Origin: Lentimicrobiaceae bacterium
Lineage (GTDB): Bacteria; Bacteroidota; Bacteroidia; Bacteroidales; JAGNHN01
Length of the DNA stretch: 64,000 nucleotides
Reading direction: 5' to 3'
Assembly: GCA_018001695.1 (NCBI GenBank)
Contig: JAGNHN010000001.1
Span: 8,226 to 72,225, forward strand
Shown: positions 1 to 64,000 of the stretch, in pieces
Layout: each line of letters begins with the position of its first letter
Numbering within the stretch: position 1 is the first letter of the stretch
Notes under the pieces: model-generated
The model's database searches: none
What the model saw: the letters and a program-made list of their open reading frames with translations, nothing else
Told to the model about the DNA's origin: nothing
Position numbers and translations under genes: made by a program

Positions 1-73
1 AACAAATGGTCGGTGAACCAAAAGTTTCACGGACCCAGCTTGTGTAACTGGCCCCTACAAAAGTACGATTTAC

Positions 74-2755
74 TTGAAAAATAATTCAGAAACGCACAAT
101 CGTACCCGCTTGCATGCAATCTGCTTACGGCTTTTTACATTGGCTGTCAGTATTTTGATTGGTCTTCCCATATCACATTCTCAGGAAGATACTACCAAAC
201 CTATTAACGACAGTCCTGTTGTATTGTTATCCTCTGATAGCATTATTCCCGACACATCCGGTCTTACATTAGCCCCCGACAGCCTTTTGATTGTTTCCGA
301 CAGTCTGAGCGCAGACGCCTCTTCGGGCATGCTGAAATCAGCTGTTCAATACCGGGCCAATGATTCTATCCGCTTTGATCTGACGTCTCAAAAGGTCTAT
401 CTGTATGATCAAAATGACCTGACCTATGAGCAGATCAATCTGAAAGCCAACTACGTAGAGATCGACTTCGTCTCGAAGACGGTCTATGCACGTGGTGTTC
501 CGGATTCACTGGGCATCGTGCAGGGTAACCCAGAATTCAAAGAAGGCGAACAGCAGTTCAGATCGAAAGAAATGCGCTACAGCTTTGAAACACGTAAAGG
601 ACTTATCAAGGAAGTCATTACCCAGGAAGGTGACGGATACCTGCACGGAGCGGTCATCAAGAAGCTGCCGGATGACGTCATCAATATAAGGCAGGGAAAA
701 TACACCACCTGTAGCCTGGATCATCCACATTTTGAATTTCGGTTTTCTCGTTCCAAGGTTATCCCAGGAAATAAGATTATCACTGGTCCGGCCTACCTGG
801 TCATCGACGATGTACCCCTGCCCCTTGCATTGCCATTCGGACTCTTTCCCAATAAAAAAGGTCAAAGGAGTGGTTTGCTGATCCCAACCTACGGTGAATC
901 GGCCAATCGTGGATTCTATTTCGAAAACTTCGGCTATTACTGGGGCATCAACGATTATGTTGATCTTGAACTGCGCGGAGACATCTATACGCGTGGCAGC
1001 TGGGCCATCAAAACCAAATCAACCTACAACAAACGTTATAAATATCGAGGTGGACTGGCTTTTAAGTATGCCATGAACATTCTGGGTGAAGAAGGTGCAC
1101 CGGACTATTCACGCAGCCGTGACTTTGCCATCAACTGGAGCCACCAGCAAAGTGAGAAAGCCCGGCCTAACAGCCGCTTCTCAAGCAATGTCAACATTGT
1201 CAGCAGCAAGTTTAACCAGTTTAATCCTGTCAGCGCCAACGACTATTTATCCAATACCTTTCAATCCAGCGTATCCTATCAGACGCAATGGAGTAATAAG
1301 TACTTCCTGACCGCCAGCCTCAATCATCAGCAGAATGTCATAACACGTGCCTTCTCATTGACACTCCCGGAAATGAGCTTCAGCGTTTCCCGCTTCCATC
1401 CCTTCCGACCTGCAACCAGAGCTGGCAAGAAGAAATGGTACGACGATATCAGCGTTGAATACCGGATGAACACCCGAAATCAAATCCAGACTTTTGACAC
1501 GCTGCTGTTTGAACCGGATATCTGGAAGCGTTTCCAAAGCGGTGCGCAACATAGTATTCCCATCCGCAATTCTTTCAAGTTGTTGAAATACTTCAACCTG
1601 ACCAATACACTTACCTATACTGAACGATGGTATCCCAGGCAGATCCGTCGCGCCTGGTCGGATGAACCCTGGATCAACGGCCAGGACACCATCATTGGCA
1701 GGGTCGTCAGGGACACTGTCAGTGGATTCTTCCCTGTCCGTGATGCCGGGTTCAGCTCCAGTCTCACCACGAAACTTTACGGTCTGGTCCGGTTTCAGAA
1801 AGGGCCTGTCACTGCGGTGAGGCATGTTGTAACACCGACAATATCATTTAATTATACGCCAGATTTCGGAAAGAGCATCTTCGGATATTATGATGCCTAT
1901 ACCGATGGAAACGGTAAAACGCAGCGCTATACCCTTTATGAAGGAGGCATTTATGGTGTTCCTATGGATGGAAAAATGGGCCGCGTGAATTTTTCCATTG
2001 GTAACAACCTGGAGATGAAAGTGCGCTCCAGAAAGGATACCATTAGCGGTGAAAAGAAAGTCATGCTGATTGAAAACCTTACTATTACCACGGCCTACGA
2101 TCTGGCCAGGGACTCCCTGCGATGGTCGCTGATCAACATCAGTGGCCGCACAAGGTTGTTCAAGAAACTTGACCTGACTTACGGCAGTACCTGGGACCCT
2201 TATGTGCTTGATGATTCCAAAACAAGAAACCTGAACCGCTTCGAATGGCGGGAGAATGGGCGCCTTCTTCGATTTCAGAATGCGTATTATAACTTCAGCC
2301 TGGATTATAGTCTGAACGATAAGGCCCTGTCGCGGCCCCGCGAGTCAAGTGCGGGCAGCGAAGATGAATTGGAAGAGGTCAACCGGAATCTGGACCAATA
2401 TGTCGATTTCAACGTCCCGTGGAATCTGAGCTTTTCATACAGCCTCAATATACGTACCGATTTTGATGCCATCCAGGAAAAAACCACAAGAGATGTTGTG
2501 CAAACCCTGAATGTGGCCGGAGAGGTGAACCTTACCCCGAAATGGAAGGTAGGGATGCGAACAGGATACGATTTTAAAAACAAAGACTTCAGTTACACCA
2601 CAGTGGATGTTTATCGCGACCTGCATTGCTGGGAGATGCGCTTTAACTGGATACCGCTGGGATGGAGAAAATCCTGGAATTTCACCATCAATGTCAAATC
2701 ATCCCTGCTGCAGGACCTCAAGCTCAATAAGAAGAAGGACTTCCGGGATTTTTAG
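74..2755 (+). CDS. LptD-like putative LPS-assembly outer-membrane protein (Bacteroidota long form)
   Basis: 893-aa ORF with a hydrophobic N-terminal signal-like segment (LFTLAVSILIGLPISHSQ). Composition is beta-strand rich with many aromatics, and the length and layout match Bacteroidota LptD/OstA-type proteins. The start is TTG at 74; an in-frame stop lies at 14-16 and no upstream ATG exists, so the start is uncertain. Confidence 0.7.
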   Translation: MKNNSETHNRTRLHAICLRLFTLAVSILIGLPISHSQEDTTKPINDSPVVLLSSDSIIPDTSGLTLAPDSLLIVSDSLSADASSGMLKSAVQYRANDSIRFDLTSQKVYLYDQNDLTYEQINLKANYVEIDFVSKTVYARGVPDSLGIVQGNPEFKEGEQQFRSKEMRYSFETRKGLIKEVITQEGDGYLHGAVIKKLPDDVINIRQGKYTTCSLDHPHFEFRFSRSKVIPGNKIITGPAYLVIDDVPLPLALPFGLFPNKKGQRSGLLIPTYGESANRGFYFENFGYYWGINDYVDLELRGDIYTRGSWAIKTKSTYNKRYKYRGGLAFKYAMNILGEEGAPDYSRSRDFAINWSHQQSEKARPNSRFSSNVNIVSSKFNQFNPVSANDYLSNTFQSSVSYQTQWSNKYFLTASLNHQQNVITRAFSLTLPEMSFSVSRFHPFRPATRAGKKKWYDDISVEYRMNTRNQIQTFDTLLFEPDIWKRFQSGAQHSIPIRNSFKLLKYFNLTNTLTYTERWYPRQIRRAWSDEPWINGQDTIIGRVVRDTVSGFFPVRDAGFSSSLTTKLYGLVRFQKGPVTAVRHVVTPTISFNYTPDFGKSIFGYYDAYTDGNGKTQRYTLYEGGIYGVPMDGKMGRVNFSIGNNLEMKVRSRKDTISGEKKVMLIENLTITTAYDLARDSLRWSLINISGRTRLFKKLDLTYGSTWDPYVLDDSKTRNLNRFEWRENGRLLRFQNAYYNFSLDYSLNDKALSRPRESSAGSEDELEEVNRNLDQYVDFNVPWNLSFSYSLNIRTDFDAIQEKTTRDVVQTLNVAGEVNLTPKWKVGMRTGYDFKNKDFSYTTVDVYRDLHCWEMRFNWIPLGWRKSWNFTINVKSSLLQDLKLNKKKDFRDF

Positions 2756-2814
2756 CTGAACTAAGCCTTCTGTTCTTTGTTATTCATAGAGATAACCTTG
2801 ATAATAGTAAAGAC

Positions 2815-3201
2815 GTGGAATATTTCATTTCGAAAAAGGTAGAGGGCAGCTTCACCGCTGTCATGGAAAGAACGGCCGCATTGCTGCGCGATGAAGGCTT
2901 TGGCATTAAGACCGAGATCGATGTAGATGGCACTTTTCGGGAGAAACTGGGGATAGAATACAAACGCTACCACATCCTTGGCGCCTGCAACCCCGGCGTT
3001 GCCTACCAGGCCGTGCAGGCTGAGGAGATGGTGGGTGTATTCCTGCCATGCAATGTAATCCTCATTGAGCAGGAACCCGGTTTGGTGGAGGTTGCCACCA
3101 TTAGTGTCGCACATATGATGGGCAGCATCGGAAATCCCAAACTGAATGAGGTCGCCGGTCAGATTGACGCCAGCCTGAAAAGGGTGATCGGGAAGCTATA
3201 A
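2815..3201 (+). CDS. DUF302 domain protein
   Basis: 128 aa. The sequence GFGIKTEIDVDGTFREKLG...YHILGACNP...LPCNVILIE is typical of the DUF302 family. GTG start. Confidence 0.8.
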   Translation: MEYFISKKVEGSFTAVMERTAALLRDEGFGIKTEIDVDGTFREKLGIEYKRYHILGACNPGVAYQAVQAEEMVGVFLPCNVILIEQEPGLVEVATISVAHMMGSIGNPKLNEVAGQIDASLKRVIGKL

Positions 3202-3211
3202 TTACTGTTTA

Positions 3212-4027
3212 TCAGGGATGTACCAGCACCGGGATGTCTGAGCGCGTAATGATATGATGCGCGTATGGCCCGATCAGTGAATTATGGGCACTTTTTTCCC
3301 TTTCCGACATGATAGAGATGAGGTCAGCGTTCACCTCCCTGGCATACTGTAGTGAAAGATCCGAAATGATACTGCCTATCAGGATCTCACTGGTATAAGG
3401 GACCCCATCACGTTTAAGAATCTTGATCGCCCGGCTTGAGGATGCCCGGAGCATGGAACGTATGTCATGGATCTGACCGGATGTGACCAGGACGACATGG
3501 ACAGTAGCCCCGAGTAACTTTGCCAGTAGGGATGTTGACTCCAGTTTTTCAAGGCTCTCGTAGGACTCATCGAGGGGAAGGACGATGTTCCTTATCCCTT
3601 CCTTCCTCTCGAACCCGGCCGGAATGAGGAAAGCGGGCGTCCTGGCACCTGCCAGAATCCGGTAGGCATTCCCTCCCGGAAACATCCTGTCCTCTCCTCC
3701 CAGTCCATGCCGGCTAAGGACAAGGTAAGACATGGGAGCCGGCTTCACTTCCCGGAGGACCTCCCTGTAAGGCCTTCCCTCCTTGATGATAAAGTCGATG
3801 ATGCCTTGACAACGTGATGATTCGCGCACCCTCTTTATCAGTGATTCCAATGCCTCTCTGGCTGCTTCCTTCTCCTCTGCAATAGGACGGTGTGCCAATC
3901 CCCTGGGCTCTTCACAAACATAGACAACGGTGATGATGGCCTCGAGCGGGGCGCACAACATCAATCCAAATTCAATGGCCTGCAACGAAACAGGGGACAG
4001 ATCGGTCGGAATCACAAGACGTTTCAT
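3212..4027 (-). CDS. Tandem universal stress protein (UspA) family protein
   Basis: 271 aa, consistent with two Usp-like halves. Starts MKRLVIPTDLSPVS and ends ...HHIITRSDIPVLV, which are typical Usp features. Confidence 0.75.
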   Translation of the reverse strand: MKRLVIPTDLSPVSLQAIEFGLMLCAPLEAIITVVYVCEEPRGLAHRPIAEEKEAAREALESLIKRVRESSRCQGIIDFIIKEGRPYREVLREVKPAPMSYLVLSRHGLGGEDRMFPGGNAYRILAGARTPAFLIPAGFERKEGIRNIVLPLDESYESLEKLESTSLLAKLLGATVHVVLVTSGQIHDIRSMLRASSSRAIKILKRDGVPYTSEILIGSIISDLSLQYAREVNADLISIMSEREKSAHNSLIGPYAHHIITRSDIPVLVHP

Positions 4028-4102
4028 GGCTTCTCCGTTTTGATTTTTGGTTAAAATACGAAATCAGAAACGAAAATCCAAATACCCTTTGTATCTTACT
4101 TA

Positions 4103-5653
4103 TTACCAATAAAATACATCTATCGGCCTTTTCGGCCGACGGTGACCCAGCCATTGAAAACCCGACAGGCGGTCTTCGCCGGCCGGCACCTGATCGATCG
4201 GATGAAGGATAGCACTGGGTTCGCGTATGTAGACAATCTCCTTGATTTCCCTGTCAACCAGCCGGATATTCATATCGCTGGCAACGGCCCTGTTGAGCCC
4301 AATAATCCTGCCGTTATCCTCCCTGACATAATACACAGTTTCGGCATTCCCTTCGATCTTCATCCTTACTAGTTCATTTTCAACGAAATACCCCATAATA
4401 TGTTTGCCCTTGAGCTGATTATACCGGGTAAGGCCATCCATCGATATGATCATCGCCTGTGCATGAAGTTCCATCTCATGAACCCGACCTTGTTCCAGCC
4501 ATATTCGAATCGTATCGGCGAACATCTGCTTATCCTCCGACCATATCAGGGGGCTACCTAGCATAATGATCATCGAGTCTGTGGCCAGGTAGGTCAGGGA
4601 GTCACATAATCCCTGTATATCCGTCCTGAAATATTTGACATGGTAATACGCCTCCATCCGGATAAGCGCATTTGTCGTATCAAACCAGGCTTCCAGCGTA
4701 TCAGCATGTATATATAATGTATCCGGACCGTCGAAGAAGCGGGCCAGGGTACTGTCTGTCACCAGGGCATATCCTTCCAGTTCCTGATAGAGGGCATAAT
4801 GACCTGAGATCAGCACCTGCCTGCTGGTATCGGTGATGAGGGTATTGTGGAAGCCTCTTCCTTCACCCAGGTTTCTGTTATAGAATAGGCTGTCGCTGAA
4901 TATATTACGATTCTGATTGCTAAGTCTTGCTCCCCGGCTGAAGCTGGAGAGGTCCAGTTGGGTATCATACCAGCCTTGCCGGCAGGTGATCACATTCTCA
5001 TCGCTCACGATGGTTGTAGGGCCCATGAAATCAGCGACGCCACTCACGGTATGATACTGAAGCGTATCCGATGTCATGGTGTAGCGGGGGTTGACCAGTT
5101 TCACATTGCTCTTGAAAAAGAACCGTTTGATGGGCATGAAATAGGACCCCTGGTCGCTGGTCAGGACATTCTGGGCATCACTGATGCGGCCACCAGCCTG
5201 ATAACGGGCAATACGGGTATTACGGTCGAAACTCAGCATAGGTGTCTCAAGAACAGTTCTACCATCCACCAGGCGAACATCCCTGCGCATATCGGCAACC
5301 CGGGTTTGTCCGTCATAGAACAACTCTTTGCCGTAGAGATTGACGGTATCATTGATCCGGATACGCACATTGCCGTATGCCTCAACGTGGTTCGACCGCT
5401 CGTTGAAGGCAGCTGAGTCGCAGTAGAGGAAGGCGCTGTCATGCTCAAAGACCACCCTTCCATGAACCTGGCGCACATCCTGGTCACGTTTGTCATAGCT
5501 CATCACATCGGCCTGGACCAGGTTGACCCTTTTCTGCTGGGCAAAGGCTTCCGGATGCAGCAGTGGAACCAACATGAGGATGAAGCAGCTGAGTAGCTGG
5601 AAGGATCTCCCCCGTTGCTGGCTGTTGGCAGGGATAAACAAGGTTTTAAGCAA
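4103..5653 (-). CDS. OstA-like (LptA/LptC-fold repeat) periplasmic protein
   Basis: 516 aa with a signal peptide (...LLHPEAFAQQ). It contains repeated OstA_N-like segments of the form (A)DSxxYD...V.L.GNV.I. TTG start at 5653; an alternative ATG lies 26 codons downstream. Confidence 0.6.
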   Translation of the reverse strand: MLKTLFIPANSQQRGRSFQLLSCFILMLVPLLHPEAFAQQKRVNLVQADVMSYDKRDQDVRQVHGRVVFEHDSAFLYCDSAAFNERSNHVEAYGNVRIRINDTVNLYGKELFYDGQTRVADMRRDVRLVDGRTVLETPMLSFDRNTRIARYQAGGRISDAQNVLTSDQGSYFMPIKRFFFKSNVKLVNPRYTMTSDTLQYHTVSGVADFMGPTTIVSDENVITCRQGWYDTQLDLSSFSRGARLSNQNRNIFSDSLFYNRNLGEGRGFHNTLITDTSRQVLISGHYALYQELEGYALVTDSTLARFFDGPDTLYIHADTLEAWFDTTNALIRMEAYYHVKYFRTDIQGLCDSLTYLATDSMIIMLGSPLIWSEDKQMFADTIRIWLEQGRVHEMELHAQAMIISMDGLTRYNQLKGKHIMGYFVENELVRMKIEGNAETVYYVREDNGRIIGLNRAVASDMNIRLVDREIKEIVYIREPSAILHPIDQVPAGEDRLSGFQWLGHRRPKRPIDVFYW

Positions 5654-5668
5654 AGCTGGATATCGTGT

Positions 5669-7408
5669 TTAGCGCAATTCCGGTTCCTCTTCCAGGGGTT
5701 TACCCATTTTATCGTAATACAGGTAGAGGGTCTGGGGACTCACTTTCCTTTTCTTGGTATATAACTCAATATAGTGGAAATTGGTACGGTCCTTCCGCAC
5801 GATTTGTTCAGCATATTGAAGTTTGTAATCAGGGTAATTGGCATCAATGTGGGTAAGAATGGGGCGGTACACCCTATCCAATGAGGTCTCCGTGCGTGTT
5901 TCAAGGATCACTCCGGCAGCATCAAACGTTAACGTATGCTTCAGATCCCGGAAAATAAAACGGGCAATATAGCGGTCTTTCTCCCCTTCCAGCCATTCCA
6001 GCTCTTCTGAGCGCGGATACCTTTTTGCCTGATTTTTACTCACAATCTCCGGAACATCTGTTGCGCGAACGACCGGCTGATCGGCAACTTCCTCTACTAT
6101 CTCTTCTGTCTCATTCACTCTGGCTTTTTTAGAGAGCAAATCTTCCGGGGCATTGTCCTGCAATAAGTTGCCTTGCATGTCAAAATACAGGTTATACGCT
6201 GATTGCATCAGGCCCTCCTTGCTGATGGAGATACGGTAGGCACTTCCCCATTCCGTCTCTTCTTCTATCACAGCTTCCCGTATCTTGACACTATTGGGGT
6301 ATCTGCCGTAGATATAAGACGTTATTCCTGTGGGTAATTCCTGTTCTCTGAGCTTCTTCTGCTTGGGAGTGCCCTGTTGCAAGCCTTCAATGTCGCGCTC
6401 CATTTGTTTGTCAAATCGCGGATTCGTGCTTTCGTCCTGCACATATCCTCCTTCTGTATCACTCACCTGAGGCTGAATAGCACGGGTCACCCTTCCGGTA
6501 TTGTCGAAAAACAGCTGTGTTACAGGAGGATCCTTCACCCCTCTTTCACGCACAAAGACTTCGACGTAATAGGAATTATTGCGGTCGGCACGTGTTACCT
6601 TTTCCGCGTAGGCCACCTCATGGCGGCTGTATTCTGTGTCAAGGTATTTCTGAACAGGTGCATATATAGCATCCGGATACATCTCCTCCTTGGTTTGAAT
6701 CCATGTACCGGTCGCTGTGTATACCGCTTCATGTCTTAACTCCTTCAAAACAAAATCAGCACCAAAATCTTCTGCCATCTGATACCAGCTTACTTCGGAT
6801 GCGCCCTTATACTTCTTGTTAAAAGCTGCTGTCACGGGGGCCGGAACAGCCGAAGCTGCGATTTTGTCAATGGCGCCCTTAGGTGTCTTACCCTCCTTCA
6901 TTTTGCGAATAGCGTTGTATTCGGGCGCTTCGGCCTGAACGGGAAGGGGTTCCTGAGTCTCAAAATCAACACGTTGCATGAGGGTTCCATTTGGATCGAA
7001 TTTCAAGGCAGCCAGTTTCCCCTGGGCTACGCCTTCCTTACGAAGTTCGATGGCATAGTAGTCCTGGCCAGATCCATCTTCAACCAGATCGCTGCTACCA
7101 ATTTTGGCATTGCGAAAGTTCTTCTCAACATAATCCAGCAACTTGCTGGGAAGTTCCTTTGGGCTGAGAGGATAGCTGGTACGCACATATTTTCCGGCAG
7201 CATCAAAAACAAGGTATGCTGTTGCCCCTTCAATCTTTGTCTGTCCCATATATAGCCCATCCGACATGCTCCATGAACGCACTTTCTGGTCAGGGAATTC
7301 GCTGGAGGCCTTTTGCAGCACAGCCTGCGGAACTTCACTTTCTTTCAGGTTCTGGGCCATCAGGGAGCTGATGCACAGCAAACACAGGAGAATCAGGACT
7401 TGTCTCAT
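5669..7408 (-). CDS. Secreted protein with multiple PepSY-like repeats
   Basis: 579 aa with a signal peptide (LLCLLCISSLMAQ). About seven repeats carry the pattern VPxxVxxxFxxxYPxxxxxxW...YxVxF...xxFDxxGxxL. Confidence 0.6.
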   Translation of the reverse strand: MRQVLILLCLLCISSLMAQNLKESEVPQAVLQKASSEFPDQKVRSWSMSDGLYMGQTKIEGATAYLVFDAAGKYVRTSYPLSPKELPSKLLDYVEKNFRNAKIGSSDLVEDGSGQDYYAIELRKEGVAQGKLAALKFDPNGTLMQRVDFETQEPLPVQAEAPEYNAIRKMKEGKTPKGAIDKIAASAVPAPVTAAFNKKYKGASEVSWYQMAEDFGADFVLKELRHEAVYTATGTWIQTKEEMYPDAIYAPVQKYLDTEYSRHEVAYAEKVTRADRNNSYYVEVFVRERGVKDPPVTQLFFDNTGRVTRAIQPQVSDTEGGYVQDESTNPRFDKQMERDIEGLQQGTPKQKKLREQELPTGITSYIYGRYPNSVKIREAVIEEETEWGSAYRISISKEGLMQSAYNLYFDMQGNLLQDNAPEDLLSKKARVNETEEIVEEVADQPVVRATDVPEIVSKNQAKRYPRSEELEWLEGEKDRYIARFIFRDLKHTLTFDAAGVILETRTETSLDRVYRPILTHIDANYPDYKLQYAEQIVRKDRTNFHYIELYTKKRKVSPQTLYLYYDKMGKPLEEEPELR

Positions 7409-7445
7409 GACGGTCGAATTATGCAGCCTATAAAGGTAAAAAAAT

Positions 7446-8738
7446 CTAGCGGATGATGATATCCGAGCGGTCAGGGCCGCAGGAAATCATAGAGACCTGC
7501 ACACCTGTCTGGTTTTCAATATATTGGATATAATTCCGCATTTCATCTGGCAGGGAGTCTTCAGACATTACGGCACCTACCTCCTTCTTCCAGCCTGGAA
7601 AAACACGGTAAACAGGGGATAAGCCCGGGTCACCGAGGTCATAGGGAAGATAATCTATCTCCTTACCATTCATCTGATAATGCGTACCTACCTTGATTTC
7701 CGGGAAGGTATCCAGCACATCGGTTTTGGTTAAGATCAGATCGGTAACGCCGTTGATGGCAATGGCATACTTCAGGGCAGCCAGGTCCAGCCATCCGCAC
7801 CTGCGTGGCCGCCCGGTGGTTGATCCATATTCATGGCCCCTGTCGCGGAGGAGCTGACCGTCCTGGTCCTCCAGTTCGGTGGGGAAAGGGCCGGATCCAA
7901 CACGGGTACAATATGCTTTCGCGATACCGTAAACGCGGCGAATTGCCGAAGGCGGAATTCCTAGTCCGGTACATGCGCCAGCTGCGGTGGTATGAGAAGA
8001 GGTAACAAACGGATAAGAGCCAAAATCCAGGTCCAGCATGGTTCCCTGGGCTCCCTCGGCCAGTATTTGCATGCCTTCCTGCAGACGTTGATGTACGAAG
8101 GCTTCACTATGACAAAGCCTTAGCTCCTTAAGCCGGGCTGCGGCTTTCATCCAAAGAGCTTCATAATCAGGGAAAGTGTATTTGCCTTCCAGGAGGTATG
8201 CATCCAGATCGAAATCCATATAACGAAGCACATCCAGGTGCTGGGCGCGCAAACGCTGATAACGTTCCTGAAAATCAATGCGCAGGAGATCACCTACGCG
8301 AAGGCCAAGGCGTCCGGTCTTGTCGGCATAAGCCGGGCCTATTCCTTTCAGGGTTGATCCTATTCTGGCAGCCCCCTTCGAGGCCTCCTGTGCCGCATCC
8401 AGCAAACGGTGCGTGGGCAGGATCAGGTGAGCCTTGTGACTCACCAGCAGGTTGGCAGTTGGGGTCAGGTCAAGGGCTTCCAGTGCTTCTATCTCGTTGA
8501 GAAGAATATATGGATCAATGATCACTCCGTTCCCAATAAGATTTTCCGTTTCAGGATGAAAAATCCCTGAGGGAAGCAGGTGTAAAACATGTTTCTGGCC
8601 GTGAAAATGAAGGGTATGACCCGCATTGGGACCGCCCTGAAAGCGGGCGATCACCTGGTAGGAAGGCGTAAGCACATCGACAATCTTGCCTTTGCCTTCG
8701 TCACCCCATTGTAATCCCAGTAAAATATCAACAGGCAT
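7446..8738 (-). CDS. purA: Adenylosuccinate synthetase
   Basis: 430 aa. The N-terminus LLGLQWGDEGKGKIVD carries the GDEGKGK P-loop, and the protein reads as PurA over its full length. Confidence 0.97.
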   Translation of the reverse strand: MPVDILLGLQWGDEGKGKIVDVLTPSYQVIARFQGGPNAGHTLHFHGQKHVLHLLPSGIFHPETENLIGNGVIIDPYILLNEIEALEALDLTPTANLLVSHKAHLILPTHRLLDAAQEASKGAARIGSTLKGIGPAYADKTGRLGLRVGDLLRIDFQERYQRLRAQHLDVLRYMDFDLDAYLLEGKYTFPDYEALWMKAAARLKELRLCHSEAFVHQRLQEGMQILAEGAQGTMLDLDFGSYPFVTSSHTTAAGACTGLGIPPSAIRRVYGIAKAYCTRVGSGPFPTELEDQDGQLLRDRGHEYGSTTGRPRRCGWLDLAALKYAIAINGVTDLILTKTDVLDTFPEIKVGTHYQMNGKEIDYLPYDLGDPGLSPVYRVFPGWKKEVGAVMSEDSLPDEMRNYIQYIENQTGVQVSMISCGPDRSDIIIR

Positions 8739-8761
8739 AGTAAGCGTGGGTGAAAAAACGG

Positions 8762-9241
8762 TTATTTAAGCACGGCCTGGCCATGGACAGCCTTGTCCTC
8801 CGCCTGACAGCGACCGTAAAATGTAAGGGAATGATTGGTGATCTTGACATTCAGGATCTTTTCGACAGAATTCTTGATCTCCTGTACACGCGGATCACAG
8901 AACTCCAGCACCTTGCCGGAATCCAGACATATGAAATGATCGTGCTGGCCGGAACGGAAACTCTTCTCGAACTGGGCACAGTTGTTTCCAAACTGATGTT
9001 TGATAACCAGGCTGCAGGAGAGCAGAAGCTCGATAGTATTGTAAAGCGTTGCCCTGCTGACCCTGTACTTATTGTTCTTCATCCGGATATAGAGACTCTC
9101 GATGTCAAAATGCCCGTCGGTGCTGTAGATCTCCTTGAGGATGGTGAACCTTTCAGGGGTCTTTCTATGCCCGTTGGTTTCCAGATACTCGGTAAAAATC
9201 TTTCTTACAGTCTCAAAGGTGTCGTTGTGGTTTTCCTTCAT
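8762..9241 (-). CDS. Fur-family transcriptional regulator (non-canonical metal/Cys pattern)
   Basis: 159 aa. [16 protein letters not shown]...[15 protein letters not shown] aligns to E. coli Fur HHDHLICLDCGKVIEF...NHSLYLYGHCAEGDC. It lies 23 nt upstream of purA on the same strand. Confidence 0.85.
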
Positions 9242-9340
9242 CTCACCCAGGTTCTTTTCAGGGCTTAAAGGTAAGAATAAATTTCTATTTAGAATAAATA
9301 AAAATAACCATGATATGAATTATTGATATCGAATCCGTTC

Positions 9341-11602
9341 CTAAACAGCGGTACCTGCTTCCATACCAATGCGTTCAATGCGCTGCATTCCCTGAATCTT
9401 GCGTAAATGGGCGATGGTATCCTCAAGCTGTTGGGTTCCGGTGACCATAAACATGATGGTGGCATCACAGACCTCGCCAGTGCTGCTGAGATTGAAAGTC
9501 TTGATATTGAGCCCATACTGTCCCGTGATCACGGCAGCGATCTCGCTGATCAGCCCTGGCCTGTCGATGCTCCTCAGTTTCACCCCTGATAAAAACACAT
9601 CAGCATTGTTGCTCATCCAGTTCGTCTTGACGATCCTGTCACCGAAACGGGACATGAGCCTGACGGCTTCAGGACAATTGCTGCGATGCAAACGGGTCGG
9701 CTCACTGGGTGAGATGAATCCGACGATCTCATCCCCGGGAATCGGAAGGCAGCAAGGGGAGACATCAAAAGAGGAACTGGCTTTACTTCCTTCAATCAAA
9801 AAGTCGCCCTTGTTCTTTTTGATTGTGTCTTCTACTTCTTCTGTCAGGCTTTTACCGGGCTTACTCTGTCTGGTAAAGGGGCGGCTGATCTTCCTGAACC
9901 AGTTGTTTTTTTCCGGATTTCCGAAATACTCCCTGACTTCTTTCATTCCCAGAAGATCATGGGCAAAGTCGAAATACAGGTCGATCAGGTTCGTCCGTCC
10001 GGTATACCGTTGTATTTGAATGATGACCGGACGTGAAGGTTCGATACTAAGCTGGGCCAGGATGCGCTCAAGCTTATCTTTACCTGCATCAAAATACACC
10101 TGACGATCGTCTTTCAGTGCTGATTTGATATATGAGATGGCTTTGGCTGTGCGGACGAATTTCAGCCACTCTGCTTTGGGTTTTTGCTTGCGCGAGGTGA
10201 TGATCTCCACCTGATCTCCGGTCCTGAGGACATGGCTCAACGGAACCAGTTTCAGGTTCACCTTGGCAGCTATGGCGGTATTTCCAATCTCAGAATGGAT
10301 ATGATAGGCAAAATCAAGAGCGGTAGATCCACCGGGTATGGTTTTCATATCCCCCTTAGGGGTGAATATAAAAATCTCATCATGAAACAGATTGAGCTTG
10401 AAATCACTCAGGAAATCCAGCGCATCCTCCTCCGTATTCCCTTCCAGCAGCTCCCTGACCCGGGCCAGCCAGTCATCCAGCCCGCTCTCACTACCGTTGT
10501 CCTTGTATTTCCAATGGGCAGCATATCCTTTTTCAGCGATCTCATCCATACGGCGGGTCCGGATCTGCACCTCCACCCATTTTCCGGTATGGCTCATCAG
10601 TGTAGCATGCAGGGCTTCGTATCCATTGGATTTCGGAAAGGCGATCCAGTCACGAAGCCGGTCCAGGTTGGGCCTGTAGAAATCCGTAATGATGGAATAC
10701 ACACGCCAGCAATCGGTTTTCTCCTTTGCAAGCGGGGATTCTATGATGATGCGTATGGCAAAGAGATCATATACCTCCTCGAAGGGGATCTCCTTTTTGC
10801 GCATTTTATGCCAGATACTATAAATGGATTTGGTTCTGCCAAAGATCTCATAAGGAATACCCTGATCGGTAAGTGCCCGGCGGATCGGATGGATGAACTC
10901 TTCTATAAAGGCATTCCTTTCCTCTTCAGATTCCTTCAGCTTCTGAGAAACAGTACGATATATCTCAGGCTCCATATACTTCAGGGCCAGATCCTCCAGT
11001 TCACTTTTGATGCTGAACAAGCCCAGCCGGTGGGCCAGGGGTGCATAGAGATAGGTGGTCTCGGAAGCAATCTTAAGCTGCTTGGCCGGCGACATGGCAT
11101 CCAGGGTGCGCATATTGTGCAGGCGGTCTGCAAGCTTGATTAGGATCACGCGGACATCATCCGACAAGGTCAGCAGCATCTTCTTATAGTTCTCTGCCTG
11201 TGCCGATTCAGATGTGAAATCGAAGATGCCCTTGATCTTGGTCAGGCCATCAATGATCTTTGCCACCTTCTCACCGAACAAATCCTCAATATCAGCCAGG
11301 GTGTAATCAGTATCTTCGACCACATCGTGCAGGAGTGCACAAATGATCGAAGTGGTACCCAGACCGATCTCCGAGGCGACGATATGTGCTACCTCCAGCG
11401 GATGGTAAATGTAAGGCTCCCCACTTTTACGCCGCATATCCTTATGCGCTTCCACAGCCAGGTTCAGGGCTTTGCGTACAAGCTGCTGCTCCTTCTTATC
11501 CTTGGGAAACCGCCAGGCACGCAGCAGCAGGGCATATCGCTTCAGAATGGCGATGCGTTCCTCCCTGAGATCAAACTGTTTGTGGAGCCCCGACTCTGGC
11601 AT
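9341..11602 (-). CDS. relA: Bifunctional (p)ppGpp synthetase/hydrolase (RelA/SpoT homolog)
   Basis: 753 aa. It has an HD hydrolase motif (LLHDVVEDT), a synthetase region (DLFAIRIII...GYEALHATL), then TGS- and ACT-like C-terminal regions. Confidence 0.95.
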   Translation of the reverse strand: MPESGLHKQFDLREERIAILKRYALLLRAWRFPKDKKEQQLVRKALNLAVEAHKDMRRKSGEPYIYHPLEVAHIVASEIGLGTTSIICALLHDVVEDTDYTLADIEDLFGEKVAKIIDGLTKIKGIFDFTSESAQAENYKKMLLTLSDDVRVILIKLADRLHNMRTLDAMSPAKQLKIASETTYLYAPLAHRLGLFSIKSELEDLALKYMEPEIYRTVSQKLKESEEERNAFIEEFIHPIRRALTDQGIPYEIFGRTKSIYSIWHKMRKKEIPFEEVYDLFAIRIIIESPLAKEKTDCWRVYSIITDFYRPNLDRLRDWIAFPKSNGYEALHATLMSHTGKWVEVQIRTRRMDEIAEKGYAAHWKYKDNGSESGLDDWLARVRELLEGNTEEDALDFLSDFKLNLFHDEIFIFTPKGDMKTIPGGSTALDFAYHIHSEIGNTAIAAKVNLKLVPLSHVLRTGDQVEIITSRKQKPKAEWLKFVRTAKAISYIKSALKDDRQVYFDAGKDKLERILAQLSIEPSRPVIIQIQRYTGRTNLIDLYFDFAHDLLGMKEVREYFGNPEKNNWFRKISRPFTRQSKPGKSLTEEVEDTIKKNKGDFLIEGSKASSSFDVSPCCLPIPGDEIVGFISPSEPTRLHRSNCPEAVRLMSRFGDRIVKTNWMSNNADVFLSGVKLRSIDRPGLISEIAAVITGQYGLNIKTFNLSSTGEVCDATIMFMVTGTQQLEDTIAHLRKIQGMQRIERIGMEAGTAV

Positions 11603-11624
11603 TTTTTTATACTTACTGACACAA

Positions 11625-11632
11625 CAAAGTTA
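11625..11632 (-). promoter_or_regulatory. Bacteroidota -7 box (TAACTTTG) upstream of relA/spoT
   Basis: Exact TAnnTTTG match, 22 nt upstream of the ATG. Confidence 0.45.
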
Positions 11633-11709
11633 GGTGTTTCAACCTTATCTCCCTGAGATTGTTTCATGCGGACACCTATGCGTTTTATTAGCCAGCTATA
11701 CCTGCTTCC

Positions 11710-14325
11710 ATGATGAATGCTTACCTTTGGAAGATGAATTGGTTTCTGTCAGGCATTACGAAGTTCCTGATCAGCAGTATCTTCTTGTTGATGCTGCCAG
11801 GACTGGCATTCGGGACCCATCAGCGTGCCGGTGAAATCACCTACCGGCACCTCTTTGGATTGACCTACGAAGTCACTATCCTTACCTATACTTTCTCTCC
11901 CAGTCCGGCTGACCGGCCTGAACTGGTCATCAATTGGGGAGACGGACTGACCAACATCCTACCCCGCTCCCAGTTTGTTGACTTACCAAACGATATCCGC
12001 CGTAATGTTTATGTAGGACAGCACACCTACAATGGACCTGGGGCCTATATGCTCTCGATGGAGGATCCCAACCGCAACTACGGCGTCATCAATATCCCGA
12101 ATTCTGTCAATGTTCCCTTGTATATCGAAACCCTGCTGATCATCAACCCATTTTTAGGACCGAACAATTCAGCAGTTCTGACCCTTCCACCGATCGATAA
12201 CGGTTGTGCCAACCTGCCTTATCTCCACAACCCGGGTGCTTATGATCCCGATGGAGACAGCCTGAGCTACAGGCTGGTAACCTGCCGTGGTACGGGTGGA
12301 CTGCCCATACCGGGTTATACCTATCCCCCTGCCACCAACAGCTTCAGCCTCGATTCAGTGACCGGAGACCTCCTTTGGGATAGTCCCCCCATGCAAGGGG
12401 AATATAATGTGGCCATTCTGATCGAGGAATGGCGCAACGGTATCAAGATTGGCGCTATCGTCCGGGATATGCAGATCATCATCGTAGCCTGTAACCAGGA
12501 TCCGCCCGTGATCGCGCCGCTCATAGATACCTGCGTTGAGGCCGGCACCATGCTCACCTTCACCGTAACAGCCACGGATGTCAACAACGACCTGATCCAG
12601 CTTATTGGCACCGGTGCCCCCATGAACCTCGCCAACAGCCCGGCTTACTTCGATACCATTACGGGTGTTGGAAGCGTCTCACAGCAATTCAGCTGGCAGA
12701 CCATCTGCCCACATGTCCGCAAATCACCTTATCTGGTTTATTTCAAGGCGACAGATAACGGCAGCCCGGTCAACCTTGTTGATATTGCCAATGTTCGCAT
12801 CCAGGTGATCTCCCCGGGCCCGAAAAACCTCATCGCTACACCGCTGGGCAACCGCATCACCCTCAACTGGGATCCTACACCCTGCAACCAGGCCACCGGG
12901 TATGATATTTACCGTAGGACCAATTCTTTCGGATTCATCCCGGGTCATTGTGAAACCGGGGTTCCCGCTTATACAGGTTACCAGAAAATTGCTTCCGTCA
13001 GTGGATGGAGCACGAACCAGTATGAGGATGACGGTCAAAACGGGGCCCTGGTGCACGGACAGGTATACTGCTATATGGTTGTCGCCACTTTTTCCGATGG
13101 TGCTGAAAGCTACGCATCCAATGAAGCCTGTGCCACACTGAAAAGAGATGTGCCCATCATCACCCACGTCAGTGTTCTGAACACCTCCACCACAACCGGC
13201 CGGATCAAGATAGCCTGGGATCCGCCTACGGAATTGGATTTTTTACAGACTCCAGGGCCTTTCCGGTACAGGATTATGCGGGGAATCGGAGCCAACCTGA
13301 CCGCCATCGATTCCCTTGATCAGTTGACGGACACTCTGTACATAGACACATTGCTGAACACCCTCGGTATGGCCTACCGGTATCAGATTGACTTTATAAA
13401 TCTTACACCGGGAAATGTCTTCCAGATAGGCAGCTCCAGCCAGGCCTCCTCTGTTTACGTGCAGGCAGCTCCCACTGATCAACGTATACAGCTATCCTGG
13501 ACAGCCCAGGTTCCCTGGAGCAATCAACGATACGACATTTACAGATGGAACCTGCTCACACTGGTGTTTGACTCCATCGCCTCGACAACAGGTAGTCAAT
13601 ACACAGATACGCTGTTGACCAACGGACAGGAGTATTGTTACAAAGTTTTGGCGACTGGTAGCTATTCGCGGCCTGACATCACCAGCCCGCTTTTAAACTG
13701 GAGCCAGGAAACCTGTGCCACACCCCTCGACAACGAACCACCTTGCGCACCCTATCTGGAAGTAACCACTAATTGTGAAATACCGGCCAATGTGCTGACA
13801 TGGAATGCCTTCTTACCTGGTTGCCCGGAAGATATTGCTTCCTATGAGCTATTCTATGCGCCACGCCAGGATCAGGATCCTGTTCTCATCAGCCGTATTG
13901 ATAACCCTGGTATAGAAACATTCACACATACCGGCGCTGCCACCATTGCAGGATGTTACCTGGTTGTGGCTATAGACTCCCTTGGCAATCGAAGCCTTTA
14001 TAGCAATAAGGTCTGCATTGATATCGACGCATGTGAACGCTATCGCCTGCCCAATGTCTTTACCCCCAATGGGGATGGGTTGAATGACCTCTTCGTGCCT
14101 TTTCCGTATAGTTCTGTTGAAAAGGTAGATATGATTATTTATAACCGCTGGGGTTCAATCGTTTATAAGACTGAAAATCCTGATATTGAATGGAATGGTA
14201 ACATGATGGGAAGCGGTCAGGCATGTAGCGATGGTGTCTATTATTATGTTTGTGAAGTGTTTGAGATCACGCTGAATGGACCGGCAAGACGTTCACTGCA
14301 AGGCGTGATTCATCTGATGAGATAA
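11710..14325 (+). CDS. T9SS type-B (gliding-motility-associated) C-terminal sorting domain protein
   Basis: 871 aa. The N-terminus has a signal peptide plus GTHQRAGEITYRH. The C-terminus RYRLPNVFTPNGDGLNDLFVP...YNRWG is the type-B CTD signature. Confidence 0.8.
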   Translation: MMNAYLWKMNWFLSGITKFLISSIFLLMLPGLAFGTHQRAGEITYRHLFGLTYEVTILTYTFSPSPADRPELVINWGDGLTNILPRSQFVDLPNDIRRNVYVGQHTYNGPGAYMLSMEDPNRNYGVINIPNSVNVPLYIETLLIINPFLGPNNSAVLTLPPIDNGCANLPYLHNPGAYDPDGDSLSYRLVTCRGTGGLPIPGYTYPPATNSFSLDSVTGDLLWDSPPMQGEYNVAILIEEWRNGIKIGAIVRDMQIIIVACNQDPPVIAPLIDTCVEAGTMLTFTVTATDVNNDLIQLIGTGAPMNLANSPAYFDTITGVGSVSQQFSWQTICPHVRKSPYLVYFKATDNGSPVNLVDIANVRIQVISPGPKNLIATPLGNRITLNWDPTPCNQATGYDIYRRTNSFGFIPGHCETGVPAYTGYQKIASVSGWSTNQYEDDGQNGALVHGQVYCYMVVATFSDGAESYASNEACATLKRDVPIITHVSVLNTSTTTGRIKIAWDPPTELDFLQTPGPFRYRIMRGIGANLTAIDSLDQLTDTLYIDTLLNTLGMAYRYQIDFINLTPGNVFQIGSSSQASSVYVQAAPTDQRIQLSWTAQVPWSNQRYDIYRWNLLTLVFDSIASTTGSQYTDTLLTNGQEYCYKVLATGSYSRPDITSPLLNWSQETCATPLDNEPPCAPYLEVTTNCEIPANVLTWNAFLPGCPEDIASYELFYAPRQDQDPVLISRIDNPGIETFTHTGAATIAGCYLVVAIDSLGNRSLYSNKVCIDIDACERYRLPNVFTPNGDGLNDLFVPFPYSSVEKVDMIIYNRWGSIVYKTENPDIEWNGNMMGSGQACSDGVYYYVCEVFEITLNGPARRSLQGVIHLMR

Positions 14326-14338
14326 AAAAACAAGCGAT

Positions 14339-14950
14339 ATGTTCACAGGAATTGTTGAAGGCATGGCCAGGGTAGCCGCCATAGAAAGAGACAGGGGAAA
14401 TATTCACTTTACCCTCGAAACACCACTTGCAAAGGAAATGAAAGTGGACCAGAGCATGGCACATGACGGTACCTGCCTGACTGTTGTGAAAGTCATGCCC
14501 GAGTCGAACCAGTACGTTGTGACTGCCGTTCAGGAAACGCTGGACAAGACCAATCTGGGCACATGGGAGGTTGGTTATGAGGTGAATCTGGAGCGCAGCA
14601 TGAAGATGGACGGGCGATTCGATGGTCACATAGTGCAGGGTCATGTGGATCAGACCGCTGTTTGTCGCAGCGTGGAAGAGACCGGTGGCAGCTGGCGATA
14701 TGTCTTTGAATATGATCCCAGCCGTGGCAATATCACAGTGGAAAAAGGATCCATCTCTGTCAACGGGGTCAGCCTGACTGTAGTTGATTCAGGTGATGAC
14801 TTCTTCTCGGTGGCCATCATCCCGTTCACCTATGAGGTGACCAATTTTAAGAATATGCGTCAGGGCACGGTGGTAAACATCGAGTTTGATGTCTTTGGTA
14901 AGTATGTTGCCAGACTGCTGAAAGAATACCTGAAAGACCGTCCTGTCTGA
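14339..14950 (+). CDS. ribE: Riboflavin synthase alpha chain
   Basis: 203 aa. Starts MFTGIVEG, with the duplicated lumazine-binding halves (second half ...DGHIVQGHVD...). Confidence 0.95.
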   Translation: MFTGIVEGMARVAAIERDRGNIHFTLETPLAKEMKVDQSMAHDGTCLTVVKVMPESNQYVVTAVQETLDKTNLGTWEVGYEVNLERSMKMDGRFDGHIVQGHVDQTAVCRSVEETGGSWRYVFEYDPSRGNITVEKGSISVNGVSLTVVDSGDDFFSVAIIPFTYEVTNFKNMRQGTVVNIEFDVFGKYVARLLKEYLKDRPV

Positions 14951-14968
14951 TCAAGGAAATTACTTACC

Positions 14969-15778
14969 CTATTGAAGTCCAAGGGCTGAGGCGATGATTT
15001 CGGCAATGTCAAGGTTGCGGGTCTCTTCTTCCTTATTGTGATACTTGAGCCCATCCGTGATCATGGTCATACAGAAAGGGCAGGCCGTGGCAATGATGCC
15101 TGCACCTGTCTCCAGGGCTTCCTGGGTCCGCTCGTTGTTGACCTCACTCATACCTGGCTCGCTTTCCTTGAACATCTGTGCCCCCCCGGCACCACAACAC
15201 AGTGCTTTGCTGCGATTTCGCGGCATCTCTGCTCGTCTTGCTGTGATGGTATCGATCAGGCTTCGCGGTGCCTCATATTCCCCATTAGCTCTGCCCAGGT
15301 AGCAGGGATCATGGAAGACAATGGAAGCATTCCGGAACACATCAGCGTCGATTTGCAACTTGCCTTCGTCCATCAACAGCCTCAGAAACTGTGTATGATG
15401 GATCACTTCATAATGGCCGCCCAGCTCCGGGTATTCATTGCGGAAGGTATTGAAGCAATGCGGACAAATGGTGATGATTTTCCTGACCTGGTACCTGGAA
15501 AAGGTATCGATATTGGTCATGGCCTGCATCTGAAAGAGCATCTCATTACCTGCTCTTCTGGCGGGATCTCCGGTACAGGTCTCCTCTGGGCCAAGTACGG
15601 CGAAATCCACGCCGCAGTGGGCCAGGATTCTCGCGAAAGCGCGTGTCACTTTCTTGTAACGCTCATCGAAAGCACCTGCACATCCAACCCAGAACAGCCA
15701 CTCAGGTTGCCTTCCGGCAGCAGCCATATCCGCCATGACAGGGATATCCACCAGCGTCGTTTTCCTGATCTCTTCCAT
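14969..15778 (-). CDS. CCG-domain (HdrD/GlpC/LutA-like) Fe-S oxidoreductase subunit
   Basis: 269 aa with cysteine-rich CCG-type motifs (CPHC...HDPCYLGR...CCGAGG...CPFC). It lies 6 nt downstream of the membrane Fe-S partner. Confidence 0.8.
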   Translation of the reverse strand: MEEIRKTTLVDIPVMADMAAAGRQPEWLFWVGCAGAFDERYKKVTRAFARILAHCGVDFAVLGPEETCTGDPARRAGNEMLFQMQAMTNIDTFSRYQVRKIITICPHCFNTFRNEYPELGGHYEVIHHTQFLRLLMDEGKLQIDADVFRNASIVFHDPCYLGRANGEYEAPRSLIDTITARRAEMPRNRSKALCCGAGGAQMFKESEPGMSEVNNERTQEALETGAGIIATACPFCMTMITDGLKYHNKEEETRNLDIAEIIASALGLQ

Positions 15779-15784
15779 GTGAAT

Positions 15785-17137
15785 CTAGTTAAGGTTCATG
15801 CTTAATCCTTCAGCCCATTTCAGCCGGTCCTGTGGTGAAAACTGCCAGGGGGCCCCATTATTCTCGATATTCGTGAACATCATATTCAGTCCGGAGGGCG
15901 CTGCCGCTTCTTCCATCACCAGGTATCGCCGCATATCTACGATCAGGGTGGGATGATTGATATTCAGGGGGCATTCTTGCGCACAGGCATTGCAGGTGGT
16001 GCATGCCCAGAGCTCTTCAGGCGTTATGTAGTCACCCAGCAGCGACTTCCCATCCGTATAGGCTTTGCCTTCTTTCAGCAAACCAGGCCCCTTTTCTTTC
16101 ATTCTTGCCCTGAGATCGACAAAAATCTTTCGGGGCGAGAGCTTCTTCCCTGTGATATTGGCCGGGCAAACGGCTGTGCAGCGGCCACATTCGGTGCATG
16201 TCAGTGCATCCGCATAGTTCTTCCAGTTGACGTCTTCTGCATCCTTAACGCCAAAGCGCCCGGGTTCTCCTTCGAGAACCGGTACGAGGGCATCCGGATT
16301 CAGCATCAGTCTGACCTCATGCATCACAGCCTCCATATTAGGGAGATGTCCCAACGGTTCCAGGCGACTGAGGAAGACGTTGGGTATCGACATGAACACA
16401 TGAAAATGTTTTGAATAAGGAAGGATATTTGCAAAGAGAAAGATGAGCAGAATATGCGCCCACCATCCTGTTTCGTGTAAGACATGCAGGAAATGAGGAT
16501 TCCCATTCTCAACCAGGGGCAACAACAATGCACTCAGAGGATATGTTCCAACCGCATAACCTTCGGTCACAGCCAGATAGCCGACGTTCATCACGATCAG
16601 TGAGATCATCAGAAAAGAGATGATGAGCAAGGCAAATGTGGCATCTACCTTGGATATCTTCTTCATTTCTATCCCGTAAAACCTGCGGATTCTCAGAAAG
16701 AGACGGCGGACAAGGAATACCAGGACACTGAAGAGCACAACAAAGGCAAACACATCTCCACTGGCTGAGATCAGCGTATAAAACCAACCGAGGTGCCCCA
16801 GGATCCGCTCCGATCCGGTAAGCCCATCGATGACCATCTCAACACTTCCGATGGTGATCACCAGGAATCCCCAAAACACAAGGGCATGCAGGATACCCGC
16901 CACAGGCAGGCGGAATATCTTCTGCTGACCCAATGCCACCTTTAGCGTAAGTGATAACCTCTGTCCAAGGTTACGGACAGGAAATGCAGGCCTGGTCAAC
17001 CTGAAAAAGAGCATGATGCGCCGGGCTGACCAGAAGAACACCCCAAGGGTGATCAACAGCACGATCAGGAATACAACAGACTTTGTCTCCATGCCGGGAT
17101 GGTTGAATATGAATGGATGAAGATATGAAAATATCAA
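15785..17137 (-). CDS. Integral-membrane 2x[4Fe-4S] ferredoxin-domain protein (DsrMK/HdrD-like N-terminal part)
   Basis: 450 aa. The N-terminal part has about 5-6 hydrophobic helices with conserved His (HALVFWGF, HFHVF). The C-terminal part has two cluster motifs, CTECGRCTAVCP and CTTCNACAQECP. Confidence 0.8.
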   Translation of the reverse strand: MIFSYLHPFIFNHPGMETKSVVFLIVLLITLGVFFWSARRIMLFFRLTRPAFPVRNLGQRLSLTLKVALGQQKIFRLPVAGILHALVFWGFLVITIGSVEMVIDGLTGSERILGHLGWFYTLISASGDVFAFVVLFSVLVFLVRRLFLRIRRFYGIEMKKISKVDATFALLIISFLMISLIVMNVGYLAVTEGYAVGTYPLSALLLPLVENGNPHFLHVLHETGWWAHILLIFLFANILPYSKHFHVFMSIPNVFLSRLEPLGHLPNMEAVMHEVRLMLNPDALVPVLEGEPGRFGVKDAEDVNWKNYADALTCTECGRCTAVCPANITGKKLSPRKIFVDLRARMKEKGPGLLKEGKAYTDGKSLLGDYITPEELWACTTCNACAQECPLNINHPTLIVDMRRYLVMEEAAAPSGLNMMFTNIENNGAPWQFSPQDRLKWAEGLSMNLN

Positions 17138-17172
17138 AAGAATCCTTTACCGAAGTAAAAATCAAGGATATC

Positions 17173-18381
17173 TTAAATCTTCAGCAATTTCGAGGCAAAT
17201 TGTGAAACACCATCACTGAAGCGTAGGACATACAGGCCATTGCATAGGTGTTTAAGGTCAATTTCCTGCTCTTCGGGCCCATTTCTGAACCAAAGCTCAT
17301 CAATGTAAAGCCGTTTTCCTGTAATATCCAGAACCTCAATTTCTAACCATTGCTGGGAGGAGGGTGTATAGCTAATATGCAGGATACCATCACGGATCGG
17401 ACTTGGGTAGTGTGAAACGCGTGAAGAAAGCCCGTACTCAGGAAGTCCGGCGGTGCTGTACCCTCCGTTCAGGGTCTTTAGAACAGTTCCCATACTCCCA
17501 ACGACATAACCGATGTTGTTATTGACAAACCAGGCATCCTTGAGGAAGTCGAGGGTACCCGACTGCTGCTGCTGGAAGGATATTCCACCATCAACAGTAC
17601 GGACGATATTACCGGTAGAGCTGACGATCCAGCCCAATCCGGGTGATACGAAGAAGCAGCCTGGGTAAGTAGTAAAAGGACCCAGGTTCCGCGGTGACCA
17701 GGAATTGCCCCCACTGGTTGTTTTTAGCAGCTTATCACTATAGGTGGCATACCCTGTAAGTGAGTCGGCGAAAAACAGGCTAAGTATGGCCTCGGTGGTG
17801 CCGCTGGTTTGAGGCGTCCAGGTTGTACCGCCATCCGTGGTATTGAGGATGGTGCCACCCAATCCTGCAACCCAACCCCTTTGCGTTGAGGTGAAGTGAA
17901 TATCGGTTAATTTGACCGTTGTGCCGGTATTCAAAGGGAACCAGTTCGTTCCCCCATTATAGGTATAGATGATCGTACCATTGTCGCCACAGGCAAAACC
18001 AAGCTCGGTATTCACAAAGAAGACCTTATTAAGATGATTGGTTGTGCCCGTCGTCATATTTGTCCATGTAGTGCCCCCGTTGGAGGTTTTAAACAGCCTG
18101 CCGCTGTTTCCACAGGTATATCCGACCTGATTATTCAGGAAATAGACACTTTGGAGGAGTGTTGGGGCTGGCGCCGTCTGGGTTGTCCAGGATGTACCAC
18201 CATTAGACGTGTGCAGAATCCTACTGGTACCACCTACAACCCAACCGGTATTGGCATCCACAAAGCAGACACTGTTCAGATTTTCGTTGGTGGGCACTGT
18301 GAGTTTGAACCAGCCTTCCTGGGCCTGGCTGATGAACATGCCTAAGGAGAGGATCATAACAAGGGTAAGTCTTCTTTTCAT
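17173..18381 (-). CDS. BNR/Ycf48-like beta-propeller protein with T9SS type-A C-terminal domain
   Basis: It has seven or more repeats of T(S/T)(N/D)GGT(S/T)W(T). The signal peptide is MKRRLTLVMILSLGMFISQAQ and the C-terminus is ...LYVLRFSDGVSQFASKLLKI. The start is ambiguous (18381, 18387 or 18438); I chose the ATG that gives a canonical signal peptide. Confidence 0.72.
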   Translation of the reverse strand: MKRRLTLVMILSLGMFISQAQEGWFKLTVPTNENLNSVCFVDANTGWVVGGTSRILHTSNGGTSWTTQTAPAPTLLQSVYFLNNQVGYTCGNSGRLFKTSNGGTTWTNMTTGTTNHLNKVFFVNTELGFACGDNGTIIYTYNGGTNWFPLNTGTTVKLTDIHFTSTQRGWVAGLGGTILNTTDGGTTWTPQTSGTTEAILSLFFADSLTGYATYSDKLLKTTSGGNSWSPRNLGPFTTYPGCFFVSPGLGWIVSSTGNIVRTVDGGISFQQQQSGTLDFLKDAWFVNNNIGYVVGSMGTVLKTLNGGYSTAGLPEYGLSSRVSHYPSPIRDGILHISYTPSSQQWLEIEVLDITGKRLYIDELWFRNGPEEQEIDLKHLCNGLYVLRFSDGVSQFASKLLKI

Positions 18382-18490
18382 ATTCATGCAGATTAGTTGT
18401 ATGTACATCCATTTTGCCTGCCAGATTGACGTCTTCATGGAGATCTCTCATCCCTGATACAGACGATGGCAAATCAGCCTTAAATGTATA

Positions 18491-18529
18491 AAAAAACCCT
18501 CACGCCATGCAAGGATATGAGGGTTTTTT
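18491..18529. terminator. Bidirectional rho-independent terminator-like hairpin
   Basis: In aaaaaaCCCTCAcgccatgcaaggataTGAGGGtttttt, the stem is flanked by an A-run and a T-run. It sits 22 nt downstream of the carboxyltransferase stop codon (minus strand). Confidence 0.7.
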
Positions 18530-18550
18530 GAATATTAATACAAAATTGAA

Positions 18551-20086
18551 TCAAAGCGGGATATTTCCATGTTTCTTTGGAGGGCTGTTTTCGCGCTTAT
18601 TCTGAGACATTTCCAGGGCCTGGATCAGCTTAAGGCGGGTCTGTTTGGGATAGATGATTTCATCGATATATCCCAGCTCCGCGGCTTTGTATGGACTGGC
18701 AAAGGTATTGCGGTAATCTTCTACAGCCTGAGCCTTTTCACCATCATTCAGTTTCCCTTTGTAAATAATATTGACAGCTCCTTCGGGTCCCATCACGGCG
18801 ATCTCAGCTGTTGGATATGCAAAATTGACATCTGCGCCGATATGCTTGCTGGACATCACATCATAGGCACCTCCGTAGGCTTTTCGGGTGATCAAGGTAA
18901 TTTTGGGTACGGTGGCTTCCGCAAAAGCATACAATAATTTCGCGCCGTGTTTGATAATGCCGCCGAACTCCTGTGCTGTCCCCGGGAGGAACCCCGGCAC
19001 ATCCACAAAGGTCAGGAGCGGAATATTGAAGGCATCGCAAAAACGCACAAACCGGGCTGCTTTGGTACTGGAGTTGATGTCCAATACGCCAGCCAGATAA
19101 GCGGGCTGGTTGGCCACAATACCGACCGGTCTGCCATTCATCCTGGCAAACCCGACCAGGATATTCTGGGCATAGTGGGGCATGACTTCCAGAAAGTGAT
19201 GATCATCAACCACCGTTGTGATGAGCTCACGCATGTCGTATGGCTTGTTCGGGTCGGCCGGAACGAGGTCCTGAAGGCGGGCATCTTCCCGGTATATATC
19301 GTCCATACAGGGCTTCACCGGAGGGTCTTCCATGTTATTGGAGGGCAGGAAACCGATGAGTTCGCGCAGCATCATCATGGCCATCTCATCATTTTCAGCA
19401 ATAAAATGGGCTACGCCACTCCGGCTGCTGTGGGTCTGTGCGCCCCCCAGTTCTTCCATGGTGACTTCTTCATGCGTTACCGTTTTTATGACATCCGGTC
19501 CGGTTACAAACATATAACTGGTATCCTTGACCATCATGATGAAGTCGGTGATGGCCGGAGAATAAACTGCGCCGCCTGCGCAAGGTCCCAGGATGGCCGA
19601 GATCTGCGGTATCACGCCGGAAGAGCGGACATTTCGAAAGAAAATATCGGCATAACCACCCAGACTTTGTACGCCTTCCTGTATTCTGGCCCCGCCCGAA
19701 TCGTTGAGTCCGATGACCGGCGCCCCCATCTTCATGGCCAGGTCCATGACCTTGACTACTTTATCGGCGTTGGCCCGGCTCATGGTACCGCCGAAAACAG
19801 TGAAATCCTGGGCAAAAACATACACCAGCCTGCCGTCGATCTTGCCGTAGCCTGTGACAATGCCATCACCAATAATTTTCTGTTTCTCCATACCAAAATC
19901 AGCACAGCGGTGCATGACAAACTTGTCCATCTCGACAAAGCTGCGCGGATCCAGAAGATCCAGGATACGCTCGCGTGCGGTCTTGCGCCCGGCAGCATGC
20001 TGACGGTCAATACGCTCCTGTCCGCCACCCAGCTCAGCTTCGCTGTTGCGTCTTTCCAGTTCGCGGTATTTTTCTTCAATATTCAT
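18551..20086 (-). CDS. Acyl-CoA carboxylase carboxyltransferase (beta) subunit (propionyl-/methylmalonyl-CoA type)
   Basis: 511 aa. It resembles PccB/MmdA-type carboxyltransferases over its full length ([11 protein letters not shown]..., GGARIQEGV, ...GGAYDVM). Confidence 0.92.
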
Positions 20087-20097
20087 ATCCGGTTGGT

Positions 20098-20601
20098 TTA
20101 TTCAATGATCATAAGGGTTTGATTGCCATCTACCGTATCGCCTGCTGAGACGAAGACCTCACGGACGGTGCCGTCGGCGGCGGCCTTGAATTCACTCTCC
20201 ATTTTCATGGCACTGATGACGATGACAGTCTGGCCTGCCTTCACTTCTTCGCCAATGGCAACGGGGATGCGAACGACCTTTCCGGGCATGGGGGCCACGA
20301 TGCGGTTACTGCCTTCTCCAAAGGCCAGGCGGTCCATCGCTTCCTTGTATTTCGTTTCAGCATCGACGATCTCAGCTTCATACGACTGGAAAAAGGTATT
20401 CACCAGGTATTTTTTGGGACTTCCATCCGGGATCAATTCAAGGTTATAGGATTTGCCGTTATAAAGGATGCTATAGACGCCCTCTTCAACCTGAACGATG
20501 TCAATATCATAGGTTCTGCCATCAACGGTGAGTTTAGCCTGGTTACCATCAATCGACAGTAGTTCAACCTTAGCGAGGCGGTGCAACAATCTTACTTCCA
20601 T
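20098..20601 (-). CDS. Biotin carboxyl carrier protein
   Basis: 167 aa. The C-terminal biotinyl domain carries the AMKME biotin-lysine motif ([13 protein letters not shown]). Confidence 0.9.
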
Positions 20602-20613
20602 ATTATCAATGGG

Positions 20614-22122
20614 TTATATTCTATACATACCACTATGACGTCCATATACCTTCCAACGTGAAGGCTCATGAGATTTCAGACTGCCGGCCGCAGCTTTGCT
20701 GAGCTGGCTCTGATAATCAAGAAAAGCGGTGATGACTGCCAGATCCTCACAGACCCTGTCACACTCCTGCCTGGAGGTCAGAAACTCAATATTGTCATCT
20801 ATAAAATGTGTATTGTACTTGCCACTGATGAAAGCATCAGCCTGCATAATACGCTCAAGGAACTTGATGGAAGTTTTGACGCCGGTGATCTTATACTCAT
20901 ACAAGGCACGCCGCATGCGCCGGATGGCTTCCTCACGCGTCTTTCCCCAGACGATCAGTTTGGAGATCATGGGGTCATAATACATCGGGATCTCATATCC
21001 TTCGTATACGTAACCATCATGCCTTACACCCAGACCCAGCGGCTCAGTGATATGGCGGATCAGTCCCGGGCTCGGCATAAAGCCCCTATCCGGGTCCTCA
21101 GCATAAATGCGGCACTCGATAGCGTGCCCTTGCTGCCGAAGGTCTTCTTGCCGGAAGGGCAGGTTGCCGCCTGATGCGATGTTGATCTGCTCCTTGACCA
21201 GGTCAACGCCCACCACGCGCTCGGTGATGGGGTGCTCAACCTGGAGGCGGGTATTCATCTCCAGAAAATAATAGTTCAGATTGTCATCCACGATGAATTC
21301 GATGGTGCCTGCCCCGTAATAATCCACAGCGCGGGCAGCTGCCACAGCATCCTCCCCCATTTTCGCCCTGATCTCAGGCGTCAGCAGTGGGCTGGGGGTT
21401 TCTTCGATCACTTTTTGATGACGGCGCTGTATAGAGCACTCACGCTCAAACAGATGCACCGTGTTCCCGTGCTTATCTGCCAGCACCTGAAATTCGATAT
21501 GATGCGGTGAATCAATATATTTCTCAACATAAACGGCATCATCGCCGAAGGCAGCCATGGCCTCTGAACGCGCAGCACGTATGCTTTCAAGGACTTTGTC
21601 TTCATCCCGGACCAGGCGCATGCCTTTACCGCCTCCTCCGGCTGAGGCTTTAATCATGACCGGTAATCCAATCTCCCTGACCACCTTCAAGGCCTCCGTT
21701 TCATCCGTGATCGCCGATTCCGTTCCGGGAACCACGGGTACCCCCGCTGCGATCATGGTCTTGCGGGCTGTGATCTTATCGCCCATGGTTGAGATGGCTT
21801 CCGGGCTGGGACCAATGAAATTAATCCCATCCTCAGCACAACGGCGCGCAAAGGTGGCATTCTCAGACAGAAAGCCATAGCCAGGATGAATGGCATCCGC
21901 CCCGCTTTGCCTGGCCGCATCCAGGATACGGTCCATATTCAAATAACTTTCCTGGGAAGGGGCCGGGCCGATGAAAATGGCTTCATCTGCATACCTCACA
22001 TGCATGGCCTTGCGGTCGGCTTCCGAATATACCGCTACCGAGAGGATTCCCAGCTCCCGGCAAGACCGCATGATCCTGACGGCAATCTCTCCCCGGTTCG
22101 CAACCAGTACTTTTCGAATCAT
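20614..22122 (-). CDS. accC: Biotin carboxylase subunit
   Basis: 502 aa. Starts MIRKVLVANRGEIAVRIMR, and has an ATP-grasp region (GGGGKGMR) and the biotin carboxylase C-terminal region. Confidence 0.95.
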   Translation of the reverse strand: MIRKVLVANRGEIAVRIMRSCRELGILSVAVYSEADRKAMHVRYADEAIFIGPAPSQESYLNMDRILDAARQSGADAIHPGYGFLSENATFARRCAEDGINFIGPSPEAISTMGDKITARKTMIAAGVPVVPGTESAITDETEALKVVREIGLPVMIKASAGGGGKGMRLVRDEDKVLESIRAARSEAMAAFGDDAVYVEKYIDSPHHIEFQVLADKHGNTVHLFERECSIQRRHQKVIEETPSPLLTPEIRAKMGEDAVAAARAVDYYGAGTIEFIVDDNLNYYFLEMNTRLQVEHPITERVVGVDLVKEQINIASGGNLPFRQEDLRQQGHAIECRIYAEDPDRGFMPSPGLIRHITEPLGLGVRHDGYVYEGYEIPMYYDPMISKLIVWGKTREEAIRRMRRALYEYKITGVKTSIKFLERIMQADAFISGKYNTHFIDDNIEFLTSRQECDRVCEDLAVITAFLDYQSQLSKAAAGSLKSHEPSRWKVYGRHSGMYRI

Positions 22123-22141
22123 AAATTCAGGATTGTAGGCA

Positions 22142-22149
22142 CAAATGTA
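22142..22149 (-). promoter_or_regulatory. -7 box (TACATTTG) upstream of accC operon
   Basis: Exact TAnnTTTG match, 19 nt upstream of the ATG at 22122. Confidence 0.45.
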
Positions 22150-22251
22150 TGGATATAATTACATATGATTGCTAAATGTTGATAAAATTCTCCCTGTCTG
22201 CAACGGCCGTATGAGAAACCAAGATACGAAATTTTTCCGGAGCTTTGACTG

Positions 22252-23097
22252 ATGCAACATAGCCATAAAAAGATGGATCACTACAGCATAAATGATATCC
22301 GGGAAGCTGCTGATTTCCTACGGTCACAAGGGATAACACAACCTGTCATCGGCATCATACTGGGGACAGGACTGGATGCCATGACAGATCACATACAACC
22401 TTTGTGCGCCATCGCGTATGGCAGCATCCCCCATTTTCCTGTTTCAACAGTAGATTTTCATAAAGGGCAACTGATCTATGGGATGTTGGGAAACAAATAT
22501 GTCCTGGCCATGCAAGGACGTTTCCACCTTTATGAAGGCTATTCCCTGCAGCGCATCACTTTTCCCATCAGGGTCATGAAGGTACTAGGGATCAATACGC
22601 TCCTTGTATCCAATGCCTCAGGATCGATGAATCCGTCCATGAAAAAGGGGGAGCTGATGGTACTGGAAGACCACATCAACCTGCAGCCCGGCAGTCCACT
22701 GGCCGGCCCCAACCTGGACGAGCTTGGGACACGCTTTCCGGACATGAGCGAGCCTTATTCCCCGGATCTCCGTAAACGACTGCATGCGATTGCATCAGCA
22801 AGAGGTATACTACTGCATGAAGGTGTTTATGTTGCTGTAGCGGGGCCACAATTTGAGACCAGGGCTGAATACCGGTACCTGCGCGCAATGGGTGCCGATG
22901 CCGTGGGCATGTCGACGGTGCCTGAAGTAATCGTCGCGAGACATATGGGCATGGAAGTGGCCGCCGTTTCGGCCATCACTGATGAATGCGACCCCGATAA
23001 GCTGGTGCCCTTGTCGCTGGAAGATATCCTGGCCGCTGCCGCAAGGGCAGAAAAAGACCTGACCCTGTTATTTAATGATCTCATCCTGAGCATGTAA
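22252..23097 (+). CDS. Purine nucleoside phosphorylase (PunA / PNP family 2)
   Basis: 281 aa. Motifs: GIILGTGL...FHLYEGY...SNASGS...GPQFETRAE...GADAVGMSTVPE. An alternative start at 22273 (MDHYSIN...) is possible. Confidence 0.9.
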   Translation: MQHSHKKMDHYSINDIREAADFLRSQGITQPVIGIILGTGLDAMTDHIQPLCAIAYGSIPHFPVSTVDFHKGQLIYGMLGNKYVLAMQGRFHLYEGYSLQRITFPIRVMKVLGINTLLVSNASGSMNPSMKKGELMVLEDHINLQPGSPLAGPNLDELGTRFPDMSEPYSPDLRKRLHAIASARGILLHEGVYVAVAGPQFETRAEYRYLRAMGADAVGMSTVPEVIVARHMGMEVAAVSAITDECDPDKLVPLSLEDILAAAARAEKDLTLLFNDLILSM

Positions 23098-23162
23098 CCC
23101 TGCGACATGCCGGCACAGGCCTTCACACTTTCCGGCTGGAAGAGCAGGTCAACTTTTATGCC

Positions 23163-23170
23163 TACTTTTG
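23163..23170 (+). promoter_or_regulatory. -7 box (TACTTTTG) upstream of typA
   Basis: Exact TAnnTTTG match, 28 nt upstream of the ATG at 23199. Confidence 0.45.
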
Positions 23171-23198
23171 CAGCCCGTTCCATATTCAGGGCCATCGC

Positions 23199-25007
23199 AT
23201 GCAGGAAATCAGAAATATCGCCATCATTGCTCACGTCGACCATGGTAAAACCACCCTTGTTGACCGGATTCTTCATCAGGTTAAACTGTTCCGTGATAAT
23301 CAGCAGATGGGTGATCTGATCCTGGACTCCAACGAACTGGAAAGAGAGAGAGGGATTACCATTCTGGCAAAAAACGTCTCGGTCCGTTATAAAGGAGTTA
23401 AAATCAACATTATTGATACGCCGGGCCATGCTGATTTTGGGGGCGAGGTGGAGCGCGTACTGAACATGGCAGATGGGGTTCTGCTGGTCGTGGATGCTTT
23501 TGAAGGACCCATGCCACAAACCCGTTTCGTTTTGCAGAAGGCCCTGGAAATGGGATTGAAGCCGATTGTGGTTATCAACAAGGTTGACAAACCCAACTGT
23601 GATCCTGAAGAGGTGCAGGAGCAGATCTTCGAATTAATGTACAGCCTGGAGGCCGAAGAGGACCAGTTGGACTTTCCGACGGTATATGGATCCTCCAAGC
23701 AGGGCTGGATGGGGCCAGACTGGGAGCATCCTGCGCAGGATGTGAGTTATCTGCTGGACACCATTCTGGAACATATACCGCCTCCGCCCATCAACGAAGG
23801 CAGCCTGCAGGTTCAGATCAGCTCACTGGATTACTCCTCATACGTAGGCCGTATTGCGGTCGGCCGCATCCACCGTGGCCAGATCCAGGCAGGCATGCAG
23901 GTTTCTGTCCTGAAGCGCGACGGGAGTGTGCATAAGTCTCAGGTGAAAGAACTCTACGTATTTGAGGGACTGGGAAAGGAGAAAATCAAGGTGCCTGTCG
24001 GTTCCGGTGAGATATGCGCCATCCTGGGACCTGAGAACTTTGACATCGGAGATACCATTACAGATGCGCTGGAACCCGAAGCGTTGCCGCCTATCATGGT
24101 TGACGAACCGACCATGAACATGCTCTTTACGATCAACAACTCCCCTTTCTTCGGCCAGGATGGCACCTATGTTACGTCCCGCCATATACGTGACCGGCTG
24201 TTTAAGGAAATGGAACGCAACCTGGCGCTGAGGGTGGATGAAACCGACAGCCCCGACCGCCTGCTGGTCTACGGCCGCGGCATCCTGCACCTTTCGATCC
24301 TGGTCGAAACCATGCGCAGGGAAGGTTATGAGTTTCAGATCGGACAGCCTCAGGTCATTACCCGTGACGTTGATGGACAAAAATACGAACCGGTGGAATA
24401 CCTTACCGTTCATGTTCCGGATGGTTTTGCAGGCAAAGTCATCGAGATTGTCACACGCCGGAAGGGAGAGGTTATCACCATCGAGCCCCGTAACGACAGG
24501 GTGATCCTGGAATTCACCATTCCCGCCCGTGGCTTGATCGGATTGACCAATCCCATACTCACTGCGACAGAAGGGGAAGCCATCATCGCTCACCGTTTCA
24601 AATCTTTTGAACCCTGGAAAGGTGAAATACAGGGCCGGCGCAACGGGTCACTCATCGCACTCGAGACAGGTACAGCCATCGCTTACTCCATCGATAAGTT
24701 GCAGGACAGGGGTAAGTTTTTCATCGACCCCAATGATGAAGTCTATGCCGGACAAATCATTGGTGAGAGTACCCGACCTGATGACCTGGTTGTTAATGTA
24801 ATCAAAACCAAAAAGTTAACAAACATACGCGCTTCAGGCTCAGACGATAAGATCATCATTACCCCTGCTGTGAAATTCTCCCTGGAAGAGGCTATGGAGT
24901 ACATCGGTCCTGATGAGTACATCGAAGTGACCCCAAAAATCATCCGGCTGCGAAAGATCATTCTGGATGAACATGAGCGCAAACGCGCCAAAAAGCAGGA
25001 TAACTAA
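23199..25007 (+). CDS. typA: Translational GTPase TypA/BipA
   Basis: 602 aa. Motifs [19 protein letters not shown] and [14 protein letters not shown], with BipA-like similarity over the full length. Confidence 0.97.
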
Positions 25008-25032
25008 GGAAAAGAGGTTTTTCCCGTGCGAA

Positions 25033-27564
25033 TCAATCAGGCATGGGGGAAAGCGACTGCCGCAATAAAACAGCTTCGGGATCATCTTTCAACGTCCCCA
25101 TTGACTTTTGCAGTGACTGTGCACGGGAGGTGTTCACGTCACCCCGGCATATCCCTTTTATGATGAAAGCATGATGTCCTGAAACCATCTGTACAACAGT
25201 GTCTTCGAAGATCCAGTCCGAAGCAGAGAAATGCGGGATCCATCCGGCGAAACGCTGGGCGACCATCAGGGCATCTGTCGCATTGATAAAACCTGCCCCA
25301 TCTGTATCTGCAGCTTTCAGAGGAAGGCCTTCAAGGGTGTCCAACCCCACAAAGTGCCTCAGTATCAGCAGGGCATCGGTTGAATTGACCCCGCCCCATG
25401 GCAGGCTACTACCGCCTTGGATATTCATTGCCCCGGGCCAGATGGGGCCTGTCAAAATCAACCCGGATGTATCAGATCCATAACGATGGCCTGGTTGACC
25501 TGATATGCTGATGTCGAGCCAGGATAAACCCAGATTGTAAAGCGATCCCTCATACTGCATGTATACTTCCATACTGGGGCAATCGATGGTATGCAAAATG
25601 GCATTCCTGAAGTCTACCGGATACTCCAGTCCATTGGCGCCGTAATACCTGCATTTCCATGGCCGATCGGCTACCCATACCAAAGGCATGCTGCCTGTAT
25701 CAGCCAGGAAGGTGAGGACGACCAGGGTATCTTCACCAAGATGCAGGTCATGAATGGTGTTGAAGGTGATCCAAATCTCATCTCCGGAAAGATAAACCTG
25801 TGGGTTGGCCGATTGTATTCGGGCATGCATATAACTGACCCCCTGATACTTAAGACGTGAAGTATCAATGCGAAGTGTCATGCTGCCTGCCCTTGTGAAG
25901 TACATATTGCTGAAGCGGACAGCCAGATCAACGGTATCAGCACAAAGGCTCATTGTGTCGATCCAGGTCCGGATGGTATCGTGCGAGGGACGCACCTGGA
26001 TGCGTGACAGTTGAATGAGAGTGTCAGACCCATAAGCATTGGTGACGGTTAAGCCTACATCATATACACCAGGAGTGAAATAGATAACCGGCGGAGGATA
26101 CCTGCCAGACCAGGTCTCAGGGACTCCGCCCGGAAATGACCACACCCAGCTCGATGGCAGGAAGGAAGACTGATCATAGAACCATATGGTGTCACCTACC
26201 CGTATCGATGTATCGGAGTAGGATAAAGAAGCCTGTGGCGGATAGGCCTGAGGATACATACCATCCAGCTGCAGCTGCCCTGTCTGAAGCGGATCCAGCC
26301 ACTCACGAAGCCGGGTTTGGGGTGTGGCACCATTTTGATCCCAGGAAACTGAAAATTTACCAAAGAAACTCTCACCCAACGGATTGCTGCATGAGGCCTG
26401 GCCGCCAGTATAGGTTCCCACCAGCCTTCCCTGCTTGTTCATCAGGGGTGCCCCCTCGCCGCCAGGGCCCAGGGTACTGAAACCATTATCAGTAGGCTTC
26501 CACCTGAGTTTCCAGTGGGTGTTGACAATCCCACCACCAAAGTGACCATGTTCCAATAGGCTGTCAAACATGGCAATTTGCTTAACCAGGCTGCCCGTAA
26601 AGTGGATGCTGACACCGGAGTCAGCGGGCGCAGGATTACGATCCCATCCCATAAAATAAGGCTGATAAGCGGCAGGGATATATTGATTCAACCTCATCAG
26701 GAAAAAATCCGATCCCAGGTTACAACTGATGCCACCACTGGCGACCTCTGTGGCTCCTGTCAGCGTTTTCAGGGCAGCAGGCAGGCCAGTGGTATCACAT
26801 GCCGGAAGCTCATAATCGAAGTAGAAGACCGTCTGAAGAAGGTCCGATGCGGTAACACCGGTCACGCTGTAATCGGAGGTAAGAATGTAAGGCGTTGCAT
26901 CCAGCCTGGTGTTATTGATGAGCACGCCACTGATCAGCTTGAGCAAACCAGCCTTCTTCAAGAGAATGCGCACCACCGCCTTCTTTTCATCCTGCCAGGC
27001 CAGGCCTTCCGGAAGGCAGTTGACATTCACTTTGCATGCCACCGTGCTTTCAACACCACCTGATCCCATAATGCCCGACAATACATCCTTATCTGCCAGG
27101 GCCAGGGCTTCGGTGATGATTAAAGGTTGTATGCGTGTTTGAGCGTTTCTTACATACTTCAGAATGAGTGTATTTCCACGCTGCAGCGGCATGACTGCAG
27201 GACCACCCCTGGCTTCCCGGGCGGTAAACACCCATGTGGGAGCAGCCTGCGCTGATGTGTAGATCAAAAGGCTGTCTGATCCAGGAATCAATAAATCCTT
27301 AAAATACAAACCTACTGCAGCGGCATCAAACAGAGGAGATTGCCAAATCAACCCAGGATTGTCATGAATACCATTGATTGTCAGTCGCTTTTCTAATAGG
27401 AATAACGGTATCTCATCTGAAGTGCCGGCATGATCCTGTCGTTCTATCAAACCAGGAGAAGATGGTAAATTTCCGGCATTAAATGACTGGGCTGTCAACC
27501 AAAGGGGCAGACAACTGAGCAGCATCCATGTCAACCTGAGTCCCGGAAACCAGTTCAATCTCAT
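25033..27564 (-). CDS. Secreted trypsin-fold (lysyl-endopeptidase-like) pseudoprotease with PKD-like and dockerin-like modules
   Basis: The signal peptide MRLNWFPGLRLTWMLLSCLPLWLTAQS sets the start at 27564; the track ORF begins 16 codons upstream. S1-like blocks are NVNC, SGVLINNT, PYILTSDYS, SDFFLMRL, GGEGAPLMN and GGQASC. A PKD-like segment is present (VYDVGLTVTNAYGSD). Dockerin-like repeats are VNSTDALLILRHFVG and DTDGAGFINATDALMVAQRFAG. Confidence 0.62.
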   Translation of the reverse strand: MRLNWFPGLRLTWMLLSCLPLWLTAQSFNAGNLPSSPGLIERQDHAGTSDEIPLFLLEKRLTINGIHDNPGLIWQSPLFDAAAVGLYFKDLLIPGSDSLLIYTSAQAAPTWVFTAREARGGPAVMPLQRGNTLILKYVRNAQTRIQPLIITEALALADKDVLSGIMGSGGVESTVACKVNVNCLPEGLAWQDEKKAVVRILLKKAGLLKLISGVLINNTRLDATPYILTSDYSVTGVTASDLLQTVFYFDYELPACDTTGLPAALKTLTGATEVASGGISCNLGSDFFLMRLNQYIPAAYQPYFMGWDRNPAPADSGVSIHFTGSLVKQIAMFDSLLEHGHFGGGIVNTHWKLRWKPTDNGFSTLGPGGEGAPLMNKQGRLVGTYTGGQASCSNPLGESFFGKFSVSWDQNGATPQTRLREWLDPLQTGQLQLDGMYPQAYPPQASLSYSDTSIRVGDTIWFYDQSSFLPSSWVWSFPGGVPETWSGRYPPPVIYFTPGVYDVGLTVTNAYGSDTLIQLSRIQVRPSHDTIRTWIDTMSLCADTVDLAVRFSNMYFTRAGSMTLRIDTSRLKYQGVSYMHARIQSANPQVYLSGDEIWITFNTIHDLHLGEDTLVVLTFLADTGSMPLVWVADRPWKCRYYGANGLEYPVDFRNAILHTIDCPSMEVYMQYEGSLYNLGLSWLDISISGQPGHRYGSDTSGLILTGPIWPGAMNIQGGSSLPWGGVNSTDALLILRHFVGLDTLEGLPLKAADTDGAGFINATDALMVAQRFAGWIPHFSASDWIFEDTVVQMVSGHHAFIIKGICRGDVNTSRAQSLQKSMGTLKDDPEAVLLRQSLSPMPD

Positions 27565-27737
27565 ATCTTTAGTACGAAGTTCGATAATATTCAGAGATAA
27601 TGCTGTTAACACCCTGTTAAACTTACGTCCGTGTAAAAAACGATCCGCCGCTGCTAATGTTCAGGCAATGATCACAGGCTGGATGCATGAAAGCCTAAAT
27701 TCCCTAATTTTAACATTGCAACGCTAAGCCACTGCCT

Positions 27738-28931
27738 ATGCGCGCTTTTCATTTTCGACGTTCTGGCTTCTGCCTTCTGGGCTTTTTTTTAGGCAGCCTG
27801 GCATTTGTGTCACAGGCATTTGGCCAACCTTATGCAACGGGGCAAGTCAGCCGGACATTCGTTGACAGTACCCGAAATAACAGGCCCATTTCCGCATCGG
27901 TCTATTATCCGGCTCAGACTCCCGGAGAAGGTGTGCCATTGGCGGCCGGCAGTTTTCCGGTACTTTCACTGGGTCATGGCTTCGTGATGCAGATCTCAGC
28001 ATATGCCAATTTTGTCCGGGACCTGGTGCCTACGGGATATATTCTTGTCCTGCCGAATACAGAAACAGGAACATCTCCCAGCCACCTCAACTTCGGGCTG
28101 GACCTGGCCTTTGTGATCAGAGCCATGAAAAAGGAAGGTGCAGACTCTGGAAGCCTGTTCTTTGGGCATGTACAAACAAATTCGGCTGTAATGGGACATT
28201 CGATGGGAGGTGGGGCCGCCTTTCTGGCAGCCGATTCCGACACAGGTATAACAGCTCTGGTTACTTTTGCAGCAGCCATCACAAATCCTTCCAGTGTCAG
28301 TGCAGCCGGCACTGTCATTCAGCCCTCTCTTGTCTTCGCAGGATCAGATGACTGCGTTACGCCCCCGCTCCAACACCAGAAGCCGATGTACGATTCGCTG
28401 GCATCACCCTGTAAAGCCTTTATCAGTATCACCGGGGGCGGGCATTGTTACTTTGCTGATTATAACCTGCTATGCTCCATAGGCGAGAACCTGTGTAATC
28501 CTAATCTTACAATTACACGGGAACAGCAACAAGACGTCATGACAGACTTTCTTATACTGTGGCTCGACTGCAAACTCAAGGGCCTGTCTTCAGCATGCGG
28601 ACAGTTTCAGGACTCACTGCTGAGCTCTGGCAGAATCACTTACGAACAGTCCTGCATCAGCCTGGGCATGCTGCAGCATCGGGCCGCGGACCAGCCCTGT
28701 GAGCTGTATCCCATTCCCTTCAGCGAAACCGCGAGGCTTTACTGTATGGAGATGGCGGAAAGTGTGGAATGGTTGGATATGTCTGGCAGGGTGCTGTTTC
28801 GGAAAGAATACCAGGCGGGTATCCACGAAGACATCTTTCAGCTGGATTCCCACCCCGCCGGTCCTTACCTTATACGTGTAAGGATGAAGTCAGGTGCCCT
28901 TCATGTTATAAAAGGAATTAAAACATATTAA
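27738..28931 (+). CDS. Secreted alpha/beta hydrolase (lipase/cutinase/chlorophyllase-like) with T9SS type-A CTD
   Basis: 397 aa with a signal peptide (...LAFVSQAFGQ) and a nucleophile elbow, GHSMGGG. Candidate acid residue is in GSDDCV and candidate His in GGGHCYF. The C-terminal ~75 aa look like a Por-type CTD (LYPIPFS...YLIRVRMKSG...IKGIK). Confidence 0.7.
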   Translation: MRAFHFRRSGFCLLGFFLGSLAFVSQAFGQPYATGQVSRTFVDSTRNNRPISASVYYPAQTPGEGVPLAAGSFPVLSLGHGFVMQISAYANFVRDLVPTGYILVLPNTETGTSPSHLNFGLDLAFVIRAMKKEGADSGSLFFGHVQTNSAVMGHSMGGGAAFLAADSDTGITALVTFAAAITNPSSVSAAGTVIQPSLVFAGSDDCVTPPLQHQKPMYDSLASPCKAFISITGGGHCYFADYNLLCSIGENLCNPNLTITREQQQDVMTDFLILWLDCKLKGLSSACGQFQDSLLSSGRITYEQSCISLGMLQHRAADQPCELYPIPFSETARLYCMEMAESVEWLDMSGRVLFRKEYQAGIHEDIFQLDSHPAGPYLIRVRMKSGALHVIKGIKTY

Positions 28932-28951
28932 TATAATCTGATTTGTTGCAG

Positions 28952-30253
28952 ATGAACAACGCCATCATCCGCAGCTGTGCGCTGCTCCTGCTCCTCACGC
29001 CGCTATTATATATCCATGCACAGGAGAACCCTGCCAGTTTTCTGCATTCCTTGCCAGGCGTGAAAGTGGAAGTCCTTACACCTGGTAAACACTTTACAGC
29101 AAGGTATTTATTATGGATTGAGCAGCCTGTTGACCATCTTCAGCCTTCGTCCGGCACTTTTCAGCAGCGTGTTTTACTTTCTATCCGGAAAGGTGCCACT
29201 ACTATGATTTTCAATACCGACGGATACGATATTGAAGACTATCTGGATCCTGACTACGTGCATGAATTGAGCACATTGCTCGAGGCACACCAACTTGATG
29301 TTGAGCACCGGTATTATCCACCCTCCTCTCCGCAGAACCGTGACTGGACGTATCTCACCGTAGCTCAGGCAGCTGCCGATCATCACCGGATAGTCGCACT
29401 CCTCAAACCTCTATTTCAGGGTGCATGGGTTGGAACCGGCATCAGTAAGGGAGGACAGGCAGCAATGTTCCACCGGTACTACTATCCTGATGATGTGGAC
29501 ATTACAGTTGGCTATGTATGTCCACTGGCTTTCTCTACCGAAGACCTAAGGGTATACTCTTTTCTCAGAGAGGTTGGGGACACCTTCTGTCGCACACGCA
29601 TCCGGGCGTTTCAGGAACGCATGCTGCGGGAAAGGGAAGAGCTCATGCCTGCGTTTATCAAAGCTGCTGAGAAAAAGGGACTGCGGTATTTCATGGGATA
29701 TGACAAGGCATATGAACTACTCGTGCTGGAGTATGCTTTTGCCTTTTGGCAATGGGGCAGCATGGATTGCAGCCGCATTCCCCTGGATGCCCGAAAACCA
29801 TCTGTTTTGATCGGTCATCTGGACAGTGTGGCAGACCTTGAATGGGTCTCTGAAGGGTTCTTGACAGATAATCCCTTCTTTTACCAGGCACTCACCGAGA
29901 TTGGCATGTATGGTTATGATACCAGCGGATGGCATGGCCTCCTTCGTTACATGGACGTGCCAGGGTTTGAATTTGCCTGCCCTTCAGGTACCCAGTGCCT
30001 GTATAACCCGGAGACCATGCAGAAAGTCGATGCCTTTGTTCGCCACCATGCCCGTCACATGCTGTTTTTATACGGGGAGTATGATCCATGGTCGGCTACA
30101 GCTGTCCAGTGGTCAGGCAATCCCGGCGTCAGAGTTCATATCCATAAAGGAGGTAGCCATCGCACACGGATCATGAACCTGGATGAACCGGCCAGGAAAG
30201 AACTGACAACCCTCTTAAAAACATGGTTGACAGAGATTGGCAAACAGAAATAA
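28952..30253 (+). CDS. Secreted S28/S37-like serine peptidase (aminopeptidase-like, alpha/beta fold)
   Basis: Signal peptide MNNAIIRSCALLLLLTPLLYIHAQ. Motifs QPVDH...FQQRV and GISKGG (GxSxG). I chose the ATG at 28952 over the TTG at 28943. Confidence 0.55.
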   Translation: MNNAIIRSCALLLLLTPLLYIHAQENPASFLHSLPGVKVEVLTPGKHFTARYLLWIEQPVDHLQPSSGTFQQRVLLSIRKGATTMIFNTDGYDIEDYLDPDYVHELSTLLEAHQLDVEHRYYPPSSPQNRDWTYLTVAQAAADHHRIVALLKPLFQGAWVGTGISKGGQAAMFHRYYYPDDVDITVGYVCPLAFSTEDLRVYSFLREVGDTFCRTRIRAFQERMLREREELMPAFIKAAEKKGLRYFMGYDKAYELLVLEYAFAFWQWGSMDCSRIPLDARKPSVLIGHLDSVADLEWVSEGFLTDNPFFYQALTEIGMYGYDTSGWHGLLRYMDVPGFEFACPSGTQCLYNPETMQKVDAFVRHHARHMLFLYGEYDPWSATAVQWSGNPGVRVHIHKGGSHRTRIMNLDEPARKELTTLLKTWLTEIGKQK

Positions 30254-30308
30254 CATATATAACCCTGTATAATTTCGTCTCATTCCAATAGAATTTAAAA
30301 CTGAAGCT

Positions 30309-31415
30309 ATGCCCAATGCCCTTCTCCACCTTACTTTTCTATTATCCTTCCTTACCTATGTGAACATTAATGCGCAGTCGCAAGAGCGAGTTACGGAAAG
30401 GACATTGATATTGGTTCATCCTACCGTCAGCAACATACAGCGCTTTCAGGTTTTGTTGGAGGAGGGAGTTTTTCCACTGCCCACTGATTATCGCATTCTG
30501 GGGCTGGCCCATCAAAAGGAAAGTTATGATTATCAGCAAAGTGTGGCATACCTGCAACAACATCCAGGTTCTTATCCCATGGAAATCAAGCTATTGGATT
30601 GCACGCTGGATACGAGTAGCATTTACAACCTTCCACATCCCTGTTCCGGTGATTTTGAAGAGTTGTTCAGCCTTGGCAACGGCATTATTTTTCTGGGGGG
30701 GCATGATTTGCTACCCACGGTCTATCAGACCCCACAGGACCTACTATGCCAACCAGAGGATCCGTACAGAAGTATCTGGGAATCATCGTTTATTTTTCAT
30801 CTTTTAGGCAACAACCGCAACCCGCAACACACTGCGTGGATGGCCCGTAAACCTGAATTCGTGATCCTTGGGATATGCCTGGGGATGCAAACCCTGAATG
30901 CCGCTACCGGCGGGACTTTGTACCAGGATATCCCCGCCAGGATTTATGGACTTGAGACACTGGAATCTGTCAGGGCACTGCCGCCGGATCAGATGCATCG
31001 CAACTATCATAGAGATCAGCATATGGATACCAGGCTCTCCTACTATCATCCGCATCGCATCCGTTTTACCGGCGACAACCGAATAAGCGCGATGGCAGGA
31101 AACGCTACGCAGCATCCGGTGGTCATGAGCAGCCACCACCAGGCCATCCAATTATTAAGTTCCGGTTGGGAGATACTCGCTACTTCTATGGATGGTCAGG
31201 TTATAGAAGCCATTGGGCATCAACGCCATCCACATGTTCTGGGGGTTCAGTTTCACCCTGAGTTACGCGAAATCTACCAGTCCGGATCCTTGATTTATCT
31301 TAAGGGAGATGAGCCGGGCTTTTCTTTTGCCAGGCAATACGAAGATTATCAGGGGTACGCATTTCATCTTGGTTTCTGGCGGGAAATGGCCAGATGGCTG
31401 GAAGGCATCAGATAA
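30309..31415 (+). CDS. Secreted class-I glutamine amidotransferase-like / peptidase C26 (gamma-glutamyl hydrolase) family protein
   Basis: 368 aa with a signal peptide (LLSFLTYVNINAQS). The catalytic Cys context is GICLGMQTLN and the His context is GVQFHPE. Confidence 0.75.
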   Translation: MPNALLHLTFLLSFLTYVNINAQSQERVTERTLILVHPTVSNIQRFQVLLEEGVFPLPTDYRILGLAHQKESYDYQQSVAYLQQHPGSYPMEIKLLDCTLDTSSIYNLPHPCSGDFEELFSLGNGIIFLGGHDLLPTVYQTPQDLLCQPEDPYRSIWESSFIFHLLGNNRNPQHTAWMARKPEFVILGICLGMQTLNAATGGTLYQDIPARIYGLETLESVRALPPDQMHRNYHRDQHMDTRLSYYHPHRIRFTGDNRISAMAGNATQHPVVMSSHHQAIQLLSSGWEILATSMDGQVIEAIGHQRHPHVLGVQFHPELREIYQSGSLIYLKGDEPGFSFARQYEDYQGYAFHLGFWREMARWLEGIR

Positions 31416-31436
31416 AAACCCATTATTACCTGTGAG

Positions 31437-32672
31437 CTATCGTGTCAGATAATGACGGCGATTGTCATCCGGCTGAATGCGCCGTGCAGGTAACACACTA
31501 GCTGCCAGTCCAATAATCATAACAGTGAGTAAAACATAAACAAAATCCTGCCACTGCATCATGACCGGATAGGCACTGATCACGAAGGAGCCGTCGACAC
31601 CCTGCAGTTGAATCAGTCCAAAATGCTGTTGCAGCCAACATACAAGGGCCCCCAGGGCCAGGCCGAGCAGGGTTCCGGCGGCCGTAAGCAAGATCCCCTG
31701 ATGGAGAAAGATCTTCTGGATCATCCCCAGTGAGGCGCCCATGCTCCATAAAACGGCTATGTCCTTGCGCTTATCAATAACTAGCATGGATACAGAGCCG
31801 ATCATGTTAAACGCAGCTATCAGGATAATAAATGTAAGTATGAGAAAGATGGCCCATTTTTCACTGCGCATGATGCGGTAAAGCGTTTCCTGCTGCTGAA
31901 ACCTGTCCCTGACCAGATAATCAGGCCCGAGGCTTGCTTGCAATTCCTCCGCTATCCGGGAGGCATTTCCTCCTTTCAGCCTGATCTCCAGCGCAGTTCG
32001 CTCATCCTGGTAATCCAGCAGGCGTTGCATGGTGCGCAGAGGCACCAGGACATAGCGTGTATCAAACTCCTGCTGTATCGAAAACACCCCGGAAGGATAG
32101 GCTATCTCCCGGTTAAAGGCTTCCAGCGGGTTCACCACGGACATTCCGGTGCGCCGTGGAACGTACATCTCAAGCGGGGTAAGAAAATCCCTGGGCGTCA
32201 ACTCCAGATACCAGGCGATGCCGGCGCCAACGATGGCATAATCGACATCTCCATCCCGCAGTATAAGACTGCCATCTACTAACATACTGTCCAGCGGAGT
32301 GGCCTCAAGGTAGGTATCATCCACGCCTTTGAGGGTCACAATGTGCTGGCGGTCGCGGTAGCGGACCAGGGCATTCTCCTCGATGACAGAGGCATAGGCA
32401 TCCAGATTGCTCAGCGAACCTACCTTCCCGATTGGGAAATGCTGCAGATTGAAAGTCTTTCCCTGTGTTGCGCGTATTTCAATATCCGGGTTGAACGTCC
32501 CCAGCAGTGACACCACAACCTGCTCAAAGCCGTTAAACACTGATAGCACTACAATCAGGGCCATGGTACCCATGGTGATGCCGGTCATTGAGACCCAGGA
32601 TATAATTTGAATGATATGATGCGACTTGCGCGAGACCAGGTAACGGCGTGCTATGAACAGTGGAAGTCGCAA
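31437..32672 (-). CDS. LolC/E-type (FtsX-fold) ABC transporter permease
   Basis: 411 aa. Starts (M)RLPLFIARRYL..., with a periplasmic MacB-like loop and three C-terminal TM helices. TTG start. Confidence 0.85.
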   Translation of the reverse strand: MRLPLFIARRYLVSRKSHHIIQIISWVSMTGITMGTMALIVVLSVFNGFEQVVVSLLGTFNPDIEIRATQGKTFNLQHFPIGKVGSLSNLDAYASVIEENALVRYRDRQHIVTLKGVDDTYLEATPLDSMLVDGSLILRDGDVDYAIVGAGIAWYLELTPRDFLTPLEMYVPRRTGMSVVNPLEAFNREIAYPSGVFSIQQEFDTRYVLVPLRTMQRLLDYQDERTALEIRLKGGNASRIAEELQASLGPDYLVRDRFQQQETLYRIMRSEKWAIFLILTFIILIAAFNMIGSVSMLVIDKRKDIAVLWSMGASLGMIQKIFLHQGILLTAAGTLLGLALGALVCWLQQHFGLIQLQGVDGSFVISAYPVMMQWQDFVYVLLTVMIIGLAASVLPARRIQPDDNRRHYLTR

Positions 32673-32689
32673 GGTACCGGGGTTATTGC

Positions 32690-33025
32690 CTATTGATGCA
32701 ACAATTTATCAATATTATCAATATAATCCAGGGAATCATCCTCATAGAACTCCAGGTCAGGAACGAGCCGCATCAGGCTGCCCACCTGTCTTCCCAATAA
32801 GTAGCGGATTTCCCTGGTTTTGGATCTGATTCCTTCCAAGGCCAGCGCCTTATCCCCAGCCCCGAATATACTGAGATACACCCTGGCCAAACCCAGGTCG
32901 CGTGTGAGTCTCACTTTGGTGATGGTCACCATTGCCCTGGACAAAGCCGGTCCCTCTCGCTGAAAGATCTCACCCAGCTCTTTCATGATCAGCCGGGCGA
33001 CTTTTTGTTGCCGCATCGTTTCCAT
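32690..33025 (-). CDS. rbfA: Ribosome-binding factor A
   Basis: 111 aa, METMRQQKVARLIMKELGEIF...ITKVRLTRDLGLARVYLS. The true start at 33025 has an exact TACTTTTG box 5 nt upstream. The longer track ORF would overlap the divergent ABC gene. Confidence 0.92.
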   Translation of the reverse strand: METMRQQKVARLIMKELGEIFQREGPALSRAMVTITKVRLTRDLGLARVYLSIFGAGDKALALEGIRSKTREIRYLLGRQVGSLMRLVPDLEFYEDDSLDYIDNIDKLLHQ

Positions 33026-33030
33026 GAATA

Positions 33031-33038
33031 CAAAAGTA
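33031..33038 (-). promoter_or_regulatory. -7 box (TACTTTTG) 5 nt upstream of rbfA start (leaderless-type)
   Basis: Exact match. The spacing implies a transcription start at or next to the ATG. Confidence 0.45.
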
Positions 33039-33097
33039 AGCAATATACTCCCTTCGCATGCACTGTGTGTTGGCGGAGTATGGCCTTCATTTTCCGC

Positions 33098-33105
33098 TAT
33101 CTTTG
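33098..33105 (+). promoter_or_regulatory. -7 box (TATCTTTG) 5 nt upstream of ABC exporter start (leaderless-type)
   Basis: Exact match, divergent from the rbfA box 60 bp away. Confidence 0.45.
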
Positions 33106-33110
33106 CAATC

Positions 33111-34985
33111 ATGCGGTTCTGGAATGAGATTCTGAGACTGGTACGCCCATACCGTGGATATGCCGTCCTTTCAGGCCTGTCAAATATCCTGGCAGTCCTC
33201 TTTGGCCTGGTATCCATCAGCATGCTGTTACCTTTCCTGGATTTGCTTTTTGGAAGAACACAGATTATTACCACGGCACCTGCCCTGAAGGCTGATCCGG
33301 CTTCCTTAAATGCTTATGTTCAGTACCTCATGGGCGACATCATCCGGCAGAGAGGGCAGATAGGAGCACTGGCCTTTCTTTCACTGGGTATCATCATCCT
33401 TTTCTTTCTGAAAAATATTTTCAGGTACCTGGGAATGTATTTCATGTCCCCCTTGCGCAATGGAATCGTACGGGACCTGCGTAATGCTTTGTATGAGCAT
33501 ACCCTTATCCTGCCGCTATCCTATTACGCCGGGAAGAGAAGCGGTGATATCATCACCCGGATGTCACAGGATGTGCAGGAAGTTGAATGGTCCATCACCA
33601 ACTTCCTGATCATGTTTCTCAGGGAACCCATCGCGCTCCTGATTTTCCTGACGGCCCTGATCATCATCAATCCCTGGCTGACCCTGATCGCTGCCGTCCT
33701 GATCCCTGTTGCCGGATTCTTTATCAATCTGATCAGCAAACGCTTGCAGAAGAATGCCGGGCTTGGTCAGGAGCGGCTGGGATGGCTTACATCCATCCTG
33801 GATGAAACGATCCAGGGCATCCGTATCATTAAATCTTTCAACGCCATCTCGCTGGCGGATGAGAAATACAGGAAATCCAACGAGCAATTCACGCGGGTGT
33901 TAACGCGGGTCTACCGGCAACGTGACCTTGCCGCTCCCCTTACAGAGATGCTGGTGGTACTGGTGCTGATGACCATATTGTGGTATGGTGGCAACCAGGT
34001 CCTTTCTGATTCCAGCACCCTCGATGCCGGTGTTTTCCTGCTCTACCTGGCTGTTTTCTCCCAGGTTATACCCCCGGCCAAATCGCTGATAACAGCCTAC
34101 TACTATATGCGCAAAGGCGAAGCCAGCCTGGTCAGGATCAGGGAGCTGCTTGAAGCTGAGGAGGTAATCACGGAGAAACCGGAAGCTGTCATGGTCAGTA
34201 AAATGCAAAGCGGTATACGTTTTGAAGACGTCAGCTTTGCATATCTGCAGGACAACGTGCTGGATCACATCAATCTGGAGATAAGACAAGGTGAATGCCT
34301 GGCCATCGTCGGCGCTTCCGGGAGTGGTAAATCCACGCTCCTGAACCTGATCCCCCGCTTTTATGATCCGGTATCCGGCAGGATCACCATGGATGGCATG
34401 GATATACGGGATCTCAATATTGCGGGACTGCGCGCTCTGACCGGTCTGGTCAGTCAGGATACCATCCTGTTCAATGACACCGTGAAGCAAAATATCCTGA
34501 TGGGGTTGAATGACGTTGGTGATAACGAGATTGAACGCGCCGCGCGCCTGGCAGATGCCCATACCTTCATCATCAGCCTGCCGCAGGGTTATGACACCTT
34601 GATCGGCGACCGGGGATTGAAGCTCAGCGGGGGCCAGCGTCAGCGCCTGGCCCTGGCCAGGGCAATCCTGCGCAATCCGCCACTACTGCTGCTGGATGAG
34701 GCCACTTCCTCTCTTGATACACAGGCTGAAGCCCAGGTACAGGCTGCCATTGATGCCAGCATGCAAGGCAGAACCACAGTCATCGTTGCACACAGGCTGT
34801 CCACCATCCGTCAGGCAGGCCGTATCATTGTCATGGAAAAAGGAAAGATCGTCGAAGAAGGTGATCATGCCAGCCTGATGCAGAAGAAAGGGCGCTATTA
34901 CAACTTATGGACCCTGCAGTCCGCTGTTCCTGATGATCAGACGGGACAAGGAGAAGAAACAACTGAGTATTCCGATCATGAATGA
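33111..34985 (+). CDS. ABC exporter, fused permease/ATPase (MsbA-like)
   Basis: 624 aa with a six-TM N-terminal domain. Walker A is GASGSGKST, the signature is LSGGQRQR and Walker B is LLLLDEATS. The start at 33111 (MRFWNEILRLVRPY) is preceded by TATCTTTG 5 nt upstream. Confidence 0.92.
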   Translation: MRFWNEILRLVRPYRGYAVLSGLSNILAVLFGLVSISMLLPFLDLLFGRTQIITTAPALKADPASLNAYVQYLMGDIIRQRGQIGALAFLSLGIIILFFLKNIFRYLGMYFMSPLRNGIVRDLRNALYEHTLILPLSYYAGKRSGDIITRMSQDVQEVEWSITNFLIMFLREPIALLIFLTALIIINPWLTLIAAVLIPVAGFFINLISKRLQKNAGLGQERLGWLTSILDETIQGIRIIKSFNAISLADEKYRKSNEQFTRVLTRVYRQRDLAAPLTEMLVVLVLMTILWYGGNQVLSDSSTLDAGVFLLYLAVFSQVIPPAKSLITAYYYMRKGEASLVRIRELLEAEEVITEKPEAVMVSKMQSGIRFEDVSFAYLQDNVLDHINLEIRQGECLAIVGASGSGKSTLLNLIPRFYDPVSGRITMDGMDIRDLNIAGLRALTGLVSQDTILFNDTVKQNILMGLNDVGDNEIERAARLADAHTFIISLPQGYDTLIGDRGLKLSGGQRQRLALARAILRNPPLLLLDEATSSLDTQAEAQVQAAIDASMQGRTTVIVAHRLSTIRQAGRIIVMEKGKIVEEGDHASLMQKKGRYYNLWTLQSAVPDDQTGQGEETTEYSDHE

Positions 34986-36222
34986 CACGCTGAAAACACA
35001 GGTAAAAACACTGTCTGCCGGTCTGGCAGATGACCTGGTCGTATGGAGACGCCACCTTCATCGCTATCCTGAATTGAGCGGCGAAGAACACCAAACAGCG
35101 GCCTTTGTACGGGAGATTCTCATTTCCAGGAATATTCCCTTTATTGATGGCATTGCCGGCACCGGGATTGTTGCCATGATCCAGGGCGATCAGGCTGGTG
35201 AACATTGTATTGCCCTTCGGGCGGATATGGACGCATTGCCCATCCAGGAAGCGGGAGACAAAGAATGGAAGTCAACAGTTCCTGGTGTCATGCATGCCTG
35301 TGGCCACGATGCACATACCACCTCCCTGCTTGGTACGGCAATCATTCTGAGCACACTACGACCTCATTTTGGCGGGTTGGTGAAGTTGTTTTTCCAGCCT
35401 GCTGAAGAACGATATCCCGGCGGTGCACAGGCCATGATCGACGAAGGGGTATTAGAGGACCCGCATGTTGACCTGGTTTTCGGACAGCATATCATGCCCG
35501 GACTGGAAAGCGGCAAGGTGGGATTCAGGCCTGGCCCTGCCATGGCTGCCACCAATGAGATCTACATGAGCATACAGGGGAAAGGCGGGCATGGCGCAAC
35601 GCCGGAGCTGATCAACGATCCGGTTGTGGCTGCTGCGCAGGTTCTGATTGCCCTGCAACAGGTGGTAAGCCGCAAAGCAAATCCGCAGCATCCTACCGTG
35701 CTCTCATTTGGCCGCTTCATTGCTGATGGGCAGGTTAATGTGGTTCCGGATGAGGTGATCATGCACGGCATTTTCCGGACTTATGATGAAACCTGGCGGG
35801 AACAGGCACATTCCCTGATCCGGCATATTGCTGCCACTACGGCCGAAGCTTTTGGTTGCCGCAGTGAGGTCCATATTGCTCCTGGCTATCCCAGCCTTAT
35901 TAACCATCCCGACACTACTGAAAGGGCCCGGGTGTGGGCCGAAGCATACCTCGGACGCCATCAGGCAGTAGAGATACCGCCGCGTATGACAGCAGAAGAC
36001 TTTGCCTATTTTAGCCGACAACGGCCCTCCTGTTTTTACAGGCTGGGAACCCATCACGAAGGCAAGGGCCTTACCGCCAACCTGCATACACCTCGTTTCG
36101 ATATCGACGAAGAGATATTACCTGCCGGGGCCGGGTTGATGGCCTGGATTACCCTGTGTGCGATGGAAGCCCTGGACCAGGGTTGGAAGCCCGCTTTTCA
36201 CCTTCCTGATATGACAGCTTAA
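34978..36222 (+). CDS. M20-family amidohydrolase (N-acyl-amino-acid amidohydrolase / hippurate hydrolase-like)
   Basis: Motifs HRYPELSGEE, RADMDALP and HACGHDAH. The ATG at 34978 overlaps the ABC exporter stop codon by 8 nt. Confidence 0.88.
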   Translation: MNDTLKTQVKTLSAGLADDLVVWRRHLHRYPELSGEEHQTAAFVREILISRNIPFIDGIAGTGIVAMIQGDQAGEHCIALRADMDALPIQEAGDKEWKSTVPGVMHACGHDAHTTSLLGTAIILSTLRPHFGGLVKLFFQPAEERYPGGAQAMIDEGVLEDPHVDLVFGQHIMPGLESGKVGFRPGPAMAATNEIYMSIQGKGGHGATPELINDPVVAAAQVLIALQQVVSRKANPQHPTVLSFGRFIADGQVNVVPDEVIMHGIFRTYDETWREQAHSLIRHIAATTAEAFGCRSEVHIAPGYPSLINHPDTTERARVWAEAYLGRHQAVEIPPRMTAEDFAYFSRQRPSCFYRLGTHHEGKGLTANLHTPRFDIDEEILPAGAGLMAWITLCAMEALDQGWKPAFHLPDMTA

Positions 36223-36255
36223 CGCTATCGTCCTGAAAAACAAAACAGAAACACA

Positions 36256-37299
36256 TTGAACGTCAACGGCCAACACTACCGGACCATCTGGATGGAAGAC
36301 CAGGTGGTCTGCATGATCGATCAGACAAAACTGCCTTTTTCTTTCGAAATCTTTCGTTCCCCGGATTATCAAACGACCTGCTATGCCATATCCAACATGG
36401 TCGTCAGGGGGGCCGGGGCCATCGGGGCTGCGGCTGGGTATGCCATGGCACAAGCGGCCCGCATGGCCTTCGAGACGGAAGATAAAGAAATGCTATCCAA
36501 AGCCTACCAGGAGATCCTTGTGAGCCGGCCAACTGCCATCAACCTGAAGTATCACCTTGACAGGGTGTATGCTTATGCTGAGAACCCGGATGCAGCAAAA
36601 TCCCTTGCCGGGGTGCTGGCTGAGAAAAATGCCGAAGATGGCAGAATGATGGGTGTCCATGGAAAGGTGCTCATCAAAGAGGGGATGAACGTATTGACAC
36701 ACTGCAATGCAGGCTGGCTGGGCTTTGTGGACCACGGCAGTGCCCTCTCGCCCCTATATGCAGCCCATCGGGAAGGCCTGCGCTTCCGGGTATACGCGGA
36801 TGAAACACGACCCAGGGGGCAAGGGGCCCGCATTACCGCATGGGAACTGGGCCAGGAAGGTATCGAATGTGTCATTATCCCGGATAATGCGGCAGCCTGG
36901 CTGATGGCTGAAGGTAACATCGATCTTGTGATCACCGGTGCTGACCGTATCGCACTTAACGGGGATACCGCCAATAAGATCGGGACATTGGAAAAAGCCA
37001 TGGCCGCAAACTATTACGGCATCCCTTTTTATATCGCAGCACCCCTATCCACCATCGATCCTAACTGCCAGTCAGGAAAAGAGATCCCCATTGAATACCG
37101 GGATCCGGACGAGGTGTTGTTTCAGGAAGGACTGGGTGATTCAGGAATGATTGAGAGGATACGGGTTTCTGCACCGGGTGCCGTAGCCCTCAATCCGGCC
37201 TTCGATGTTACCCCTCATTCGCTCATCCAAGGCATTATCACAGAAAAAGGAATAATACCTGCTGATCTGGAAGCGATTTCCAGATTGTCAGGATTATAA
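36256..37299 (+). CDS. mtnA: S-methyl-5-thioribose-1-phosphate isomerase (eIF-2B alpha/beta/delta family)
   Basis: 347 aa. Motifs IDQTKLPF, VRGAGAIGAAAGYA and GADRIALNGDTANKIGT. TTG start. Confidence 0.85.
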   Translation: MNVNGQHYRTIWMEDQVVCMIDQTKLPFSFEIFRSPDYQTTCYAISNMVVRGAGAIGAAAGYAMAQAARMAFETEDKEMLSKAYQEILVSRPTAINLKYHLDRVYAYAENPDAAKSLAGVLAEKNAEDGRMMGVHGKVLIKEGMNVLTHCNAGWLGFVDHGSALSPLYAAHREGLRFRVYADETRPRGQGARITAWELGQEGIECVIIPDNAAAWLMAEGNIDLVITGADRIALNGDTANKIGTLEKAMAANYYGIPFYIAAPLSTIDPNCQSGKEIPIEYRDPDEVLFQEGLGDSGMIERIRVSAPGAVALNPAFDVTPHSLIQGIITEKGIIPADLEAISRLSGL

Positions 37300-38073
37300 A
37301 GGATCCGGTAGCAGCGCAATGAGGCCCAGGTAATCTGATACATCAAGCTGCTCGGCCCGCTGCATCCCCAGTTTCCCAGGGAGTAATTCCACCGGGAATC
37401 CTGCACTTCTAAGGGCATTACGCAGCGTTTTACGTCGCTGATTGAAAGCCGCTTTCACCAGCCGGGCCAGTTTGATGCGGTCAGAAGCTGATGGTACCTC
37501 CTGCAACCGGGTTAACCTGAGCACCCCTGATTTCACCGCGGGAGGCGGAAAGAAAGCCCCCTCGGGAACGGTCTGCAGGTATTCTACATGGTAACATGAC
37601 TGGATCAATACGCTCAGTATCCCATACTCTTTGCTGCCCGGACCAGAGGCAATCCGCCTGGCTACCTCTCGCTGAAACATACCCACCAGGCCTTCCACCT
37701 CCCTGACATGCTCATAAACCCTGAATAGAATCTGTGTGGAAATATTGTAGGGGAAATTGCCGATCATCCAATAGGGAACGGGGAACAGGTTCTCCAAAGG
37801 CAGTCTGAGGAAATCTGCGTTCAGCAGCTGCTCCGGACCAAGGGCATAGACCTGTCTGAGATGCTCCACGGCCTCTCCATCGATCTCTACCATTTTATAC
37901 AAGGTGAATGGGCGTTCAAGCAGGTATTTCGTCAGGACGCCGGTTCCTGGCCCGATTTCCAGGAGGTATTGGCAGGTAAGCGGCAATGCTTCCACGATTT
38001 GAGAGGCAACACGCTGGTCGTGAAGGAAATGCTGTCCTAAGTGCTTTTTGGGCCGTACCAAGATATATCTCAA
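37294..38073 (-). CDS. rsmA: 16S rRNA (adenine1518/1519-N6)-dimethyltransferase
   Basis: 259 aa. Motifs KKHLGQHFL, the SAM motif LEIGPGTGVLT, and NFPYNIST. Confidence 0.93.
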   Translation of the reverse strand: MRYILVRPKKHLGQHFLHDQRVASQIVEALPLTCQYLLEIGPGTGVLTKYLLERPFTLYKMVEIDGEAVEHLRQVYALGPEQLLNADFLRLPLENLFPVPYWMIGNFPYNISTQILFRVYEHVREVEGLVGMFQREVARRIASGPGSKEYGILSVLIQSCYHVEYLQTVPEGAFFPPPAVKSGVLRLTRLQEVPSASDRIKLARLVKAAFNQRRKTLRNALRSAGFPVELLPGKLGMQRAEQLDVSDYLGLIALLPDPL

Positions 38074-39938
38074 TTGATCAGGTCACCCCTGAGTTGCCGG
38101 TAGCGTTTTCTGGCATCTACCACATACAGACTGCCAGGGTATTCGAACATCAGCTTTTCGAAAATCTCCATGGCTTTGGTTTTGTCTGCAAAGACATCCG
38201 CCTGCAACACCCCTCTCTGGTAAAGTGCATCGTCGGCCAGAATATCCTCCGGATACCTCTCTGCGAGCAGGGCCAGAAGGCTGTCTGCTGCCTGATATTC
38301 CTGCCGCTGTATCATAATCTCCGCTTTTTTAAGCAGGAGATCATCAAAGAGTGCATGGTAAGTATATGTCCGTTCCAGTTCCCTGAGCATACTGATGGCT
38401 GAATCTGTCTGATTCTGATACAGATAGAGGTCTGCCATGGCATATAAGCGGAGTGCATTCTCCGCCGAATCATTGTCCATATTGTCACTGATCAGCAGTG
38501 AAAGCTGCATGGCATCATTGGCGATGAGCTTGGACGTGGCCGCTTTGAGGATATCCAGTTGGGATTTGGCCCAATTGAATTCACCAATATAAAAGGAAAG
38601 CCTGGCATTGCTGAAACGAGCCTGATGTCCCAGGGGGTCGTCGCGGAAAGCTTTATCCACCTGACTGTAGAGGAGAGTAGCTTCCCATACCTCTCCTGAA
38701 AATAGGTAGATATCCCCTAATTGCAATTTCGTTTCAGCCAATTCATTGGGCTTAATGGTAGCCATTTGAAGGGTTGCACTAAGCATTTCAATGGCCGCTT
38801 CAGATTTATGCAGTTCAAAGGCCTGCAACCTGGCCAGGTTACGGATTAGCGAAAGCGTCTGGGGATTCTTCCCCAGTTCCTGGATCAGTTTAAGGTATTC
38901 GCTTTCCAGACCTTCCATCTGCAATCTGGTATGACCCATATTGGTCCTGAGCTCCGTATAACGAACATTGAGCAAATCGATGCGAGCCTGGGTGTAATAG
39001 ATTTCTTCAGGCCCGAGTCCCACGACATATTCAAGCGCGCTGCGGGCAGAGATATAGTCTTCATTGGCCACTGCCATTGCGGCCAGTTCAAACACCCTGG
39101 CACCGCCCTCCTGAAAACGCCGGTCCAACGCCCTGGCCTGAATCAAAGCCAGTTCAAAGTCCTTCTGCTGCATAGCATGCCAGAGCAGCATTTCTGAGTA
39201 AAGGGGCAGATCAGGGTTACGCTGCACCCTTTTCAGTAGCGCCTCCCTCAGGGCATCGTTTTTCTTGAGGTCGGGGTCATTTGAAAGCGCAGACTGCAGC
39301 CGGCTCTGCACATGCTGGATGTTGGTCCGGTCGGTCTCCAGCATGGTAAGGTACTCTTCGACCATCTCAGGAAACCGCTCCAGGCGTTCATAGAGCTGGG
39401 CCATCTCCATATGGTAACCATAATCCTTGCTGATTTTTCTTCCCTTTTCATACACTTTGATGGCGTAGTCCATCTGTTGACGGACCAGGAAGGCATTGGC
39501 GAGGTTGATGACATCCGCCCTTCCGGCCCCCATGCGCTTGACGGCATCGTCGAACTGGCTGTAGGCTGATGAAACATTGCCCTGTCGCAGCATGAGATAT
39601 CCCAGGTCCACCAGGAATCGCGGCTCATCATTGTTCCTCTTGAGGTGGCGGCGCACCAGTTTCTCAGCCTCCTTCCAATCCCCCAGTTCCATGAGGCAGA
39701 AGAGGTAATAAGTATAATAGTGCTGTTTGGGATCCGCATCATACAGGCGGCCATAAAGGGCCGCAGCCTTTTCGTAATTGCCATCCCGGAAAAACATGGT
39801 AGCCAGCTGCTCATCGTTTTTTCCCTGAGCCATGACGGAAGTGCCGGGAATCGCAGTCAGGCAAAGCAACAATAAAACCAAAGCGGCAGCAAATTGTCTG
39901 AAGCGGTATGGTATCTTGAAAAAAGGCATGTCTGTCAA
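38070..39938 (-). CDS. Secreted tetratricopeptide (TPR) repeat protein
   Basis: 622 aa with a signal peptide (...LCLTAIPGTSVMAQ) and many TPR-like A/Y/L-rich 34-aa repeats. Its stop overlaps the rsmA start by 4 nt. Confidence 0.7.
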   Translation of the reverse strand: MTDMPFFKIPYRFRQFAAALVLLLLCLTAIPGTSVMAQGKNDEQLATMFFRDGNYEKAAALYGRLYDADPKQHYYTYYLFCLMELGDWKEAEKLVRRHLKRNNDEPRFLVDLGYLMLRQGNVSSAYSQFDDAVKRMGAGRADVINLANAFLVRQQMDYAIKVYEKGRKISKDYGYHMEMAQLYERLERFPEMVEEYLTMLETDRTNIQHVQSRLQSALSNDPDLKKNDALREALLKRVQRNPDLPLYSEMLLWHAMQQKDFELALIQARALDRRFQEGGARVFELAAMAVANEDYISARSALEYVVGLGPEEIYYTQARIDLLNVRYTELRTNMGHTRLQMEGLESEYLKLIQELGKNPQTLSLIRNLARLQAFELHKSEAAIEMLSATLQMATIKPNELAETKLQLGDIYLFSGEVWEATLLYSQVDKAFRDDPLGHQARFSNARLSFYIGEFNWAKSQLDILKAATSKLIANDAMQLSLLISDNMDNDSAENALRLYAMADLYLYQNQTDSAISMLRELERTYTYHALFDDLLLKKAEIMIQRQEYQAADSLLALLAERYPEDILADDALYQRGVLQADVFADKTKAMEIFEKLMFEYPGSLYVVDARKRYRQLRGDLIN

Positions 39939-39949
39939 TGCTGTTGTCC

Positions 39950-41230
39950 TTAAACAACCGGAAGGCTGATCTTGTTGAATCCGGTATAGGGAATCAGCAC
40001 TTCAGGTATCCGGATGTGGTCTTCCTCCTGGTAGTTTTCCAGCAGGGCGGCCACAATACGCGGTAACGCCAGCGCGCTGCCATTTAGTGTATGCGCCAGG
40101 CGTGTTTTGCCGTCCTTCCCCTTAAACCGGAGTTTCATCCTGTTGGCCTGGAAGGTCTGGAAATTCGATACGGAGCTGACCTCCAGCCAACGTCCCTGGC
40201 CGGCGGCCCATACTTCAAGGTCATAGGTCTTGGAAGAGGCAAAGCTCATGTCGCCCCCACAGAGGTTCAGGATGCGGAAAGGCAGGCCCAGCAGGCGCAA
40301 CAATCCGGCGACATGGTCTTTCATTTCTTCCAACGCTGTCCAGCTGTGGTCGGGATGTTGTATCTGCACGATTTCCACTTTATCGAACTGATGCAGGCGG
40401 TTGAGACCCCTGACATCCTTGCCATATGATCCTGCCTCACGCCTGAAGCAGCTGGAATAAGCCACATTTCGTATTGGAAGCTGACCCTCCTCCAGTATCA
40501 TATCGCGGTAAAAATTCGTCACTGGCACCTCAGCCGTTGGGATAAGGTATAGATCATCAACACCGACATGGTACATCTGACCTTCCTTGTCGGGAAGCTG
40601 CCCGGTGCCGAAACCGCTATCTGCATTTACAAGCAGCGGTGGTTGGTACTCCAGATAACCTGCGGCAACAGCCTTGTCGAGGAAGAAATTGATCAGGGCG
40701 CGTTGCAGCCTGGCTCCCTGGCCCCGGTATACCGGAAATCCGGCACCGGTGATCTTGCTTCCCAGATCGAAATCGATGATCTGGTAACGTGATGTCAGCT
40801 CCCAATGAGGCTTAAGTCCCTGTGGATCACGATGTGCCCCTTCCTGCAGCACGATGGCATTGTCTTCGGCACTGCGTCCTTCGGGGACACTGGTATGGGG
40901 GATATTGGGAATTTCCGTCAATATCTGCTGCTGTTCCGCGGTGATCTTGTCGAGCAGTTCGCTGAATTCCCTGGATTCTTTTTTATTCTCCGCCATCCTG
41001 GCTTTGATGCCTTCGGCTTCAGAGGATTTCCCCTGTTTGATCAGATCTCCGATCTGACGGGAGAGCTCCTTGCCTTCTGACAGCCTGTCATCCTGTTCTT
41101 TCTGGGTCCGGCGCCGCTGCTCATCCAGTTCGATGATCCGGTCAACCAGTCCAGGATCTCTGAAATACTTCTTCTTCAGGCCTTCTTTGATCATCTCAGG
41201 GTTTTCCCTGATCATGGCTATCTCGAGCAT
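39950..41230 (-). CDS. serS: Seryl-tRNA synthetase
   Basis: 426 aa. Starts MLEIAMIRENPE and has class-II motifs (CFRREAGS...). The start at 41230 is supported by a TAATTTTG box 17 nt upstream. A terminator hairpin lies inside the longer track ORF. Confidence 0.96.
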   Translation of the reverse strand: MLEIAMIRENPEMIKEGLKKKYFRDPGLVDRIIELDEQRRRTQKEQDDRLSEGKELSRQIGDLIKQGKSSEAEGIKARMAENKKESREFSELLDKITAEQQQILTEIPNIPHTSVPEGRSAEDNAIVLQEGAHRDPQGLKPHWELTSRYQIIDFDLGSKITGAGFPVYRGQGARLQRALINFFLDKAVAAGYLEYQPPLLVNADSGFGTGQLPDKEGQMYHVGVDDLYLIPTAEVPVTNFYRDMILEEGQLPIRNVAYSSCFRREAGSYGKDVRGLNRLHQFDKVEIVQIQHPDHSWTALEEMKDHVAGLLRLLGLPFRILNLCGGDMSFASSKTYDLEVWAAGQGRWLEVSSVSNFQTFQANRMKLRFKGKDGKTRLAHTLNGSALALPRIVAALLENYQEEDHIRIPEVLIPYTGFNKISLPVV

Positions 41231-41247
41231 ATTGTCAATTTTTTGCG

Positions 41248-41255
41248 CAAAATTA
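41248..41255 (-). promoter_or_regulatory. -7 box (TAATTTTG) upstream of serS
   Basis: Exact match, 17 nt upstream of the ATG at 41230 and just downstream of the rpmA terminator. Confidence 0.5.
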
Positions 41256-41265
41256 GCAGGTATAT

Positions 41266-41300
41266 AAAACAAAAAGTCTCCCGTCATCTTGGCGGGAGAC
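41266..41300 (-). terminator. Rho-independent terminator after rpmA
   Basis: On the minus strand the sequence reads GTCTCCCGccaagatgaCGGGAGACtttttgtttt. It lies between the rpmA stop (41341) and the serS start (41230). Confidence 0.75.
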
Positions 41301-41340
41301 ATAAAATCTTCAGACAGGTGTAGCCGTTCGGGGCTGTTGA

Positions 41341-41610
41341 TCAGCCTTCCTGTTTGTCCGCCGGAATGACGCTGACATAGGATCTGTCATTGCTGCGGCG
41401 ACGGAATTCCACCACGCCATCGGAGAGGGCAAACAAGGAATGATCCTTGCCCATACCTACGTTAATGCCCGGATAGTGGCGGGTACCTCTTTGACGCACG
41501 ATGATATTCCCTGCCCTGGCCAGTTGGCCACCATATATTTTTACGCCCAGACGTTTACTTTCTGATTCGCGACCGTTGCTTGAACTACCAGCACCTTTTT
41601 TATGAGCCAT
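41341..41610 (-). CDS. rpmA: 50S ribosomal protein L27
   Basis: 89 aa, [24 protein letters not shown]... Confidence 0.97.
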
Positions 41611-41636
41611 AACTGTGTTCCTTTCTTATGATTTGA

Positions 41637-42008
41637 TTATTCGGCAGGGGTTTCAACGGCAGGGGTTTCAACGGCAACTTTCTTGCTGCGTCCTGCTTTG
41701 GCGGAGATCTCTTCGATATGGATATGGGTAAGATCCTGGCGGTGGCCATTGGATTTCTGATATCCTTTGCGGCGTTTCTTCTTGAAAACGATCACCTTAT
41801 CGCCACGCATATGCTTCAGGACCGTCGCCTTAACACTGGCGCCGTCGATCAGGGGTGTCCCAATCGTCACCTTGCCATCATTGTCAATCAACATGACTTT
41901 GTCGAAACTCATGCTGCTGCCTTCTTCAGCCTGCAGGCGGTGCACATAGATCTTCTGATCCTTCTGAACTTTGAACTGCTGGCCTGCAATGTCAACTATT
42001 GCGTACAT
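41637..42008 (-). CDS. rplU: 50S ribosomal protein L21 (with short repetitive C-terminal tail)
   Basis: 123 aa. Starts MYAIVDIAGQQFKV. The C-terminal tail ...VAVETPAVETPAE is encoded by a 15-nt tandem duplication. Confidence 0.95.
   Translation of the reverse strand: MYAIVDIAGQQFKVQKDQKIYVHRLQAEEGSSMSFDKVMLIDNDGKVTIGTPLIDGASVKATVLKHMRGDKVIVFKKKRRKGYQKSNGHRQDLTHIHIEEISAKAGRSKKVAVETPAVETPAE
41643..41672 (-). repeat. 15-nt perfect tandem duplication inside the rplU 3' end
   Basis: The unit ggcaggggtttcaac occurs twice in tandem and encodes AVETP-AVETP in the L21 tail. Confidence 0.9.
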
Positions 42009-42041
42009 AATGTATATGCTTTACCTCCAAATTTGGGCTTG

Positions 42042-42049
42042 CAAAGATA
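42042..42049 (-). promoter_or_regulatory. -7 box (TATCTTTG) upstream of rplU-rpmA
   Basis: Exact match, 33 nt upstream of the ATG at 42008. Confidence 0.45.
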
Positions 42050-42106
42050 TTGAAATTATTATTCATACCAAGCCATGGCAGAATTTTTCTTCCAAAATCC
42101 CGCGAT

Positions 42107-42274
42107 CAGTTCTCAGCGAACAGTTGGCAGCAATCAGTTTTCAGCGAACAGTTCTCAGCGATCATTTGTCAGTTGACAGCCATCAATTGACAGCCATCAG
42201 CAGTCTCTGAAAACTGAATACTGTCATCTGCTAACTGAATCATTCGTAATTCGTCATTCGTCATTCCTAATTAA
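42107..42274. repeat. 24 in-register heptanucleotide units (three subfamilies: CAGnnnn x14, nnCTGnn x5, TnATTCn x5)
   Basis: Read directly in steps of 7 from 42107, with no register break over 168 bp. The tract is intergenic, between the DMT gene stop and the rplU -7 box. Confidence 0.85.
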
Positions 42275-43210
42275 CTAAGGGTTTTCTGTTAAACGTCTTT
42301 TCGCCAGAAATCCCCGGAGCAGGGCGATGGGGTTGTGGATGTTGGAAAGTGCAACCCCCAGCAGGATGAGTATGATCCAGAAAATGTACTGGATACGGAA
42401 TACCTCCCCGTCGACAATGCCCCAAAGCACCGCCACCACCGGCATCAGATAGGTTACAGAAGAAGCAAACAAGGGCGTGGTCATGTGGATCAGCTTGTTA
42501 TAGGCCATCAGCGACAGGCCTGTACCCACCATCCCAAGGATGGCCACGATGAGAATACCCTGCCAGATATCCGGGCGGCTGCTGACGTGATCCAGAAAAG
42601 GCGTGCATGTCAGCAGGCCTGTCAATACCGGTGGCCCTACAAGAAAAAAGGCCAGCGACGTGATGGTCACCGGGTTGAGGTGCATGAGCTTGCTCTTGAT
42701 CACGTTGGCGTTGACGGCATAGAACAGGGTAGCCAGGATGATGTAAGCGGCATAGCCAACATTGAAACGGAAGGATGCTTCTCCACTGACGCTGATCAGC
42801 CCAACGGCACCGGTTAGTCCGATAAACACCCCAGCTATCTGCATAATCCCTGCAGGTCGCCTGAAGAATGCCAGGCCCAGCAACATGGTAAATAAAGGGG
42901 TGAGGCTGTTCAGCATACCCGCCAACGAGCTGTCGATGCCACGCTGCGCCAGTGGGAATAGAAATGAAGGTATCGTGCTACCGATGAACCCTGAAATGGC
43001 CAGAAAGAGCCAGGTGCTACGGTCGAAGCGCCGGATACGCTTGATGGCATAGGGCAGTAGAAGCAGCCAGGCCATGACCATGCGTAAGCCGCCCACTTCG
43101 ATGGCATCGAAATACAGCAGGGCTTTTTTGATAAGGATAAAGGAGCTCCCCCATATCAGCATCAGGCTGAACAGGATAAACCAGGCCAGGGGGACCTCTT
43201 TACGTGCCAT
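42275..43210 (-). CDS. DMT-superfamily (EamA) transporter
   Basis: 311 aa with about 10 hydrophobic helices arranged as two EamA-like halves. Confidence 0.85.
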   Translation of the reverse strand: MARKEVPLAWFILFSLMLIWGSSFILIKKALLYFDAIEVGGLRMVMAWLLLLPYAIKRIRRFDRSTWLFLAISGFIGSTIPSFLFPLAQRGIDSSLAGMLNSLTPLFTMLLGLAFFRRPAGIMQIAGVFIGLTGAVGLISVSGEASFRFNVGYAAYIILATLFYAVNANVIKSKLMHLNPVTITSLAFFLVGPPVLTGLLTCTPFLDHVSSRPDIWQGILIVAILGMVGTGLSLMAYNKLIHMTTPLFASSVTYLMPVVAVLWGIVDGEVFRIQYIFWIILILLGVALSNIHNPIALLRGFLAKRRLTENP

Positions 43211-43214
43211 GCGG

Positions 43215-43222
43215 CAAAGGTA
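43215..43222 (-). promoter_or_regulatory. -7 box (TACCTTTG) 4 nt upstream of DMT transporter start (leaderless-type)
   Basis: Exact match. Confidence 0.4.
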
Positions 43223-43301
43223 GTGAGCGCAGGCACACGCTACTCAAAATCCTCAGGTATCTTCATGCCTTCCTGATGTCGGGCACTCTGCTGCATTTCC
43301 T

Positions 43302-43309
43302 TACATTTG
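43302..43309 (+). promoter_or_regulatory. -7 box (TACATTTG) upstream of aldehyde dehydrogenase
   Basis: Exact match, 19 nt upstream of the ATG at 43329. Confidence 0.45.
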
Positions 43310-43328
43310 ATCAATAAAAACTCCTTGG

Positions 43329-44750
43329 ATGAAGAGTACTCCCTATTTTGCTGCAGGCCGGTTCCGCGCTGAAGGCGACCGCATGAAGGTCATGAATCCA
43401 TACACCGGCAAACAGGTGGGTTCGGTGGTACTGGCTGGTCCTGAAGTCCTGGATGGCTGCATCCGCGCCGGCATGGATGCATTGGAAGTATTGTCAGATA
43501 CTCCATTGCACCAGCGCAGCCAATGGCTTGCGGCCATCGCAGGGGAAATGGAAAACAGCAGGGAAACCCTGGCGGAGATACTCATGCAGGAAAGCGGGAA
43601 ACCCATACGACTGGCCATGGGCGAAACGGATCGTGCGATCCAGACCTTCCGGATCGCTGCTCAGGAGGTACTGCGACAGCCTGGCGAATACCTGCCTGTC
43701 GACTGGACACCGGCAGGAGAGGGCAAGGAAGCATGGATACGTCATTTCCCTGCAGGGATCGTAGCTGGCATATCTCCCTTCAATTTTCCCTTAAACCTCA
43801 GTGCACACAAGATCGCTCCCGCTCTGGCTGCCGGTTGTCCGATCATCCTCAAGCCATCCTCTTCCACACCGCTTTCAGCGCTGGCGATGGCCGGGGCTAT
43901 TCAGGCGGCAGGACTGCCTGCAGGAAGTGTGTCGGTCTTACCCATGAAGCGGGAGCATGGCGACCTGCTGGTGACCGATCCCCGTTTTGCTGTGCTCAGT
44001 TTCACAGGTTCCCCGGAAGTGGGCTGGTCCATGAAGTCCAGGGCCGGAAAAAAGAAAGTCATACTGGAACTGGGTGGCAATGCCGGTGTGATCATCACGC
44101 CCAGTTCAGACCTGGATCTGGCAGTGAATAAATGTGTCAGTGGTGGCTTTGCATACTCGGGACAGGTATGCATTCATACCCAGCGCATTTTTGTTCACCG
44201 GGAAGTATTCGATGCTTTTTCGACGGCCTTTGTGAAGGCTGTAAACCGTCTCAAAGCCGGAGACCCTGCCGATCAGAATACAGATATTTCTGTTATGATC
44301 GATGAAGCCAATGCCATCCGTGTGGCGTCCTGGCTGGAAGAGGCCACCCGGGAAGGCGCCACGATCCTGACAGGGGGACAGCGGCAGGGCTCCTATCTGG
44401 AGCCTACGGTGGTCACCAACACTAAGCCACACATGAAAATCTGTGAACTTGAAATCTTCGGCCCGGTTGTCACTTTGGAACCCTATGACACACTGGATGA
44501 AGCCATTGGATGGATCAATGAGGGGCGTTACGGCCTGCAGGCCGGGATATTCACCCGCCATATTGATGAGATGAATCAAGCCTTCAGAAATCTCCAGGTA
44601 GGAGGTGTCATTCTGAATGATGTGCCTACTTTCAGGGTCGATCACATGCCTTACGGCGGGGTGAAAGATTCGGGCCTGGGCCGCGAAGGAGTCAGGTATG
44701 CCATGCTGGAAATGATGGAACCACGTATCCTCGTAAAGCCCATGATATAA
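43329..44750 (+). CDS. NAD(P)-dependent aldehyde dehydrogenase family protein
   Basis: 473 aa. Motifs FNFPLNL, ELGGNAG (catalytic Glu context), GQVCIHTQR (catalytic Cys context) and EIFGPV. Confidence 0.9.
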   Translation: MKSTPYFAAGRFRAEGDRMKVMNPYTGKQVGSVVLAGPEVLDGCIRAGMDALEVLSDTPLHQRSQWLAAIAGEMENSRETLAEILMQESGKPIRLAMGETDRAIQTFRIAAQEVLRQPGEYLPVDWTPAGEGKEAWIRHFPAGIVAGISPFNFPLNLSAHKIAPALAAGCPIILKPSSSTPLSALAMAGAIQAAGLPAGSVSVLPMKREHGDLLVTDPRFAVLSFTGSPEVGWSMKSRAGKKKVILELGGNAGVIITPSSDLDLAVNKCVSGGFAYSGQVCIHTQRIFVHREVFDAFSTAFVKAVNRLKAGDPADQNTDISVMIDEANAIRVASWLEEATREGATILTGGQRQGSYLEPTVVTNTKPHMKICELEIFGPVVTLEPYDTLDEAIGWINEGRYGLQAGIFTRHIDEMNQAFRNLQVGGVILNDVPTFRVDHMPYGGVKDSGLGREGVRYAMLEMMEPRILVKPMI

Positions 44751-44801
44751 ATATAATTTGCAGCTATGTAAAACGTGCTTGTATGTGTTTTCTGAATTTA
44801 C

Positions 44802-44809
44802 TATATTTG
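44802..44809 (+). promoter_or_regulatory. -7 box (TATATTTG) upstream of 733-aa T9SS cargo gene
   Basis: Exact match, 57 nt upstream of the ATG. The octamer is identical to the one at the neighbouring cargo gene. Confidence 0.4.
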
Positions 44810-44866
44810 GCGGGAACACTGCATTGAGGCAGTTCAGATCATTCATTTATCAAAAACCATCTCTGC

Positions 44867-47068
44867 ATGAAAACATCTACACGCATTGCTTTCTTTTTGT
44901 TGCTGCTGGCAGTAAACAGCCTGCTTTGCCAGGGGCAACTGCGGTTCGCTGAAACCAGCGATTTGCCTGGCATTTCCAGCTTCATGCATGCAAACCAGGC
45001 ATCAGAAGTGGATCCTAACGCCCTTCCGGACGCACGACAAACAGGAAACCAGGAAGCCATCTGGGATATTCAGTTTGCCTTTCCACTGGACACCATCCTC
45101 GGTACGGTTGGCCTCGCAGGCGCTGAAACCAATGGTACCTACTTCATGGCGACGCATTGGGGCAGCGCCGGCACCAAAAATATTTACCGTCTTACTATGG
45201 CCGGTGTATTTGTTGACAGCATCGTTCCGACCTGGATTACAACGAGTACCAGTGGTCTCAGAGACCTGGCCTGGGACGGGTATTATTTTTATGGGTCCGA
45301 TGTAACTACAACCATTTATTGTTTCAACCAGAGTGGCACCCTCATAAATACCATCACTTCTCCTGTGGCTGCACGTGCCATCGCTTATGATGAAGTGAAT
45401 GATGCCTTCTGGGTCAATAATTTTGCCACAACACTCACCCTCATCAGCCGGACAGGAACAACCCTGAACACCATTACGACCCCTCCCAGTATGTATGGCT
45501 GTGCCTATGATAATGTCACACCAGGTGGTCCCTTTCTCTGGATCTTCACAGGAACCAGCACTGGTGGTGGCTGTCAGATCCAAAAATATGTCATCGCCAC
45601 CAAAACCCTGACAACGGTTAACCACAGCGTGAGCGGAGATTTCGGTGCCGCCTCCATTGCAGGTGGTTTATTCTCCCACCCGAATATCGTTCCAGGGAAG
45701 TACACCGTTGGTGGTCTGGCACAAGGGTCCTTGAAGCTGTTTGGTTATGAAGTGGGTAGTACGGGAACGCTGCCACCCAATGACCTTGGTGTTTCTGCTA
45801 TCGTATCTCCCGTATCCGGCATCCTCACCAATGCCGAACAGGTCAAGGTCTCGGTAAACAATTTTGGCACGGCTGCCCAATCAAACTTTACGGTGAGTTA
45901 TAAAGTCGGGACAGGCACAACTGTGACGGAGACCGTCACAGCCAGTGTTGCTTCCGGTGCCACGTATGACCATACGTTTGCCCAGACGGTGGACATGAGC
46001 GCCTCAGGTGCTACATACGTTATCAAGGCATGGACCAATCTTACCAGCGATACAGTTCATAGTAATGACACCACGACCAAATCCGTTACCAACTACTCCA
46101 CGACAACACCATGGGGAATACAGTTCCAATATCCGGCTGCTACAACCACCTTGGGGGTTGGACTGGCCGGTGCGGAGTGGAACGGCACGCATTTCTTTGT
46201 GGCAGAATGGGGCTCTGCAGGCAATCGCAAGGTCTTTAAGCTGAATGTGAATGGTACCCTTGCCGGGCAATTTACACCCACCTGGATTCCAGGCACTTCA
46301 GGACTACGTGACCTTGCTTTTGATGGCCTGTATTTGTATGGATCCGATGTCACCAATACCATTTATTGCTTCGATGCTACAGGCAACATCGTGAACACCA
46401 TCACCTCACCCGTAGCGGTAAGGGCCATTGCCTATGATGAGCTCAGCGATGCCTTCTGGGTCAATAACTTTTCGACCGACATTACCCTTGTCAGCCGTGC
46501 GGGTGCCATCCTCAATGTCATCGGAACACCTCCCAGCATCTATGGACTGGCCTATGATAACGTAACCAGCAACGGTCCTTATCTCTGGCTTTTCTCAGGA
46601 ACCACATCCGGAGCAGGCTGCCAGGTAGAGCAATTTAAGATCTCGACCGGAACAGCCACCGGAGTTACTCACAGCGTATCAGGAGATTTTGGCGCCGCTG
46701 CCATTGCAGGAGGCTTGTTCTCGGCCACAGACATTGTCCAGGGAACTTTCACCCTTGGTGGATTGGCCCAGTCTACACAAATCCTGTTCGGATATTTTAT
46801 TGATATGGTTACAGGTAAGCCTTATCAGCCTGTACAGGAGATTTCGCTGGAAGTATATCCTAACCCGGTATCGGATCAGCTCTTCATCCGTTCTGACCAA
46901 AGCCTGACCAGGGTTGAACTATACAACCAGCAAGGACAGAGACTTTTGCATCGTGATGTTACCGGAAAACAGGCTTCCCTGGATGTTCAGACGCTCAGCA
47001 GTGGTGTCTACTTTGTGCGCATCGAAACAGCGAAAGGCAACATTACGAAAAAGATCAGTCTGCATTAG
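44867..47068 (+). CDS. T9SS type-A cargo protein: two copies of an unassigned ~231-aa module flanking a CARDB-like domain
   Basis: 733 aa with a signal peptide (FFLLLLAVNSLLCQGQ). Module copies span aa 65-296 and 415-645. A CARDB-like segment is NDLGVSAIVSP...NNFGTAAQSNF. The CTD is LEVYPNPVSDQLFI...GVYFVRIETAKG. Confidence 0.75.
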   Translation: MKTSTRIAFFLLLLAVNSLLCQGQLRFAETSDLPGISSFMHANQASEVDPNALPDARQTGNQEAIWDIQFAFPLDTILGTVGLAGAETNGTYFMATHWGSAGTKNIYRLTMAGVFVDSIVPTWITTSTSGLRDLAWDGYYFYGSDVTTTIYCFNQSGTLINTITSPVAARAIAYDEVNDAFWVNNFATTLTLISRTGTTLNTITTPPSMYGCAYDNVTPGGPFLWIFTGTSTGGGCQIQKYVIATKTLTTVNHSVSGDFGAASIAGGLFSHPNIVPGKYTVGGLAQGSLKLFGYEVGSTGTLPPNDLGVSAIVSPVSGILTNAEQVKVSVNNFGTAAQSNFTVSYKVGTGTTVTETVTASVASGATYDHTFAQTVDMSASGATYVIKAWTNLTSDTVHSNDTTTKSVTNYSTTTPWGIQFQYPAATTTLGVGLAGAEWNGTHFFVAEWGSAGNRKVFKLNVNGTLAGQFTPTWIPGTSGLRDLAFDGLYLYGSDVTNTIYCFDATGNIVNTITSPVAVRAIAYDELSDAFWVNNFSTDITLVSRAGAILNVIGTPPSIYGLAYDNVTSNGPYLWLFSGTTSGAGCQVEQFKISTGTATGVTHSVSGDFGAAAIAGGLFSATDIVQGTFTLGGLAQSTQILFGYFIDMVTGKPYQPVQEISLEVYPNPVSDQLFIRSDQSLTRVELYNQQGQRLLHRDVTGKQASLDVQTLSSGVYFVRIETAKGNITKKISLH
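45059..45754 (+). repeat. Copy 1 of unassigned ~231-aa protein module (IWDIQF...FGYEV)
   Basis: Aligns end to end with copies 2 and 3. By eye, more than half the positions are identical (not counted). Shared blocks are GLAGAE, WGS(A/S)G, SGLRDLA(W/F)DG, Y(C)F, TSPVAxRAIAYD, DAFWVNNF, TPPSxYGxAYDNV, GP(F/Y)LW(I/L)F, HSVSGD(F/L)GA and IAGGLFS. Confidence 0.85.
46109..46801 (+). repeat. Copy 2 of unassigned ~231-aa protein module (PWGIQF...FGYFI)
   Basis: Same conserved blocks as copy 1, within the same gene. Confidence 0.85.
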
Positions 47069-47220
47069 TTCATGATGCATTGATCGAAATCATGTGAGTG
47101 AAAACTGTCCCAGCATAACGTCTGACGGACATCTGAAGGCTTTGGGGCAATGTGTATTCCTTATTAAAAATCATTTTCCAATATGTGGACAGATTGACTT
47201 GTCTGCTTCAATGGAATGAG

Positions 47221-47228
47221 TATATTTG
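47221..47228 (+). promoter_or_regulatory. -7 box (TATATTTG) upstream of 1311-aa T9SS cargo gene
   Basis: Exact match, 68 nt upstream of the ATG at 47297. Confidence 0.4.
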
Positions 47229-47296
47229 CCCTCTTCACTTAGTTTACAAACAGCGAACTTTGTACTAAACCTCTTTATTAACTAAAATCAGATGTT

Positions 47297-50200
47297 ATGA
47301 GAACGATTACCAGATTTGCAAAGGTAGCGGCCTTATTCCTCCTGGTTCCTTTCATTGGATTGGCACAGCAGAACAATGCTGAATCCAGTGATCTGGCGCC
47401 GGATGTAAAAAAGGCCAGAATGCAGGTAAATGCAGGAGATTACGATGGCAAAGCCCAGATTGGTACAATGGTTATGCAGGATTTAGGCTTGTTGCAGCCG
47501 AATGCATATTGCACCGCCAGTGCTGTATGTGATGAGTACATCAGCAATGTGACTGTTGGTACCATTAATAACACAACAATGTGTACATCAGGTGGCTATC
47601 ACGATTACACCTCCATCAGTACAACCATGACTGTCGGACAGTCCTACCCAATTTCGGTCAGTAACGGCAATGCCTATACAGGCGACCAATGCGGCATCTG
47701 GGTTGACTGGAATCAGAATGAAGATTTCACAGACGATGCCCCGATCACTGTTGTGGGTACCCCTGGCGGCGGACCTTACACTGCTACCATCACTCCTCCG
47801 ACAGGTGCCGCTCCCGGCTCAACCAGGATGCGCGTCCGTATTATGTATACCGGCACCCTTTCTCCTTGCGGTGCTACCGATTATGGTGAAACAGAAGACT
47901 ATACCATCGTGATTCCGGGTGGCGCAACCACCGATGTGGGTGTGGTTTCTACCACCCTTCCTTCCGTTGCCGGTCCGGGTACCATTACACCGGAAGCCAC
48001 CGTTCGTAACTTTGGTTCAGTTGTTCAGACCTTCACGGTCACGCTGACCATTGGTACTTATACCAGCACCCAGACGGTGACTGCCCTGGCTCCATATACC
48101 AATAGTACTGTCACTTTTGCCCCCTGGACGGCTGCTATTGGCAATTACAACGCTGTGATCAATACAACCCTCACCGGTGATGTGAATAGTAGCAATGATA
48201 CCCTGACAAAGGCCATTGCTATTCAGGCACTGCAGCAGGTATATGCTTACAATGCTTACGACCCAAGCAGTACCCTCGTAGAAGGCCCAGTGAAATTCAG
48301 CATCCAGACTCCGGGTAATATTACATTACTGGCCGCCACTACCTCCAATGACTTCCTGTCGGCAGGTACCTGGGCCAACAATACTTGGTATGGTGCAGAA
48401 TACAGCGCTAGCAATGCTGGTTTGCTTTACACCATTAATACGACAACCGGTGCCCTCACAACCATTGGCAATACCAACCAGAGCCTGACCGGTCTGGCAT
48501 ATGATCCCGTAACAGCCATCATGTACGGCGCCAATGCAACCAGCCTCTACACTGTCAACCTTACCACCGGTGCTACAACCCTCGTGGGCTCCTTCGGATT
48601 GACAGGAACGATGATCGCACTGGCATACAAGGTGAATGGTGGCGTCCTTTACGGCATCAACCTGGATGACAATCTTTATGTCATTAATAAAGCAACCGGT
48701 GCTGCTACGCTTGTTGGCCCACTCGGTATCAATATCAATTATGCTCAGGATGCAGAGTTTGATAACAACAACGGCATTCTCTATCTAGCCGGTTATACCA
48801 CCACTGGTGGCCTTTATACTGTGAATACGACAACAGGGACTGCAACCCTGGTCGGTGCTTTCACCGGTGGCGCAGAAATCACCTGCTTTGCCATTCCTTA
48901 CACCTACACAGCACCTGGTGTGGATGTCGGTATTTCCAGTATTATCAAGCCAAACAGCGGCTACAACCTGACCAGCGATACGGTGAAGGTGGTTGTGAAC
49001 AACTATGGAACCACTGCCCAGAGCAATATCCCGGTTTCCTACAAGATTAACAACGGCACACCGGTCACACAGACGATCGCAGCCAGCATCGCCCCCGGTG
49101 CCAACTACACCCATTCATTCACAACCCTGGCCAACCTGAGTACACCCGGATCCTATGTGATCAAGGCCTACACCGGTCTATCCACGGATGCCAACCCGCT
49201 CAACGATACGGCCACCAAGACCGTGCAGCATCTCACCCCGACCACGATTCCTTTCCTGGAAAACTGGACAAGTGGTGTATTCACGACCAATGCCTGGTCT
49301 TTCGACGCCACACAAGGTAACTGGACCATCAGTTCTACTGCTGGTAACCCGACACCTTCTGCACAGTTTGGCTGGAGTCCGCAAGTCACGAACTACTCAC
49401 ATTCTCTGGTAAGCACACTCCTGAGTCCGGGTTCAGCCACCAGTGTGACATTGAAATATGACCTGATGCTGGTTGATTATGGCAATACAGGTCTCGAAAA
49501 ATTGGATGTGGATGTATGGAATGGTACTACCTGGACGACCCTGGCAACCTACACCAACATTGCCGACATAGCCTGGACAACCTATACGCACAACATCACT
49601 ACTTCTGCGCTTCCGGGACCGTTCAAGGTGAGATTCAGGGCCTATGGCGCCGACAGCTATGAAATAGACTACTGGTACATCGACAACATCCAGATCTATC
49701 AGCAGACTTTGGCTACCCTGAGTGGCACTGTTACTGCCCTGGCAGGTGGTGCTCCGATTGCCGGTGCCATTGTCACCGCAGCAGGCGCCACAACCGTTAG
49801 TGCTACAACTACTGCAACAGGCACGTATACCCTCAGCCTGGATGCCGGAACCTATAATGTAACTTGTGCTGCCCCCGGTTATAATCAGGCCAGTGCAACG
49901 GGTGTTGTCGTCAGTGGCGCCACCACGCAGAACTTCGCTATGACGGCTCCGGTTATGGCTGTAACACCTACCAGTGTGACAACAGCCATGTCGCCGTTCC
50001 AGACACCCTCCACGCATACAGTGACCATCAATAACACGGGTAATGGTCCGCTGAACTGGAATGCCAATGTTTTGAGCAAGGGTGAAGCCTCCAAGGCTAT
50101 GTGGGATCTGCAGTTTGTCATCAACGCCGACTCCATCACCGGTGGTGTAGGTCTCGCCGGCGCAGAATTCGACGGCGTCAACTTCTGGGCTGCCGAATGG

Positions 50201-51232
50201 GGATCAAGTGGCAATAAAAAGGTCTTTAAGGTCAGTCCGGCCGGCGCATTGCTCTCTTCGATCACAACCACCTGGTTGCCAGGTACCGCTGGTTTACGCG
50301 ACCTGGCCTTCGACGGCACTTATCTTTATGGGTCACCTGCCAATACTACCCTGTATTGCTTCGACCTGAACGGAAACCTGGTGAACACAACAACCAGCCC
50401 TGTCGCCATTCGCGCCATCGCCTATGACGATGTAAATGACGCATTCTGGGTAAATAACTTTGCTACAGATATGACGTTGATTTCACGTACCGGTGCTGTT
50501 CTCAATGTCATCGCCACACCGCCCAGCTGTTATGGCGCTGCTTATGACAATGTCTCTCCGGGTGGTCCCTTCCTCTGGATCTTTAGTGGAACGACGGCAG
50601 GTGCAGGTTGCCAGATCCAGCAGTATAACCTCAATACCGGCGTTCTGACTGCTGTGACACACAGCGTTAGTGGTGATCTGGGTGCTACAGCCATCGCTGG
50701 TGGTCTGTTCTCCCACCCCAATATCATCCCAGGTACTTATACCGTTGGTGGTATTGCACAGGGTCCTCAGGATATCTTCGGATATGAAGTGGCTACCGTC
50801 TCCAACTGGCTGTCTGCCAATCCTCTAAGCGGAACTATCCCGGCAGGTGGCAATGGTACCATCACACTGACGATCAATCCTTCGGGCATCGCCCCAGGAA
50901 CGATAAAGACTGGCAAACTCCTGGTTACCCCCACCCCCAGTGTTGGTGTGGATACGGTCAATATTACCCTCGATGTGATCGTTGGCAGGGAAGAGATCAT
51001 TTCCAATGGCCTCAGAATATTCCCGAACCCCGCTACCGATATGGTCTATATCCAGGCTGACAATGAGATCAGGATGGTGCGTATGATCAACTACGCAGGT
51101 CAGGTGATCAGCGAAAGCCAGGTCAGGGCTAACGAAACCTCGATCAATACTAGTGCGCTGCGTTCCGGAATTTATTTCCTCCAGATCGAAACAGCACAGG
51201 GTATGATGATTGAACGGATCACGGTCCGGTAG
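47297..51232 (+). CDS. Large mosaic T9SS type-A cargo protein (GEVED, CARDB-like x2, propeller-like, choice-of-anchor-J/MAM-like, CarboxypepD_reg-like, unassigned module, CTD)
   Basis: 1311 aa with a signal peptide (LFLLVPFIGLAQQ). The GEVED signature is WVDWNQNEDF...RMRVRI...GETEDYT. CARDB-like segments are present (VRNFGSV..., VNNYGTTAQSNI...). The motif LYT(I/V)NxTTGAxTxxG repeats. A CarboxypepD_reg-like segment reads LSGTVT...AG..GTYTLSLDAGTYNV. The third module copy spans aa 935-1165. The CTD is IFPNPATDMVYI...GIYFLQIETAQG. Confidence 0.75.
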   Translation: MRTITRFAKVAALFLLVPFIGLAQQNNAESSDLAPDVKKARMQVNAGDYDGKAQIGTMVMQDLGLLQPNAYCTASAVCDEYISNVTVGTINNTTMCTSGGYHDYTSISTTMTVGQSYPISVSNGNAYTGDQCGIWVDWNQNEDFTDDAPITVVGTPGGGPYTATITPPTGAAPGSTRMRVRIMYTGTLSPCGATDYGETEDYTIVIPGGATTDVGVVSTTLPSVAGPGTITPEATVRNFGSVVQTFTVTLTIGTYTSTQTVTALAPYTNSTVTFAPWTAAIGNYNAVINTTLTGDVNSSNDTLTKAIAIQALQQVYAYNAYDPSSTLVEGPVKFSIQTPGNITLLAATTSNDFLSAGTWANNTWYGAEYSASNAGLLYTINTTTGALTTIGNTNQSLTGLAYDPVTAIMYGANATSLYTVNLTTGATTLVGSFGLTGTMIALAYKVNGGVLYGINLDDNLYVINKATGAATLVGPLGININYAQDAEFDNNNGILYLAGYTTTGGLYTVNTTTGTATLVGAFTGGAEITCFAIPYTYTAPGVDVGISSIIKPNSGYNLTSDTVKVVVNNYGTTAQSNIPVSYKINNGTPVTQTIAASIAPGANYTHSFTTLANLSTPGSYVIKAYTGLSTDANPLNDTATKTVQHLTPTTIPFLENWTSGVFTTNAWSFDATQGNWTISSTAGNPTPSAQFGWSPQVTNYSHSLVSTLLSPGSATSVTLKYDLMLVDYGNTGLEKLDVDVWNGTTWTTLATYTNIADIAWTTYTHNITTSALPGPFKVRFRAYGADSYEIDYWYIDNIQIYQQTLATLSGTVTALAGGAPIAGAIVTAAGATTVSATTTATGTYTLSLDAGTYNVTCAAPGYNQASATGVVVSGATTQNFAMTAPVMAVTPTSVTTAMSPFQTPSTHTVTINNTGNGPLNWNANVLSKGEASKAMWDLQFVINADSITGGVGLAGAEFDGVNFWAAEWGSSGNKKVFKVSPAGALLSSITTTWLPGTAGLRDLAFDGTYLYGSPANTTLYCFDLNGNLVNTTTSPVAIRAIAYDDVNDAFWVNNFATDMTLISRTGAVLNVIATPPSCYGAAYDNVSPGGPFLWIFSGTTAGAGCQIQQYNLNTGVLTAVTHSVSGDLGATAIAGGLFSHPNIIPGTYTVGGIAQGPQDIFGYEVATVSNWLSANPLSGTIPAGGNGTITLTINPSGIAPGTIKTGKLLVTPTPSVGVDTVNITLDVIVGREEIISNGLRIFPNPATDMVYIQADNEIRMVRMINYAGQVISESQVRANETSINTSALRSGIYFLQIETAQGMMIERITVR
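50099..50791 (+). repeat. Copy 3 of unassigned ~231-aa protein module (MWDLQF...FGYEV)
   Basis: Same conserved blocks, located in the adjacent 1311-aa gene. Confidence 0.85.
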
Positions 51233-51255
51233 TCTATCATATTACCCATTAAGAT

Positions 51256-51299
51256 AAGGGGCTGTCTCATTTCGAGATGGCCCCTTTTCTTTTCGTTTT
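51256..51299 (+). terminator. Rho-independent terminator after the 1311-aa T9SS cargo gene
   Basis: AAGGGGCtgtctcatttcgagatgGCCCCTTttcttttcgtttt begins 24 nt after the stop codon. Confidence 0.75.
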
Positions 51300-51377
51300 C
51301 ACTTAATGCCAGCATTCCATATTTTACGTTTGCACCTAAACTAGTCCCAAGCCTTCCTCTACTTGCGGGCAGTTGCG

Positions 51378-51385
51378 TATCTTTG
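51378..51385 (+). promoter_or_regulatory. -7 box (TATCTTTG) upstream of ABC-F gene
   Basis: Exact match, 11 nt upstream of the ATG at 51397. A second exact match (TACGTTTG) lies at 51325-51332. Confidence 0.4.
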
Positions 51386-51396
51386 CCGCCAGTCCT

Positions 51397-53349
51397 ATGT
51401 ATTCAATCAGCAACCTTTCGGTCCACTTCGGCGGAGAATACCTCTTCGAGGATGTTAGTTTTATTATCAATCCCCGTGACAGGATCGGCCTGGTCGGGAA
51501 GAACGGTGCCGGAAAAACAACCCTGCTTCGATTGCTAACCGGGGAAATGCGCCCGGAAGAAGGCAACATCATGATACCAAGTGGCAGGACCATTGGTTAC
51601 CTGCCCCAGCAAATCCGGATTACAAGCCAGTCAACCGTGATCGAAGAAGCCAGGAAAGCTTTTAAGGAGACCCTGGACCTGAAAGCAGAAATAGATGCAA
51701 TCGGCATATCTATCAGCCTGCGTAACGACTTTGAGACCCCTGCTTACCATGCACTCATAGATCGCCTGCACCATCTGACAGAGCGATACCAGCTGTTGGG
51801 AGGGCAATCACTGGATGCCGATGTGGAAAGAACGTTAACAGGGCTGGGTTTCAAGAGCGAAGAAATGGACCGGCCCATGCAAACCTTTAGCGGAGGCTGG
51901 CAAATGCGGGTAGAGCTGGCGAAGATCCTGCTGCGAAGGCCCGATCTGCTTCTGCTGGATGAGCCCACCAACCACCTGGACATCGAATCCATCCAATGGC
52001 TGGAAGGATTTCTGACCAACTACCCAGGGGCTGTCATCCTCGTCTCTCACGACCGTGCCTTCCTTGATAATATTACAAACAGGACGATCGAAATCACGAA
52101 TGGCAAGGTTTACGATTTCAAGGCGTCCTATTCTGACTATGTGGAGCAACGACAGGCCATGCTGGAACAACAACTGGCCACATATTCAAACCAACAAAGA
52201 GAAATAGCGCAGATTGAGCGCTTTATAGAGCGGTTCAGGTACAAGAACACCAAGGCCAGACAGGTGCAATCCAGGATTAAGATGCTGGAAAAGATGGAAA
52301 GGGTTGAGATCGATGACTTTGACCTCTCTGGCATTCAATTTCGTTTTCCACCTGCACCCAGGTCAGGCCGGGTCGTTTTTGAGGCACACCATCTTACCAA
52401 GCGCTACGGTGACAAACTTGTAATCGACAACCTGGATCTGAGTATCGAGCGCAATGATTTCGTCGCCTTTGTTGGCAGGAATGGAGAAGGAAAGACGACA
52501 TTGTCGAGGATCATCGTTGGCGAACTGGAACACGATGGCCATGCAAAGCTTGGCCACGAGGTCAGGATAGGTTACTATGCCCAGAATCAGGCCGAACTGC
52601 TGAACGAGGAGAAAACGGTGTTTCAGACCATCGATGAGGTTGCCATGGGTGATATGCGCCCCAAGGTCCGCGGATTGCTGGGTAACTTTCTCTTCAGTGG
52701 AGATGATATCGAGAAAAAAGTGAAAGTGCTGTCCGGTGGGGAACGCAGCCGGCTCGCCCTGGCCAGGATGTTGCTCGAACCCGTTAACCTGCTGGTTCTT
52801 GATGAGCCAACCAATCACCTGGATATGCGCTCCAAGGATATCCTCAAGAACGCGCTTTTGCAATATGACGGAACGCTGGTCATAGTATCCCATGACCGGG
52901 ATTTCCTGCAAGGTCTGACCAATAAGGTCTTTGAATTCAAAGACAAGAAAATCCGAACATGGATAGGAGATATTTATGACTTTCTGGAAGCAAGGAAACT
53001 GAGCCATCTGTCTGAGCTGGAAAGAGTTACAGCGCAGCGTAATACTTCCGCTCCGGAAAACCCCTCCGTTCAGAAAGAAAGAAGGGAAAAGAAGAAAGAC
53101 CATGAAAGGGCCCTGCGTAAAATTCAGACCCAGCTCGAAAAGATTGAGAAACGCATCGCTGCTGTTGAGGCAGAATTAGCCGTTATGGATTTGAAACTAG
53201 CCGAGCCGGAGGCCTGGGGCCCGGAAGTTCATTCAGTGCTCTTCTACGAGAACTATGAACGGTTAAGAAAAGAAAACGAAAGCCTGATGGCAGAATGGGC
53301 GCTAGCAGCAGAGCAGCTGGAAGCACATCAACGCACCGGGGAATTCTAG
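51397..53349 (+). CDS. ABC-F family ATPase (no membrane domain)
   Basis: Two ABC cassettes. Walker A motifs are GKNGAGKTT and GRNGEGKTT; signatures are FSGGWQMR and LSGGERSR. A C-terminal coiled-coil tail follows. The start MYSISNLSVHFGG at 51397 has TATCTTTG 11 nt upstream. Confidence 0.93.
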   Translation: MYSISNLSVHFGGEYLFEDVSFIINPRDRIGLVGKNGAGKTTLLRLLTGEMRPEEGNIMIPSGRTIGYLPQQIRITSQSTVIEEARKAFKETLDLKAEIDAIGISISLRNDFETPAYHALIDRLHHLTERYQLLGGQSLDADVERTLTGLGFKSEEMDRPMQTFSGGWQMRVELAKILLRRPDLLLLDEPTNHLDIESIQWLEGFLTNYPGAVILVSHDRAFLDNITNRTIEITNGKVYDFKASYSDYVEQRQAMLEQQLATYSNQQREIAQIERFIERFRYKNTKARQVQSRIKMLEKMERVEIDDFDLSGIQFRFPPAPRSGRVVFEAHHLTKRYGDKLVIDNLDLSIERNDFVAFVGRNGEGKTTLSRIIVGELEHDGHAKLGHEVRIGYYAQNQAELLNEEKTVFQTIDEVAMGDMRPKVRGLLGNFLFSGDDIEKKVKVLSGGERSRLALARMLLEPVNLLVLDEPTNHLDMRSKDILKNALLQYDGTLVIVSHDRDFLQGLTNKVFEFKDKKIRTWIGDIYDFLEARKLSHLSELERVTAQRNTSAPENPSVQKERREKKKDHERALRKIQTQLEKIEKRIAAVEAELAVMDLKLAEPEAWGPEVHSVLFYENYERLRKENESLMAEWALAAEQLEAHQRTGEF

Positions 53350-53351
53350 CG

Positions 53352-54251
53352 TCAGGGCTGCACCACCGGTGCTTCAACCACCTGCAAAATCCGGTAATTA
53401 CTAGTCTGATATACAAAGGCTACAATATGACATTGTTTTGGCATATTGGCCTCCGGCAGGTCATACCTGAAGGTGTGTATCTTACGGGTACCGGTGACCA
53501 GGAGACTGTCTGCCGAAGCAATACTGTTTCCCCATGAACTGGTCAGGGCATGTCGTAGCACATGCATATGGGTGTATTCGAGGATATCCGGCACTGGTCC
53601 GATCTGAGGATTATTGTTTTTCTGAGGTGATACCAGGCTATCTTCGGTCATCACCACGACAAGGTTTAGCGCCTCCTGCATGTCTGATAGCCAGGTGGTT
53701 CTGACATGCGCACATAATTTCCGTTCTGAATCCGTATAATCAGTTATGAGCTGCATACTCAGCTTTGGCGTCTGCTGCATTTCATCCTGGATCCTGCCTG
53801 CCCAGTTCGCGGGCCCTACAATGTGGGTCTGCGCATATCCCGTTCTGTTCACCATCCCGTTTGGGTTACCGACATTACTGATACCAAAGGTCTGGTCCCA
53901 GGCATCACCTGCCGGGGTGGTATAATCGGTTGTATAAGGCGCACTCCCGAAAGTGGCAAACCAACCGGCATGGATGGTCAGCACAATTAAACGGTTGCCC
54001 CACTGGGCCTGCAGATCATGGGCCAATTTGGCGGCTTCAGGGCAGTTTGGACATTTGTGCCCGGTGTAATCCTCAAGTAAAACATATTGCAGCGCAGGAC
54101 CAGGATCAGGAAATACCGGGACGGGGCATGCTGAAGTGTCAGGAGGCGGCGTCACGCCATCCCGCAGGTAAGGCTCCTCGATGACATCACAGGATGTCCA
54201 TGTCAGGATGAAAACAAGCAGTATCAATATGTGCGAATGCAATGCTCTCAT
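53352..54251 (-). CDS. Omp28-related thioredoxin-fold lipoprotein with CxxC
   Basis: 299 aa with a lipoprotein signal (LVFILTWTSC). The motif YTGHKCPNCP fits the Omp28-family layout. It lies 12 nt downstream of the beta-barrel gene. Confidence 0.68.
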   Translation of the reverse strand: MRALHSHILILLVFILTWTSCDVIEEPYLRDGVTPPPDTSACPVPVFPDPGPALQYVLLEDYTGHKCPNCPEAAKLAHDLQAQWGNRLIVLTIHAGWFATFGSAPYTTDYTTPAGDAWDQTFGISNVGNPNGMVNRTGYAQTHIVGPANWAGRIQDEMQQTPKLSMQLITDYTDSERKLCAHVRTTWLSDMQEALNLVVVMTEDSLVSPQKNNNPQIGPVPDILEYTHMHVLRHALTSSWGNSIASADSLLVTGTRKIHTFRYDLPEANMPKQCHIVAFVYQTSNYRILQVVEAPVVQP

Positions 54252-54263
54252 GGTCAGGTTGGC

Positions 54264-55967
54264 TTAAAATGAACTGCTGATGGTAAGGGTCAGGCCACTG
54301 GATGCCGGAACGTTACGGCATATTCCTCCCACACAAAGGATACCTTCCCGCTGACGTCCGTAGCTCAGACTGATGCGGTTGGTATTCCGGATATAGCCGA
54401 AACCGAAGGTGTAGTAGTGATAAGTATTATCGCTGACCGGGTTATTGAAATTATATTGATCTGAGACAGAAAAGAACCAGCTGGGAGCGACAGCATATTC
54501 AAGGGTCGCAGCAACCCAGTTTCCGGAGTCCTGCTGTGTGGCAAGAAATTCAAGCTCCAGGCGCAGGCTTTTCTTATCAGAGATTTTCTGCGTAATGTCC
54601 AATACGCCAATATGCGCCTTATAAAACACATGCCCGTCTTCAATGCCTTCCTCTATCACGTCAAAATTATAATCGAGATACGTATACTGTGCGCTTATCT
54701 TTAAGGCAGGACTTAGTTTTCTACTGATTTCCAGTGTAATATCCTCAAAGTACTTGGTTTTTCCGAAGCGAAAGAAATCAGAGGTATATCCCAGGGTTCC
54801 TTTTTGGTTGATGGGGATGGTATCATGGATTGCCTTCTTATCAATACCATGCACCAGGCCATATTGCAGGCTGACACTGGTTCCGTATTTACCTCCTAAT
54901 CTTGTCTTTTTGGGGATGGTATAGATGATCTGACCCGTGATCCCCATTTCACCATTAGGTTGTGTTGCATACGGATACATGGCAGCCAGGCTATAGGTAT
55001 GCTGCTTTGTGATTGTAGGTAAATAATTTATTTCCAATGCATTGCCAACCTCAGTTCGGCGGGATTTATAACTGAAATTATCTACCCGCTTGGCGGATAC
55101 CAGGATTCCAAGTCCTTTCTGGGAGTATGCGGCAGAGAGTATCGCAGCCCGTCCATCCCTATAGATGTATTTGTTCTGTGCCGAGGGGTCGTTGACTTTC
55201 CAGGCATACTCTCCATTGAGGTTCAACCGCCCTCTGGTGAGGACAAAGCGACCGGCCATGGCGCCCACGTTTTCAGGCATCTTGTACTCTATAATGGTCG
55301 GATCATCCCTTTCGTACTTTGAAACAAAACTACCACCCAGGCTCAGTTGCGTCTTGCTATCCTGCCAACCCTTTACAAGCGTGTTGAGGGAGAATTCCCC
55401 ATCCAATCCGCGTACGATGCCGCGACGCTTGGGCTCATCAAGGTAGGATTGCCAATAATAACGCTGGGTTCCATAAATGCTTTTCAGACTGATTCCCGGA
55501 ACCGGATCAAAGCGCACGCGGACGCCGTCCATGGCATTGTCATATCCCAGGTTCCACTCGTCATAACTTCTGAAAACCAATCCACTCCCAAACTGATCAT
55601 AAAAGTTACCCAGGGTTATATCAAAGGCATCTTTACGGTATGAAATGAACCTGTTTGCAATTCCCTGCCCTTCCCACGCATCCTCATATCCTGTGAGCGG
55701 TTTAAGAAAGGCCTCATAGCGGATTCCGGCGGAAAAATCGCCACGGGTATAATTGATTTTGGCGAAGGCATTCATACCGGCCTTCTTACCCTGGAGATCC
55801 GATTCGGTGATACCGATGGTGCTGTCAGGTTGATAGGCCTGAACATCCATCTGAAAACTACCGCTAATGGTGCCTTTTTCGGAGGTTTCCTGACCCATCG
55901 CATCATGTGACGGAAAACCAAGCATAAGCAAAGTCGCTAAAACAGGCGCAAGGTATAGATGCTTCAT
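54264..55967 (-). CDS. Putative outer-membrane beta-barrel protein (DUF6029-like)
   Basis: 567 aa with a signal peptide (...SHDAMGQ). It shows an alternating amphipathic strand pattern, is rich in Y/G/N, and ends with a C-terminal Phe (...LTISSSF), typical of OM barrels. Confidence 0.6.
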   Translation of the reverse strand: MKHLYLAPVLATLLMLGFPSHDAMGQETSEKGTISGSFQMDVQAYQPDSTIGITESDLQGKKAGMNAFAKINYTRGDFSAGIRYEAFLKPLTGYEDAWEGQGIANRFISYRKDAFDITLGNFYDQFGSGLVFRSYDEWNLGYDNAMDGVRVRFDPVPGISLKSIYGTQRYYWQSYLDEPKRRGIVRGLDGEFSLNTLVKGWQDSKTQLSLGGSFVSKYERDDPTIIEYKMPENVGAMAGRFVLTRGRLNLNGEYAWKVNDPSAQNKYIYRDGRAAILSAAYSQKGLGILVSAKRVDNFSYKSRRTEVGNALEINYLPTITKQHTYSLAAMYPYATQPNGEMGITGQIIYTIPKKTRLGGKYGTSVSLQYGLVHGIDKKAIHDTIPINQKGTLGYTSDFFRFGKTKYFEDITLEISRKLSPALKISAQYTYLDYNFDVIEEGIEDGHVFYKAHIGVLDITQKISDKKSLRLELEFLATQQDSGNWVAATLEYAVAPSWFFSVSDQYNFNNPVSDNTYHYYTFGFGYIRNTNRISLSYGRQREGILCVGGICRNVPASSGLTLTISSSF

Positions 55968-56000
55968 GCAGCAGATATATTTATTAATGTATCAGCAGTC

Positions 56001-56516
56001 TTAATGCTTGCCGATGTCTTCACCTTTCTTCAGCTTTCTAACGAGTGCGATCAACTCCAGCTCACTGCCCTCGGCAAATGAAGTGTGTTGCCAGACAATT
56101 TCTCCTTTACCGTCAATCAAAAACGTATGGGGGATGGCGTTCACATTCATGGCCCGTTTGAATTCACTGTTGGCATCCAGCAGGACCTCGTACTCCCAAC
56201 CCTTACCGTTTACCGTCGGCCCAACCCGTGAAGATGAACGGGAGTCATCAATGGACACGGCGATAAGCTTCACACCGGTTTCCTCTACCCATTCATCATA
56301 TACTTCTGCGATAGTGGAAAGTTCCCTCATACACGGTTTACACCATAATGCCCAGAAGCTGAGAATAATAGGATTACCATCGTTGCTGAGATGACTGGAA
56401 TTGACCGTTTTCCCATCCAGCGTTTTGAGATCAACGGAAGGGAGTTTATTGACGGTTTCCTGTGCAGTTAGCCATAAAGGAATAATCAATGCGCTGATAA
56501 TCAATAACTTTTTCAT
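56001..56516 (-). CDS. TlpA/ResA-like periplasmic thiol:disulfide oxidoreductase
   Basis: The signal peptide MKKLLIISALIIPLWLTAQ sets the start at 56516. The active site FWALWCKPC is a WCxxC motif in a thioredoxin fold. Confidence 0.85.
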   Translation of the reverse strand: MKKLLIISALIIPLWLTAQETVNKLPSVDLKTLDGKTVNSSHLSNDGNPIILSFWALWCKPCMRELSTIAEVYDEWVEETGVKLIAVSIDDSRSSSRVGPTVNGKGWEYEVLLDANSEFKRAMNVNAIPHTFLIDGKGEIVWQHTSFAEGSELELIALVRKLKKGEDIGKH

Positions 56517-56633
56517 ATTTGCCTGTATCAATAGATGGACATGGTATAATATCAAATCCTGCGCCAAACTTAATGAAAATCAAGGGACCGTGTCAGGAAA
56601 ACTGCAGCGGTTCAATATCCGGAGATAAGAAAA

Positions 56634-57611
56634 TTACAGATGCACCTCTATCAACCTGGCCGCTGGCAAAGGAACCAGCGTCAGTTCCTGCATCATCGCC
56701 GGAACCAATACGAGATCCCCCATCTGCAGTCTTACATTCCCCCCTTGATACCGGCACTCAACCTGTCCTTGTGTACACAGATATACCACGCATGAGTCCA
56801 TCTCGCCCAGATCCTTCTCAACCGGTCTGTCAAACTGTATCATGGCTGTACTGAAATGTGCATTGGATGTCAGCCGGACGGTTTCATTCAGTTTCTGCGG
56901 GTATGCTGTTTTTAAACTTGATGTTTGCTTGTAATCAATGGCATCCAAAGCGAGATCAATGTGTAAATCCCTCATTCTTCCATCCTTACCCGGTCTATTC
57001 CAGTCATAAACACGGTAGGTGATATCCGCTGCCTGTTGTATTTCGGCAAGTAAAATCCCCGGTCCCAGGGCATGAACCCGCCCAGGCGGGATGTCGAATA
57101 CATCCCCTGCCTGTACATCAACATACTGCAGGTAATCTTGTAACTTATTGTCCTGGAGTGCTTTCAGAAAGATTTCCGGAGTAATATCTTCCTTGAATCC
57201 ATTGATAAGGCGGGCCCCGGGTTCAGCATGAACCACATACCACATCTCTGCTTTTCCAGAGCTGGCATGACGCTGACGGGCCAGCGCATCTCCGGGGTGC
57301 ACCTGGATGCTGAGGTAATCATTGGCATCGATGAACTTACACAACAGGGGAAATTCATCTCCATATGATTCGTATATCCTCTCCCCAACCAACTCATCCA
57401 TAAATACCTCCACCAACTCGGCCAGGGTATTACCGGCAAGCCTTCCGGATTTCACCTCCGACTCACTGCCCGGCAATGCCGAAAGTAGCCATACCTCCCC
57501 ACAATCGATCAATGGACGAAAGTCCTTCCCAAGTATGGTATGGATCTTATTTCCGCCCCACACCTTTTCCTTGAAAACATCCTTGAACGTCAAAGGATAC
57601 AGCATCTCCAT
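56634..57611 (-). CDS. manA: Class I mannose-6-phosphate isomerase
   Basis: 325 aa. Motifs VWGG...GE.WL, LSIQVHPGD and AEMWYV, in a cupin fold. Confidence 0.85.
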   Translation of the reverse strand: MEMLYPLTFKDVFKEKVWGGNKIHTILGKDFRPLIDCGEVWLLSALPGSESEVKSGRLAGNTLAELVEVFMDELVGERIYESYGDEFPLLCKFIDANDYLSIQVHPGDALARQRHASSGKAEMWYVVHAEPGARLINGFKEDITPEIFLKALQDNKLQDYLQYVDVQAGDVFDIPPGRVHALGPGILLAEIQQAADITYRVYDWNRPGKDGRMRDLHIDLALDAIDYKQTSSLKTAYPQKLNETVRLTSNAHFSTAMIQFDRPVEKDLGEMDSCVVYLCTQGQVECRYQGGNVRLQMGDLVLVPAMMQELTLVPLPAARLIEVHL

Positions 57612-57633
57612 ATAGTTCAGCTTGGGTTGTCTG

Positions 57634-57641
57634 CAAAGATA
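57634..57641 (-). promoter_or_regulatory. -7 box (TATCTTTG) upstream of manA
   Basis: Exact match, 22 nt upstream of the ATG at 57611. Confidence 0.45.
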
Positions 57642-57688
57642 GCCATTTGCCTGAGTGTTATTCGACCTAAGCGCATTACCTTTACGGC

Positions 57689-58273
57689 ATGCAAGTTTTG
57701 GGAATCACAGGAACATTGGGTGCCGGTAAGGGAACCATCGTAGAATACCTGATCCACAACTTTGGATTCAGGCATTATTCTGTCAGGGCACTGCTCACCG
57801 AGTTTATTCTTGAAAGAGGACTGCAGGTAAACCGCGACAGCATGGTATTGGTTGCCAATGAGCTGAGGAGGGCACATGGACCATCCTTTTTGGTTGAAAC
57901 CTTGTACGAACGGGCGCTGCAGGCAGGTCAACATTGTGTGATAGAGAGCATACGAACGCCGGGTGAGGTTTATGCCCTGCGCCAGAAAGGTGCATTTGTG
58001 TTGCTGGCGATAGATGCAGACCCGGCTCTCCGGTATAAGCGAATACAAGCCAGGAATTCGGAAACCGACCAGATCAGTTTCGAGACTTTTCTCGAAAATG
58101 AGGCACGTGAGATGACCAGCACGGATCCCCATCATCAGAACCTGCGTGCCTGCATCGAACTCGCTGATTACCTTTTAAATAATGATGAGGATATTCCGGC
58201 CTTGTACGTCCAGGTTGAAGAAGTCGTTCGCCAATTATTGCTTCAGAAAGATGCACTATGGAAGATGCCGTAA
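57689..58273 (+). CDS. P-loop NMP/dephospho-CoA-kinase-like protein of unknown specificity
   Basis: 194 aa. The Walker A context is VLGITGTLGAGKGT. Its size and lid layout resemble small nucleotide kinases. Its 3' end overlaps the dCMP deaminase start by 16 nt. Confidence 0.55.
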   Translation: MQVLGITGTLGAGKGTIVEYLIHNFGFRHYSVRALLTEFILERGLQVNRDSMVLVANELRRAHGPSFLVETLYERALQAGQHCVIESIRTPGEVYALRQKGAFVLLAIDADPALRYKRIQARNSETDQISFETFLENEAREMTSTDPHHQNLRACIELADYLLNNDEDIPALYVQVEEVVRQLLLQKDALWKMP

Positions 58274-58758
58274 ATCGCGGATATATCCGCCCCACATGGG
58301 ATGAGTATTTCATGGAAGTGGCCAATGCCATTGCCAAACGTGCTACCTGTGACAGGGGTCGCAGCGGCTGTGTCATCGCACGCAACCGGCAGATCCTGGT
58401 AACGGGTTATGTAGGTTCCCCTACCGGCCTGCCGCATTGTGACGAAGTGGGGCACCTTTTTAAAAAGGTCGTCCACGAGGATGGCAGGGTGACGCAACAT
58501 TGTGTCAGGACGGTGCATGCAGAGCAGAACGCCATTTGTCAGGCCGCCAAACTTGGGATCCCGCTGGAAGGTTCAACCCTCTACTGCAGAATGACGCCCT
58601 GCCGTACCTGCGCCATGCTGATCATCAACTGCGGTATCGTCAGGGTGGTCTGTGAAAGGAAATACCATGCCGGTGGTGAATCAGAGGCGCTTTTCAGAGA
58701 AGCTGGGGTGCAACTGGATTATGTTGTGGATGAAATCCTGCAATACGATAAGCAATAA
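58258..58758 (+). CDS. Deoxycytidylate (dCMP) deaminase
   Basis: 166 aa. Motifs RPTWDEYFM...RATC, then the zinc motifs HAEQNAI and PCRTCA. Confidence 0.92.
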   Translation: MEDAVNRGYIRPTWDEYFMEVANAIAKRATCDRGRSGCVIARNRQILVTGYVGSPTGLPHCDEVGHLFKKVVHEDGRVTQHCVRTVHAEQNAICQAAKLGIPLEGSTLYCRMTPCRTCAMLIINCGIVRVVCERKYHAGGESEALFREAGVQLDYVVDEILQYDKQ

Positions 58759-58803
58759 CAATCGCGTTGCTGCCCGCATTCCCACTTAACTCATTTTTCT
58801 GTT

Positions 58804-59826
58804 TTATTTCTTGAAGATAAAAGCCTGAGGTTCTTCTCCTTCCTTAATATATGCCCTGAACATGGAGCGGGTGTTGAAGGGCATGGCAATATTACCGTAT
58901 TTGTCCACCGCGATGAGTCCGCCGTTAACCTCTTGTTTACCAAGTAAATCATCAATGACATAATGGGCTGCGCGCTCCAGGGTCCACTTCCTATGCTCCA
59001 TCCTGACAGCCACTTCATGCGCTGCAGCATAGCGGATAAAAAACTCCCCATGCCCAGTGCAACTGACGGCGCAGCTTGCATTATCCGCCCAGGTTCCGGC
59101 ACCAATCACCGGAGAATCTCCGATGCGGCCCCATTTCTTCATCATCATACCTCCTGTTGATGTTCCTGCTGCCAGGTTCCCATGTTTATCCAAGGCCACA
59201 GCCCCCACAGTTCCATGCTTGCCTTCTCCTTCAGAGGCTTTCTCCCGCTGCCTGAGATAGGAATCCCAGCTATCCTGTGTAAAGAAATAAGTCGTATCCA
59301 CGATCTCCAGTCCCAGCTCCATGACAAAAACATCAGCACCTGCTCCGCTCAGCATCACATGTGGAGAAGATTCCATGACCATGCGCGCAGCCGAAATGGG
59401 GTTTTTGATCCTTCTGACGCCTGCTACAGCGCCGGCTTTATGATCTTTCCCCTCCATTATAGATGCATCAAGTTCATTGGTGCCCTGGGCCGTGAATACA
59501 GCTCCCTTTCCGGCATTGAACGAAGGATGGTCTTCCAGTATCCGGATGGCAACCTCAACAGCATCCAGTGCTGACCCGCTGTCCCTGAGAATGGCTTCTC
59601 CCGCCGCCAGGGCCGACTTCATGGCCTCCTGATACAAACGGGCACCTTCCTCGCCCATCTTTTCAGGATCAGCATAACCAGCGCCACCATGAACCACCAG
59701 AACATATTTATGTTCCACATCCTCAGGATTATGGCGTTTGTAATAGCAGGCGTTCAACAACAATACGGGCAGAAGCAACAAGACCCAGCGTATCTTAAAG
59801 AAGCGTATAATCCAATTACTATTCAT
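58804..59826 (-). CDS. Isoaspartyl peptidase / L-asparaginase (Ntn hydrolase), lipoprotein-type signal
   Basis: 340 aa with a signal LLLLPVLLLNAC. The autoprocessing site context is HGTVGAVALD, followed by GTSTGG. Confidence 0.9.
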   Translation of the reverse strand: MNSNWIIRFFKIRWVLLLLPVLLLNACYYKRHNPEDVEHKYVLVVHGGAGYADPEKMGEEGARLYQEAMKSALAAGEAILRDSGSALDAVEVAIRILEDHPSFNAGKGAVFTAQGTNELDASIMEGKDHKAGAVAGVRRIKNPISAARMVMESSPHVMLSGAGADVFVMELGLEIVDTTYFFTQDSWDSYLRQREKASEGEGKHGTVGAVALDKHGNLAAGTSTGGMMMKKWGRIGDSPVIGAGTWADNASCAVSCTGHGEFFIRYAAAHEVAVRMEHRKWTLERAAHYVIDDLLGKQEVNGGLIAVDKYGNIAMPFNTRSMFRAYIKEGEEPQAFIFKK

Positions 59827-60613
59827 GTTTATTGGCGATTAGTGAAAAAAGATCTTTGATGTCCAGTATCCCAAACATCTGTATGGAAGTAAGCAGGATC
59901 ATTATGATAATGACCCACTTAACAAATACCACACCCCTGCTGACAGCCAGGCGTGAGGCGACCAGGGCCCCAACCACATTGCCGATACCAAGCACAAAGC
60001 CATAGAGGTAGTCGACCTGCCCGTAATAAATAAAGACAAAGAGCGTGAAAGGTGCCGATATTAATACAATCAACACCTTAATGGCATTGGCCTTGACGAG
60101 GTCATATCCTGCGCCCAGCACGATGGCTGCCAGCAGAAAATAGCCTACACCAATATGAATAAAGCCGGTATAAATGCCGATAAAGAAGAATATGATGACC
60201 TGCCAGACGCTTACCGGCTTTTCCATCAGATCTTTGCGACCGATTAGCCAGCGCTGGGGTTTTTGCAGAATAAAATACAGCATCAGGATCATGATGACCC
60301 CTATCGCACGTTCAAAAACGTCTTCATTGATTTCGACCGCGATCTTGGCCCCAATGAGGCTGCCAACTACAGCCGGAATACTCAGCGCCAGGCCCTTACG
60401 CCAGTCCAGCACCCGCTGATACCTGAAGCTTCCGGTAGCTACAAGGGTTTGCATGGCCACTGCAATGCGGTTGGTCCCATTCGCCAGTGTCGCCGGCATC
60501 CCCAAAATGAGCAGTAGCGACAAAGAGATGATCGAACCCCCTCCGGCAAGGGTATTGATAAATCCACATAACAATCCCGCAGTAATCAATGCCACAATCT
60601 CAGGCGTGCTCAT
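59819..60613 (-). CDS. TauE/SafE family sulfite/anion exporter-like membrane protein
   Basis: 264 aa with about 8 TM helices and a duplicated 4-TM pattern carrying GGG/PxxxG motifs. It overlaps the downstream gene by 8 nt. Confidence 0.78.
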   Translation of the reverse strand: MSTPEIVALITAGLLCGFINTLAGGGSIISLSLLLILGMPATLANGTNRIAVAMQTLVATGSFRYQRVLDWRKGLALSIPAVVGSLIGAKIAVEINEDVFERAIGVIMILMLYFILQKPQRWLIGRKDLMEKPVSVWQVIIFFFIGIYTGFIHIGVGYFLLAAIVLGAGYDLVKANAIKVLIVLISAPFTLFVFIYYGQVDYLYGFVLGIGNVVGALVASRLAVSRGVVFVKWVIIIMILLTSIQMFGILDIKDLFSLIANKHE

Positions 60614-60628
60614 GGTATGTTATTTCAG

Positions 60629-60636
60629 CAAAAATA
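60629..60636 (-). promoter_or_regulatory. -7 box (TATTTTTG) upstream of TauE-family gene
   Basis: Exact match, 15 nt upstream of the ATG at 60613. Confidence 0.4.
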
Positions 60637-60676
60637 CGCTTCATTGCTTAATTACAGCGATCAAAGGATCTGTCTG

Positions 60677-62623
60677 CTATTCCACTCTTTTTCCAATCCA
60701 GCGAAGGATCAGCCACAACAGCAGGATATTTATCGGATACAATAATGCGGAAGAGATCCCATAGGCTGCAGGAATGATTCCGGCAAGAACAGCCACGCTT
60801 CCGACCGTCAGCGCATAGGGTAACTGGGTCCGGACATGTGCGACATGCGGGCATGAGCTGGCCAGTGAGCTAAGGATAGTAGTATCTGAAATGGGAGAGC
60901 AATGGTCACCCAGGACAGCACCCGCCAGGACCGATGCCACGACGTTATGAAAGACCGACAGGTTATCGGCATACGCCAGACCTGATTCCTGGCCGATGAG
61001 CCAGGAGGCGGGCAGAATGAGCGGGTATAGGATGGCCATGGTCCCCCATGAAGATCCGGTTGAAAAAGCGATCAGCCCAGCCAGAATGAAAGTGATGGCG
61101 GGTACCAGCATTGGACTGAGCTGCACATCTATGACCACCCTGCTCAAAAAATCAGCAGTATGCATATGCTGTGTGATCAAAGCCATGGCCCAGGCCAGAA
61201 TCAGGATTACGATGGCGGTCAGCATGGTCCTGAAACCATGAATCAGGCTTTCCATACAGGTCCTGAGGCTGAAGATACGCTGTGCCAGGGTGAGCAACAC
61301 CGCTGTTATAACACCTGCCAGGGAAGCCCATAACAAGGCTCTGTAAGAATCCGCCTGCCCGATCACCTGACTCAGGTTATGCCAGAATCCCTGCCCGGAT
61401 TGCCAGGTCACCTTTTCCAAGCCTGTGACGATCAGTCCCATAACAGCACCAAGAACGATGACCAGCACTGGAATGACCGCATTGAACCAGGCGGGTTTGA
61501 CATGGTCAGGGACGACCAGCTCTTCCATGGCATGCTGCATACCCTGACTACCACTGTCCAGGGGCTCACCGGAGTTACGCGCCCGTCTTTCGGCAGTGAG
61601 CATAGGGCCATAGTCTACCCGCCTGTAAATCAACATCGCCATAAAAACAAGGGTCAGCAATGGATAAAAGGCGTATTGCAGGGAGTGAAGGAATACAATG
61701 TAGGGGCTTTCGTCCAGGGAAAGGGTCCGGATGCCATCCTGAATATAACTCAGCTCAGCTCCGATCCACGTAGTGATAAAAGCCACGGAGGCCACAGGAG
61801 CAGCGGTTGAATCCACGATATACGCCAACTTTTCACGCGAAATCCGCATCTTATCAGTAACCGGACGCATTGTATTGCCCACCACCAGGGTGTTGGCGTA
61901 ATCATCAAAAAAGATGGCTATGCCCAGCAACCAGGTGATAAATTGTGTGGACCTGGGTGTTGTAGCATAGCGTGTCAGGAGATTAACCACCCCTTTCATC
62001 CCGCCATTGCGGGTTACCAGGGTGACAACACCACCTATCAGCATTGAAAACAGGATGATCGAAATATGGCCTCTGTCCAGCAATGCCTCAGGAAGGTAGG
62101 TATCTGCAATCATCAGAATACCTTTCCAGATGCTGCTCAGACTGTTGTTACCCATCGACCAGGCCAGCGTTGATGTGCCAAGTAAAAGACCGATGAACAA
62201 GGCACTGAATACCTCCTTAAATATCAATGCCATACATATGGCTAATAAGGGAGGCAGTATCGACACCCAGGGTGCAATGGGCCTCATATCCTTTGATTTG
62301 GTCAATCCCGGTAAAGCCACTTCCACAGTGCCACTGGATTCGGGGATGAACTGTATCTCTGCCTGGCCACCAATGACCATATGCGTCTGATAATTCGAAT
62401 TATAGGAGATAGAAACCTGAACAGTATCAGGAGGTGGAATACTGTCCTGCCACCCAATTTTAATGCGAGCCTCTGTCGACCGGATGGTGTAGGGAGGCAT
62501 GATTACTTCCCAACCGGATTGATCGGACGCATGAACAGGCAACGCATATAAATACAATATAACTGTGGTTAAGAACACAGTTAAAAACCGAAGTGGTTTG
62601 GTGTACAAGAATGGCATGGACAT
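60677..62623 (-). CDS. NhaC-family Na+/H+ antiporter with ~110-aa N-terminal extracytoplasmic extension
   Basis: 648 aa with an N-terminal signal or anchor, a soluble ~110-aa segment, then about 12 TM helices that read as NhaC-like. Confidence 0.78.
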   Translation of the reverse strand: MSMPFLYTKPLRFLTVFLTTVILYLYALPVHASDQSGWEVIMPPYTIRSTEARIKIGWQDSIPPPDTVQVSISYNSNYQTHMVIGGQAEIQFIPESSGTVEVALPGLTKSKDMRPIAPWVSILPPLLAICMALIFKEVFSALFIGLLLGTSTLAWSMGNNSLSSIWKGILMIADTYLPEALLDRGHISIILFSMLIGGVVTLVTRNGGMKGVVNLLTRYATTPRSTQFITWLLGIAIFFDDYANTLVVGNTMRPVTDKMRISREKLAYIVDSTAAPVASVAFITTWIGAELSYIQDGIRTLSLDESPYIVFLHSLQYAFYPLLTLVFMAMLIYRRVDYGPMLTAERRARNSGEPLDSGSQGMQHAMEELVVPDHVKPAWFNAVIPVLVIVLGAVMGLIVTGLEKVTWQSGQGFWHNLSQVIGQADSYRALLWASLAGVITAVLLTLAQRIFSLRTCMESLIHGFRTMLTAIVILILAWAMALITQHMHTADFLSRVVIDVQLSPMLVPAITFILAGLIAFSTGSSWGTMAILYPLILPASWLIGQESGLAYADNLSVFHNVVASVLAGAVLGDHCSPISDTTILSSLASSCPHVAHVRTQLPYALTVGSVAVLAGIIPAAYGISSALLYPINILLLWLILRWIGKRVE

Positions 62624-62672
62624 TATGTGATCTCATGCCGAAGGTAGGACAACTCAGGCAAATGGCAAAATG

Positions 62673-64000
62673 TCAGGCTTGCAGGCAAGCCAATGAAGCA
62701 GCGACGATGCCCTGTGCATCAAATCCACAGATCCGATACAAATCGCTAAGACTGCCTTGTTCCATAAAGCGATCCGGAACACCCAGGATTTTTACATCGG
62801 TTTTATATCCGTAAGCGGCCCTGGTTTCCAGGACAGCACTCCCCAAACCACCTTTCACGCTGCCATCCTCGATGGTGATGACGTATTTATGCTGCCTGAA
62901 AGCATCGCGAAGCAGATCTTCATCCAAGGGTTTCAGAAACCGCATATCATAATGTGACACACGGTATCCTTGTTCTGCCAGCATTTCGGCCGCCTGTGCA
63001 GCAAAATTGCCGGGATGACCAATACTGACCAGGGCCAGCTCCTCTCCCTGACGCAAACAACGACCTTTTCCGATGGGCAGACGCTCCATCGTATTCTTCC
63101 ATTCTGCGTGCACCCCACGTCCCCGGGGATAACGTATCACGACAGGCCCCATGCCTGGTTCCTGGGCTGTAAACATCATGTGTCGCAACTCATGCTCATC
63201 CATGGGTGCACAGATGGTCAGACCGGGAACGGTACGCAGAAAGGCCAGGTCAAAGACACCATGGTGTGTTGGCCCGTCTTCTCCAACCAGGCCTCCTCTG
63301 TCCAGACAAAGAACCACCGGTAATTTCTGCAGGGCAACATCATGTATCACCTGATCATAGGCCCTTTGAAGGAAGGAAGAATAAATATTGCAATACGGGA
63401 CCATCCCCTGAGCCGCGAGACCAGCCGCAAAGGTAACCGCATGCTGTTCGGCGATGCCCACATCAAAAACCCTGTCAGGCATGACAGCCATCATAATGTT
63501 CATGGAGCACCCGGATGGCATGGCAGGTGTGATGCCCACGATGGCGGGATTTTGCTGCGCCAGCTCCAGCAAGGTTCTACCGAAGACGTGCTGGTACTTG
63601 GGCGCTTCCCCGCAAGGCTCATTGACCATCTCTCCTGTGTTCCTGTCGAAAGTGCCAGGCGCGTGAAATGTGATCTGGTCCCGCTCAGCAAATTCAAAGC
63701 CTTTCCCTTTCACCGTCCGGCAATGCAGTAATTTTGGACCAGGTATCTGCTTCAGGTCACGAAAGAGTTGCACCAGCCGGATTACATCATGGCCGTCAAC
63801 CGGGCCAAAATACCGCAGGTTGAATGCCTCAAACATATTGCTCTTACCAAGTAGGGTAGATTTAACGGCCCCACCCAATTGCCGTACCACGGCACGGGTA
63901 TTGGCACCATAACGCGTCCCGCCTCCCAGGAGGTACCAAATCCTGTCTTTCAGTCTGTTATATGCCCTGGATGTCGTGATATCCGTGAAATACTTGGCGA
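62673..64000 (-). CDS. dxs: 1-deoxy-D-xylulose-5-phosphate synthase (C-terminal ~440 aa; 5' end outside window)
   Basis: The motif DVGIAEQHAVTFAAGLA marks the transketolase-like pyrimidine-binding domain, followed by the C-terminal domain. The reading frame stays open to the window edge at 64000. Confidence 0.93.
   Translation of the reverse strand, partial: AKYFTDITTSRAYNRLKDRIWYLLGGGTRYGANTRAVVRQLGGAVKSTLLGKSNMFEAFNLRYFGPVDGHDVIRLVQLFRDLKQIPGPKLLHCRTVKGKGFEFAERDQITFHAPGTFDRNTGEMVNEPCGEAPKYQHVFGRTLLELAQQNPAIVGITPAMPSGCSMNIMMAVMPDRVFDVGIAEQHAVTFAAGLAAQGMVPYCNIYSSFLQRAYDQVIHDVALQKLPVVLCLDRGGLVGEDGPTHHGVFDLAFLRTVPGLTICAPMDEHELRHMMFTAQEPGMGPVVIRYPRGRGVHAEWKNTMERLPIGKGRCLRQGEELALVSIGHPGNFAAQAAEMLAEQGYRVSHYDMRFLKPLDEDLLRDAFRQHKYVITIEDGSVKGGLGSAVLETRAAYGYKTDVKILGVPDRFMEQGSLSDLYRICGFDAQGIVAASLACLQA

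Follow-up and report, generated by a model that had tools for sequence, protein, structure and literature searches.

Several S1 homologues are known that are not peptidases, including MamO of magnetotactic bacteria (5hm9/5hma) and, in animals, azurocidin, haptoglobin and the clip-domain serine protease homologues, and few bacterial pseudoproteases are clearly held by selection. Among active enzymes, Achromobacter lyticus protease I (API; 1arb) and Lysobacter Lys-C (4nsy) are 28-31% identical to the S1 domain of the protein described here, MBP7848659.1. Like them, MBP7848659.1 has the equivalent of the catalytic Asp113, both cysteines of each of the pairs Cys6-Cys216 and Cys12-Cys80 and a long N-terminal pro-like region; unlike them, it lacks His57, Ser194, Asp225, the Cys36-Cys58 pair and the basic processing site. 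In the Bacteroidota, PepK of Porphyromonas gingivalis is a T9SS-secreted, Lys-specific serine endopeptidase (PMC4674972), and in comparison to PepK-type proteins MBP7848659.1 has no T9SS CTD and carries a cohesin and a dockerin instead. Similar to the S1 pseudoproteases, in which the fold serves a role other than catalysis, its trypsin fold is under selection despite the lost triad residues. However, it belongs to a different S1 subfamily than MamO and the animal pseudoproteases, is of independent origin and is fused to a cohesin and a dockerin, which none of those possess, and neither a metal-binding site nor a replacement site of another kind was identified in it.

The presence of a cohesin and a dockerin in one protein is the hallmark of an adaptor. 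The cohesin-X-dockerin of Clostridium thermocellum CipA (3kcp, 4fl4) was the best match of the whole MBP7848659.1 model (E ~1e-12), but only with TM 0.35 and an rmsd of ~11 Å. The C-terminus of CipA and the adaptor scaffoldins (ScaA/ScaB) show the same module order of cohesin, Ig-like beta module and dockerin; in CipA, however, the dockerin follows the beta module, while in MBP7848659.1 it lies inside a beta-sandwich, and the rigid-body arrangement differs. Also unlike CipA, MBP7848659.1 comes from a Gram-negative host linked to T9SS and has no carbohydrate-active module; with no CAZyme domain found by Pfam, it is not cellulosomal in the strict sense. Non-cellulosomal cohesin/dockerin proteins were reportedly covered by Peer et al. 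in 2009, and the Archaeoglobus fulgidus cohesin 2xdh, matched by the cohesin-fold domain of MBP7848659.1, is one such non-cellulosomal case. In Cloacimonadota, dockerin-bearing peptidases have been inferred alongside a scaffoldin that combines a cohesin and a T9SS CTD (PMC8542988), and Bacteroidetes dockerins have been reported from rumen metagenomes (PMC6487960). Common to these non-cellulosomal cases and the system to which MBP7848659.1 belongs are the FCB group host, the link to peptidase-type domains, the T9SS CTD as cell anchor and a use other than cellulose degradation, but the enzymes in those reports are presumed to be active, whereas MBP7848659.1 is a dead protease.

The gene is located at 25033..27564 (-) of the window, i.e., the whole stretch of 64,000 nucleotides that was analyzed, and encodes 843 aa followed by a TGA stop, identical to NCBI MBP7848659.1 from a Lentimicrobiaceae MAG. 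It is monocistronic, diverging from the gene at 27738 and converging on typA (end 25007), and a promoter and terminator scan gave nothing above shuffled background. Synteny around the gene is kept in two further loci (L001 and L083), one of which (L083) has the same start and neighbors. The parts of MBP7848659.1 are, in order, a signal peptide, a pro-like all-beta domain, an S1 domain, a PKD domain, a cohesin and a beta-sandwich with an inserted dockerin.

The S1 domain (26245..27054 (-)) is of the API/Lys-C type and catalytically dead. Residues 176-436 were matched by phmmer to residues 5-261 (E 1.6e-28 to API, E 4e-24 to Lys-C), and the predicted fold superimposed on 1arb and 4nsy with TM 0.86-0.87 and an rmsd of 2.3-2.6 Å (Foldseek), which places the two-barrel domain in the S1 family by both sequence and fold homology. 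The generic profile Trypsin_2 scored 12.6 bits, under its cut-off, and NCBIfam profiles gave no match on MBP7848659.1; the S1 evidence therefore comes from API/Lys-C, and the S1 assignment of the original prediction holds against these enzymes but not against the generic profile. The triad positions were read from the pairwise alignment and from alignments with ~50 and 24 relatives. Tyr232 (26869..26871 (-)) occupies the position of the catalytic His57 (LTSDYS versus LTA(D/N)HC in the family) and Glu370 (26455..26457 (-)) that of the catalytic Ser194 (PGGEGAP versus GSSGSP), while Asp286 (26707..26709 (-); GSDFFL) is the kept equivalent of the catalytic Asp113, leaving the His57-Asp113-Ser194 triad incomplete. 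In addition, Asp225, which lies at the bottom of the S1 pocket and confers Lys specificity, is replaced by Ser399 (GESFFG versus xPDYYG), and one disulfide pair is lost (Cys36 to Ile, Cys58 to Ser); the four cysteines of the other two pairs (Cys6-Cys216, Cys12-Cys80) are present, as judged from sequence only. A triad at shifted positions was ruled out by the pairwise and family alignments and by the fold match. We thus confirmed, against API, Lys-C and the Bacteroidota relatives, the earlier claim that His and Ser are replaced and Asp is kept, and all of the motifs quoted with that claim were found in the translation. The domain is a lysyl-endopeptidase homologue that, judging from these residues, can no longer cut peptide bonds.

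Upstream of the S1 domain, a Sec signal peptide (27490..27564 (-); MRLNWFPGLRLTWMLLSCLPLWLTA, followed by QSF) was predicted by inspection, in line with the original prediction, from a typical n-h-c pattern with LTA before and Gln directly after the predicted cleavage site. The 'Q-rule' is a rule for Bacteroidota signal peptidase I substrates. The following N-terminal all-beta domain (27055..27483 (-); residues 28-170, ordered from ~51 to 157) shares homology with the pro-region found in active members of the family and is packed against the S1 domain in the model (pTM 0.87; linker 170-174 with low pLDDT). Of 48 active relatives, 35 have a basic residue at the pro/mature junction, compared to none of the four dead ones; in MBP7848659.1, neither Lys nor Arg occurs from position -12 to -5 relative to Cys6, so that the basic processing site of the family is absent. 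Pfam gave no match on the N-terminal 175 residues, and a fold search with the model of the N-domain and the S1 domain returned mainly S1 proteases, with MamO also among the matches and no match naming the fold of the N-domain.

Downstream, a PKD domain (26014..26241 (-); residues 442-517) scored 26.0 bits with PF00801 against a curated cut-off of 23.5, the Pfam match spanning residues 445-515. It is followed by a cohesin-fold domain (25579..25983 (-); residues 528-662), which was identified from the model, Foldseek and relatives. The model (pLDDT >90) has the fold of solved cohesins, which form a nine-stranded jelly-roll beta-sandwich: Foldseek aligned it to the type-I cohesins 6kgc/6kge (TM 0.77-0.78, rmsd 2.4 Å) and 2xdh (TM 0.80, rmsd 2.1 Å). 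Pfam Cohesin (PF00963) gave no match at E <= 10 on residues 512-843, but residues 531-665 aligned to repeats of three relatives (P0070, P0079 and P0082) that themselves match Pfam Cohesin with E 1e-16 to 1e-20. In another relative (P0069), the stretch matched by the query starts where a weak Cohesin match starts, and the family profile matched the cohesins 2xdh (E 3e-3) and 5nrk (E 7e-3).

The C-terminal module is a Prealbumin/CarboxypepD_reg-like beta-sandwich (25117..25572 (-); residues 665-816), modeled as five strands, three helices and three strands, with a type-I dockerin (25249..25395 (-); residues 724-772) inserted between the strands as the three helices. The dockerin scored 29.4 bits with Dockerin_1 against a curated cut-off of 22.9, and 31.1 bits (PF00404) on the C-terminal fragment. 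Type-I dockerins have two repeated segments, each made up of a 12-residue calcium loop (D-x-[ND]-x-[DNS]-...-N-x-x-D) and a helix. Here, the first calcium loop, SSLPWGGVNSTD, agrees with this pattern at positions 9 and 12 only and is non-canonical throughout the family (PWGGVNSTD); the second, DTDGAGFINATD, comes close to the canonical form, but has Ala as its fifth residue in MBP7848659.1. The sandwich resumes after the dockerin and ends in GDVxxS, here GDVNTS (25126..25143 (-); residues 808-813), the Gly, Asp and Ser of which do not vary among 23 members of the family. Last comes a low-confidence, poorly conserved tail of 27 residues (25036..25116 (-)) at the position where relatives carry a second cohesin and the T9SS CTD. 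The original prediction had thus correctly named a PKD domain after the S1 domain and a dockerin, but had overlooked the cohesin between them and had not named the beta-sandwich into which the dockerin is inserted. The structures 8x39/8x3a ('Serine protease' in the PDB) were considered as a solved relative of the whole module and rejected, being merely a tandem double dockerin.

A dockerin had been called unusual outside Firmicutes, which is contradicted by the distribution of the C-terminal module: 1,912 relatives were found among 1.84 billion cluster representatives, as well as 401 loci in species-representative genomes, mostly of uncultured Bacteroidales and often with 12-14 per genome. The canonical ending of the family is the beta-sandwich with dockerin, followed by a cohesin and a T9SS CTD, and large paralogous families of T9SS cargo in uncultured Bacteroidales make use of the tail. 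Giant metagenomic and genomic relatives contain 4-10 cohesin repeats and look scaffoldin-like. In MBP7848659.1, no T9SS CTD (PF18962 / TIGR04183) was found by Pfam, NCBIfam or a purpose-built tail HMM, in agreement with the original prediction. A relative that is frameshifted over several reading frames (L002) still retains the cohesin-CTD ending, so this ending was lost in the MBP7848659.1 lineage and the missing CTD is a derived loss. Within the 64-kb window, cohesin and dockerin modules were detected by cohesin, dockerin-module and tail HMMs in this gene only, and no partner bearing either module was found there; the tail HMM detected a T9SS CTD in four other ORFs. No paper linking Lentimicrobium and dockerins was found, and no description of the fixed tail of beta-sandwich with dockerin, cohesin and CTD, or of a dead protease as cargo, was found in the open-access literature. 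The module points to a large, apparently little-described T9SS-wired cohesin-dockerin system in uncultured Bacteroidales, comprising ~1,900 protein clusters and, in many genomes, at least a dozen genes.

Taken with the loss of the catalytic residues, this architecture suggests that MBP7848659.1 is, somewhat more probably than not, a subunit with a binding or adaptor role and no catalysis in a T9SS-linked cohesin-dockerin network, acting in a cell-surface assembly. We infer binding, partner, S1 ligand and final location as follows. The protein would be exported by Sec with the S1 fold and the pro-like domain kept and the ability to cut gone, and the dead S1 domain would be kept by selection for another role, most plausibly the binding of a protein or peptide ligand. 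The dockerin would plug, in a calcium-dependent manner, into the cohesin of another protein, typically one that is surface-anchored and CTD-bearing, while its own cohesin could accept a further dockerin-bearing protein, so that the dead protease would serve as a binding or adaptor subunit in a multiprotein assembly at the cell surface. If the modules do bind one another, secreted proteins, peptidases included, would be organized into assemblies in these Bacteroidales, which has so far been studied almost only in cellulolytic Firmicutes. Points against this reading are the non-canonical first calcium loop and the Ala in the second, the missing Pfam Cohesin match on the query and the lack of a cohesin- or dockerin-bearing partner in the 64-kb window. 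We know of no route across the outer membrane for a protein without a T9SS CTD, so the surface location is an assumption, and members without the sorting domain raise a concrete question of how they exit the cell. In a wider and doubtful version, the tail would define an undescribed T9SS-coupled network covering the surface of many uncultured Bacteroidales, in which CTD-less members dock to CTD-bearing partners in the periplasm and piggy-back with them through the T9SS translocon, and the dead protease, once outside, serves as an adaptor that captures substrate.

The missing CTD bears directly on an alternative explanation, namely that MBP7848659.1 stays in the periplasm and acts on cohesin- or dockerin-bearing cargo before export, e.g., as a chaperone or holdase or as an adaptor in quality control. 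The signal peptide without a CTD would agree with such a location, as would the specific loss here of the cohesin-CTD ending that the frameshifted relative has kept, and ~40% of the listed module-bearing proteins likewise stop directly after the dockerin module. However, it is in extracellular proteins that calcium-dependent dockerins and PKD domains typically occur, MBP7848659.1 has T9SS cargo proteins as its nearest relatives and as nearly all of its paralogues, and we know of no periplasmic cohesin-dockerin system, which makes a periplasmic role unlikely. Equally unlikely is that the cohesin and dockerin of MBP7848659.1 bind each other, either within a chain, giving an auto-inhibited closed form, or between copies, giving homo-oligomers or chains, with no scaffold needed. 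The two modules lie 60 residues apart in one chain, the three-domain model reached a fairly high pTM of 0.73, suggesting a defined mutual arrangement, and in most paralogues the dockerin likewise adjoins the cohesin, but in characterized scaffoldins (e.g., CipA and ScaA/ScaB), a cohesin usually does not recognize the dockerin of its own polypeptide.

A dead active site is common to four lineages in all, that of MBP7848659.1 and three further ones, with His/Ser replaced by Y/E (P0001), N/E (P0002), D/Q (P0056, equal to L003) and N/T (P0004, equal to L002), while ~70 other relatives retain xHC and GSSG. A profile of the dead S1 domain retrieved only active relatives and a partial sequence (P0262; GSVGAP), which was rejected as a member of the dead clade as it groups with the active relatives. 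Fourteen positions with a conservation of at least 80% among 47 active relatives are altered in at least three of the four dead ones, among them C36, A55, H57, H149, P150, G187, E190, S194 and S196, and a new cysteine, Cys281, is present in all four dead lineages. Two of these lineages keep Asp225 and two have lost it, which suggests that even the class of ligand may differ between them. A decoy or regulator of active lysyl-endopeptidase paralogues, soaking up inhibitors or holding substrates or the pro-regions of the enzymes, would be consistent with the strong constraint that has preserved the fold, together with much of the framework of the cleft, and with the abundance of active paralogues in related genomes; it is improbable, however, given the heavily remodeled cleft with these 14 altered positions, the lost S1 Asp and the absence of any active paralogue from the 64-kb window. 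Still less probable is that the domain remains a hydrolase with unconventional residues, e.g., Glu370, Asp286 and Tyr232. The retained Asp113 equivalent and the acidic or Tyr residues at the other two positions would allow for it, but the replacements (Y/N/D/N and E/E/Q/T) are shared by no two of the four lineages as a pair, so that the replacement chemistry is not conserved, which argues against any new catalytic pair, and G187, E190 and S196, which belong to the oxyanion site and the cleft, are altered as well.

No part of the protein is better conserved than the dead S1 domain, which supports the earlier view of a repurposed protease. Within the clade, the S1 domain is 63/54/50% identical compared to 12-56% for the other domains, and in comparison to a 96%-identical copy, four of 36 amino-acid differences fall in the S1 domain, which makes up 32% of the length. 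The dN/dS ratio was 0.108 for the S1 domain (P = 6e-5 against neutrality) and 0.32 for the rest of the gene, although with few substitutions the contrast between the two gave a Fisher P of 0.09. MBP7848659.1 is a maintained pseudoenzyme and not a decaying gene, and with four lineages, differing replacements and the dead domain evolving slowest, its clade provides a clean case for asking what a trypsin fold does after cutting ceases. Decay without function, which the joint loss of catalytic residues, T9SS CTD and processing site and the splitting of one relative (L002) over several reading frames could suggest, is hardly credible, as the 843-aa ORF is intact in many independent assemblies, orthologues at 52% and ~45% identity are intact too, and the selection data (dN/dS 0.27 overall, 0.11 in the dead domain) contradict it. 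An assembly or sequencing artefact as the source of the substitutions was ruled out, since the same motifs recur, with a single exception, across the independent full-length copies: in a pattern search, LTSDYS was matched in every full-length member of the cluster of at least 90% identity, drawn from independent assemblies, except P0246. A 98%-identical copy is named 'dockerin type I domain-containing protein' at NCBI.

The query gene lies in a single long ORF on the minus strand (25033-27612 of the window), in which the ATG at 27564, also the start in a 96%-identical copy from another assembly, gives a product of 843 aa with a typical signal peptide (MRLNWFPGLRLTWMLLSCLPLWLTA ahead of QSF at the N-terminus). 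The product is identical to MBP7848659.1, labelled 'PKD domain-containing protein [Lentimicrobiaceae bacterium]' at NCBI, and falls into a cluster of 27 members at ≥90% identity from NCBI, JGI, ENA and Logan assemblies, one member of which carries the name 'dockerin type I domain-containing protein'. Residues 176-436 matched Achromobacter protease I (API; 1arb) with an E-value of 1.6e-28 and Lysobacter Lys-C (4nsy) with an E-value of about 4e-24; the generic Pfam profile Trypsin_2 scored below its cut-off, so the S1 assignment rests on the specific relationship to API and Lys-C. With API numbering taken from the 1arb alignment and two multiple alignments (about 50 and 24 relatives), we confirmed the predicted replacement of the catalytic His and Ser and retention of the Asp: His57 corresponds to Tyr232 (LTSDYS), Ser194 to Glu370 (PGGEGAP) and Asp113 to Asp286. 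The substrate-lysine-binding Asp225 is changed to Ser399, and the Cys36-Cys58 pair to Ile/Ser. A confident structure model of residues 28-445 (38 input sequences; pLDDT 85.4, pTM 0.87) superimposed on 1arb and 4nsy with TM scores of 0.86-0.87 and an rmsd of 2.3-2.6 Å; the domain has kept its fold and lost its catalytic residues. S1 folds repurposed for other roles exist in bacteria (MamO, which was among the structural matches of the model) and in several animal proteins, none of which is known to be fused to a cohesin or dockerin, unlike the query. The query cannot use the serine-protease mechanism, and its S1 domain is a non-peptidase homologue because both the triad and the lysine-specificity residue are missing, which distinguishes it from the homologous API and Lys-C and from PepK, the T9SS-secreted homologue of P. 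gingivalis (PMC4674972).

Only PKD (residues 445-515) and Dockerin_1 (724-772) exceeded the Pfam cut-offs, in agreement with the modules originally predicted. When 1.84 billion cluster representatives were scanned in full by HMMER with the tail (residues 518-843), 1,912 proteins matched at E ≤ 1e-3 (1,098 at E ≤ 1e-10), and the matches split into two units, about 531-665 and about 665-816. The first unit recurs in 4-10 copies in giant proteins, and three of its carriers (P0070, P0079, P0082) were recognised by Pfam Cohesin at 1e-16 to 1e-20. Foldseek matched this first tail domain to type-I cohesins (6kgc/6kge, TM 0.77-0.78, rmsd 2.4 Å; Archaeoglobus cohesin 2xdh, TM 0.80, rmsd 2.1 Å). At its start the second unit matches positions 1-55 of a CarboxypepD_reg/prealbumin-like profile; the dockerin comes next, and then some 40 further residues that close with an invariant G-D-x-x-x-S (GDVNTS in the query). 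In the confident tail model (23 input sequences; pLDDT 90.2, pTM 0.73), a beta-sandwich is followed by five strands, three helices and three more strands, and the dockerin is modelled as an insertion in a beta-sandwich. The best whole-model matches were the C. thermocellum CipA cohesin-X-dockerin fragments 3kcp and 4fl4 (E about 1e-12), and the tail family profile also found PDB cohesins and dockerins by sequence. Calcium loop 2 of the dockerin is near-canonical and loop 1 is non-canonical across the family (PWGG[VA]NxxD), keeping only positions 9 and 12. In the family alignment the module ends in the consensus LCxGDV(D/N)GSYxP (window 25126-25143; loop 1 at 25375-25401), and the invariant G-D-x-x-x-S resembles calcium-loop positions 1, 3 and 5. 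Since the dockerin is inserted in the sandwich, GDxxxS and loop 1 could meet in space, and GDxxxS and PWGGVNxxD could form one split calcium site.

Both the cohesin fold and the dockerin of the query are members of a very large family associated with T9SS cargo. In tail relatives the dockerin module ends either ≤9 residues from the C-terminus or 207-239 residues before it, the extra stretch consisting of a second cohesin-like domain and a classic T9SS type-A sorting domain (CTD; NYPNPF...). Roughly 40% of the listed proteins with the module stop directly after it, without a sorting domain. Scanning a single genome for each species gave 401 loci with the tail, nearly all in uncultured Bacteroidales/Bacteroidota, with Ignavibacteria and Sphingobacteriaceae contributing a few. 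Multiple loci occur in many genomes: among the best 80 of the 401, single genomes account for 14, 13 and 12, and one Lentimicrobiaceae MAG for 4. Every paralogue examined ends in [beta-sandwich with dockerin]-cohesin-CTD, behind N-terminal parts made of SprB/Ig repeats, several cohesins or other large regions; one paralogue (L022) appeared gingipain-like by eye. Giant proteins of 2,000-5,700 aa (among them P0058, P0059, P0062, P0063; loci L023, L030) carry 4-10 cohesin-like repeats and a tail in which a single dockerin module is joined by a cohesin and a CTD, and look like scaffoldins. Within the 64-kb window, no other ORF has a cohesin or dockerin module.

By its dockerin, the query would attach in a calcium-dependent manner to the cohesin of another protein, most likely a CTD-anchored one. 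Its own cohesin could hold a further dockerin protein in the style of an adaptor scaffoldin, and the dead S1 domain would supply binding, not cleavage. Export is the main weakness of this adaptor model, as we know of no route across the outer membrane for a protein without a sorting domain. For this reason, two alternatives stay alive: a periplasmic role, which fits the missing sorting domain, and self-association of the query's own cohesin and dockerin. The missing ending is a secondary loss. The L002 locus (4703-7919, the P0004 gene) encodes dead S1-PKD-cohesin-[dockerin module]-cohesin-CTD split over several reading frames, reflecting either indel errors of long-read assembly or a real pseudogene. 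P0004 is the sole member of the catalytically dead clade still with the cohesin-CTD ending; its full tail shows that the ancestor of the clade had one, and that the last cohesin and sorting domain were lost in the lineage of the query, P0002 and P0056.

Only four lineages among roughly 75 relatives examined lack both catalytic residues: the query (Y/E at the His57/Ser194 positions), P0002 (N/E; 52% identical, with the same neighbours), P0056 (D/Q; locus L003 of another Lentimicrobiaceae MAG) and P0004 (N/T). As these replacements differ, no new catalytic pair was installed, and an unconventional catalytic mechanism is poorly supported. Simple gene decay is likewise poorly supported: within the dead clade S1 is the best-conserved part (63/54/50% identity vs 12-56% for other domains), and its dN/dS between the query and the 96%-identical copy (Nei-Gojobori) was 0.108, compared to 0.32 outside S1 and 0.27 for the whole gene. 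Only 4 of the 36 amino-acid differences fall in S1, which makes up 32% of the length. The S1 value departs from neutrality (P = 6e-5), and its contrast with the remainder of the protein is no more than suggestive (Fisher P = 0.09). The query is under purifying selection, most strongly in the dead S1 domain, which is not decaying. Fourteen positions with at least 80% conservation among 47 active relatives have changed in three or more of the four dead lineages and surround the active site and cleft (C36, A55, H57, H149, P150, G187, E190, S194, S196 and others). All four lineages have also gained a few residues, e.g. Cys281. This new cysteine (window 26722-26724; GGISCNLGSD) lies just before the Asp113 equivalent. 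Cys58 persists in P0056 and P0004 without its usual partner Cys36, so these two may have a re-paired disulfide; Cys281 would lack a partner in the query and P0002. A separate CTD-bearing relative (P0262, partial, 288 aa, His57 region outside the fragment) has GSVGAP (Ser194 to Val) and groups with the active enzymes, which may mean that it was inactivated independently or that the sequence is in error.

Residues 28-170 of the query are homologous to an N-terminal region present in all active family members; in the model they form an all-beta domain that packs against S1, with a low-confidence linker between. A Lys/Arg 5-12 residues ahead of the first conserved Cys, the place at which an enzyme specific for Lys/Arg would cut off its own pro-region, was found in 35 of 48 active relatives and in none of the four dead proteins, suggesting that the N-terminal domain remains attached in the query.

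The query thus combines two known kinds of protein, a pseudoprotease and a non-cellulosomal cohesin-dockerin protein. Sequence-based reports of non-cellulosomal cohesins and dockerins exist, some of them on peptidases and some from the FCB group. While the observation behind the original prediction held, its interpretation is supported in part: calling a dockerin unusual outside Firmicutes was too strong, given reports of Cloacimonadota dockerin peptidases and a cohesin scaffoldin bearing a T9SS CTD (PMC8542988) and Bacteroidetes dockerins in rumen metagenomes (PMC6487960). Our search of the open-access literature turned up neither an account of the fixed dockerin-in-sandwich/cohesin/CTD tail nor any mention of a dead protease carried as its cargo. 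The T9SS-linked cohesin-dockerin system is a more interesting lead than the query gene, which is of moderate interest.

The query gene stands alone, without operon companions; typA converges on it from downstream, leaving only 25 nt between its stop codon and typA. The housekeeping context is ordinary (window 74-2755, 9341-11602 and 20614-25007: LptD, a RelA/SpoT homologue, TypA/BipA, and biotin-carboxylase-like and purine-nucleoside-phosphorylase-like ORFs), and nothing points to a mobile element near the gene (GC ~0.50, even over the whole window). Directly upstream, on the plus strand, lies a PETase/chlorophyllase-like alpha/beta hydrolase with a T9SS CTD (27738-28931), followed by a Peptidase_S37 (28943-30253) and a Peptidase_C26 (30309-31415), all three with hydrophobic, signal-peptide-like N-termini. 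The PETase-like neighbour is kept beside query orthologues in loci L001 and L083, and L003 has an S37 fragment upstream. Four further T9SS cargo genes in the window (11710-14325 (+), 17173-18438 (-), 44867-47068 (+), 47297-51232 (+)) contain no cohesin or dockerin; one has a CHU_C (type-B) and three have type-A sorting domains, and one type-A protein is 1,311 aa long with GEVED, CARDB and CarboxypepD_reg domains.

Follow-up and report, generated by a model that had tools for sequence, protein, structure and literature searches.

The window analysed here, a 64,000-nt (64-kb) stretch of the genome of a Lentimicrobiaceae bacterium, carries on its minus strand an EamA/DMT transporter gene (hereafter DMT), rplU, rpmA and serS, and the spacer between DMT and rplU holds a 168-bp tract of heptanucleotide units (42107-42274). 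The genes and the promoter element of this locus are as follows.

42275-43210, minus strand: EamA/DMT transporter gene
42042-42049, minus strand: putative Bacteroidota -7 box of rplU, TATCTTTG, read from the sequence and kept in the relatives L091 and L092
41637-42008, minus strand: rplU
41341-41610, minus strand: rpmA
39950-41302, minus strand: serS

The tract is non-coding and intergenic, and the 56-nt difference between its two length alleles (see below) is not divisible by three. It abuts the stop codon of DMT at one end and at the other stops about 60 bp short of the TATCTTTG box, on its upstream side, the gene context being that claimed in a preliminary description of this DNA. The -7 promoter consensus of Bacteroidota is TAnnTTTG, and from its fit to this consensus TATCTTTG is likely to act as the rplU promoter box; along the direction of transcription it follows the tract, which lies about 100 nt upstream of the start codon. 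A sigma-70 promoter scan was empty, the sigma-70 model being inapplicable to Bacteroidota, and a consensus scan of 41900-42400 found no intrinsic terminator. Rfam 15 gave no match in the window at gathering score and, below threshold, only eukaryotic miRNA hairpins (E ≥ 0.02), and a tRNA search found none. The C-terminal tails of DMT homologs, which were compared for possible truncation of DMT by the element, were highly variable.

The tract consists of 24 contiguous 7-nt units counted from 42107, with no indel between them, and the unit list of the preliminary description was reproduced exactly. The period-7 autocorrelation for which that description had called gave a strong signal against 2000 dinucleotide-preserving shuffles, with a lag-7 identity of 0.516 in the tract versus 0.257 ± 0.036 in the shuffles (z = 7.1, best shuffle 0.385) and a lag-14 identity of 0.604 (z = 9.4), the values at lags 21 and 28 also being raised. 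Tandem Repeats Finder reported periods of 14 and 28 at 42102-42172 (77-83% matches) and a period of 7 at 42242-42272, with 77-87% matches across the tract overall. No heptamer is present in the tract in three or more exact tandem copies, which places it outside the strict definition of a long simple sequence repeat, and no spacers separate its units, in agreement with the earlier judgement that it is not CRISPR-like. Within the 64-kb window there is neither a second period-7 tract comparable to this one nor a second copy of its unit family.

By unit type and orientation the tract is composed of an A module, an inverted A block, a C module and a D remnant (ATTCCTAAT), which are laid out, together with the left junction, as follows.

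42096-42106, plus strand: left junction, AATCCCGCGAT, which by eye appears to resemble the TTTCCCAGCGAT junction before module A in paralogs
42107-42204, plus strand: module A, 14 units, CAGTTnn and CAGCnnn alternating in a 14/28-nt higher-order repeat
42205-42239, plus strand: module B, five inverted A-type units, with the reverse complement CAGTTAG, CAGATGA, CAGTATT, CAGTTTT, CAGAG
42240-42267, plus strand: module C, TCATTCG, TAATTCG, TCATTCG, TCATTCC (ATTCGTN units)
42261-42277, plus strand: module D remnant, ATTCCTAATTAACTA, weakly resembling, in a by-eye comparison with L220 and L221, the (CCTAATY)n-ACTAATG end of paralogs

The three subfamilies originally proposed therefore stand as far as their units are concerned, while the second is not a separate type, since it is the reverse complement of the first, and the CA(G)nnnn units of the first are in fact organised in the higher-order repeat of module A. 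Module A reads nAACTGn / nnnGCTG on the minus strand, the sense strand of DMT and rplU, and is TAACTGA-like. Because (TAACTGA)n on one strand is (CAGTTAT)n on the other in the register of the tract, the A units can be assigned to the TAACTGA class of heptamers. The only exact TAACTGA of the tract is at 42232-42238, inside module B, and the minus-strand units CAACTGA, AAACTGA and GAACTGA are one-mismatch variants of it placed 14 nt apart. Similarity to the paralogs extends to about 42096 on one side and past the DMT stop codon (42275-42277, minus strand) on the other, where the module D remnant overlaps this codon, and likeness to the array-free spacer of L091 appears, by eye, to restart at about 42085-42095.

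Because the nnCTGnn units of module B are inverted CAGnnnn units, the tract can form a long imperfect hairpin, whose arms are 77% complementary.

42113-42238, no strand assigned: long imperfect hairpin or cruciform, with arms at 42113-42147 and 42204-42238 and an inner stem around CAATTG at 42184

The predicted RNA fold of the long allele reached -56.1 kcal/mol on the minus (sense) strand (z = -3.3) and -50.3 kcal/mol on the plus strand (z = -3.7); folding persists in the short allele (-33.3 kcal/mol, z = -3.0), and the hairpin core is retained where an insertion sequence (IS) splits the tract. Since the sense RNA is predicted to form this hairpin (z about -3), the tract may form a structured 3' UTR of DMT, one of the readings first offered. 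The nearest T-run (ATTTTGG) lies about 10 nt beyond the hairpin base. Read from the sequence, the tract has just two A/T runs of at least four bases in its 168 bp, and as these are 71 bp apart, there is no phased A-tract bend.

A DMT protein identical to that of the window is present on many metagenome contigs, whose DNA is 94-99% identical to the window, and on account of this identity we regard the contigs as conspecific. The long allele was found in the window and in two independent assemblies (L095, L096), all with a 123-aa rplU. A short allele, lacking exactly 56 bp or eight units in register, was found in five of the ten places listed (L001-L003, L006, L007) and is accounted for by two 28-nt steps between short repeats. 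In a further three (L004, L005, L008) the short allele is interrupted by an IS3-family element of about 1.46 kb, and two contigs (L009, L010) terminate within the tract. The segments concerned are given below; the breakpoints of the 28-nt blocks are uncertain by a few bases, because the units repeat.

42107-42134, plus strand: first 28-nt (4-unit) block, present in the long allele only and missing in L001-L003, L006 and L007
42142-42169, plus strand: second 28-nt (4-unit) block, present in the long allele only, from the comparison of the short and long alleles
42137-42139, no strand assigned: insertion point of the IS3-family element in L004, L005 and L008, which has rve and HTH_Tnp_1 ORFs and a 3-bp target duplication (AAC/GTT)

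Only these two length alleles occurred in about 13 assemblies, each tied to a strain lineage marked by an rplU of 123 or 124 aa. The tract is thus changing by whole units, slowly, with one allele per lineage, and the in-register length alleles contradict the earlier opinion that its units are too degenerate for present-day slippage. The portion of the tract common to all strains is identical in sequence; the adjoining DMT gene differs by just 0.6%, so this identity is uninformative on constraint. The loci collected for comparison contained no further copies of the IS and gave no sign that it targets arrays.

Two relatives share the gene order Aldedh-DMT-rplU-rpmA-serS, and across them conservation of the spacer is confined to its promoter-proximal 60-70 bp. 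In the closer relative (L091, DMT 73% identical) the 239-bp spacer has no period 7 (lag-7 identity 0.28). In the more distant one (L092/L093, DMT 58% identical) the same spacer is occupied by an unrelated, near-perfect array, (GGAACCT)6(AGAACAT)12, with a lag-7 identity of 0.68, which through (AGAACAT)12 qualifies as a simple repeat in the strict sense; it is unstructured (z = -1.2) and stands beside a separate GC-rich hairpin. The preliminary description had considered that the tract might be absent from orthologous rplU spacers and have no paralogous copies: it is indeed missing from the spacer of the closest relative, but paralogous copies exist at four or more other loci.

These copies were sought by a metagenome scan for CAGTTNNCAGCNNNCAGTTNNCAGC and are given here as found among the matches listed. 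Assignment of the loci to the same species was based on shared samples, coverage and tetranucleotide composition. Two matches had tetranucleotide correlations with the window of 0.85 and 0.81, where 3-kb pieces of the window itself give 0.85 and other Bacteroidota average 0.39, and both loci come from JGI samples that also contain the window's organism. One family locus and the DMT contig belong to a single ENA assembly (ERZ15185055) with coverages of 2.7x and 2.9x, and two lineage variants of a locus behind a GH20 gene shared their samples with the two rplU lineages. In all, copies were found at L155 (three arrays), L174/L217-L222, L221, L219 and L220, amounting to at least four other intergenic loci: two tandem CHU_C genes are each followed by a copy, others lie downstream of a tRNA gene and behind GH20, and one is upstream of a DoxX-like ORF. 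Of the copies with a known upstream gene other than DMT, three of four start at its TGA stop codon, the first unit containing the TGA. The hairpin found in both alleles of the tract and the start of copies at stop codons could mean a selected function at the 3' end.

The copies are related to the tract in their units as well as in their architecture. The module A units CAGTTGG CAGCGAA, CAGTTGA, CAGCGAT, CAGCCAT, CAGCAAT and CAGTTTT recur identically at other loci of the same species. There the module order is mostly CAGTTnn/CAGCGAn, then ATTCGTN, then ATTCCTAAT, and where complete it runs from A (CAGTTnn/CAGCGAn) through C (ATTCGTN) and TAATTACCTGATT to D, (CCTAATY)n. C units follow module A at L155 (in three arrays), L219, L220, L221 and L217, while nothing but A units makes up the copy behind the second CHU_C gene. 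Several copies also have in common non-repeat junctions such as CCTGATTATTTCCCAGCGAT. The closest match aligns window positions 42177-42273 with L220 positions 10027-10123 at 90.7% identity over 97 nt (E = 1e-28) and includes the inverted block. This best paralog adjoins an N gap in a scaffolded MAG, which makes a misjoin possible; modules A, C and D do not hinge on it.

The other arrays also vary in length: the one after GH20 differs by 14 nt between lineages, a whole-unit difference of 21 nt was likewise seen among the family arrays, and the spacer downstream of the tRNA gene measures 637 bp in one strain versus 1131 bp in another. Contigs repeatedly begin or end inside family arrays; the assemblies of this organism break at these spacers because heptamer arrays sit there. 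At three loci the arrays enclose, in direct orientation on both sides, a conserved core of about 125 nt that is GC-rich and can fold; this core is absent from the window copy. A small ACCCCGNAGGGGT hairpin is present beside some paralogs, and no REP-like unit is visible in the window tract. Inspection by eye of the copy ends, in a few copies from incomplete assemblies, showed neither terminal inverted repeats nor target-site duplications.

To see the tract against a wider background, we used a sample of serS-centred loci from 80 diverse Bacteroidota (1.33 Mb, among the matches listed, ≤64% identity). At an identity threshold of 0.55, lag 7 gave 21 tracts and lags 4, 5, 8, 10, 11 and 13 gave 0-3 each, lags divisible by three being set aside as a reflection of coding. 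In these 80 loci, 37 of 41 lag-7 tracts fell within the 10% of the DNA that is intergenic (P about 1e-32), and heptamer arrays were present in about 5% of the intergenic spacers, concentrated in certain genomes. Within many of these arrays one unit family gives way to another without loss of register, and significant folding (z below -2, reaching -10) was seen in about 10 of 35. A possible enrichment beside rplU, rpmA or serS had looked promising by eye and was dropped, as the 80 loci showed none (10 of 147 versus 26 of 550 other spacers, P = 0.30). The search of this genome and of related Bacteroidota for phased tracts, which had been advised at the outset with ribosomal-protein genes in mind, thus succeeded in so far as copies were found at other loci and showed no enrichment beside rplU, rpmA or serS. 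Since about 5% of spacers carry arrays and there is no such enrichment, the L092 array in the same spacer is a weak sign that the position is special; it could hint at a positional property, with a chance of coincidence of about 5%.

Heptanucleotide repeats are, to our knowledge, over-represented in the intergenic DNA of many bacteria, and we know of no mechanism or function established for them. Among the families already described, the short tandemly repeated repetitive (STRR) heptanucleotides of Calothrix and Nostoc are genome-specific and present at many intergenic sites, and two of the three classic STRR units (CCCCAGT, CAACAGT) contain a CAGT core; we are not aware of an established function. 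The tract resembles them as a member of a dispersed intergenic heptamer family with a CAGT core, but they belong to another phylum and are mostly runs of a single unit, whereas the tract combines several families in a fixed order with an inverted block. Pneumococcal BOX elements have the structure boxA-boxB(n)-boxC, and enterobacteria have BIME/REP clusters whose REP units are palindromes of 20-40 nt. With these the tract shares modularity, an intergenic or 3'-proximal site, a variable internal module, hairpins and many copies; their sequence is unrelated and REP units are palindromic rather than 7-nt tandem repeats, so that the comparison concerns mode of action and not membership.

The closest published parallel is that of the TAACTGA direct repeats of Beggiatoaceae, Thiocystis, 15 Cyanobacteria and 5 Bacteroidetes (MacGregor 2015, PMC4679880), which are mixed with other heptamers, form near-identical assemblages at several loci (in Elizabethkingia), show 7-nt-step indels between strains, have contigs ending in them and are absent from close relatives with the same gene order. 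All these properties are shared with the family of the tract: both are intergenic 7-nt tandem arrays, and CAGTTAT itself is present in the tract's paralogs. The tract differs in having no two or more tandem exact TAACTGA units, its one exact copy being accompanied by one-mismatch variants that alternate with nnnGCTG, and in its position, since most Beggiatoaceae arrays end a few bases from a start codon (PMC4679880) while the tract is about 100 nt upstream, beyond the putative promoter. Heterogeneous arrays have also been described in Xanthomonas, with GGGAATC units, and in Nostoc, with GGGGA(T/C)T units (Rehm et al. 2015, PMC4692102); they are imperfect and intergenic, include some inverted pairs able to form stem-loops, and occur between the same genes in related species with widely varying length and sequence. 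The D-module units of the tract's paralogs (reverse complement GGGATTA) are similar to those of these arrays; the latter are G-rich and quadruplex-capable, whereas the window copy has no GGG runs. In a survey by Huang and Mrazek (PMC4060949, Table 2), the 7-nt class (7n3) was the sole simple-repeat class scored as over-represented in Bacteroidetes, and a proposal of Mrazek (2007), as cited in PMC4679880 and PMC4692102, has it that 7 nt corresponds to the length of DNA gripped by the polymerase, so that slippage would be favoured. The tract has the 7-nt period, intergenic location, multi-locus distribution and whole-unit length steps of this class of arrays. The initial impression that no element of this organisation had been described is therefore superseded by published heptanucleotide arrays, including multi-locus mixed assemblages in Bacteroidetes (PMC4679880, PMC4692102, PMC4060949).

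Taken together, we consider it probable that the tract is a long, 24-unit copy of a modular heptanucleotide satellite of the TAACTGA/STRR kind, dispersed in the intergenic DNA of this Lentimicrobiaceae species. As the length alleles suggest, its length would change through slipped-strand mispairing or unequal recombination between units; sequence may be shared between loci by ectopic recombination or some other copying route, and the element would be passive, occupying the dispensable DNA that separates the stop codon of DMT from the rplU promoter. Any effect, for example that of a 3' hairpin on the DMT transcript, would then be incidental and would not constitute dedicated control of rplU-rpmA. 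The decayed heptanucleotide microsatellite, among the options first listed, comes nearest to this reading, except that mere decay in place does not fit modules at several loci and length change by whole units.

The tract is probably not a dedicated rplU regulator. Upstream activating or bent DNA, or phased protein-binding half-sites for the rplU-rpmA promoter, had been suggested by the preliminary description, and the end of the tract about 60 bp upstream of the conserved -7 box and the different heptamer array at the same position in L092 are consistent with such a role; it is nevertheless very unlikely, because L091 does without an array, wild strains have the 56-bp deletion or an IS that shifts 16 units 1.46 kb away, arrays are not enriched beside rplU, rpmA or serS (P = 0.30), and there is no phased A-tract bend. 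The paralogs, moreover, follow unrelated genes. We give even less credence to a contingency (phase-variation) locus in which gain and loss of units would tune the expression of DMT or rplU. The precedent is that of Haemophilus influenzae hmw1A/hmw2A, whose 7-bp repeats are perfect, hypermutable and located between promoter and coding sequence, with a graded effect on expression (PMC8262952), and the tract resembles them as an intergenic heptanucleotide array upstream of a gene with a variable number of units. Its units, however, are degenerate (77-83% matches), it is upstream of the putative promoter and not between promoter and start codon, only two lineage-tied length alleles exist in about 13 assemblies, and the genes concerned are housekeeping genes.

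A structure at the RNA level at the 3' end of the upstream gene (a terminator, an insulator or an mRNA-stabilising hairpin), REP/BIME-like and with the heptamers merely building the hairpin, is a possible though doubtful account of the tract. The long sense-RNA hairpin predicted in both alleles, with its core kept in the IS-split allele, agrees with it, as do the start of the tract at the DMT stop codon and of three paralogs at the TGA of their upstream gene, and the significant folding of about 10 of 35 arrays in other Bacteroidota. Most arrays elsewhere do not fold, however; no T-run follows the hairpin and the terminator scan was empty, the copy after the second CHU_C gene consists of direct units only, the L092 array is unstructured (z = -1.2) next to its separate hairpin, and L091 has no array at all. 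It is less plausible still that the tract is a non-autonomous mobile element (MITE, REP or BOX-like), copied by a transposase or RAYT-like enzyme and carrying the arrays as variable modules. The module order and junctions such as CCTGATTATTTCCCAGCGAT common to several loci, the core of about 125 nt between arrays at three of them and the presence or absence of the tract in related species would fit such an element, whereas the window copy is without the core, which elsewhere is flanked by directly oriented arrays, terminal inverted repeats and target-site duplications were not seen by eye, and no associated transposase was identified, the only IS being an insertion into the tract.

As a satellite copy, the tract offers a clean natural example, with two length alleles, an IS-split allele and paralogs in the same genome, as well as an orthologous spacer that has no array in one relative and an array of independent origin in another. 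The locus is suitable for measuring unit turnover and for testing 3'-end effects, and it cautions against regulatory readings of such tracts beside ribosomal-protein genes. What sets the period at 7, and what makes the CAGT/ACTG core recur, are questions of wider interest.

This recurrence was evident in other organisms. The 87 matches readable with flanks (metagenomic and viral, among those listed) were mostly true arrays from unrelated organisms, with CAG at the positions 7 nt ahead of the pattern in up to 65 of the 87, and nine array stretches came from viral contigs. Between co-directional genes, CTG/AACTG was on the sense strand in 20 arrays versus 7 in the opposite orientation (P = 0.02), a tentative result based on rough ORF calls; the distance from array to start codon was left out of the comparison, being skewed by the longest-ORF rule. 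Such an orientation bias is not expected under pure neutrality. Two speculative readings, which we hold to be improbable, go further. In one, a modular element (arrays plus the core of about 125 nt) would be actively spread among intergenic sites of Lentimicrobiaceae; in the other, broader one, the CAGT/ACTG arrays of unrelated phyla and phage-like contigs would share one sequence-specific, strand-biased mechanism of 7-nt duplication, distinct from generic polymerase slippage, for which a nicking, priming or repair enzyme might be the agent. The orientation bias and the frequent array starts at stop codons would then be marks of such a process or of selection acting on RNA. The window tract itself has the majority orientation, with CTG/AACTG on the sense strand of its neighbouring genes.

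Within the species of the window, members of the heptamer-array family were located in spacers behind genes of different kinds. Each of two tandem paralogs encoding CHU_C-domain proteins carries a family array directly 3′, with the TGA stop codon of the gene lying within the first unit of the array, TGATCAG. The spacer 3′ of a tRNA gene differs in length between strains (637 bp in the L219 strain vs 1131 bp in the L220 strain, where it contains an N gap), and the extra length consists of additional tandem copies of the composite heptamer element. Between arrays at three of these paralogous loci, all of one species, lies a conserved GC-rich core. The features are as follows:

L219 9378-10015, shorter spacer 3′ of the tRNA gene, 637 bp (tRNA at L219 9444-9530)
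L220 9318-10449, longer spacer 3′ of the tRNA gene, 1131 bp including the N gap
L217 1641-3326 and 4356-6041, also L221 1-300, tandem CHU_C-domain paralogs and family arrays behind them
L219 9700-9855, GC-rich core, about 125 nt, flanked by heptamer arrays
L221 118-275, GC-rich core, about 125 nt, flanked by heptamer arrays
L155 185-325, reverse strand, GC-rich core, about 125 nt, flanked by heptamer arrays

The core contains a small hairpin (ACCCCGNAGGGGT) and a 10-bp stem (CCCCCTCCCA/TGGGAGGGGG) enclosing a variable loop. It is present in one CHU_C-gene array but missing from the other, is not present in the window, and yielded no match in Rfam.

CAGCGAT is the most frequent A unit (CAGTTnn/CAGCnnn), and its junction with a following CAG creates GATC sites, which in the arrays of the paralogs are spaced 7 or 14 nt apart (CAGCGATCAGCGATCAGCGATCAG; L220 9690-9730 and L219 9850-9920). 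The window copy holds only two such sites, at 42104 and 42160. The GATC sites may have a connection with Dam-type methylation.

In some conspecific strains the short allele of the tract is split by an IS3-family insertion sequence with rve and HTH_Tnp_1 ORFs, TG...CA ends and a 3-bp target duplication (AAC), an arrangement resembling that of IS3-family elements targeting REP sequences. No further copies were found among the loci examined. The insertions are located at:

L004 9997-11455, insertion sequence within the short allele
L005 7504-8962, insertion sequence within the short allele
L008 11045-11147, start of the element

In a more distant Lentimicrobiaceae relative (L092/L093), whose DMT is 58% identical, the spacer between DMT and rplU at the orthologous position contains a nearly perfect array, (GGAACCT)6(AGAACAT)12, at 10970-11120, which is unrelated to the window tract, and a GC-rich hairpin, distinct from the array, after the stop codon; this 21-kb locus has at least four further heptamer arrays with differing units. 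Among the 80 listed serS-centred loci of diverse Bacteroidota (L011-L090), about 5% of intergenic spacers held degenerate in-register heptamer arrays, for example:

L080 7172-7439
L023 4722-4908
L013 9503-9648
L028 9322-9477

Some of the Bacteroidota arrays fill the whole spacer up to a start codon, and in two genomes the spacer so filled is the one between rplU and rpmA; others take a direct-plus-inverted hairpin form (z = -9 to -10.5 for L023 4722-4908), and arrays of one genome can share units (L023 arrays 2 and 4).

Among the metagenome matches listed (L097-L176), (CAGTTNN CAGCNNN)n arrays are widely carried by unrelated environmental organisms (for example L103, L139, L168, L170 and L176), and they also occur in phage-like viral contigs (L229-L237, for example L236 12717-12769 and L235 1809-1880). 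One soil group shares CAGTTGG CAGCCGT CAGTTGG CAGC followed by inverted AACTGCAAACTGCC. By rough ORF calls, the metagenome and viral arrays show a tentative bias in their orientation to the genes beside them (20 against 7), and they frequently adjoin stop codons.

Two other repeats lie in the window:

41642-41676, 2.3 perfect tandem copies of the 15-bp unit CGGCAGGGGTTTCAA, 3′ end of rplU
42085-42109 and 42298-42322, 25-nt direct repeat, 72% identical, on both sides of the tract

The 25-nt repeat, one copy of which falls within the DMT coding region, is probably due to chance. The rplU repeat encodes the ETPAV tail of L21, itself repeated, and this region differs by one codon between strain lineages (123 or 124 aa).

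What the first reader, a model, noticed from the sequence alone, without database searches (positions are those of the whole stretch)
53352..56516. Tight three-gene operon: periplasmic TlpA-like reductase, DUF6029-like OM beta-barrel, Omp28-like CxxC lipoprotein
Three minus-strand genes are separated by only 33 and 12 nt:
- a signal-peptide thioredoxin-fold protein with WCKPC
- a 567-aa predicted OM barrel ending in Phe
- a lipoprotein (LTWTSC lipobox) with a thioredoxin-like HKCPNCP motif

Two of the three components therefore carry redox-active CxxC motifs and flank a barrel. The arrangement suggests an envelope thiol-redox module. For example, a barrel-lipoprotein complex could present or export a redox-active lipoprotein, fed with electrons by the TlpA-like protein.

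As far as I know, no function has been established for the barrel family or for this gene combination.
Basis: partly seen in the sequence, partly recalled or inferred. Interest (0 to 1): 0.55.

Follow-up and report, generated by a model that had tools for sequence, protein, structure and literature searches.

The report
Conserved outer-membrane thiol-redox gene trio
Three tightly packed genes encode a periplasmic disulfide reductase, a large outer-membrane barrel and a probably surface-exposed thioredoxin-like lipoprotein; the trio is kept together across Bacteroidota, including next to the secretion regulator porA in the gum pathogen Porphyromonas gingivalis, and probably handles cysteine chemistry at the cell surface, but its function has never been tested.

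Summary
Three minus-strand genes are separated by 33 and 12 nt. They encode a TlpA/ResA-like reductase (WCKPC), a DUF6029 barrel and an Omp28-family lipoprotein (HKCPNCP).

The trio is kept together in about 50 of 62 related loci, and almost every exception is a contig cut off beside the barrel. It occurs in two gene arrangements. One locus carries a full-length DsbD immediately downstream.

It is the counterpart of P. gingivalis PG2175 (PDB 2m72), PG2174 and Omp28/PG2173 (PDB 2r2c), which lie just upstream of porA.

What is new here:
- All three proteins carry conserved cysteine pairs. The barrel has a C-x4-C hairpin in 129 of 130 divergent family members.
- The barrel model has about 24 strands and matches no characterised family.
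- The lipoprotein has a DUF1223-type thioredoxin fold plus a beta-sandwich, and carries a surface-export signal.
- In a third of loci the neighbours are T9SS surface proteins with cysteine pairs: PorA-like, Omp28-module or thioredoxin-domain proteins.

My best reading (confidence 0.45) is a barrel-surface-lipoprotein complex that does thiol-disulfide chemistry at the cell surface. TlpA, recharged by DsbD, would supply the reducing power. The mechanism is inferred, not shown. No published function was found for the combination.

The parts
56001..56516 (-). Gene 1: a secreted TlpA/ResA-type thioredoxin-fold thiol:disulfide reductase of 171 aa. It has a signal peptide with an A|Q cleavage-type site, so it is probably soluble in the periplasm.
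   Evidence: Pfam AhpC-TSA 1.4e-21 and Redoxin 2.6e-17. The best NCBIfam hits are ResA, StoA and DsbE, all below their equivalog cut-offs. It is about 60% identical to PDB 2m72 over 144 residues, E 7e-53. It is the most conserved of the three proteins, with a median 58% identity.
56331..56345 (-). The WCKPC active-site motif of gene 1 (Cys59 and Cys62, the only cysteines in the protein).
   Evidence: W-C-x-[PN]-C is conserved in all 42 orthologues from the loci and in the divergent loci.
55968..56000 (.). A 33-nt spacer between gene 1 and the barrel gene.
   Evidence: The median spacer in 43 orthologous loci is 30 nt. No terminator-like site was found in 53100-56800.
54264..55967 (-). Gene 2: a DUF6029 outer-membrane beta-barrel of 567 aa with a signal peptide and a C-terminal Phe. 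The model has about 24 strands and no plug domain.
   Evidence: PF19494, 601.7 bits. The AlphaFold2 model has pLDDT 88.2 and pTM 0.82, with 24 long strands by DSSP. Foldseek against the PDB finds only generic barrels; the best TMq values, 0.43-0.47, are to the FimD/PapC ushers. There is no PDB sequence relative.
54318..54335 (-). CVGGIC: the barrel's only two cysteines (Cys545 and Cys550). They lie on a short hairpin between the last two membrane strands. By strand parity this is the last extracellular loop.
   Evidence: The pair is invariant in 48 of 48 orthologous C-termini. It is present in 129 of 130 full-length representatives of the whole family at the 50% identity level. The hairpin 542-546/549-553 appears in the DSSP string. 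The side of the membrane is inferred from topology only.
54951..55079 (-). A long, highly conserved, confidently modelled loop (residues 297-339, ...LPxxTKQHxYSLAAMYPYATQPNG). It is probably folded into the barrel lumen.
   Evidence: The invariant residues P317, Y325, Y331, P332, Y333 and G339 come from alignment A1. pLDDT is 85-91 across the loop although it has no regular secondary structure. The position in the lumen is an inference.
54252..54263 (.). A 12-nt spacer between the barrel gene and the lipoprotein gene.
   Evidence: The median spacer in 45 orthologous loci is 17 nt.
53352..54251 (-). Gene 3: an Omp28-family lipoprotein of 299 aa. It consists of a lipobox, an acidic export signal, a flexible linker, a thioredoxin-fold domain with CxxC, and a beta-sandwich.
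   Evidence: NF033782 159.9 bits against a cut-off of 150; PF11551 2e-24. The AlphaFold2 model has pLDDT 93.6. The best PDB fold match is the two-domain DUF1223 protein 2axo (E 5e-10, 265 aligned columns). Next is the Omp28 C-terminal domain, 2r2c (sequence E 7.7e-11).
54168..54206 (-). Lipobox LTWTSC (lipidated Cys21), followed by DVIEEPY, an acidic lipoprotein-export-signal-like motif.
   Evidence: The orthologue consensus is C-D-K-[IV]-[ED]-E-P-[YF]. 89 of 105 sequences have at least 2 acidic residues within the six positions after the Cys. This is the criterion for surface exposure used in PMC12578637 and PMC5080379. Divergent orthologues have canonical SDD-type signals.
54039..54059 (-). 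HKCPNCP: the CxxC (Cys67 and Cys70) at the N-terminus of helix 70-87 of the thioredoxin-fold domain.
   Evidence: C67 and C70 are invariant in 62 aligned homologues, together with E60, T63, G64, H94 and P130, the likely cis-Pro. The CxxC is also invariant in 45 locus orthologues and is present in P. gingivalis Omp28.

Best explanation
This is the local copy of a three-gene envelope module found across the phylum Bacteroidota. In P. gingivalis the same module is PG2175 - PG2174 - Omp28/PG2173.

Proposed mechanism:
- Gene 1 makes a soluble periplasmic TlpA/ResA-type disulfide reductase. It would be recharged from the cytoplasm by a DsbD/CcdA protein encoded elsewhere.
- Gene 2 makes a plug-less outer-membrane barrel of about 24 strands. 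Its only cysteines form a C-x4-C hairpin in the last outward-facing loop.
- Gene 3 makes a lipoprotein with a Bacteroidota surface-export signal, a flexible linker, a catalytic-type thioredoxin fold (CxxC plus a probable cis-Pro) and a beta-sandwich.
- Barrel and lipoprotein most likely form a stable barrel-surface-lipoprotein complex. That complex would carry out thiol-disulfide exchange at the outer face of the outer membrane. TlpA would supply or reset its reducing equivalents from the periplasmic side, either through the barrel or during assembly.
- The likely clients are cysteine-pair-bearing surface proteins. PorA-like, Omp28-module and thioredoxin-domain T9SS cargo proteins are repeatedly encoded beside the module.

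Shown here: the gene structure, the family memberships, conservation of the trio and of all cysteine pairs, the predicted folds, the export signal, and the recurrent neighbours.

Inferred: that the proteins form a physical complex, that the lipoprotein is surface-exposed, the direction of electron flow, the route across the membrane, and the identity of the clients.
For: 1. The trio is conserved.
- 43 of 49 barrel-anchored loci have TlpA upstream and 45 of 49 have Omp28 downstream. Exceptions are mostly contig ends. Spacers are short.
- Loci found through TlpA relatives also carry it: the P. gingivalis-type contigs, a common gut Bacteroidales, P. crevioricanis and others.
- Three divergent lineages keep all three families in a different, divergent arrangement.
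- Clustering of all neighbouring ORFs shows that only these three genes are universal.

2. There is a link to the reducing pathway. In L059 a full-length DsbD (DsbD_N, DsbD_TM, Thioredoxin_7) follows Omp28 on the same strand. The TlpA motif W-C-x-P-C is reductase-type.

3. Cysteine pairs are invariant in all three proteins. NCBIfam also holds an 'Omp28-related selenoprotein' family, to which the query is weakly similar. Selenocysteine in place of cysteine is typical of catalytic redox sites.

4. The lipoprotein has a thioredoxin fold with the CxxC at a helix N-terminus and an invariant Pro130. Its whole two-domain fold matches DUF1223 (PDB 2axo).

5. Surface exposure is likely.
- Acidic export signal.
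- The lipoprotein evolves fastest. Identity runs TlpA > barrel > Omp28 in 32 of 34 loci.
- P. gingivalis Omp28 is recognised by patient IgG and has been described as a surface adhesin/receptor.
- Stable surface-lipoprotein-barrel complexes are common in this phylum (PMC12578637).

6. The barrel is large, has no plug domain, and matches no characterised family.

7. The neighbours are surface proteins with cysteine pairs: PorA-like in 17 of 56 loci, Omp28-module T9SS cargo in 7-9, and thioredoxin-domain (WCGPC) T9SS cargo in 2.

8. A surface thioredoxin in the same phylum has measured activity: HBP35.
Against: - No complex prediction or experiment links the three proteins physically.
- TlpA is periplasmic, while the lipoprotein CxxC and the barrel's Cys hairpin are predicted to lie on the outer side. 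No thiol relay across an outer membrane is known.
- The two long conserved loops (residues 123-145 and 297-339) may fill the lumen.
- The barrel's Cys pair could be only a structural staple.
- Accessory T9SS neighbours occur in only about a third of loci. There are none in this window or among its closest relatives.
- DsbD adjacency was seen in one locus only, and no CcdA/DsbD gene lies in the 64-kb window.
- In P. gingivalis the four PorA cysteines are not needed for its signalling role (PMC12152298).
- Schleiferia thermophila (L039) has the barrel, with its Cys pair, but neither partner next to it.
- The conserved His65 and His94 near the CxxC would also suit metal binding.
Confidence: 0.45

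Rival explanations
1. Redox-capture uptake channel. The surface lipoprotein would bind a thiol-reactive nutrient or toxic species through its CxxC and nearby histidines. Candidates include a metal ion, selenium or sulfur species, or a disulfide compound. The barrel would let it diffuse in, and periplasmic TlpA would release or reduce it. This would resemble other Bacteroidota surface-lipoprotein-barrel uptake complexes, but without TonB.
For: - Barrel-surface-lipoprotein pairs in this phylum are mostly uptake machines (PMC12578637).
- His65 (nearly invariant) and His94 (invariant) lie next to the CxxC.
- A selenoprotein relative exists.
- TlpA-Sco pairs in copper delivery are an established precedent for a TlpA-type reductase serving a thioredoxin-fold metal binder (my own knowledge, not tested here).
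Against: - No inner-membrane transporter, TonB plug, metal or sulfur-metabolism gene recurs near the trio; only the three genes are universal.
- The recurrent extra neighbours are secreted surface proteins, not transport or assimilation genes.
Confidence: 0.2
2. Dedicated export or anchoring route. The DUF6029 barrel would be the pore or docking site that brings its own lipoprotein to the cell surface and, where present, PorA-like proteins. TlpA would keep their cysteines reduced and export-competent in the periplasm. In P. gingivalis this would be the unexplained T9SS-independent path of PorA to the surface.
For: [quoted passage not shown]
- porA lies directly after Omp28 in P. gingivalis-type contigs.
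- PorA-like genes sit next to the trio in 17 of 56 loci, in two arrangements.
- The barrel's best fold matches are 24-strand ushers, which pass folded Ig-like subunits. PorA-N has a FimH-like Ig fold.
Against: - This window and most loci have no PorA-like gene nearby.
- PorA has a T9SS C-terminal domain and binds PorV, and its discoverers now think a T9SS route also exists.
- The usher similarity is weak (TM<0.5), and no usher plug, chaperone or pilin genes are present.
- This reading does not explain an invariant catalytic-type CxxC in the lipoprotein.
Confidence: 0.15
3. Loose association of ordinary parts. TlpA would be a general periplasmic reductase, for example for cytochrome c maturation. 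The barrel would be a porin with a structural disulfide. Omp28 would be an adhesin or receptor whose CxxC is structural. On this reading they are merely co-transcribed.
For: - Omp28 has only been described as a surface adhesin/receptor and antigen.
- The nearest NCBIfam model to TlpA is ResA.
- No phenotype has been reported for any of the three genes.
Against: - The adjacency persists across orders and in two gene arrangements.
- Cysteine pairs are invariant in all three proteins, in a protein class (outer-membrane barrels) that rarely has cysteines.
- The TlpA-like protein falls well below the ResA, DsbE and TlpA equivalog cut-offs.
- There is DsbD adjacency and there are neighbours with thioredoxin modules.
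Confidence: 0.1

Closest known systems
Porphyromonas gingivalis PG2175 (PDB 2m72) - PG2174 - Omp28/PG2173 (PDB 2r2c), upstream of porA/PG2172 (PDB 6kjk)
   Same: Same three families in the same order and strand. The TlpA-like protein is about 60% identical to 2m72 (E 7e-53). The Omp28 lipoprotein has the same CxxC context (EEFTGQKCLNCP). The barrel has the same C-x-G-G-V-C hairpin.
   Different: P. gingivalis has porA immediately downstream. This window instead has a convergent ABC-F gene ending 2 nt away, and no PorA-like gene within 64 kb. The PG locus numbers for 2m72 and PG2174 come partly from my memory. They agree with (PG2173 = Omp28; PG2172 = PorA). None of the three has a demonstrated function.
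MtrCAB porin-cytochrome conduit (PDB 6r2q)
   Same: Three-part logic encoded together: a periplasmic redox protein, a large outer-membrane barrel and a surface redox lipoprotein. MtrB is among the top Foldseek hits (E 3.3e-9, TMq 0.39).
   Different: No CxxCH haem motifs in any of the three proteins. The redox centres would be thiols. The barrel has about 24 strands rather than 26. There is no sequence relationship, and the fold hit is generic.
Bacteroidota surface-lipoprotein-barrel complexes (SusCD, BtuBG and similar)
   Same: A barrel gene is paired with a lipoprotein gene that carries the acidic export signal.
   Different: No TonB-dependent plug or receptor domain. The lipoprotein is a thioredoxin-fold CxxC protein rather than a ligand-binding lid. 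A periplasmic reductase is part of the unit.
DsbD/CcdA -> TlpA/ResA/CcmG periplasmic reducing pathways
   Same: Thioredoxin fold, secreted, W-C-x-P-C motif, and Pfam Redoxin/AhpC-TSA membership. A DsbD gene is adjacent in one lineage.
   Different: Scores are far below the ResA, DsbE and TlpA equivalog cut-offs. The partners encoded with it are outer-membrane proteins, not cytochrome maturation, Sco or Msr proteins.
DUF1223 (PDB 2axo, Agrobacterium protein AGR_C_4864)
   Same: Same two-domain fold, a thioredoxin-like domain with CxxC plus a beta-sandwich: Foldseek E 5e-10, 265 columns, TMt 0.65. There is a weak Pfam hit. DUF1223 is classed in the thioredoxin clan (PMC3091736).
   Different: The sequence score is below the Pfam cut-off (25 against 30.7). 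DUF1223 proteins are not Bacteroidota lipoproteins, and their function is also unknown.
HBP35, the T9SS-anchored surface thioredoxin of P. gingivalis
   Same: It is a precedent for an active thioredoxin-motif protein on the Bacteroidota cell surface. Similar T9SS thioredoxin-domain proteins lie next to the trio in L041 and L054.
   Different: HBP35 is a T9SS cargo protein, not a lipoprotein, and is not encoded in this cluster. Its electron source is not established either.
FimD/PapC chaperone-usher pores
   Same: These give the best TM-scores to the barrel model (0.43-0.47), and they have 24 strands.
   Different: No plug, N-terminal or C-terminal usher domains, and no chaperone or pilin genes. 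The similarity is at the level of 'large barrel' only.

Membership tests
Omp28 family outer-membrane lipoprotein (NCBIfam NF033782, Pfam PF11551) | Profile score above the curated cut-off | tested here: met
   NF033782 scores 159.9 bits against a cut-off of 150, covering residues 8-297. PF11551 scores 86.8 bits against 34.9.
Omp28 family outer-membrane lipoprotein (NCBIfam NF033782, Pfam PF11551) | Signal peptide with a lipobox cysteine | tested here: met
   LTWTSC with Cys21. The cysteine is invariant in alignment A2.
Omp28 family outer-membrane lipoprotein (NCBIfam NF033782, Pfam PF11551) | C-terminal beta-sandwich as in the solved Omp28 domain (PDB 2r2c) | tested here: met
   phmmer E 7.7e-11 over residues 112-294. 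Foldseek TMt 0.72-0.78.
Omp28 family outer-membrane lipoprotein (NCBIfam NF033782, Pfam PF11551) | N-terminal thioredoxin-like CxxC shared with the type member | tested here: met
   The P. gingivalis-type Omp28 (NF033782, 312.9 bits) has EEFTGQKCLNCP. The window protein has EDYTGHKCPNCP.
DUF6029 (Pfam PF19494) | Full-length profile match above the cut-off | tested here: met
   601.7 bits against a cut-off of 27. Residues 10-567 match profile positions 10-538 of 538.
DUF6029 (Pfam PF19494) | Family hallmark found here: a C-x-G-G-[VI]-C hairpin about 20 residues before a C-terminal aromatic residue | tested here: met
   CVGGIC at residues 545-550, with terminal Phe567. The pair is present in 129 of 130 family representatives.
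TlpA/ResA/DsbE-type periplasmic thiol:disulfide reductases | Thioredoxin-fold Redoxin/AhpC-TSA domain with a CxxC and a secretion signal | tested here: met
   AhpC-TSA 77.1 bits, Redoxin 63.4 bits. WCKPC. The N-terminal signal-like segment MKKLLIISALIIPLWLTA|Q is read directly from the sequence.
TlpA/ResA/DsbE-type periplasmic thiol:disulfide reductases | Equivalog-level identity with ResA, DsbE/CcmG or rhizobial TlpA | tested here: not met
   ResA 77.4 bits against a cut-off of 170. DsbE 47.3 against 123. TlpA 36 against 230. It belongs to the superfamily but is not any of the named enzymes.
TlpA/ResA/DsbE-type periplasmic thiol:disulfide reductases | Electron supply from DsbD/CcdA | tested here: inconclusive
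   No DsbD/CcdA gene lies in the window. A full-length DsbD is adjacent to the trio in L059 only.
DUF1223 (Pfam PF06764) | Profile score above the cut-off | tested here: not met
   25.0 bits against a cut-off of 30.7.
DUF1223 (Pfam PF06764) | Two-domain fold of PDB 2axo | tested here: met
   Foldseek E 5.2e-10, 265 aligned columns, TMt 0.65. It is the top hit.
Porin-cytochrome (MtrCAB-type) trans-outer-membrane conduit | Multihaem CxxCH motifs in the periplasmic and surface partners | tested here: not met
   No CxxCH motif in any of the three proteins.
Porin-cytochrome (MtrCAB-type) trans-outer-membrane conduit | The periplasmic partner is inserted in the barrel and contacts the surface lipoprotein | not testable with these tools
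TonB-dependent transporter with surface lipoprotein (SusCD-like) | Plug domain, TonB box and TonB_dep_Rec barrel | tested here: not met
   The only Pfam hits to the barrel at E<=0.1 are DUF6029 and a weak DUF2490 hit.
TonB-dependent transporter with surface lipoprotein (SusCD-like) | Partner lipoprotein with an acidic export signal | tested here: met
   C-DVIEEP has 3 acidic residues in six positions. 89 of 105 orthologues have at least 2.
OPX-coupled polysaccharide export porin (the only published suggestion for DUF6029, PMC9603273) | Synteny with OPX/Wza and polysaccharide assembly genes | tested here: not met
   No such genes lie in the window. None are among the recurrent neighbours in 49 loci.
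Chaperone-usher pore | Usher plug and N- and C-terminal domains; chaperone and pilin genes | tested here: not met
   No such Pfam domains in the barrel and no such neighbours. TM-scores are only 0.43-0.47.
T9SS cargo | C-terminal sorting domain in any of the three proteins | tested here: not met
   A CTD profile hits four other ORFs in the window but none of the trio. Pfam shows no Por_Secre_tail domain in them.

The most novel reading that the evidence does not exclude
The trio is a thiol-based counterpart of the MtrCAB conduit, that is, a disulfide relay across the outer membrane.

Reducing equivalents would pass from cytoplasmic thioredoxin through DsbD to periplasmic TlpA. They would then pass through the DUF6029 barrel, possibly by way of its invariant C-x4-C hairpin dipping into the lumen, to the surface lipoprotein Omp28. 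From there they would reach cysteine-pair proteins displayed on the cell surface: thioredoxin-like T9SS cargo and PorA.

This would explain how surface thioredoxins of Bacteroidota are recharged. In P. gingivalis it would also tie control of T9SS expression (PorA-PorXY-SigP), or the T9SS-independent surface route of PorA, to the redox state of the envelope.
Probability: 0.15. Interest if true: 0.9.

Novelty: new variant of a known kind. Interest (0 to 1): 0.62.

Why it matters
Reducing pathways of the bacterial envelope are understood only as far as the periplasm. It is not known how thioredoxin-motif proteins on the cell surface of Bacteroidota, such as HBP35, obtain electrons.

This module is conserved across the phylum. 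It joins a periplasmic reductase to an outer-membrane barrel and to a surface thioredoxin-fold lipoprotein, and in one lineage it is fused to DsbD. That makes the question directly testable.

The module is present in P. gingivalis, a genetically tractable pathogen. Two of its three proteins there already have solved structures, and Omp28 is a patient-recognised antigen. The cluster lies against porA, whose route to the surface and whose link to T9SS regulation are open problems.

If the module proves to be only an ordinary barrel-lipoprotein pair with a helper reductase, it still assigns a context to DUF6029, which has about 450 clusters (at 50% identity) with E<=1e-30, and to Omp28.

Tried and rejected
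- Polysaccharide-export porin. This is the only published idea for DUF6029 (PMC9603273). I rejected it as the main reading because no OPX, Wza or Wzx genes lie near the trio in the window or in 49 loci.
- TonB-dependent or SusCD-like transporter. There is no plug or TonB domain.
- Relation to Paraprevotella clara 00502, an 'Omp28-related' protein needed for trypsin degradation. That protein is a WD40 plus Ig-like T9SS protein, and the paper's main text does not mention disulfide or thioredoxin. It is probably a loose annotation label and tells us nothing about the CxxC module.
- Promoter and terminator scans. Sigma-70-like hits are at or below chance, no terminator-like sites were found, and the Bacteroidota-type TTTG...TAnnTTTG pattern is not present upstream. 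These scans were uninformative.
- CcdA/DsbD in the window. None was found.
- PorA-like or Omp28-module T9SS genes in the window. None was found within 64 kb.
- T9SS C-terminal domains as such in the flanks (25 of 53 loci). By my rough estimate of T9SS-cargo gene density, about 20-40% of loci would show one by chance (own estimate, not computed), so this count is not evidence. Only the specific PorA-like, Omp28-module and thioredoxin families are.
- Complex prediction.
- Exact look-up of the window's barrel protein. It is not on record, so the source organism is known only as an uncultured Bacteroidota. The closest relative is MAG RA.bin61, with 70% barrel identity.

Full report

Yes. The minus strand carries three consecutive ORFs.
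- 56001-56516: 171 aa from the ATG. The open frame runs on to a TTG at 56567, but all orthologues begin at the MKK... start.
- 54264-55967: 567 aa.
- 53352-54251: 299 aa.

The spacers are 33 and 12 nt.

Profile searches confirm the three family labels above curated cut-offs: AhpC-TSA/Redoxin for gene 1, DUF6029 (601.7 bits) for gene 2, and Omp28 (Pfam and the NCBIfam lipoprotein subfamily) for gene 3.

The flanking genes are unrelated housekeeping genes. A phosphomannose-isomerase-like gene lies 117 nt upstream. A convergent ABC-F ATPase ends 2 nt from the lipoprotein's stop codon. The rest of the 64-kb window is ordinary Bacteroidota chromosome and holds no CcdA or DsbD gene.

**2. Is the trio conserved?**

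A scan of species-representative genomes with the barrel alone returned 49 loci with 41-70% barrel identity. They come from Bacteroidales, Lentimicrobiaceae, Flavobacteriales and unclassified Bacteroidota.
- tblastn found the TlpA-like gene immediately upstream in 43 loci and the Omp28 gene immediately downstream in 45, all on the same strand. Every exception but one is a contig that ends next to the barrel.
- Median spacers are 30 and 17 nt.
- Clustering all ORFs of these loci showed that only these three genes are universal. The next most frequent neighbour, the isomerase-like gene, is in 24 loci.

Entering from the other side gave the same result. Relatives of the TlpA-like protein led to P. 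gingivalis-type contigs, a very common gut Bacteroidales, P. crevioricanis and two others, and all carry the trio.

I also looked up six of the weaker-scoring barrel representatives among the 150 listed by a whole-library profile search.
- Three (L057, L061, L062) have all three families in a different layout, with the Omp28 gene or genes divergent from TlpA-barrel.
- One (L059) has the collinear trio followed by a full-length DsbD.
- Two were on contigs too short to judge.

Conservation through a rearrangement is the strongest comparative sign that the three genes work together.

The single clear exception is Schleiferia thermophila, where the barrel stands alone.

**3. The gene products**

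*Gene 1.* It is a secreted thioredoxin-fold protein with exactly two cysteines, in W-C-K-P-C. It belongs to the TlpA/ResA/DsbE superfamily but is far below the equivalog cut-offs of each named enzyme. It is about 60% identical to the solved but uncharacterised protein 2m72. It is the best conserved of the three, with median identity to the window protein of 58%. The barrel has 49% and the lipoprotein 33%, and this order holds in 32 of 34 loci.

*Gene 2.* The model is confident (pLDDT 88, pTM 0.82).
- It shows 24 long strands and no plug domain.
- Short turns fall at every even-to-odd strand junction. These should therefore be the periplasmic turns, and the long loops should face outwards.
- No solved structure is related by sequence. 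Foldseek returns only generic large barrels. The highest TM-scores, 0.43-0.47, are to the 24-strand ushers. MtrB, LptD, TonB-dependent receptors and AlgE also appear.
- The mature barrel has just two cysteines, in C-V-G-G-I-C. They sit on a short hairpin between the last two membrane strands, so by parity they lie in the last extracellular loop.
- This pair is invariant in 48 of 48 orthologues and present in 129 of 130 full-length family representatives.
- The family is moderately large: 449 clusters (at 50% identity) with E<=1e-30.

*Gene 3.* The model is very confident (pLDDT 93.6).
- After the lipidated Cys21 comes a low-confidence linker. The median distance from the lipid Cys to the CxxC is 37 residues, and the range is 11-53.
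- Next is a thioredoxin-like domain, with the CxxC at the N-terminus of helix 70-87.
- Last is a beta-sandwich, which is the part solved as PDB 2r2c.
- The best whole-protein fold match is the DUF1223 protein 2axo. DUF1223 is classed in the thioredoxin clan.
- C67, C70, E60, H94 and P130 are invariant in 62 homologues. P130 immediately precedes strand 131-134, which is where the cis-proline of thioredoxin-fold oxidoreductases sits. That assignment is an inference.
- NCBIfam also contains an 'Omp28-related selenoprotein' model, to which the query is weakly similar. This is consistent with a catalytic redox site in the wider family.

**4. Which side of the membrane?**

The residues after the lipid cysteine follow the consensus C-D-K-[IV]-[ED]-E-P-[YF]. 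89 of 105 sequences have at least two acidic residues in the six positions after the cysteine. Divergent orthologues have the canonical SDD-type signals. This is the published signature of surface-exposed lipoproteins in Bacteroidota (PMC5080379, PMC12578637).

Three further points fit surface exposure:
- the lipoprotein diverges fastest of the three proteins;
- P. gingivalis Omp28 is recognised by patient antibodies;
- stable surface-lipoprotein-barrel complexes are common in the phylum.

Surface exposure was not tested here. The almost invariant Pro-Tyr/Phe at positions +7 and +8 goes beyond what the export signal requires and is unexplained.

**5. Link to P. gingivalis and PorA**

A protein 99% identical to 2m72 lies on contigs flanked by P. 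gingivalis fimbrial genes. It is followed by a DUF6029 barrel, by Omp28 (NF033782, 312.9 bits) and then by a 240-aa protein. That fourth protein is PorA (PDB 6kjk, E 2e-79), which is PGN_0123/PG2172.

PorA is a T9SS C-terminal-domain protein whose C-terminal domain binds the sensor kinase PorY and switches on T9SS genes. It can reach the cell surface in mutants that lack the T9SS translocon, by an unknown route (PMC7712824, PMC12152298). Its four cysteines are not needed for signalling.

PorA-like proteins with a conserved C-x3-5-C pair lie next to the trio in 17 of 56 loci, either downstream or divergently upstream. A profile built without the P. gingivalis sequence still finds the PorA N-terminal domain in the PDB (E 4.7e-4).

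Two further accessory types recur:
- T9SS cargo proteins of 590-670 aa that carry the same Omp28-type module with a CxxC, in 7-9 loci;
- T9SS cargo proteins with a thioredoxin/TlpA domain (AVWCGPCW), in 2 loci.

None of these is within this window. T9SS domains in the flanks in general are not above chance. The argument rests on these specific families only.

**6. Most likely mechanism**

My best reading is a barrel-surface-lipoprotein complex that performs thiol-disulfide exchange on the outer face of the cell. A periplasmic TlpA-type reductase serves it, drawing on DsbD. Cysteine-pair surface proteins are the likely clients. I put this at 0.45.

Shown: gene organisation, family membership, conservation of the trio and of all cysteine pairs, the predicted folds, the export signal, the DsbD adjacency in one lineage, and the nature of the recurrent neighbours.

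Inferred: the physical complex, the topology, the direction of electron flow, and how TlpA communicates with groups on the other side of the membrane.

That last point is the main weakness. The two long, conserved, well-ordered loops may occlude the lumen. I could not inspect coordinates or run a complex prediction.

**7. Rival readings**
- A TonB-independent uptake channel in which the lipoprotein captures a thiol-reactive substrate (0.2). It is weakened by the absence of any recurrent transporter or assimilation gene.
- A dedicated export or anchoring route for the lipoprotein and PorA-like proteins, with TlpA keeping them reduced (0.15). It is attractive because of the unexplained T9SS-independent route of PorA and the resemblance of the barrel to ushers. 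It does not explain the catalytic-type CxxC, and most loci have no porA gene nearby.
- A loose association of ordinary parts (0.1). It is hard to reconcile with conservation through rearrangement and with invariant cysteine pairs.

**8. Comparison with known systems, and novelty**

All three proteins belong to catalogued families, and two orthologues have structural-genomics structures. The full-text searches found no function for the barrel family beyond a speculative polysaccharide-porin remark. They found nothing on the gene combination or on the P. gingivalis neighbours of porA.

The module combines two known kinds of system: periplasmic DsbD-TlpA reducing pathways and Bacteroidota barrel-surface-lipoprotein complexes. 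This combination has not been described, so I rate it a new variant of a known kind.

The boldest reading not excluded is a thiol analogue of the MtrCAB conduit. That would be categorically new. I give it 0.15.

**9. Verdict**

Interest is 0.62.

Noticed in passing
L051:4044-4766 (P. gingivalis-type contig); also L022, L030, L052, L055, L056 downstream of Omp28, and L018, L019, L023, L026, L031, L036, L045 upstream: porA, the T9SS regulator ligand (PDB 6kjk), lies directly after the TlpA-DUF6029-Omp28 cluster. PorA-like proteins with a conserved C-x3-5-C pair accompany the trio in 17 of 56 loci. The papers I read on PorA do not mention these neighbours.
   Followed up: partly
L059:7403-9376: A full-length DsbD (DsbD_N, DsbD_TM, Thioredoxin_7) lies immediately downstream of the trio on the same strand in one divergent lineage.
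   Followed up: partly
L039:5953-7698 (Schleiferia thermophila DSM 21410): This DUF6029 barrel keeps the C-x4-C pair but has no TlpA-like or Omp28 gene beside it. It is the only clear exception among loci with enough flank. Whether the partners lie elsewhere in that genome was not checked.
   Followed up: no
L058:189-1745: This is the only one of 130 family representatives that lacks the first cysteine of the barrel pair. It is followed by a PorP/SprF-family gene rather than Omp28. The contig is too short to see what lies upstream.
   Followed up: no
window 54168-54188 and orthologues: Nearly invariant Pro at +7 and Tyr/Phe at +8 after the lipid cysteine (100 and 98 of 105 sequences). This is more conservation than the acidic export signal needs. 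It may be a docking motif.
   Followed up: no
window 53349-53352: The convergent ABC-F ATPase gene (51373-53349, + strand) ends 2 nt from the stop codon of the lipoprotein gene. There is no room for a terminator between them, and none was detected.
   Followed up: partly
window 44867-47068, 47297-51232, 17173-18438 (-), 11710-14325, 27738-28931: Several T9SS cargo genes lie in the window.
- A 733-aa CARDB protein.
- A 1311-aa protein with a GEVED domain.
- A BNR/YCF48-like protein.
- A protein with a CHU_C-type sorting domain.
- A PETase-like hydrolase with a weak sorting-domain hit.

None carries an Omp28 or PorA-like module.
   Followed up: partly
window 74-2755 and 4103-5653 (-): An LptD_2-family protein and an OstA-like/LptD_N protein are encoded near the start of the window. 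They are lipopolysaccharide-transport outer-membrane components and have no connection to the finding.
   Followed up: no
window 14969-15778 (-) and 15785-17137 (-): Adjacent genes for a CCG cysteine-rich-domain protein and a 4Fe-4S dicluster protein. The pair looks like LutAB or a heterodisulfide reductase.
   Followed up: no
L008:7632-8491 and L013:7861-8577: In these two MAGs the Omp28 gene is split or rearranged into two pieces. The cause could be a frameshift, an assembly error or a duplication.
   Followed up: no
window 53430-53432 and 53712-53714: The lipoprotein's beta-sandwich has two further cysteines. Cys274 is present in at least 90% of close homologues, and Cys180 is the consensus residue. 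Both are absent from P. gingivalis Omp28. They may form a structural disulfide specific to this subfamily.
   Followed up: no
window 56634-57611 (-) and 24 of 49 loci: A type I phosphomannose-isomerase-like gene sits just upstream of the TlpA-like gene, on the same strand, in about half of the loci. This is probably lineage synteny rather than part of the module.
   Followed up: partly
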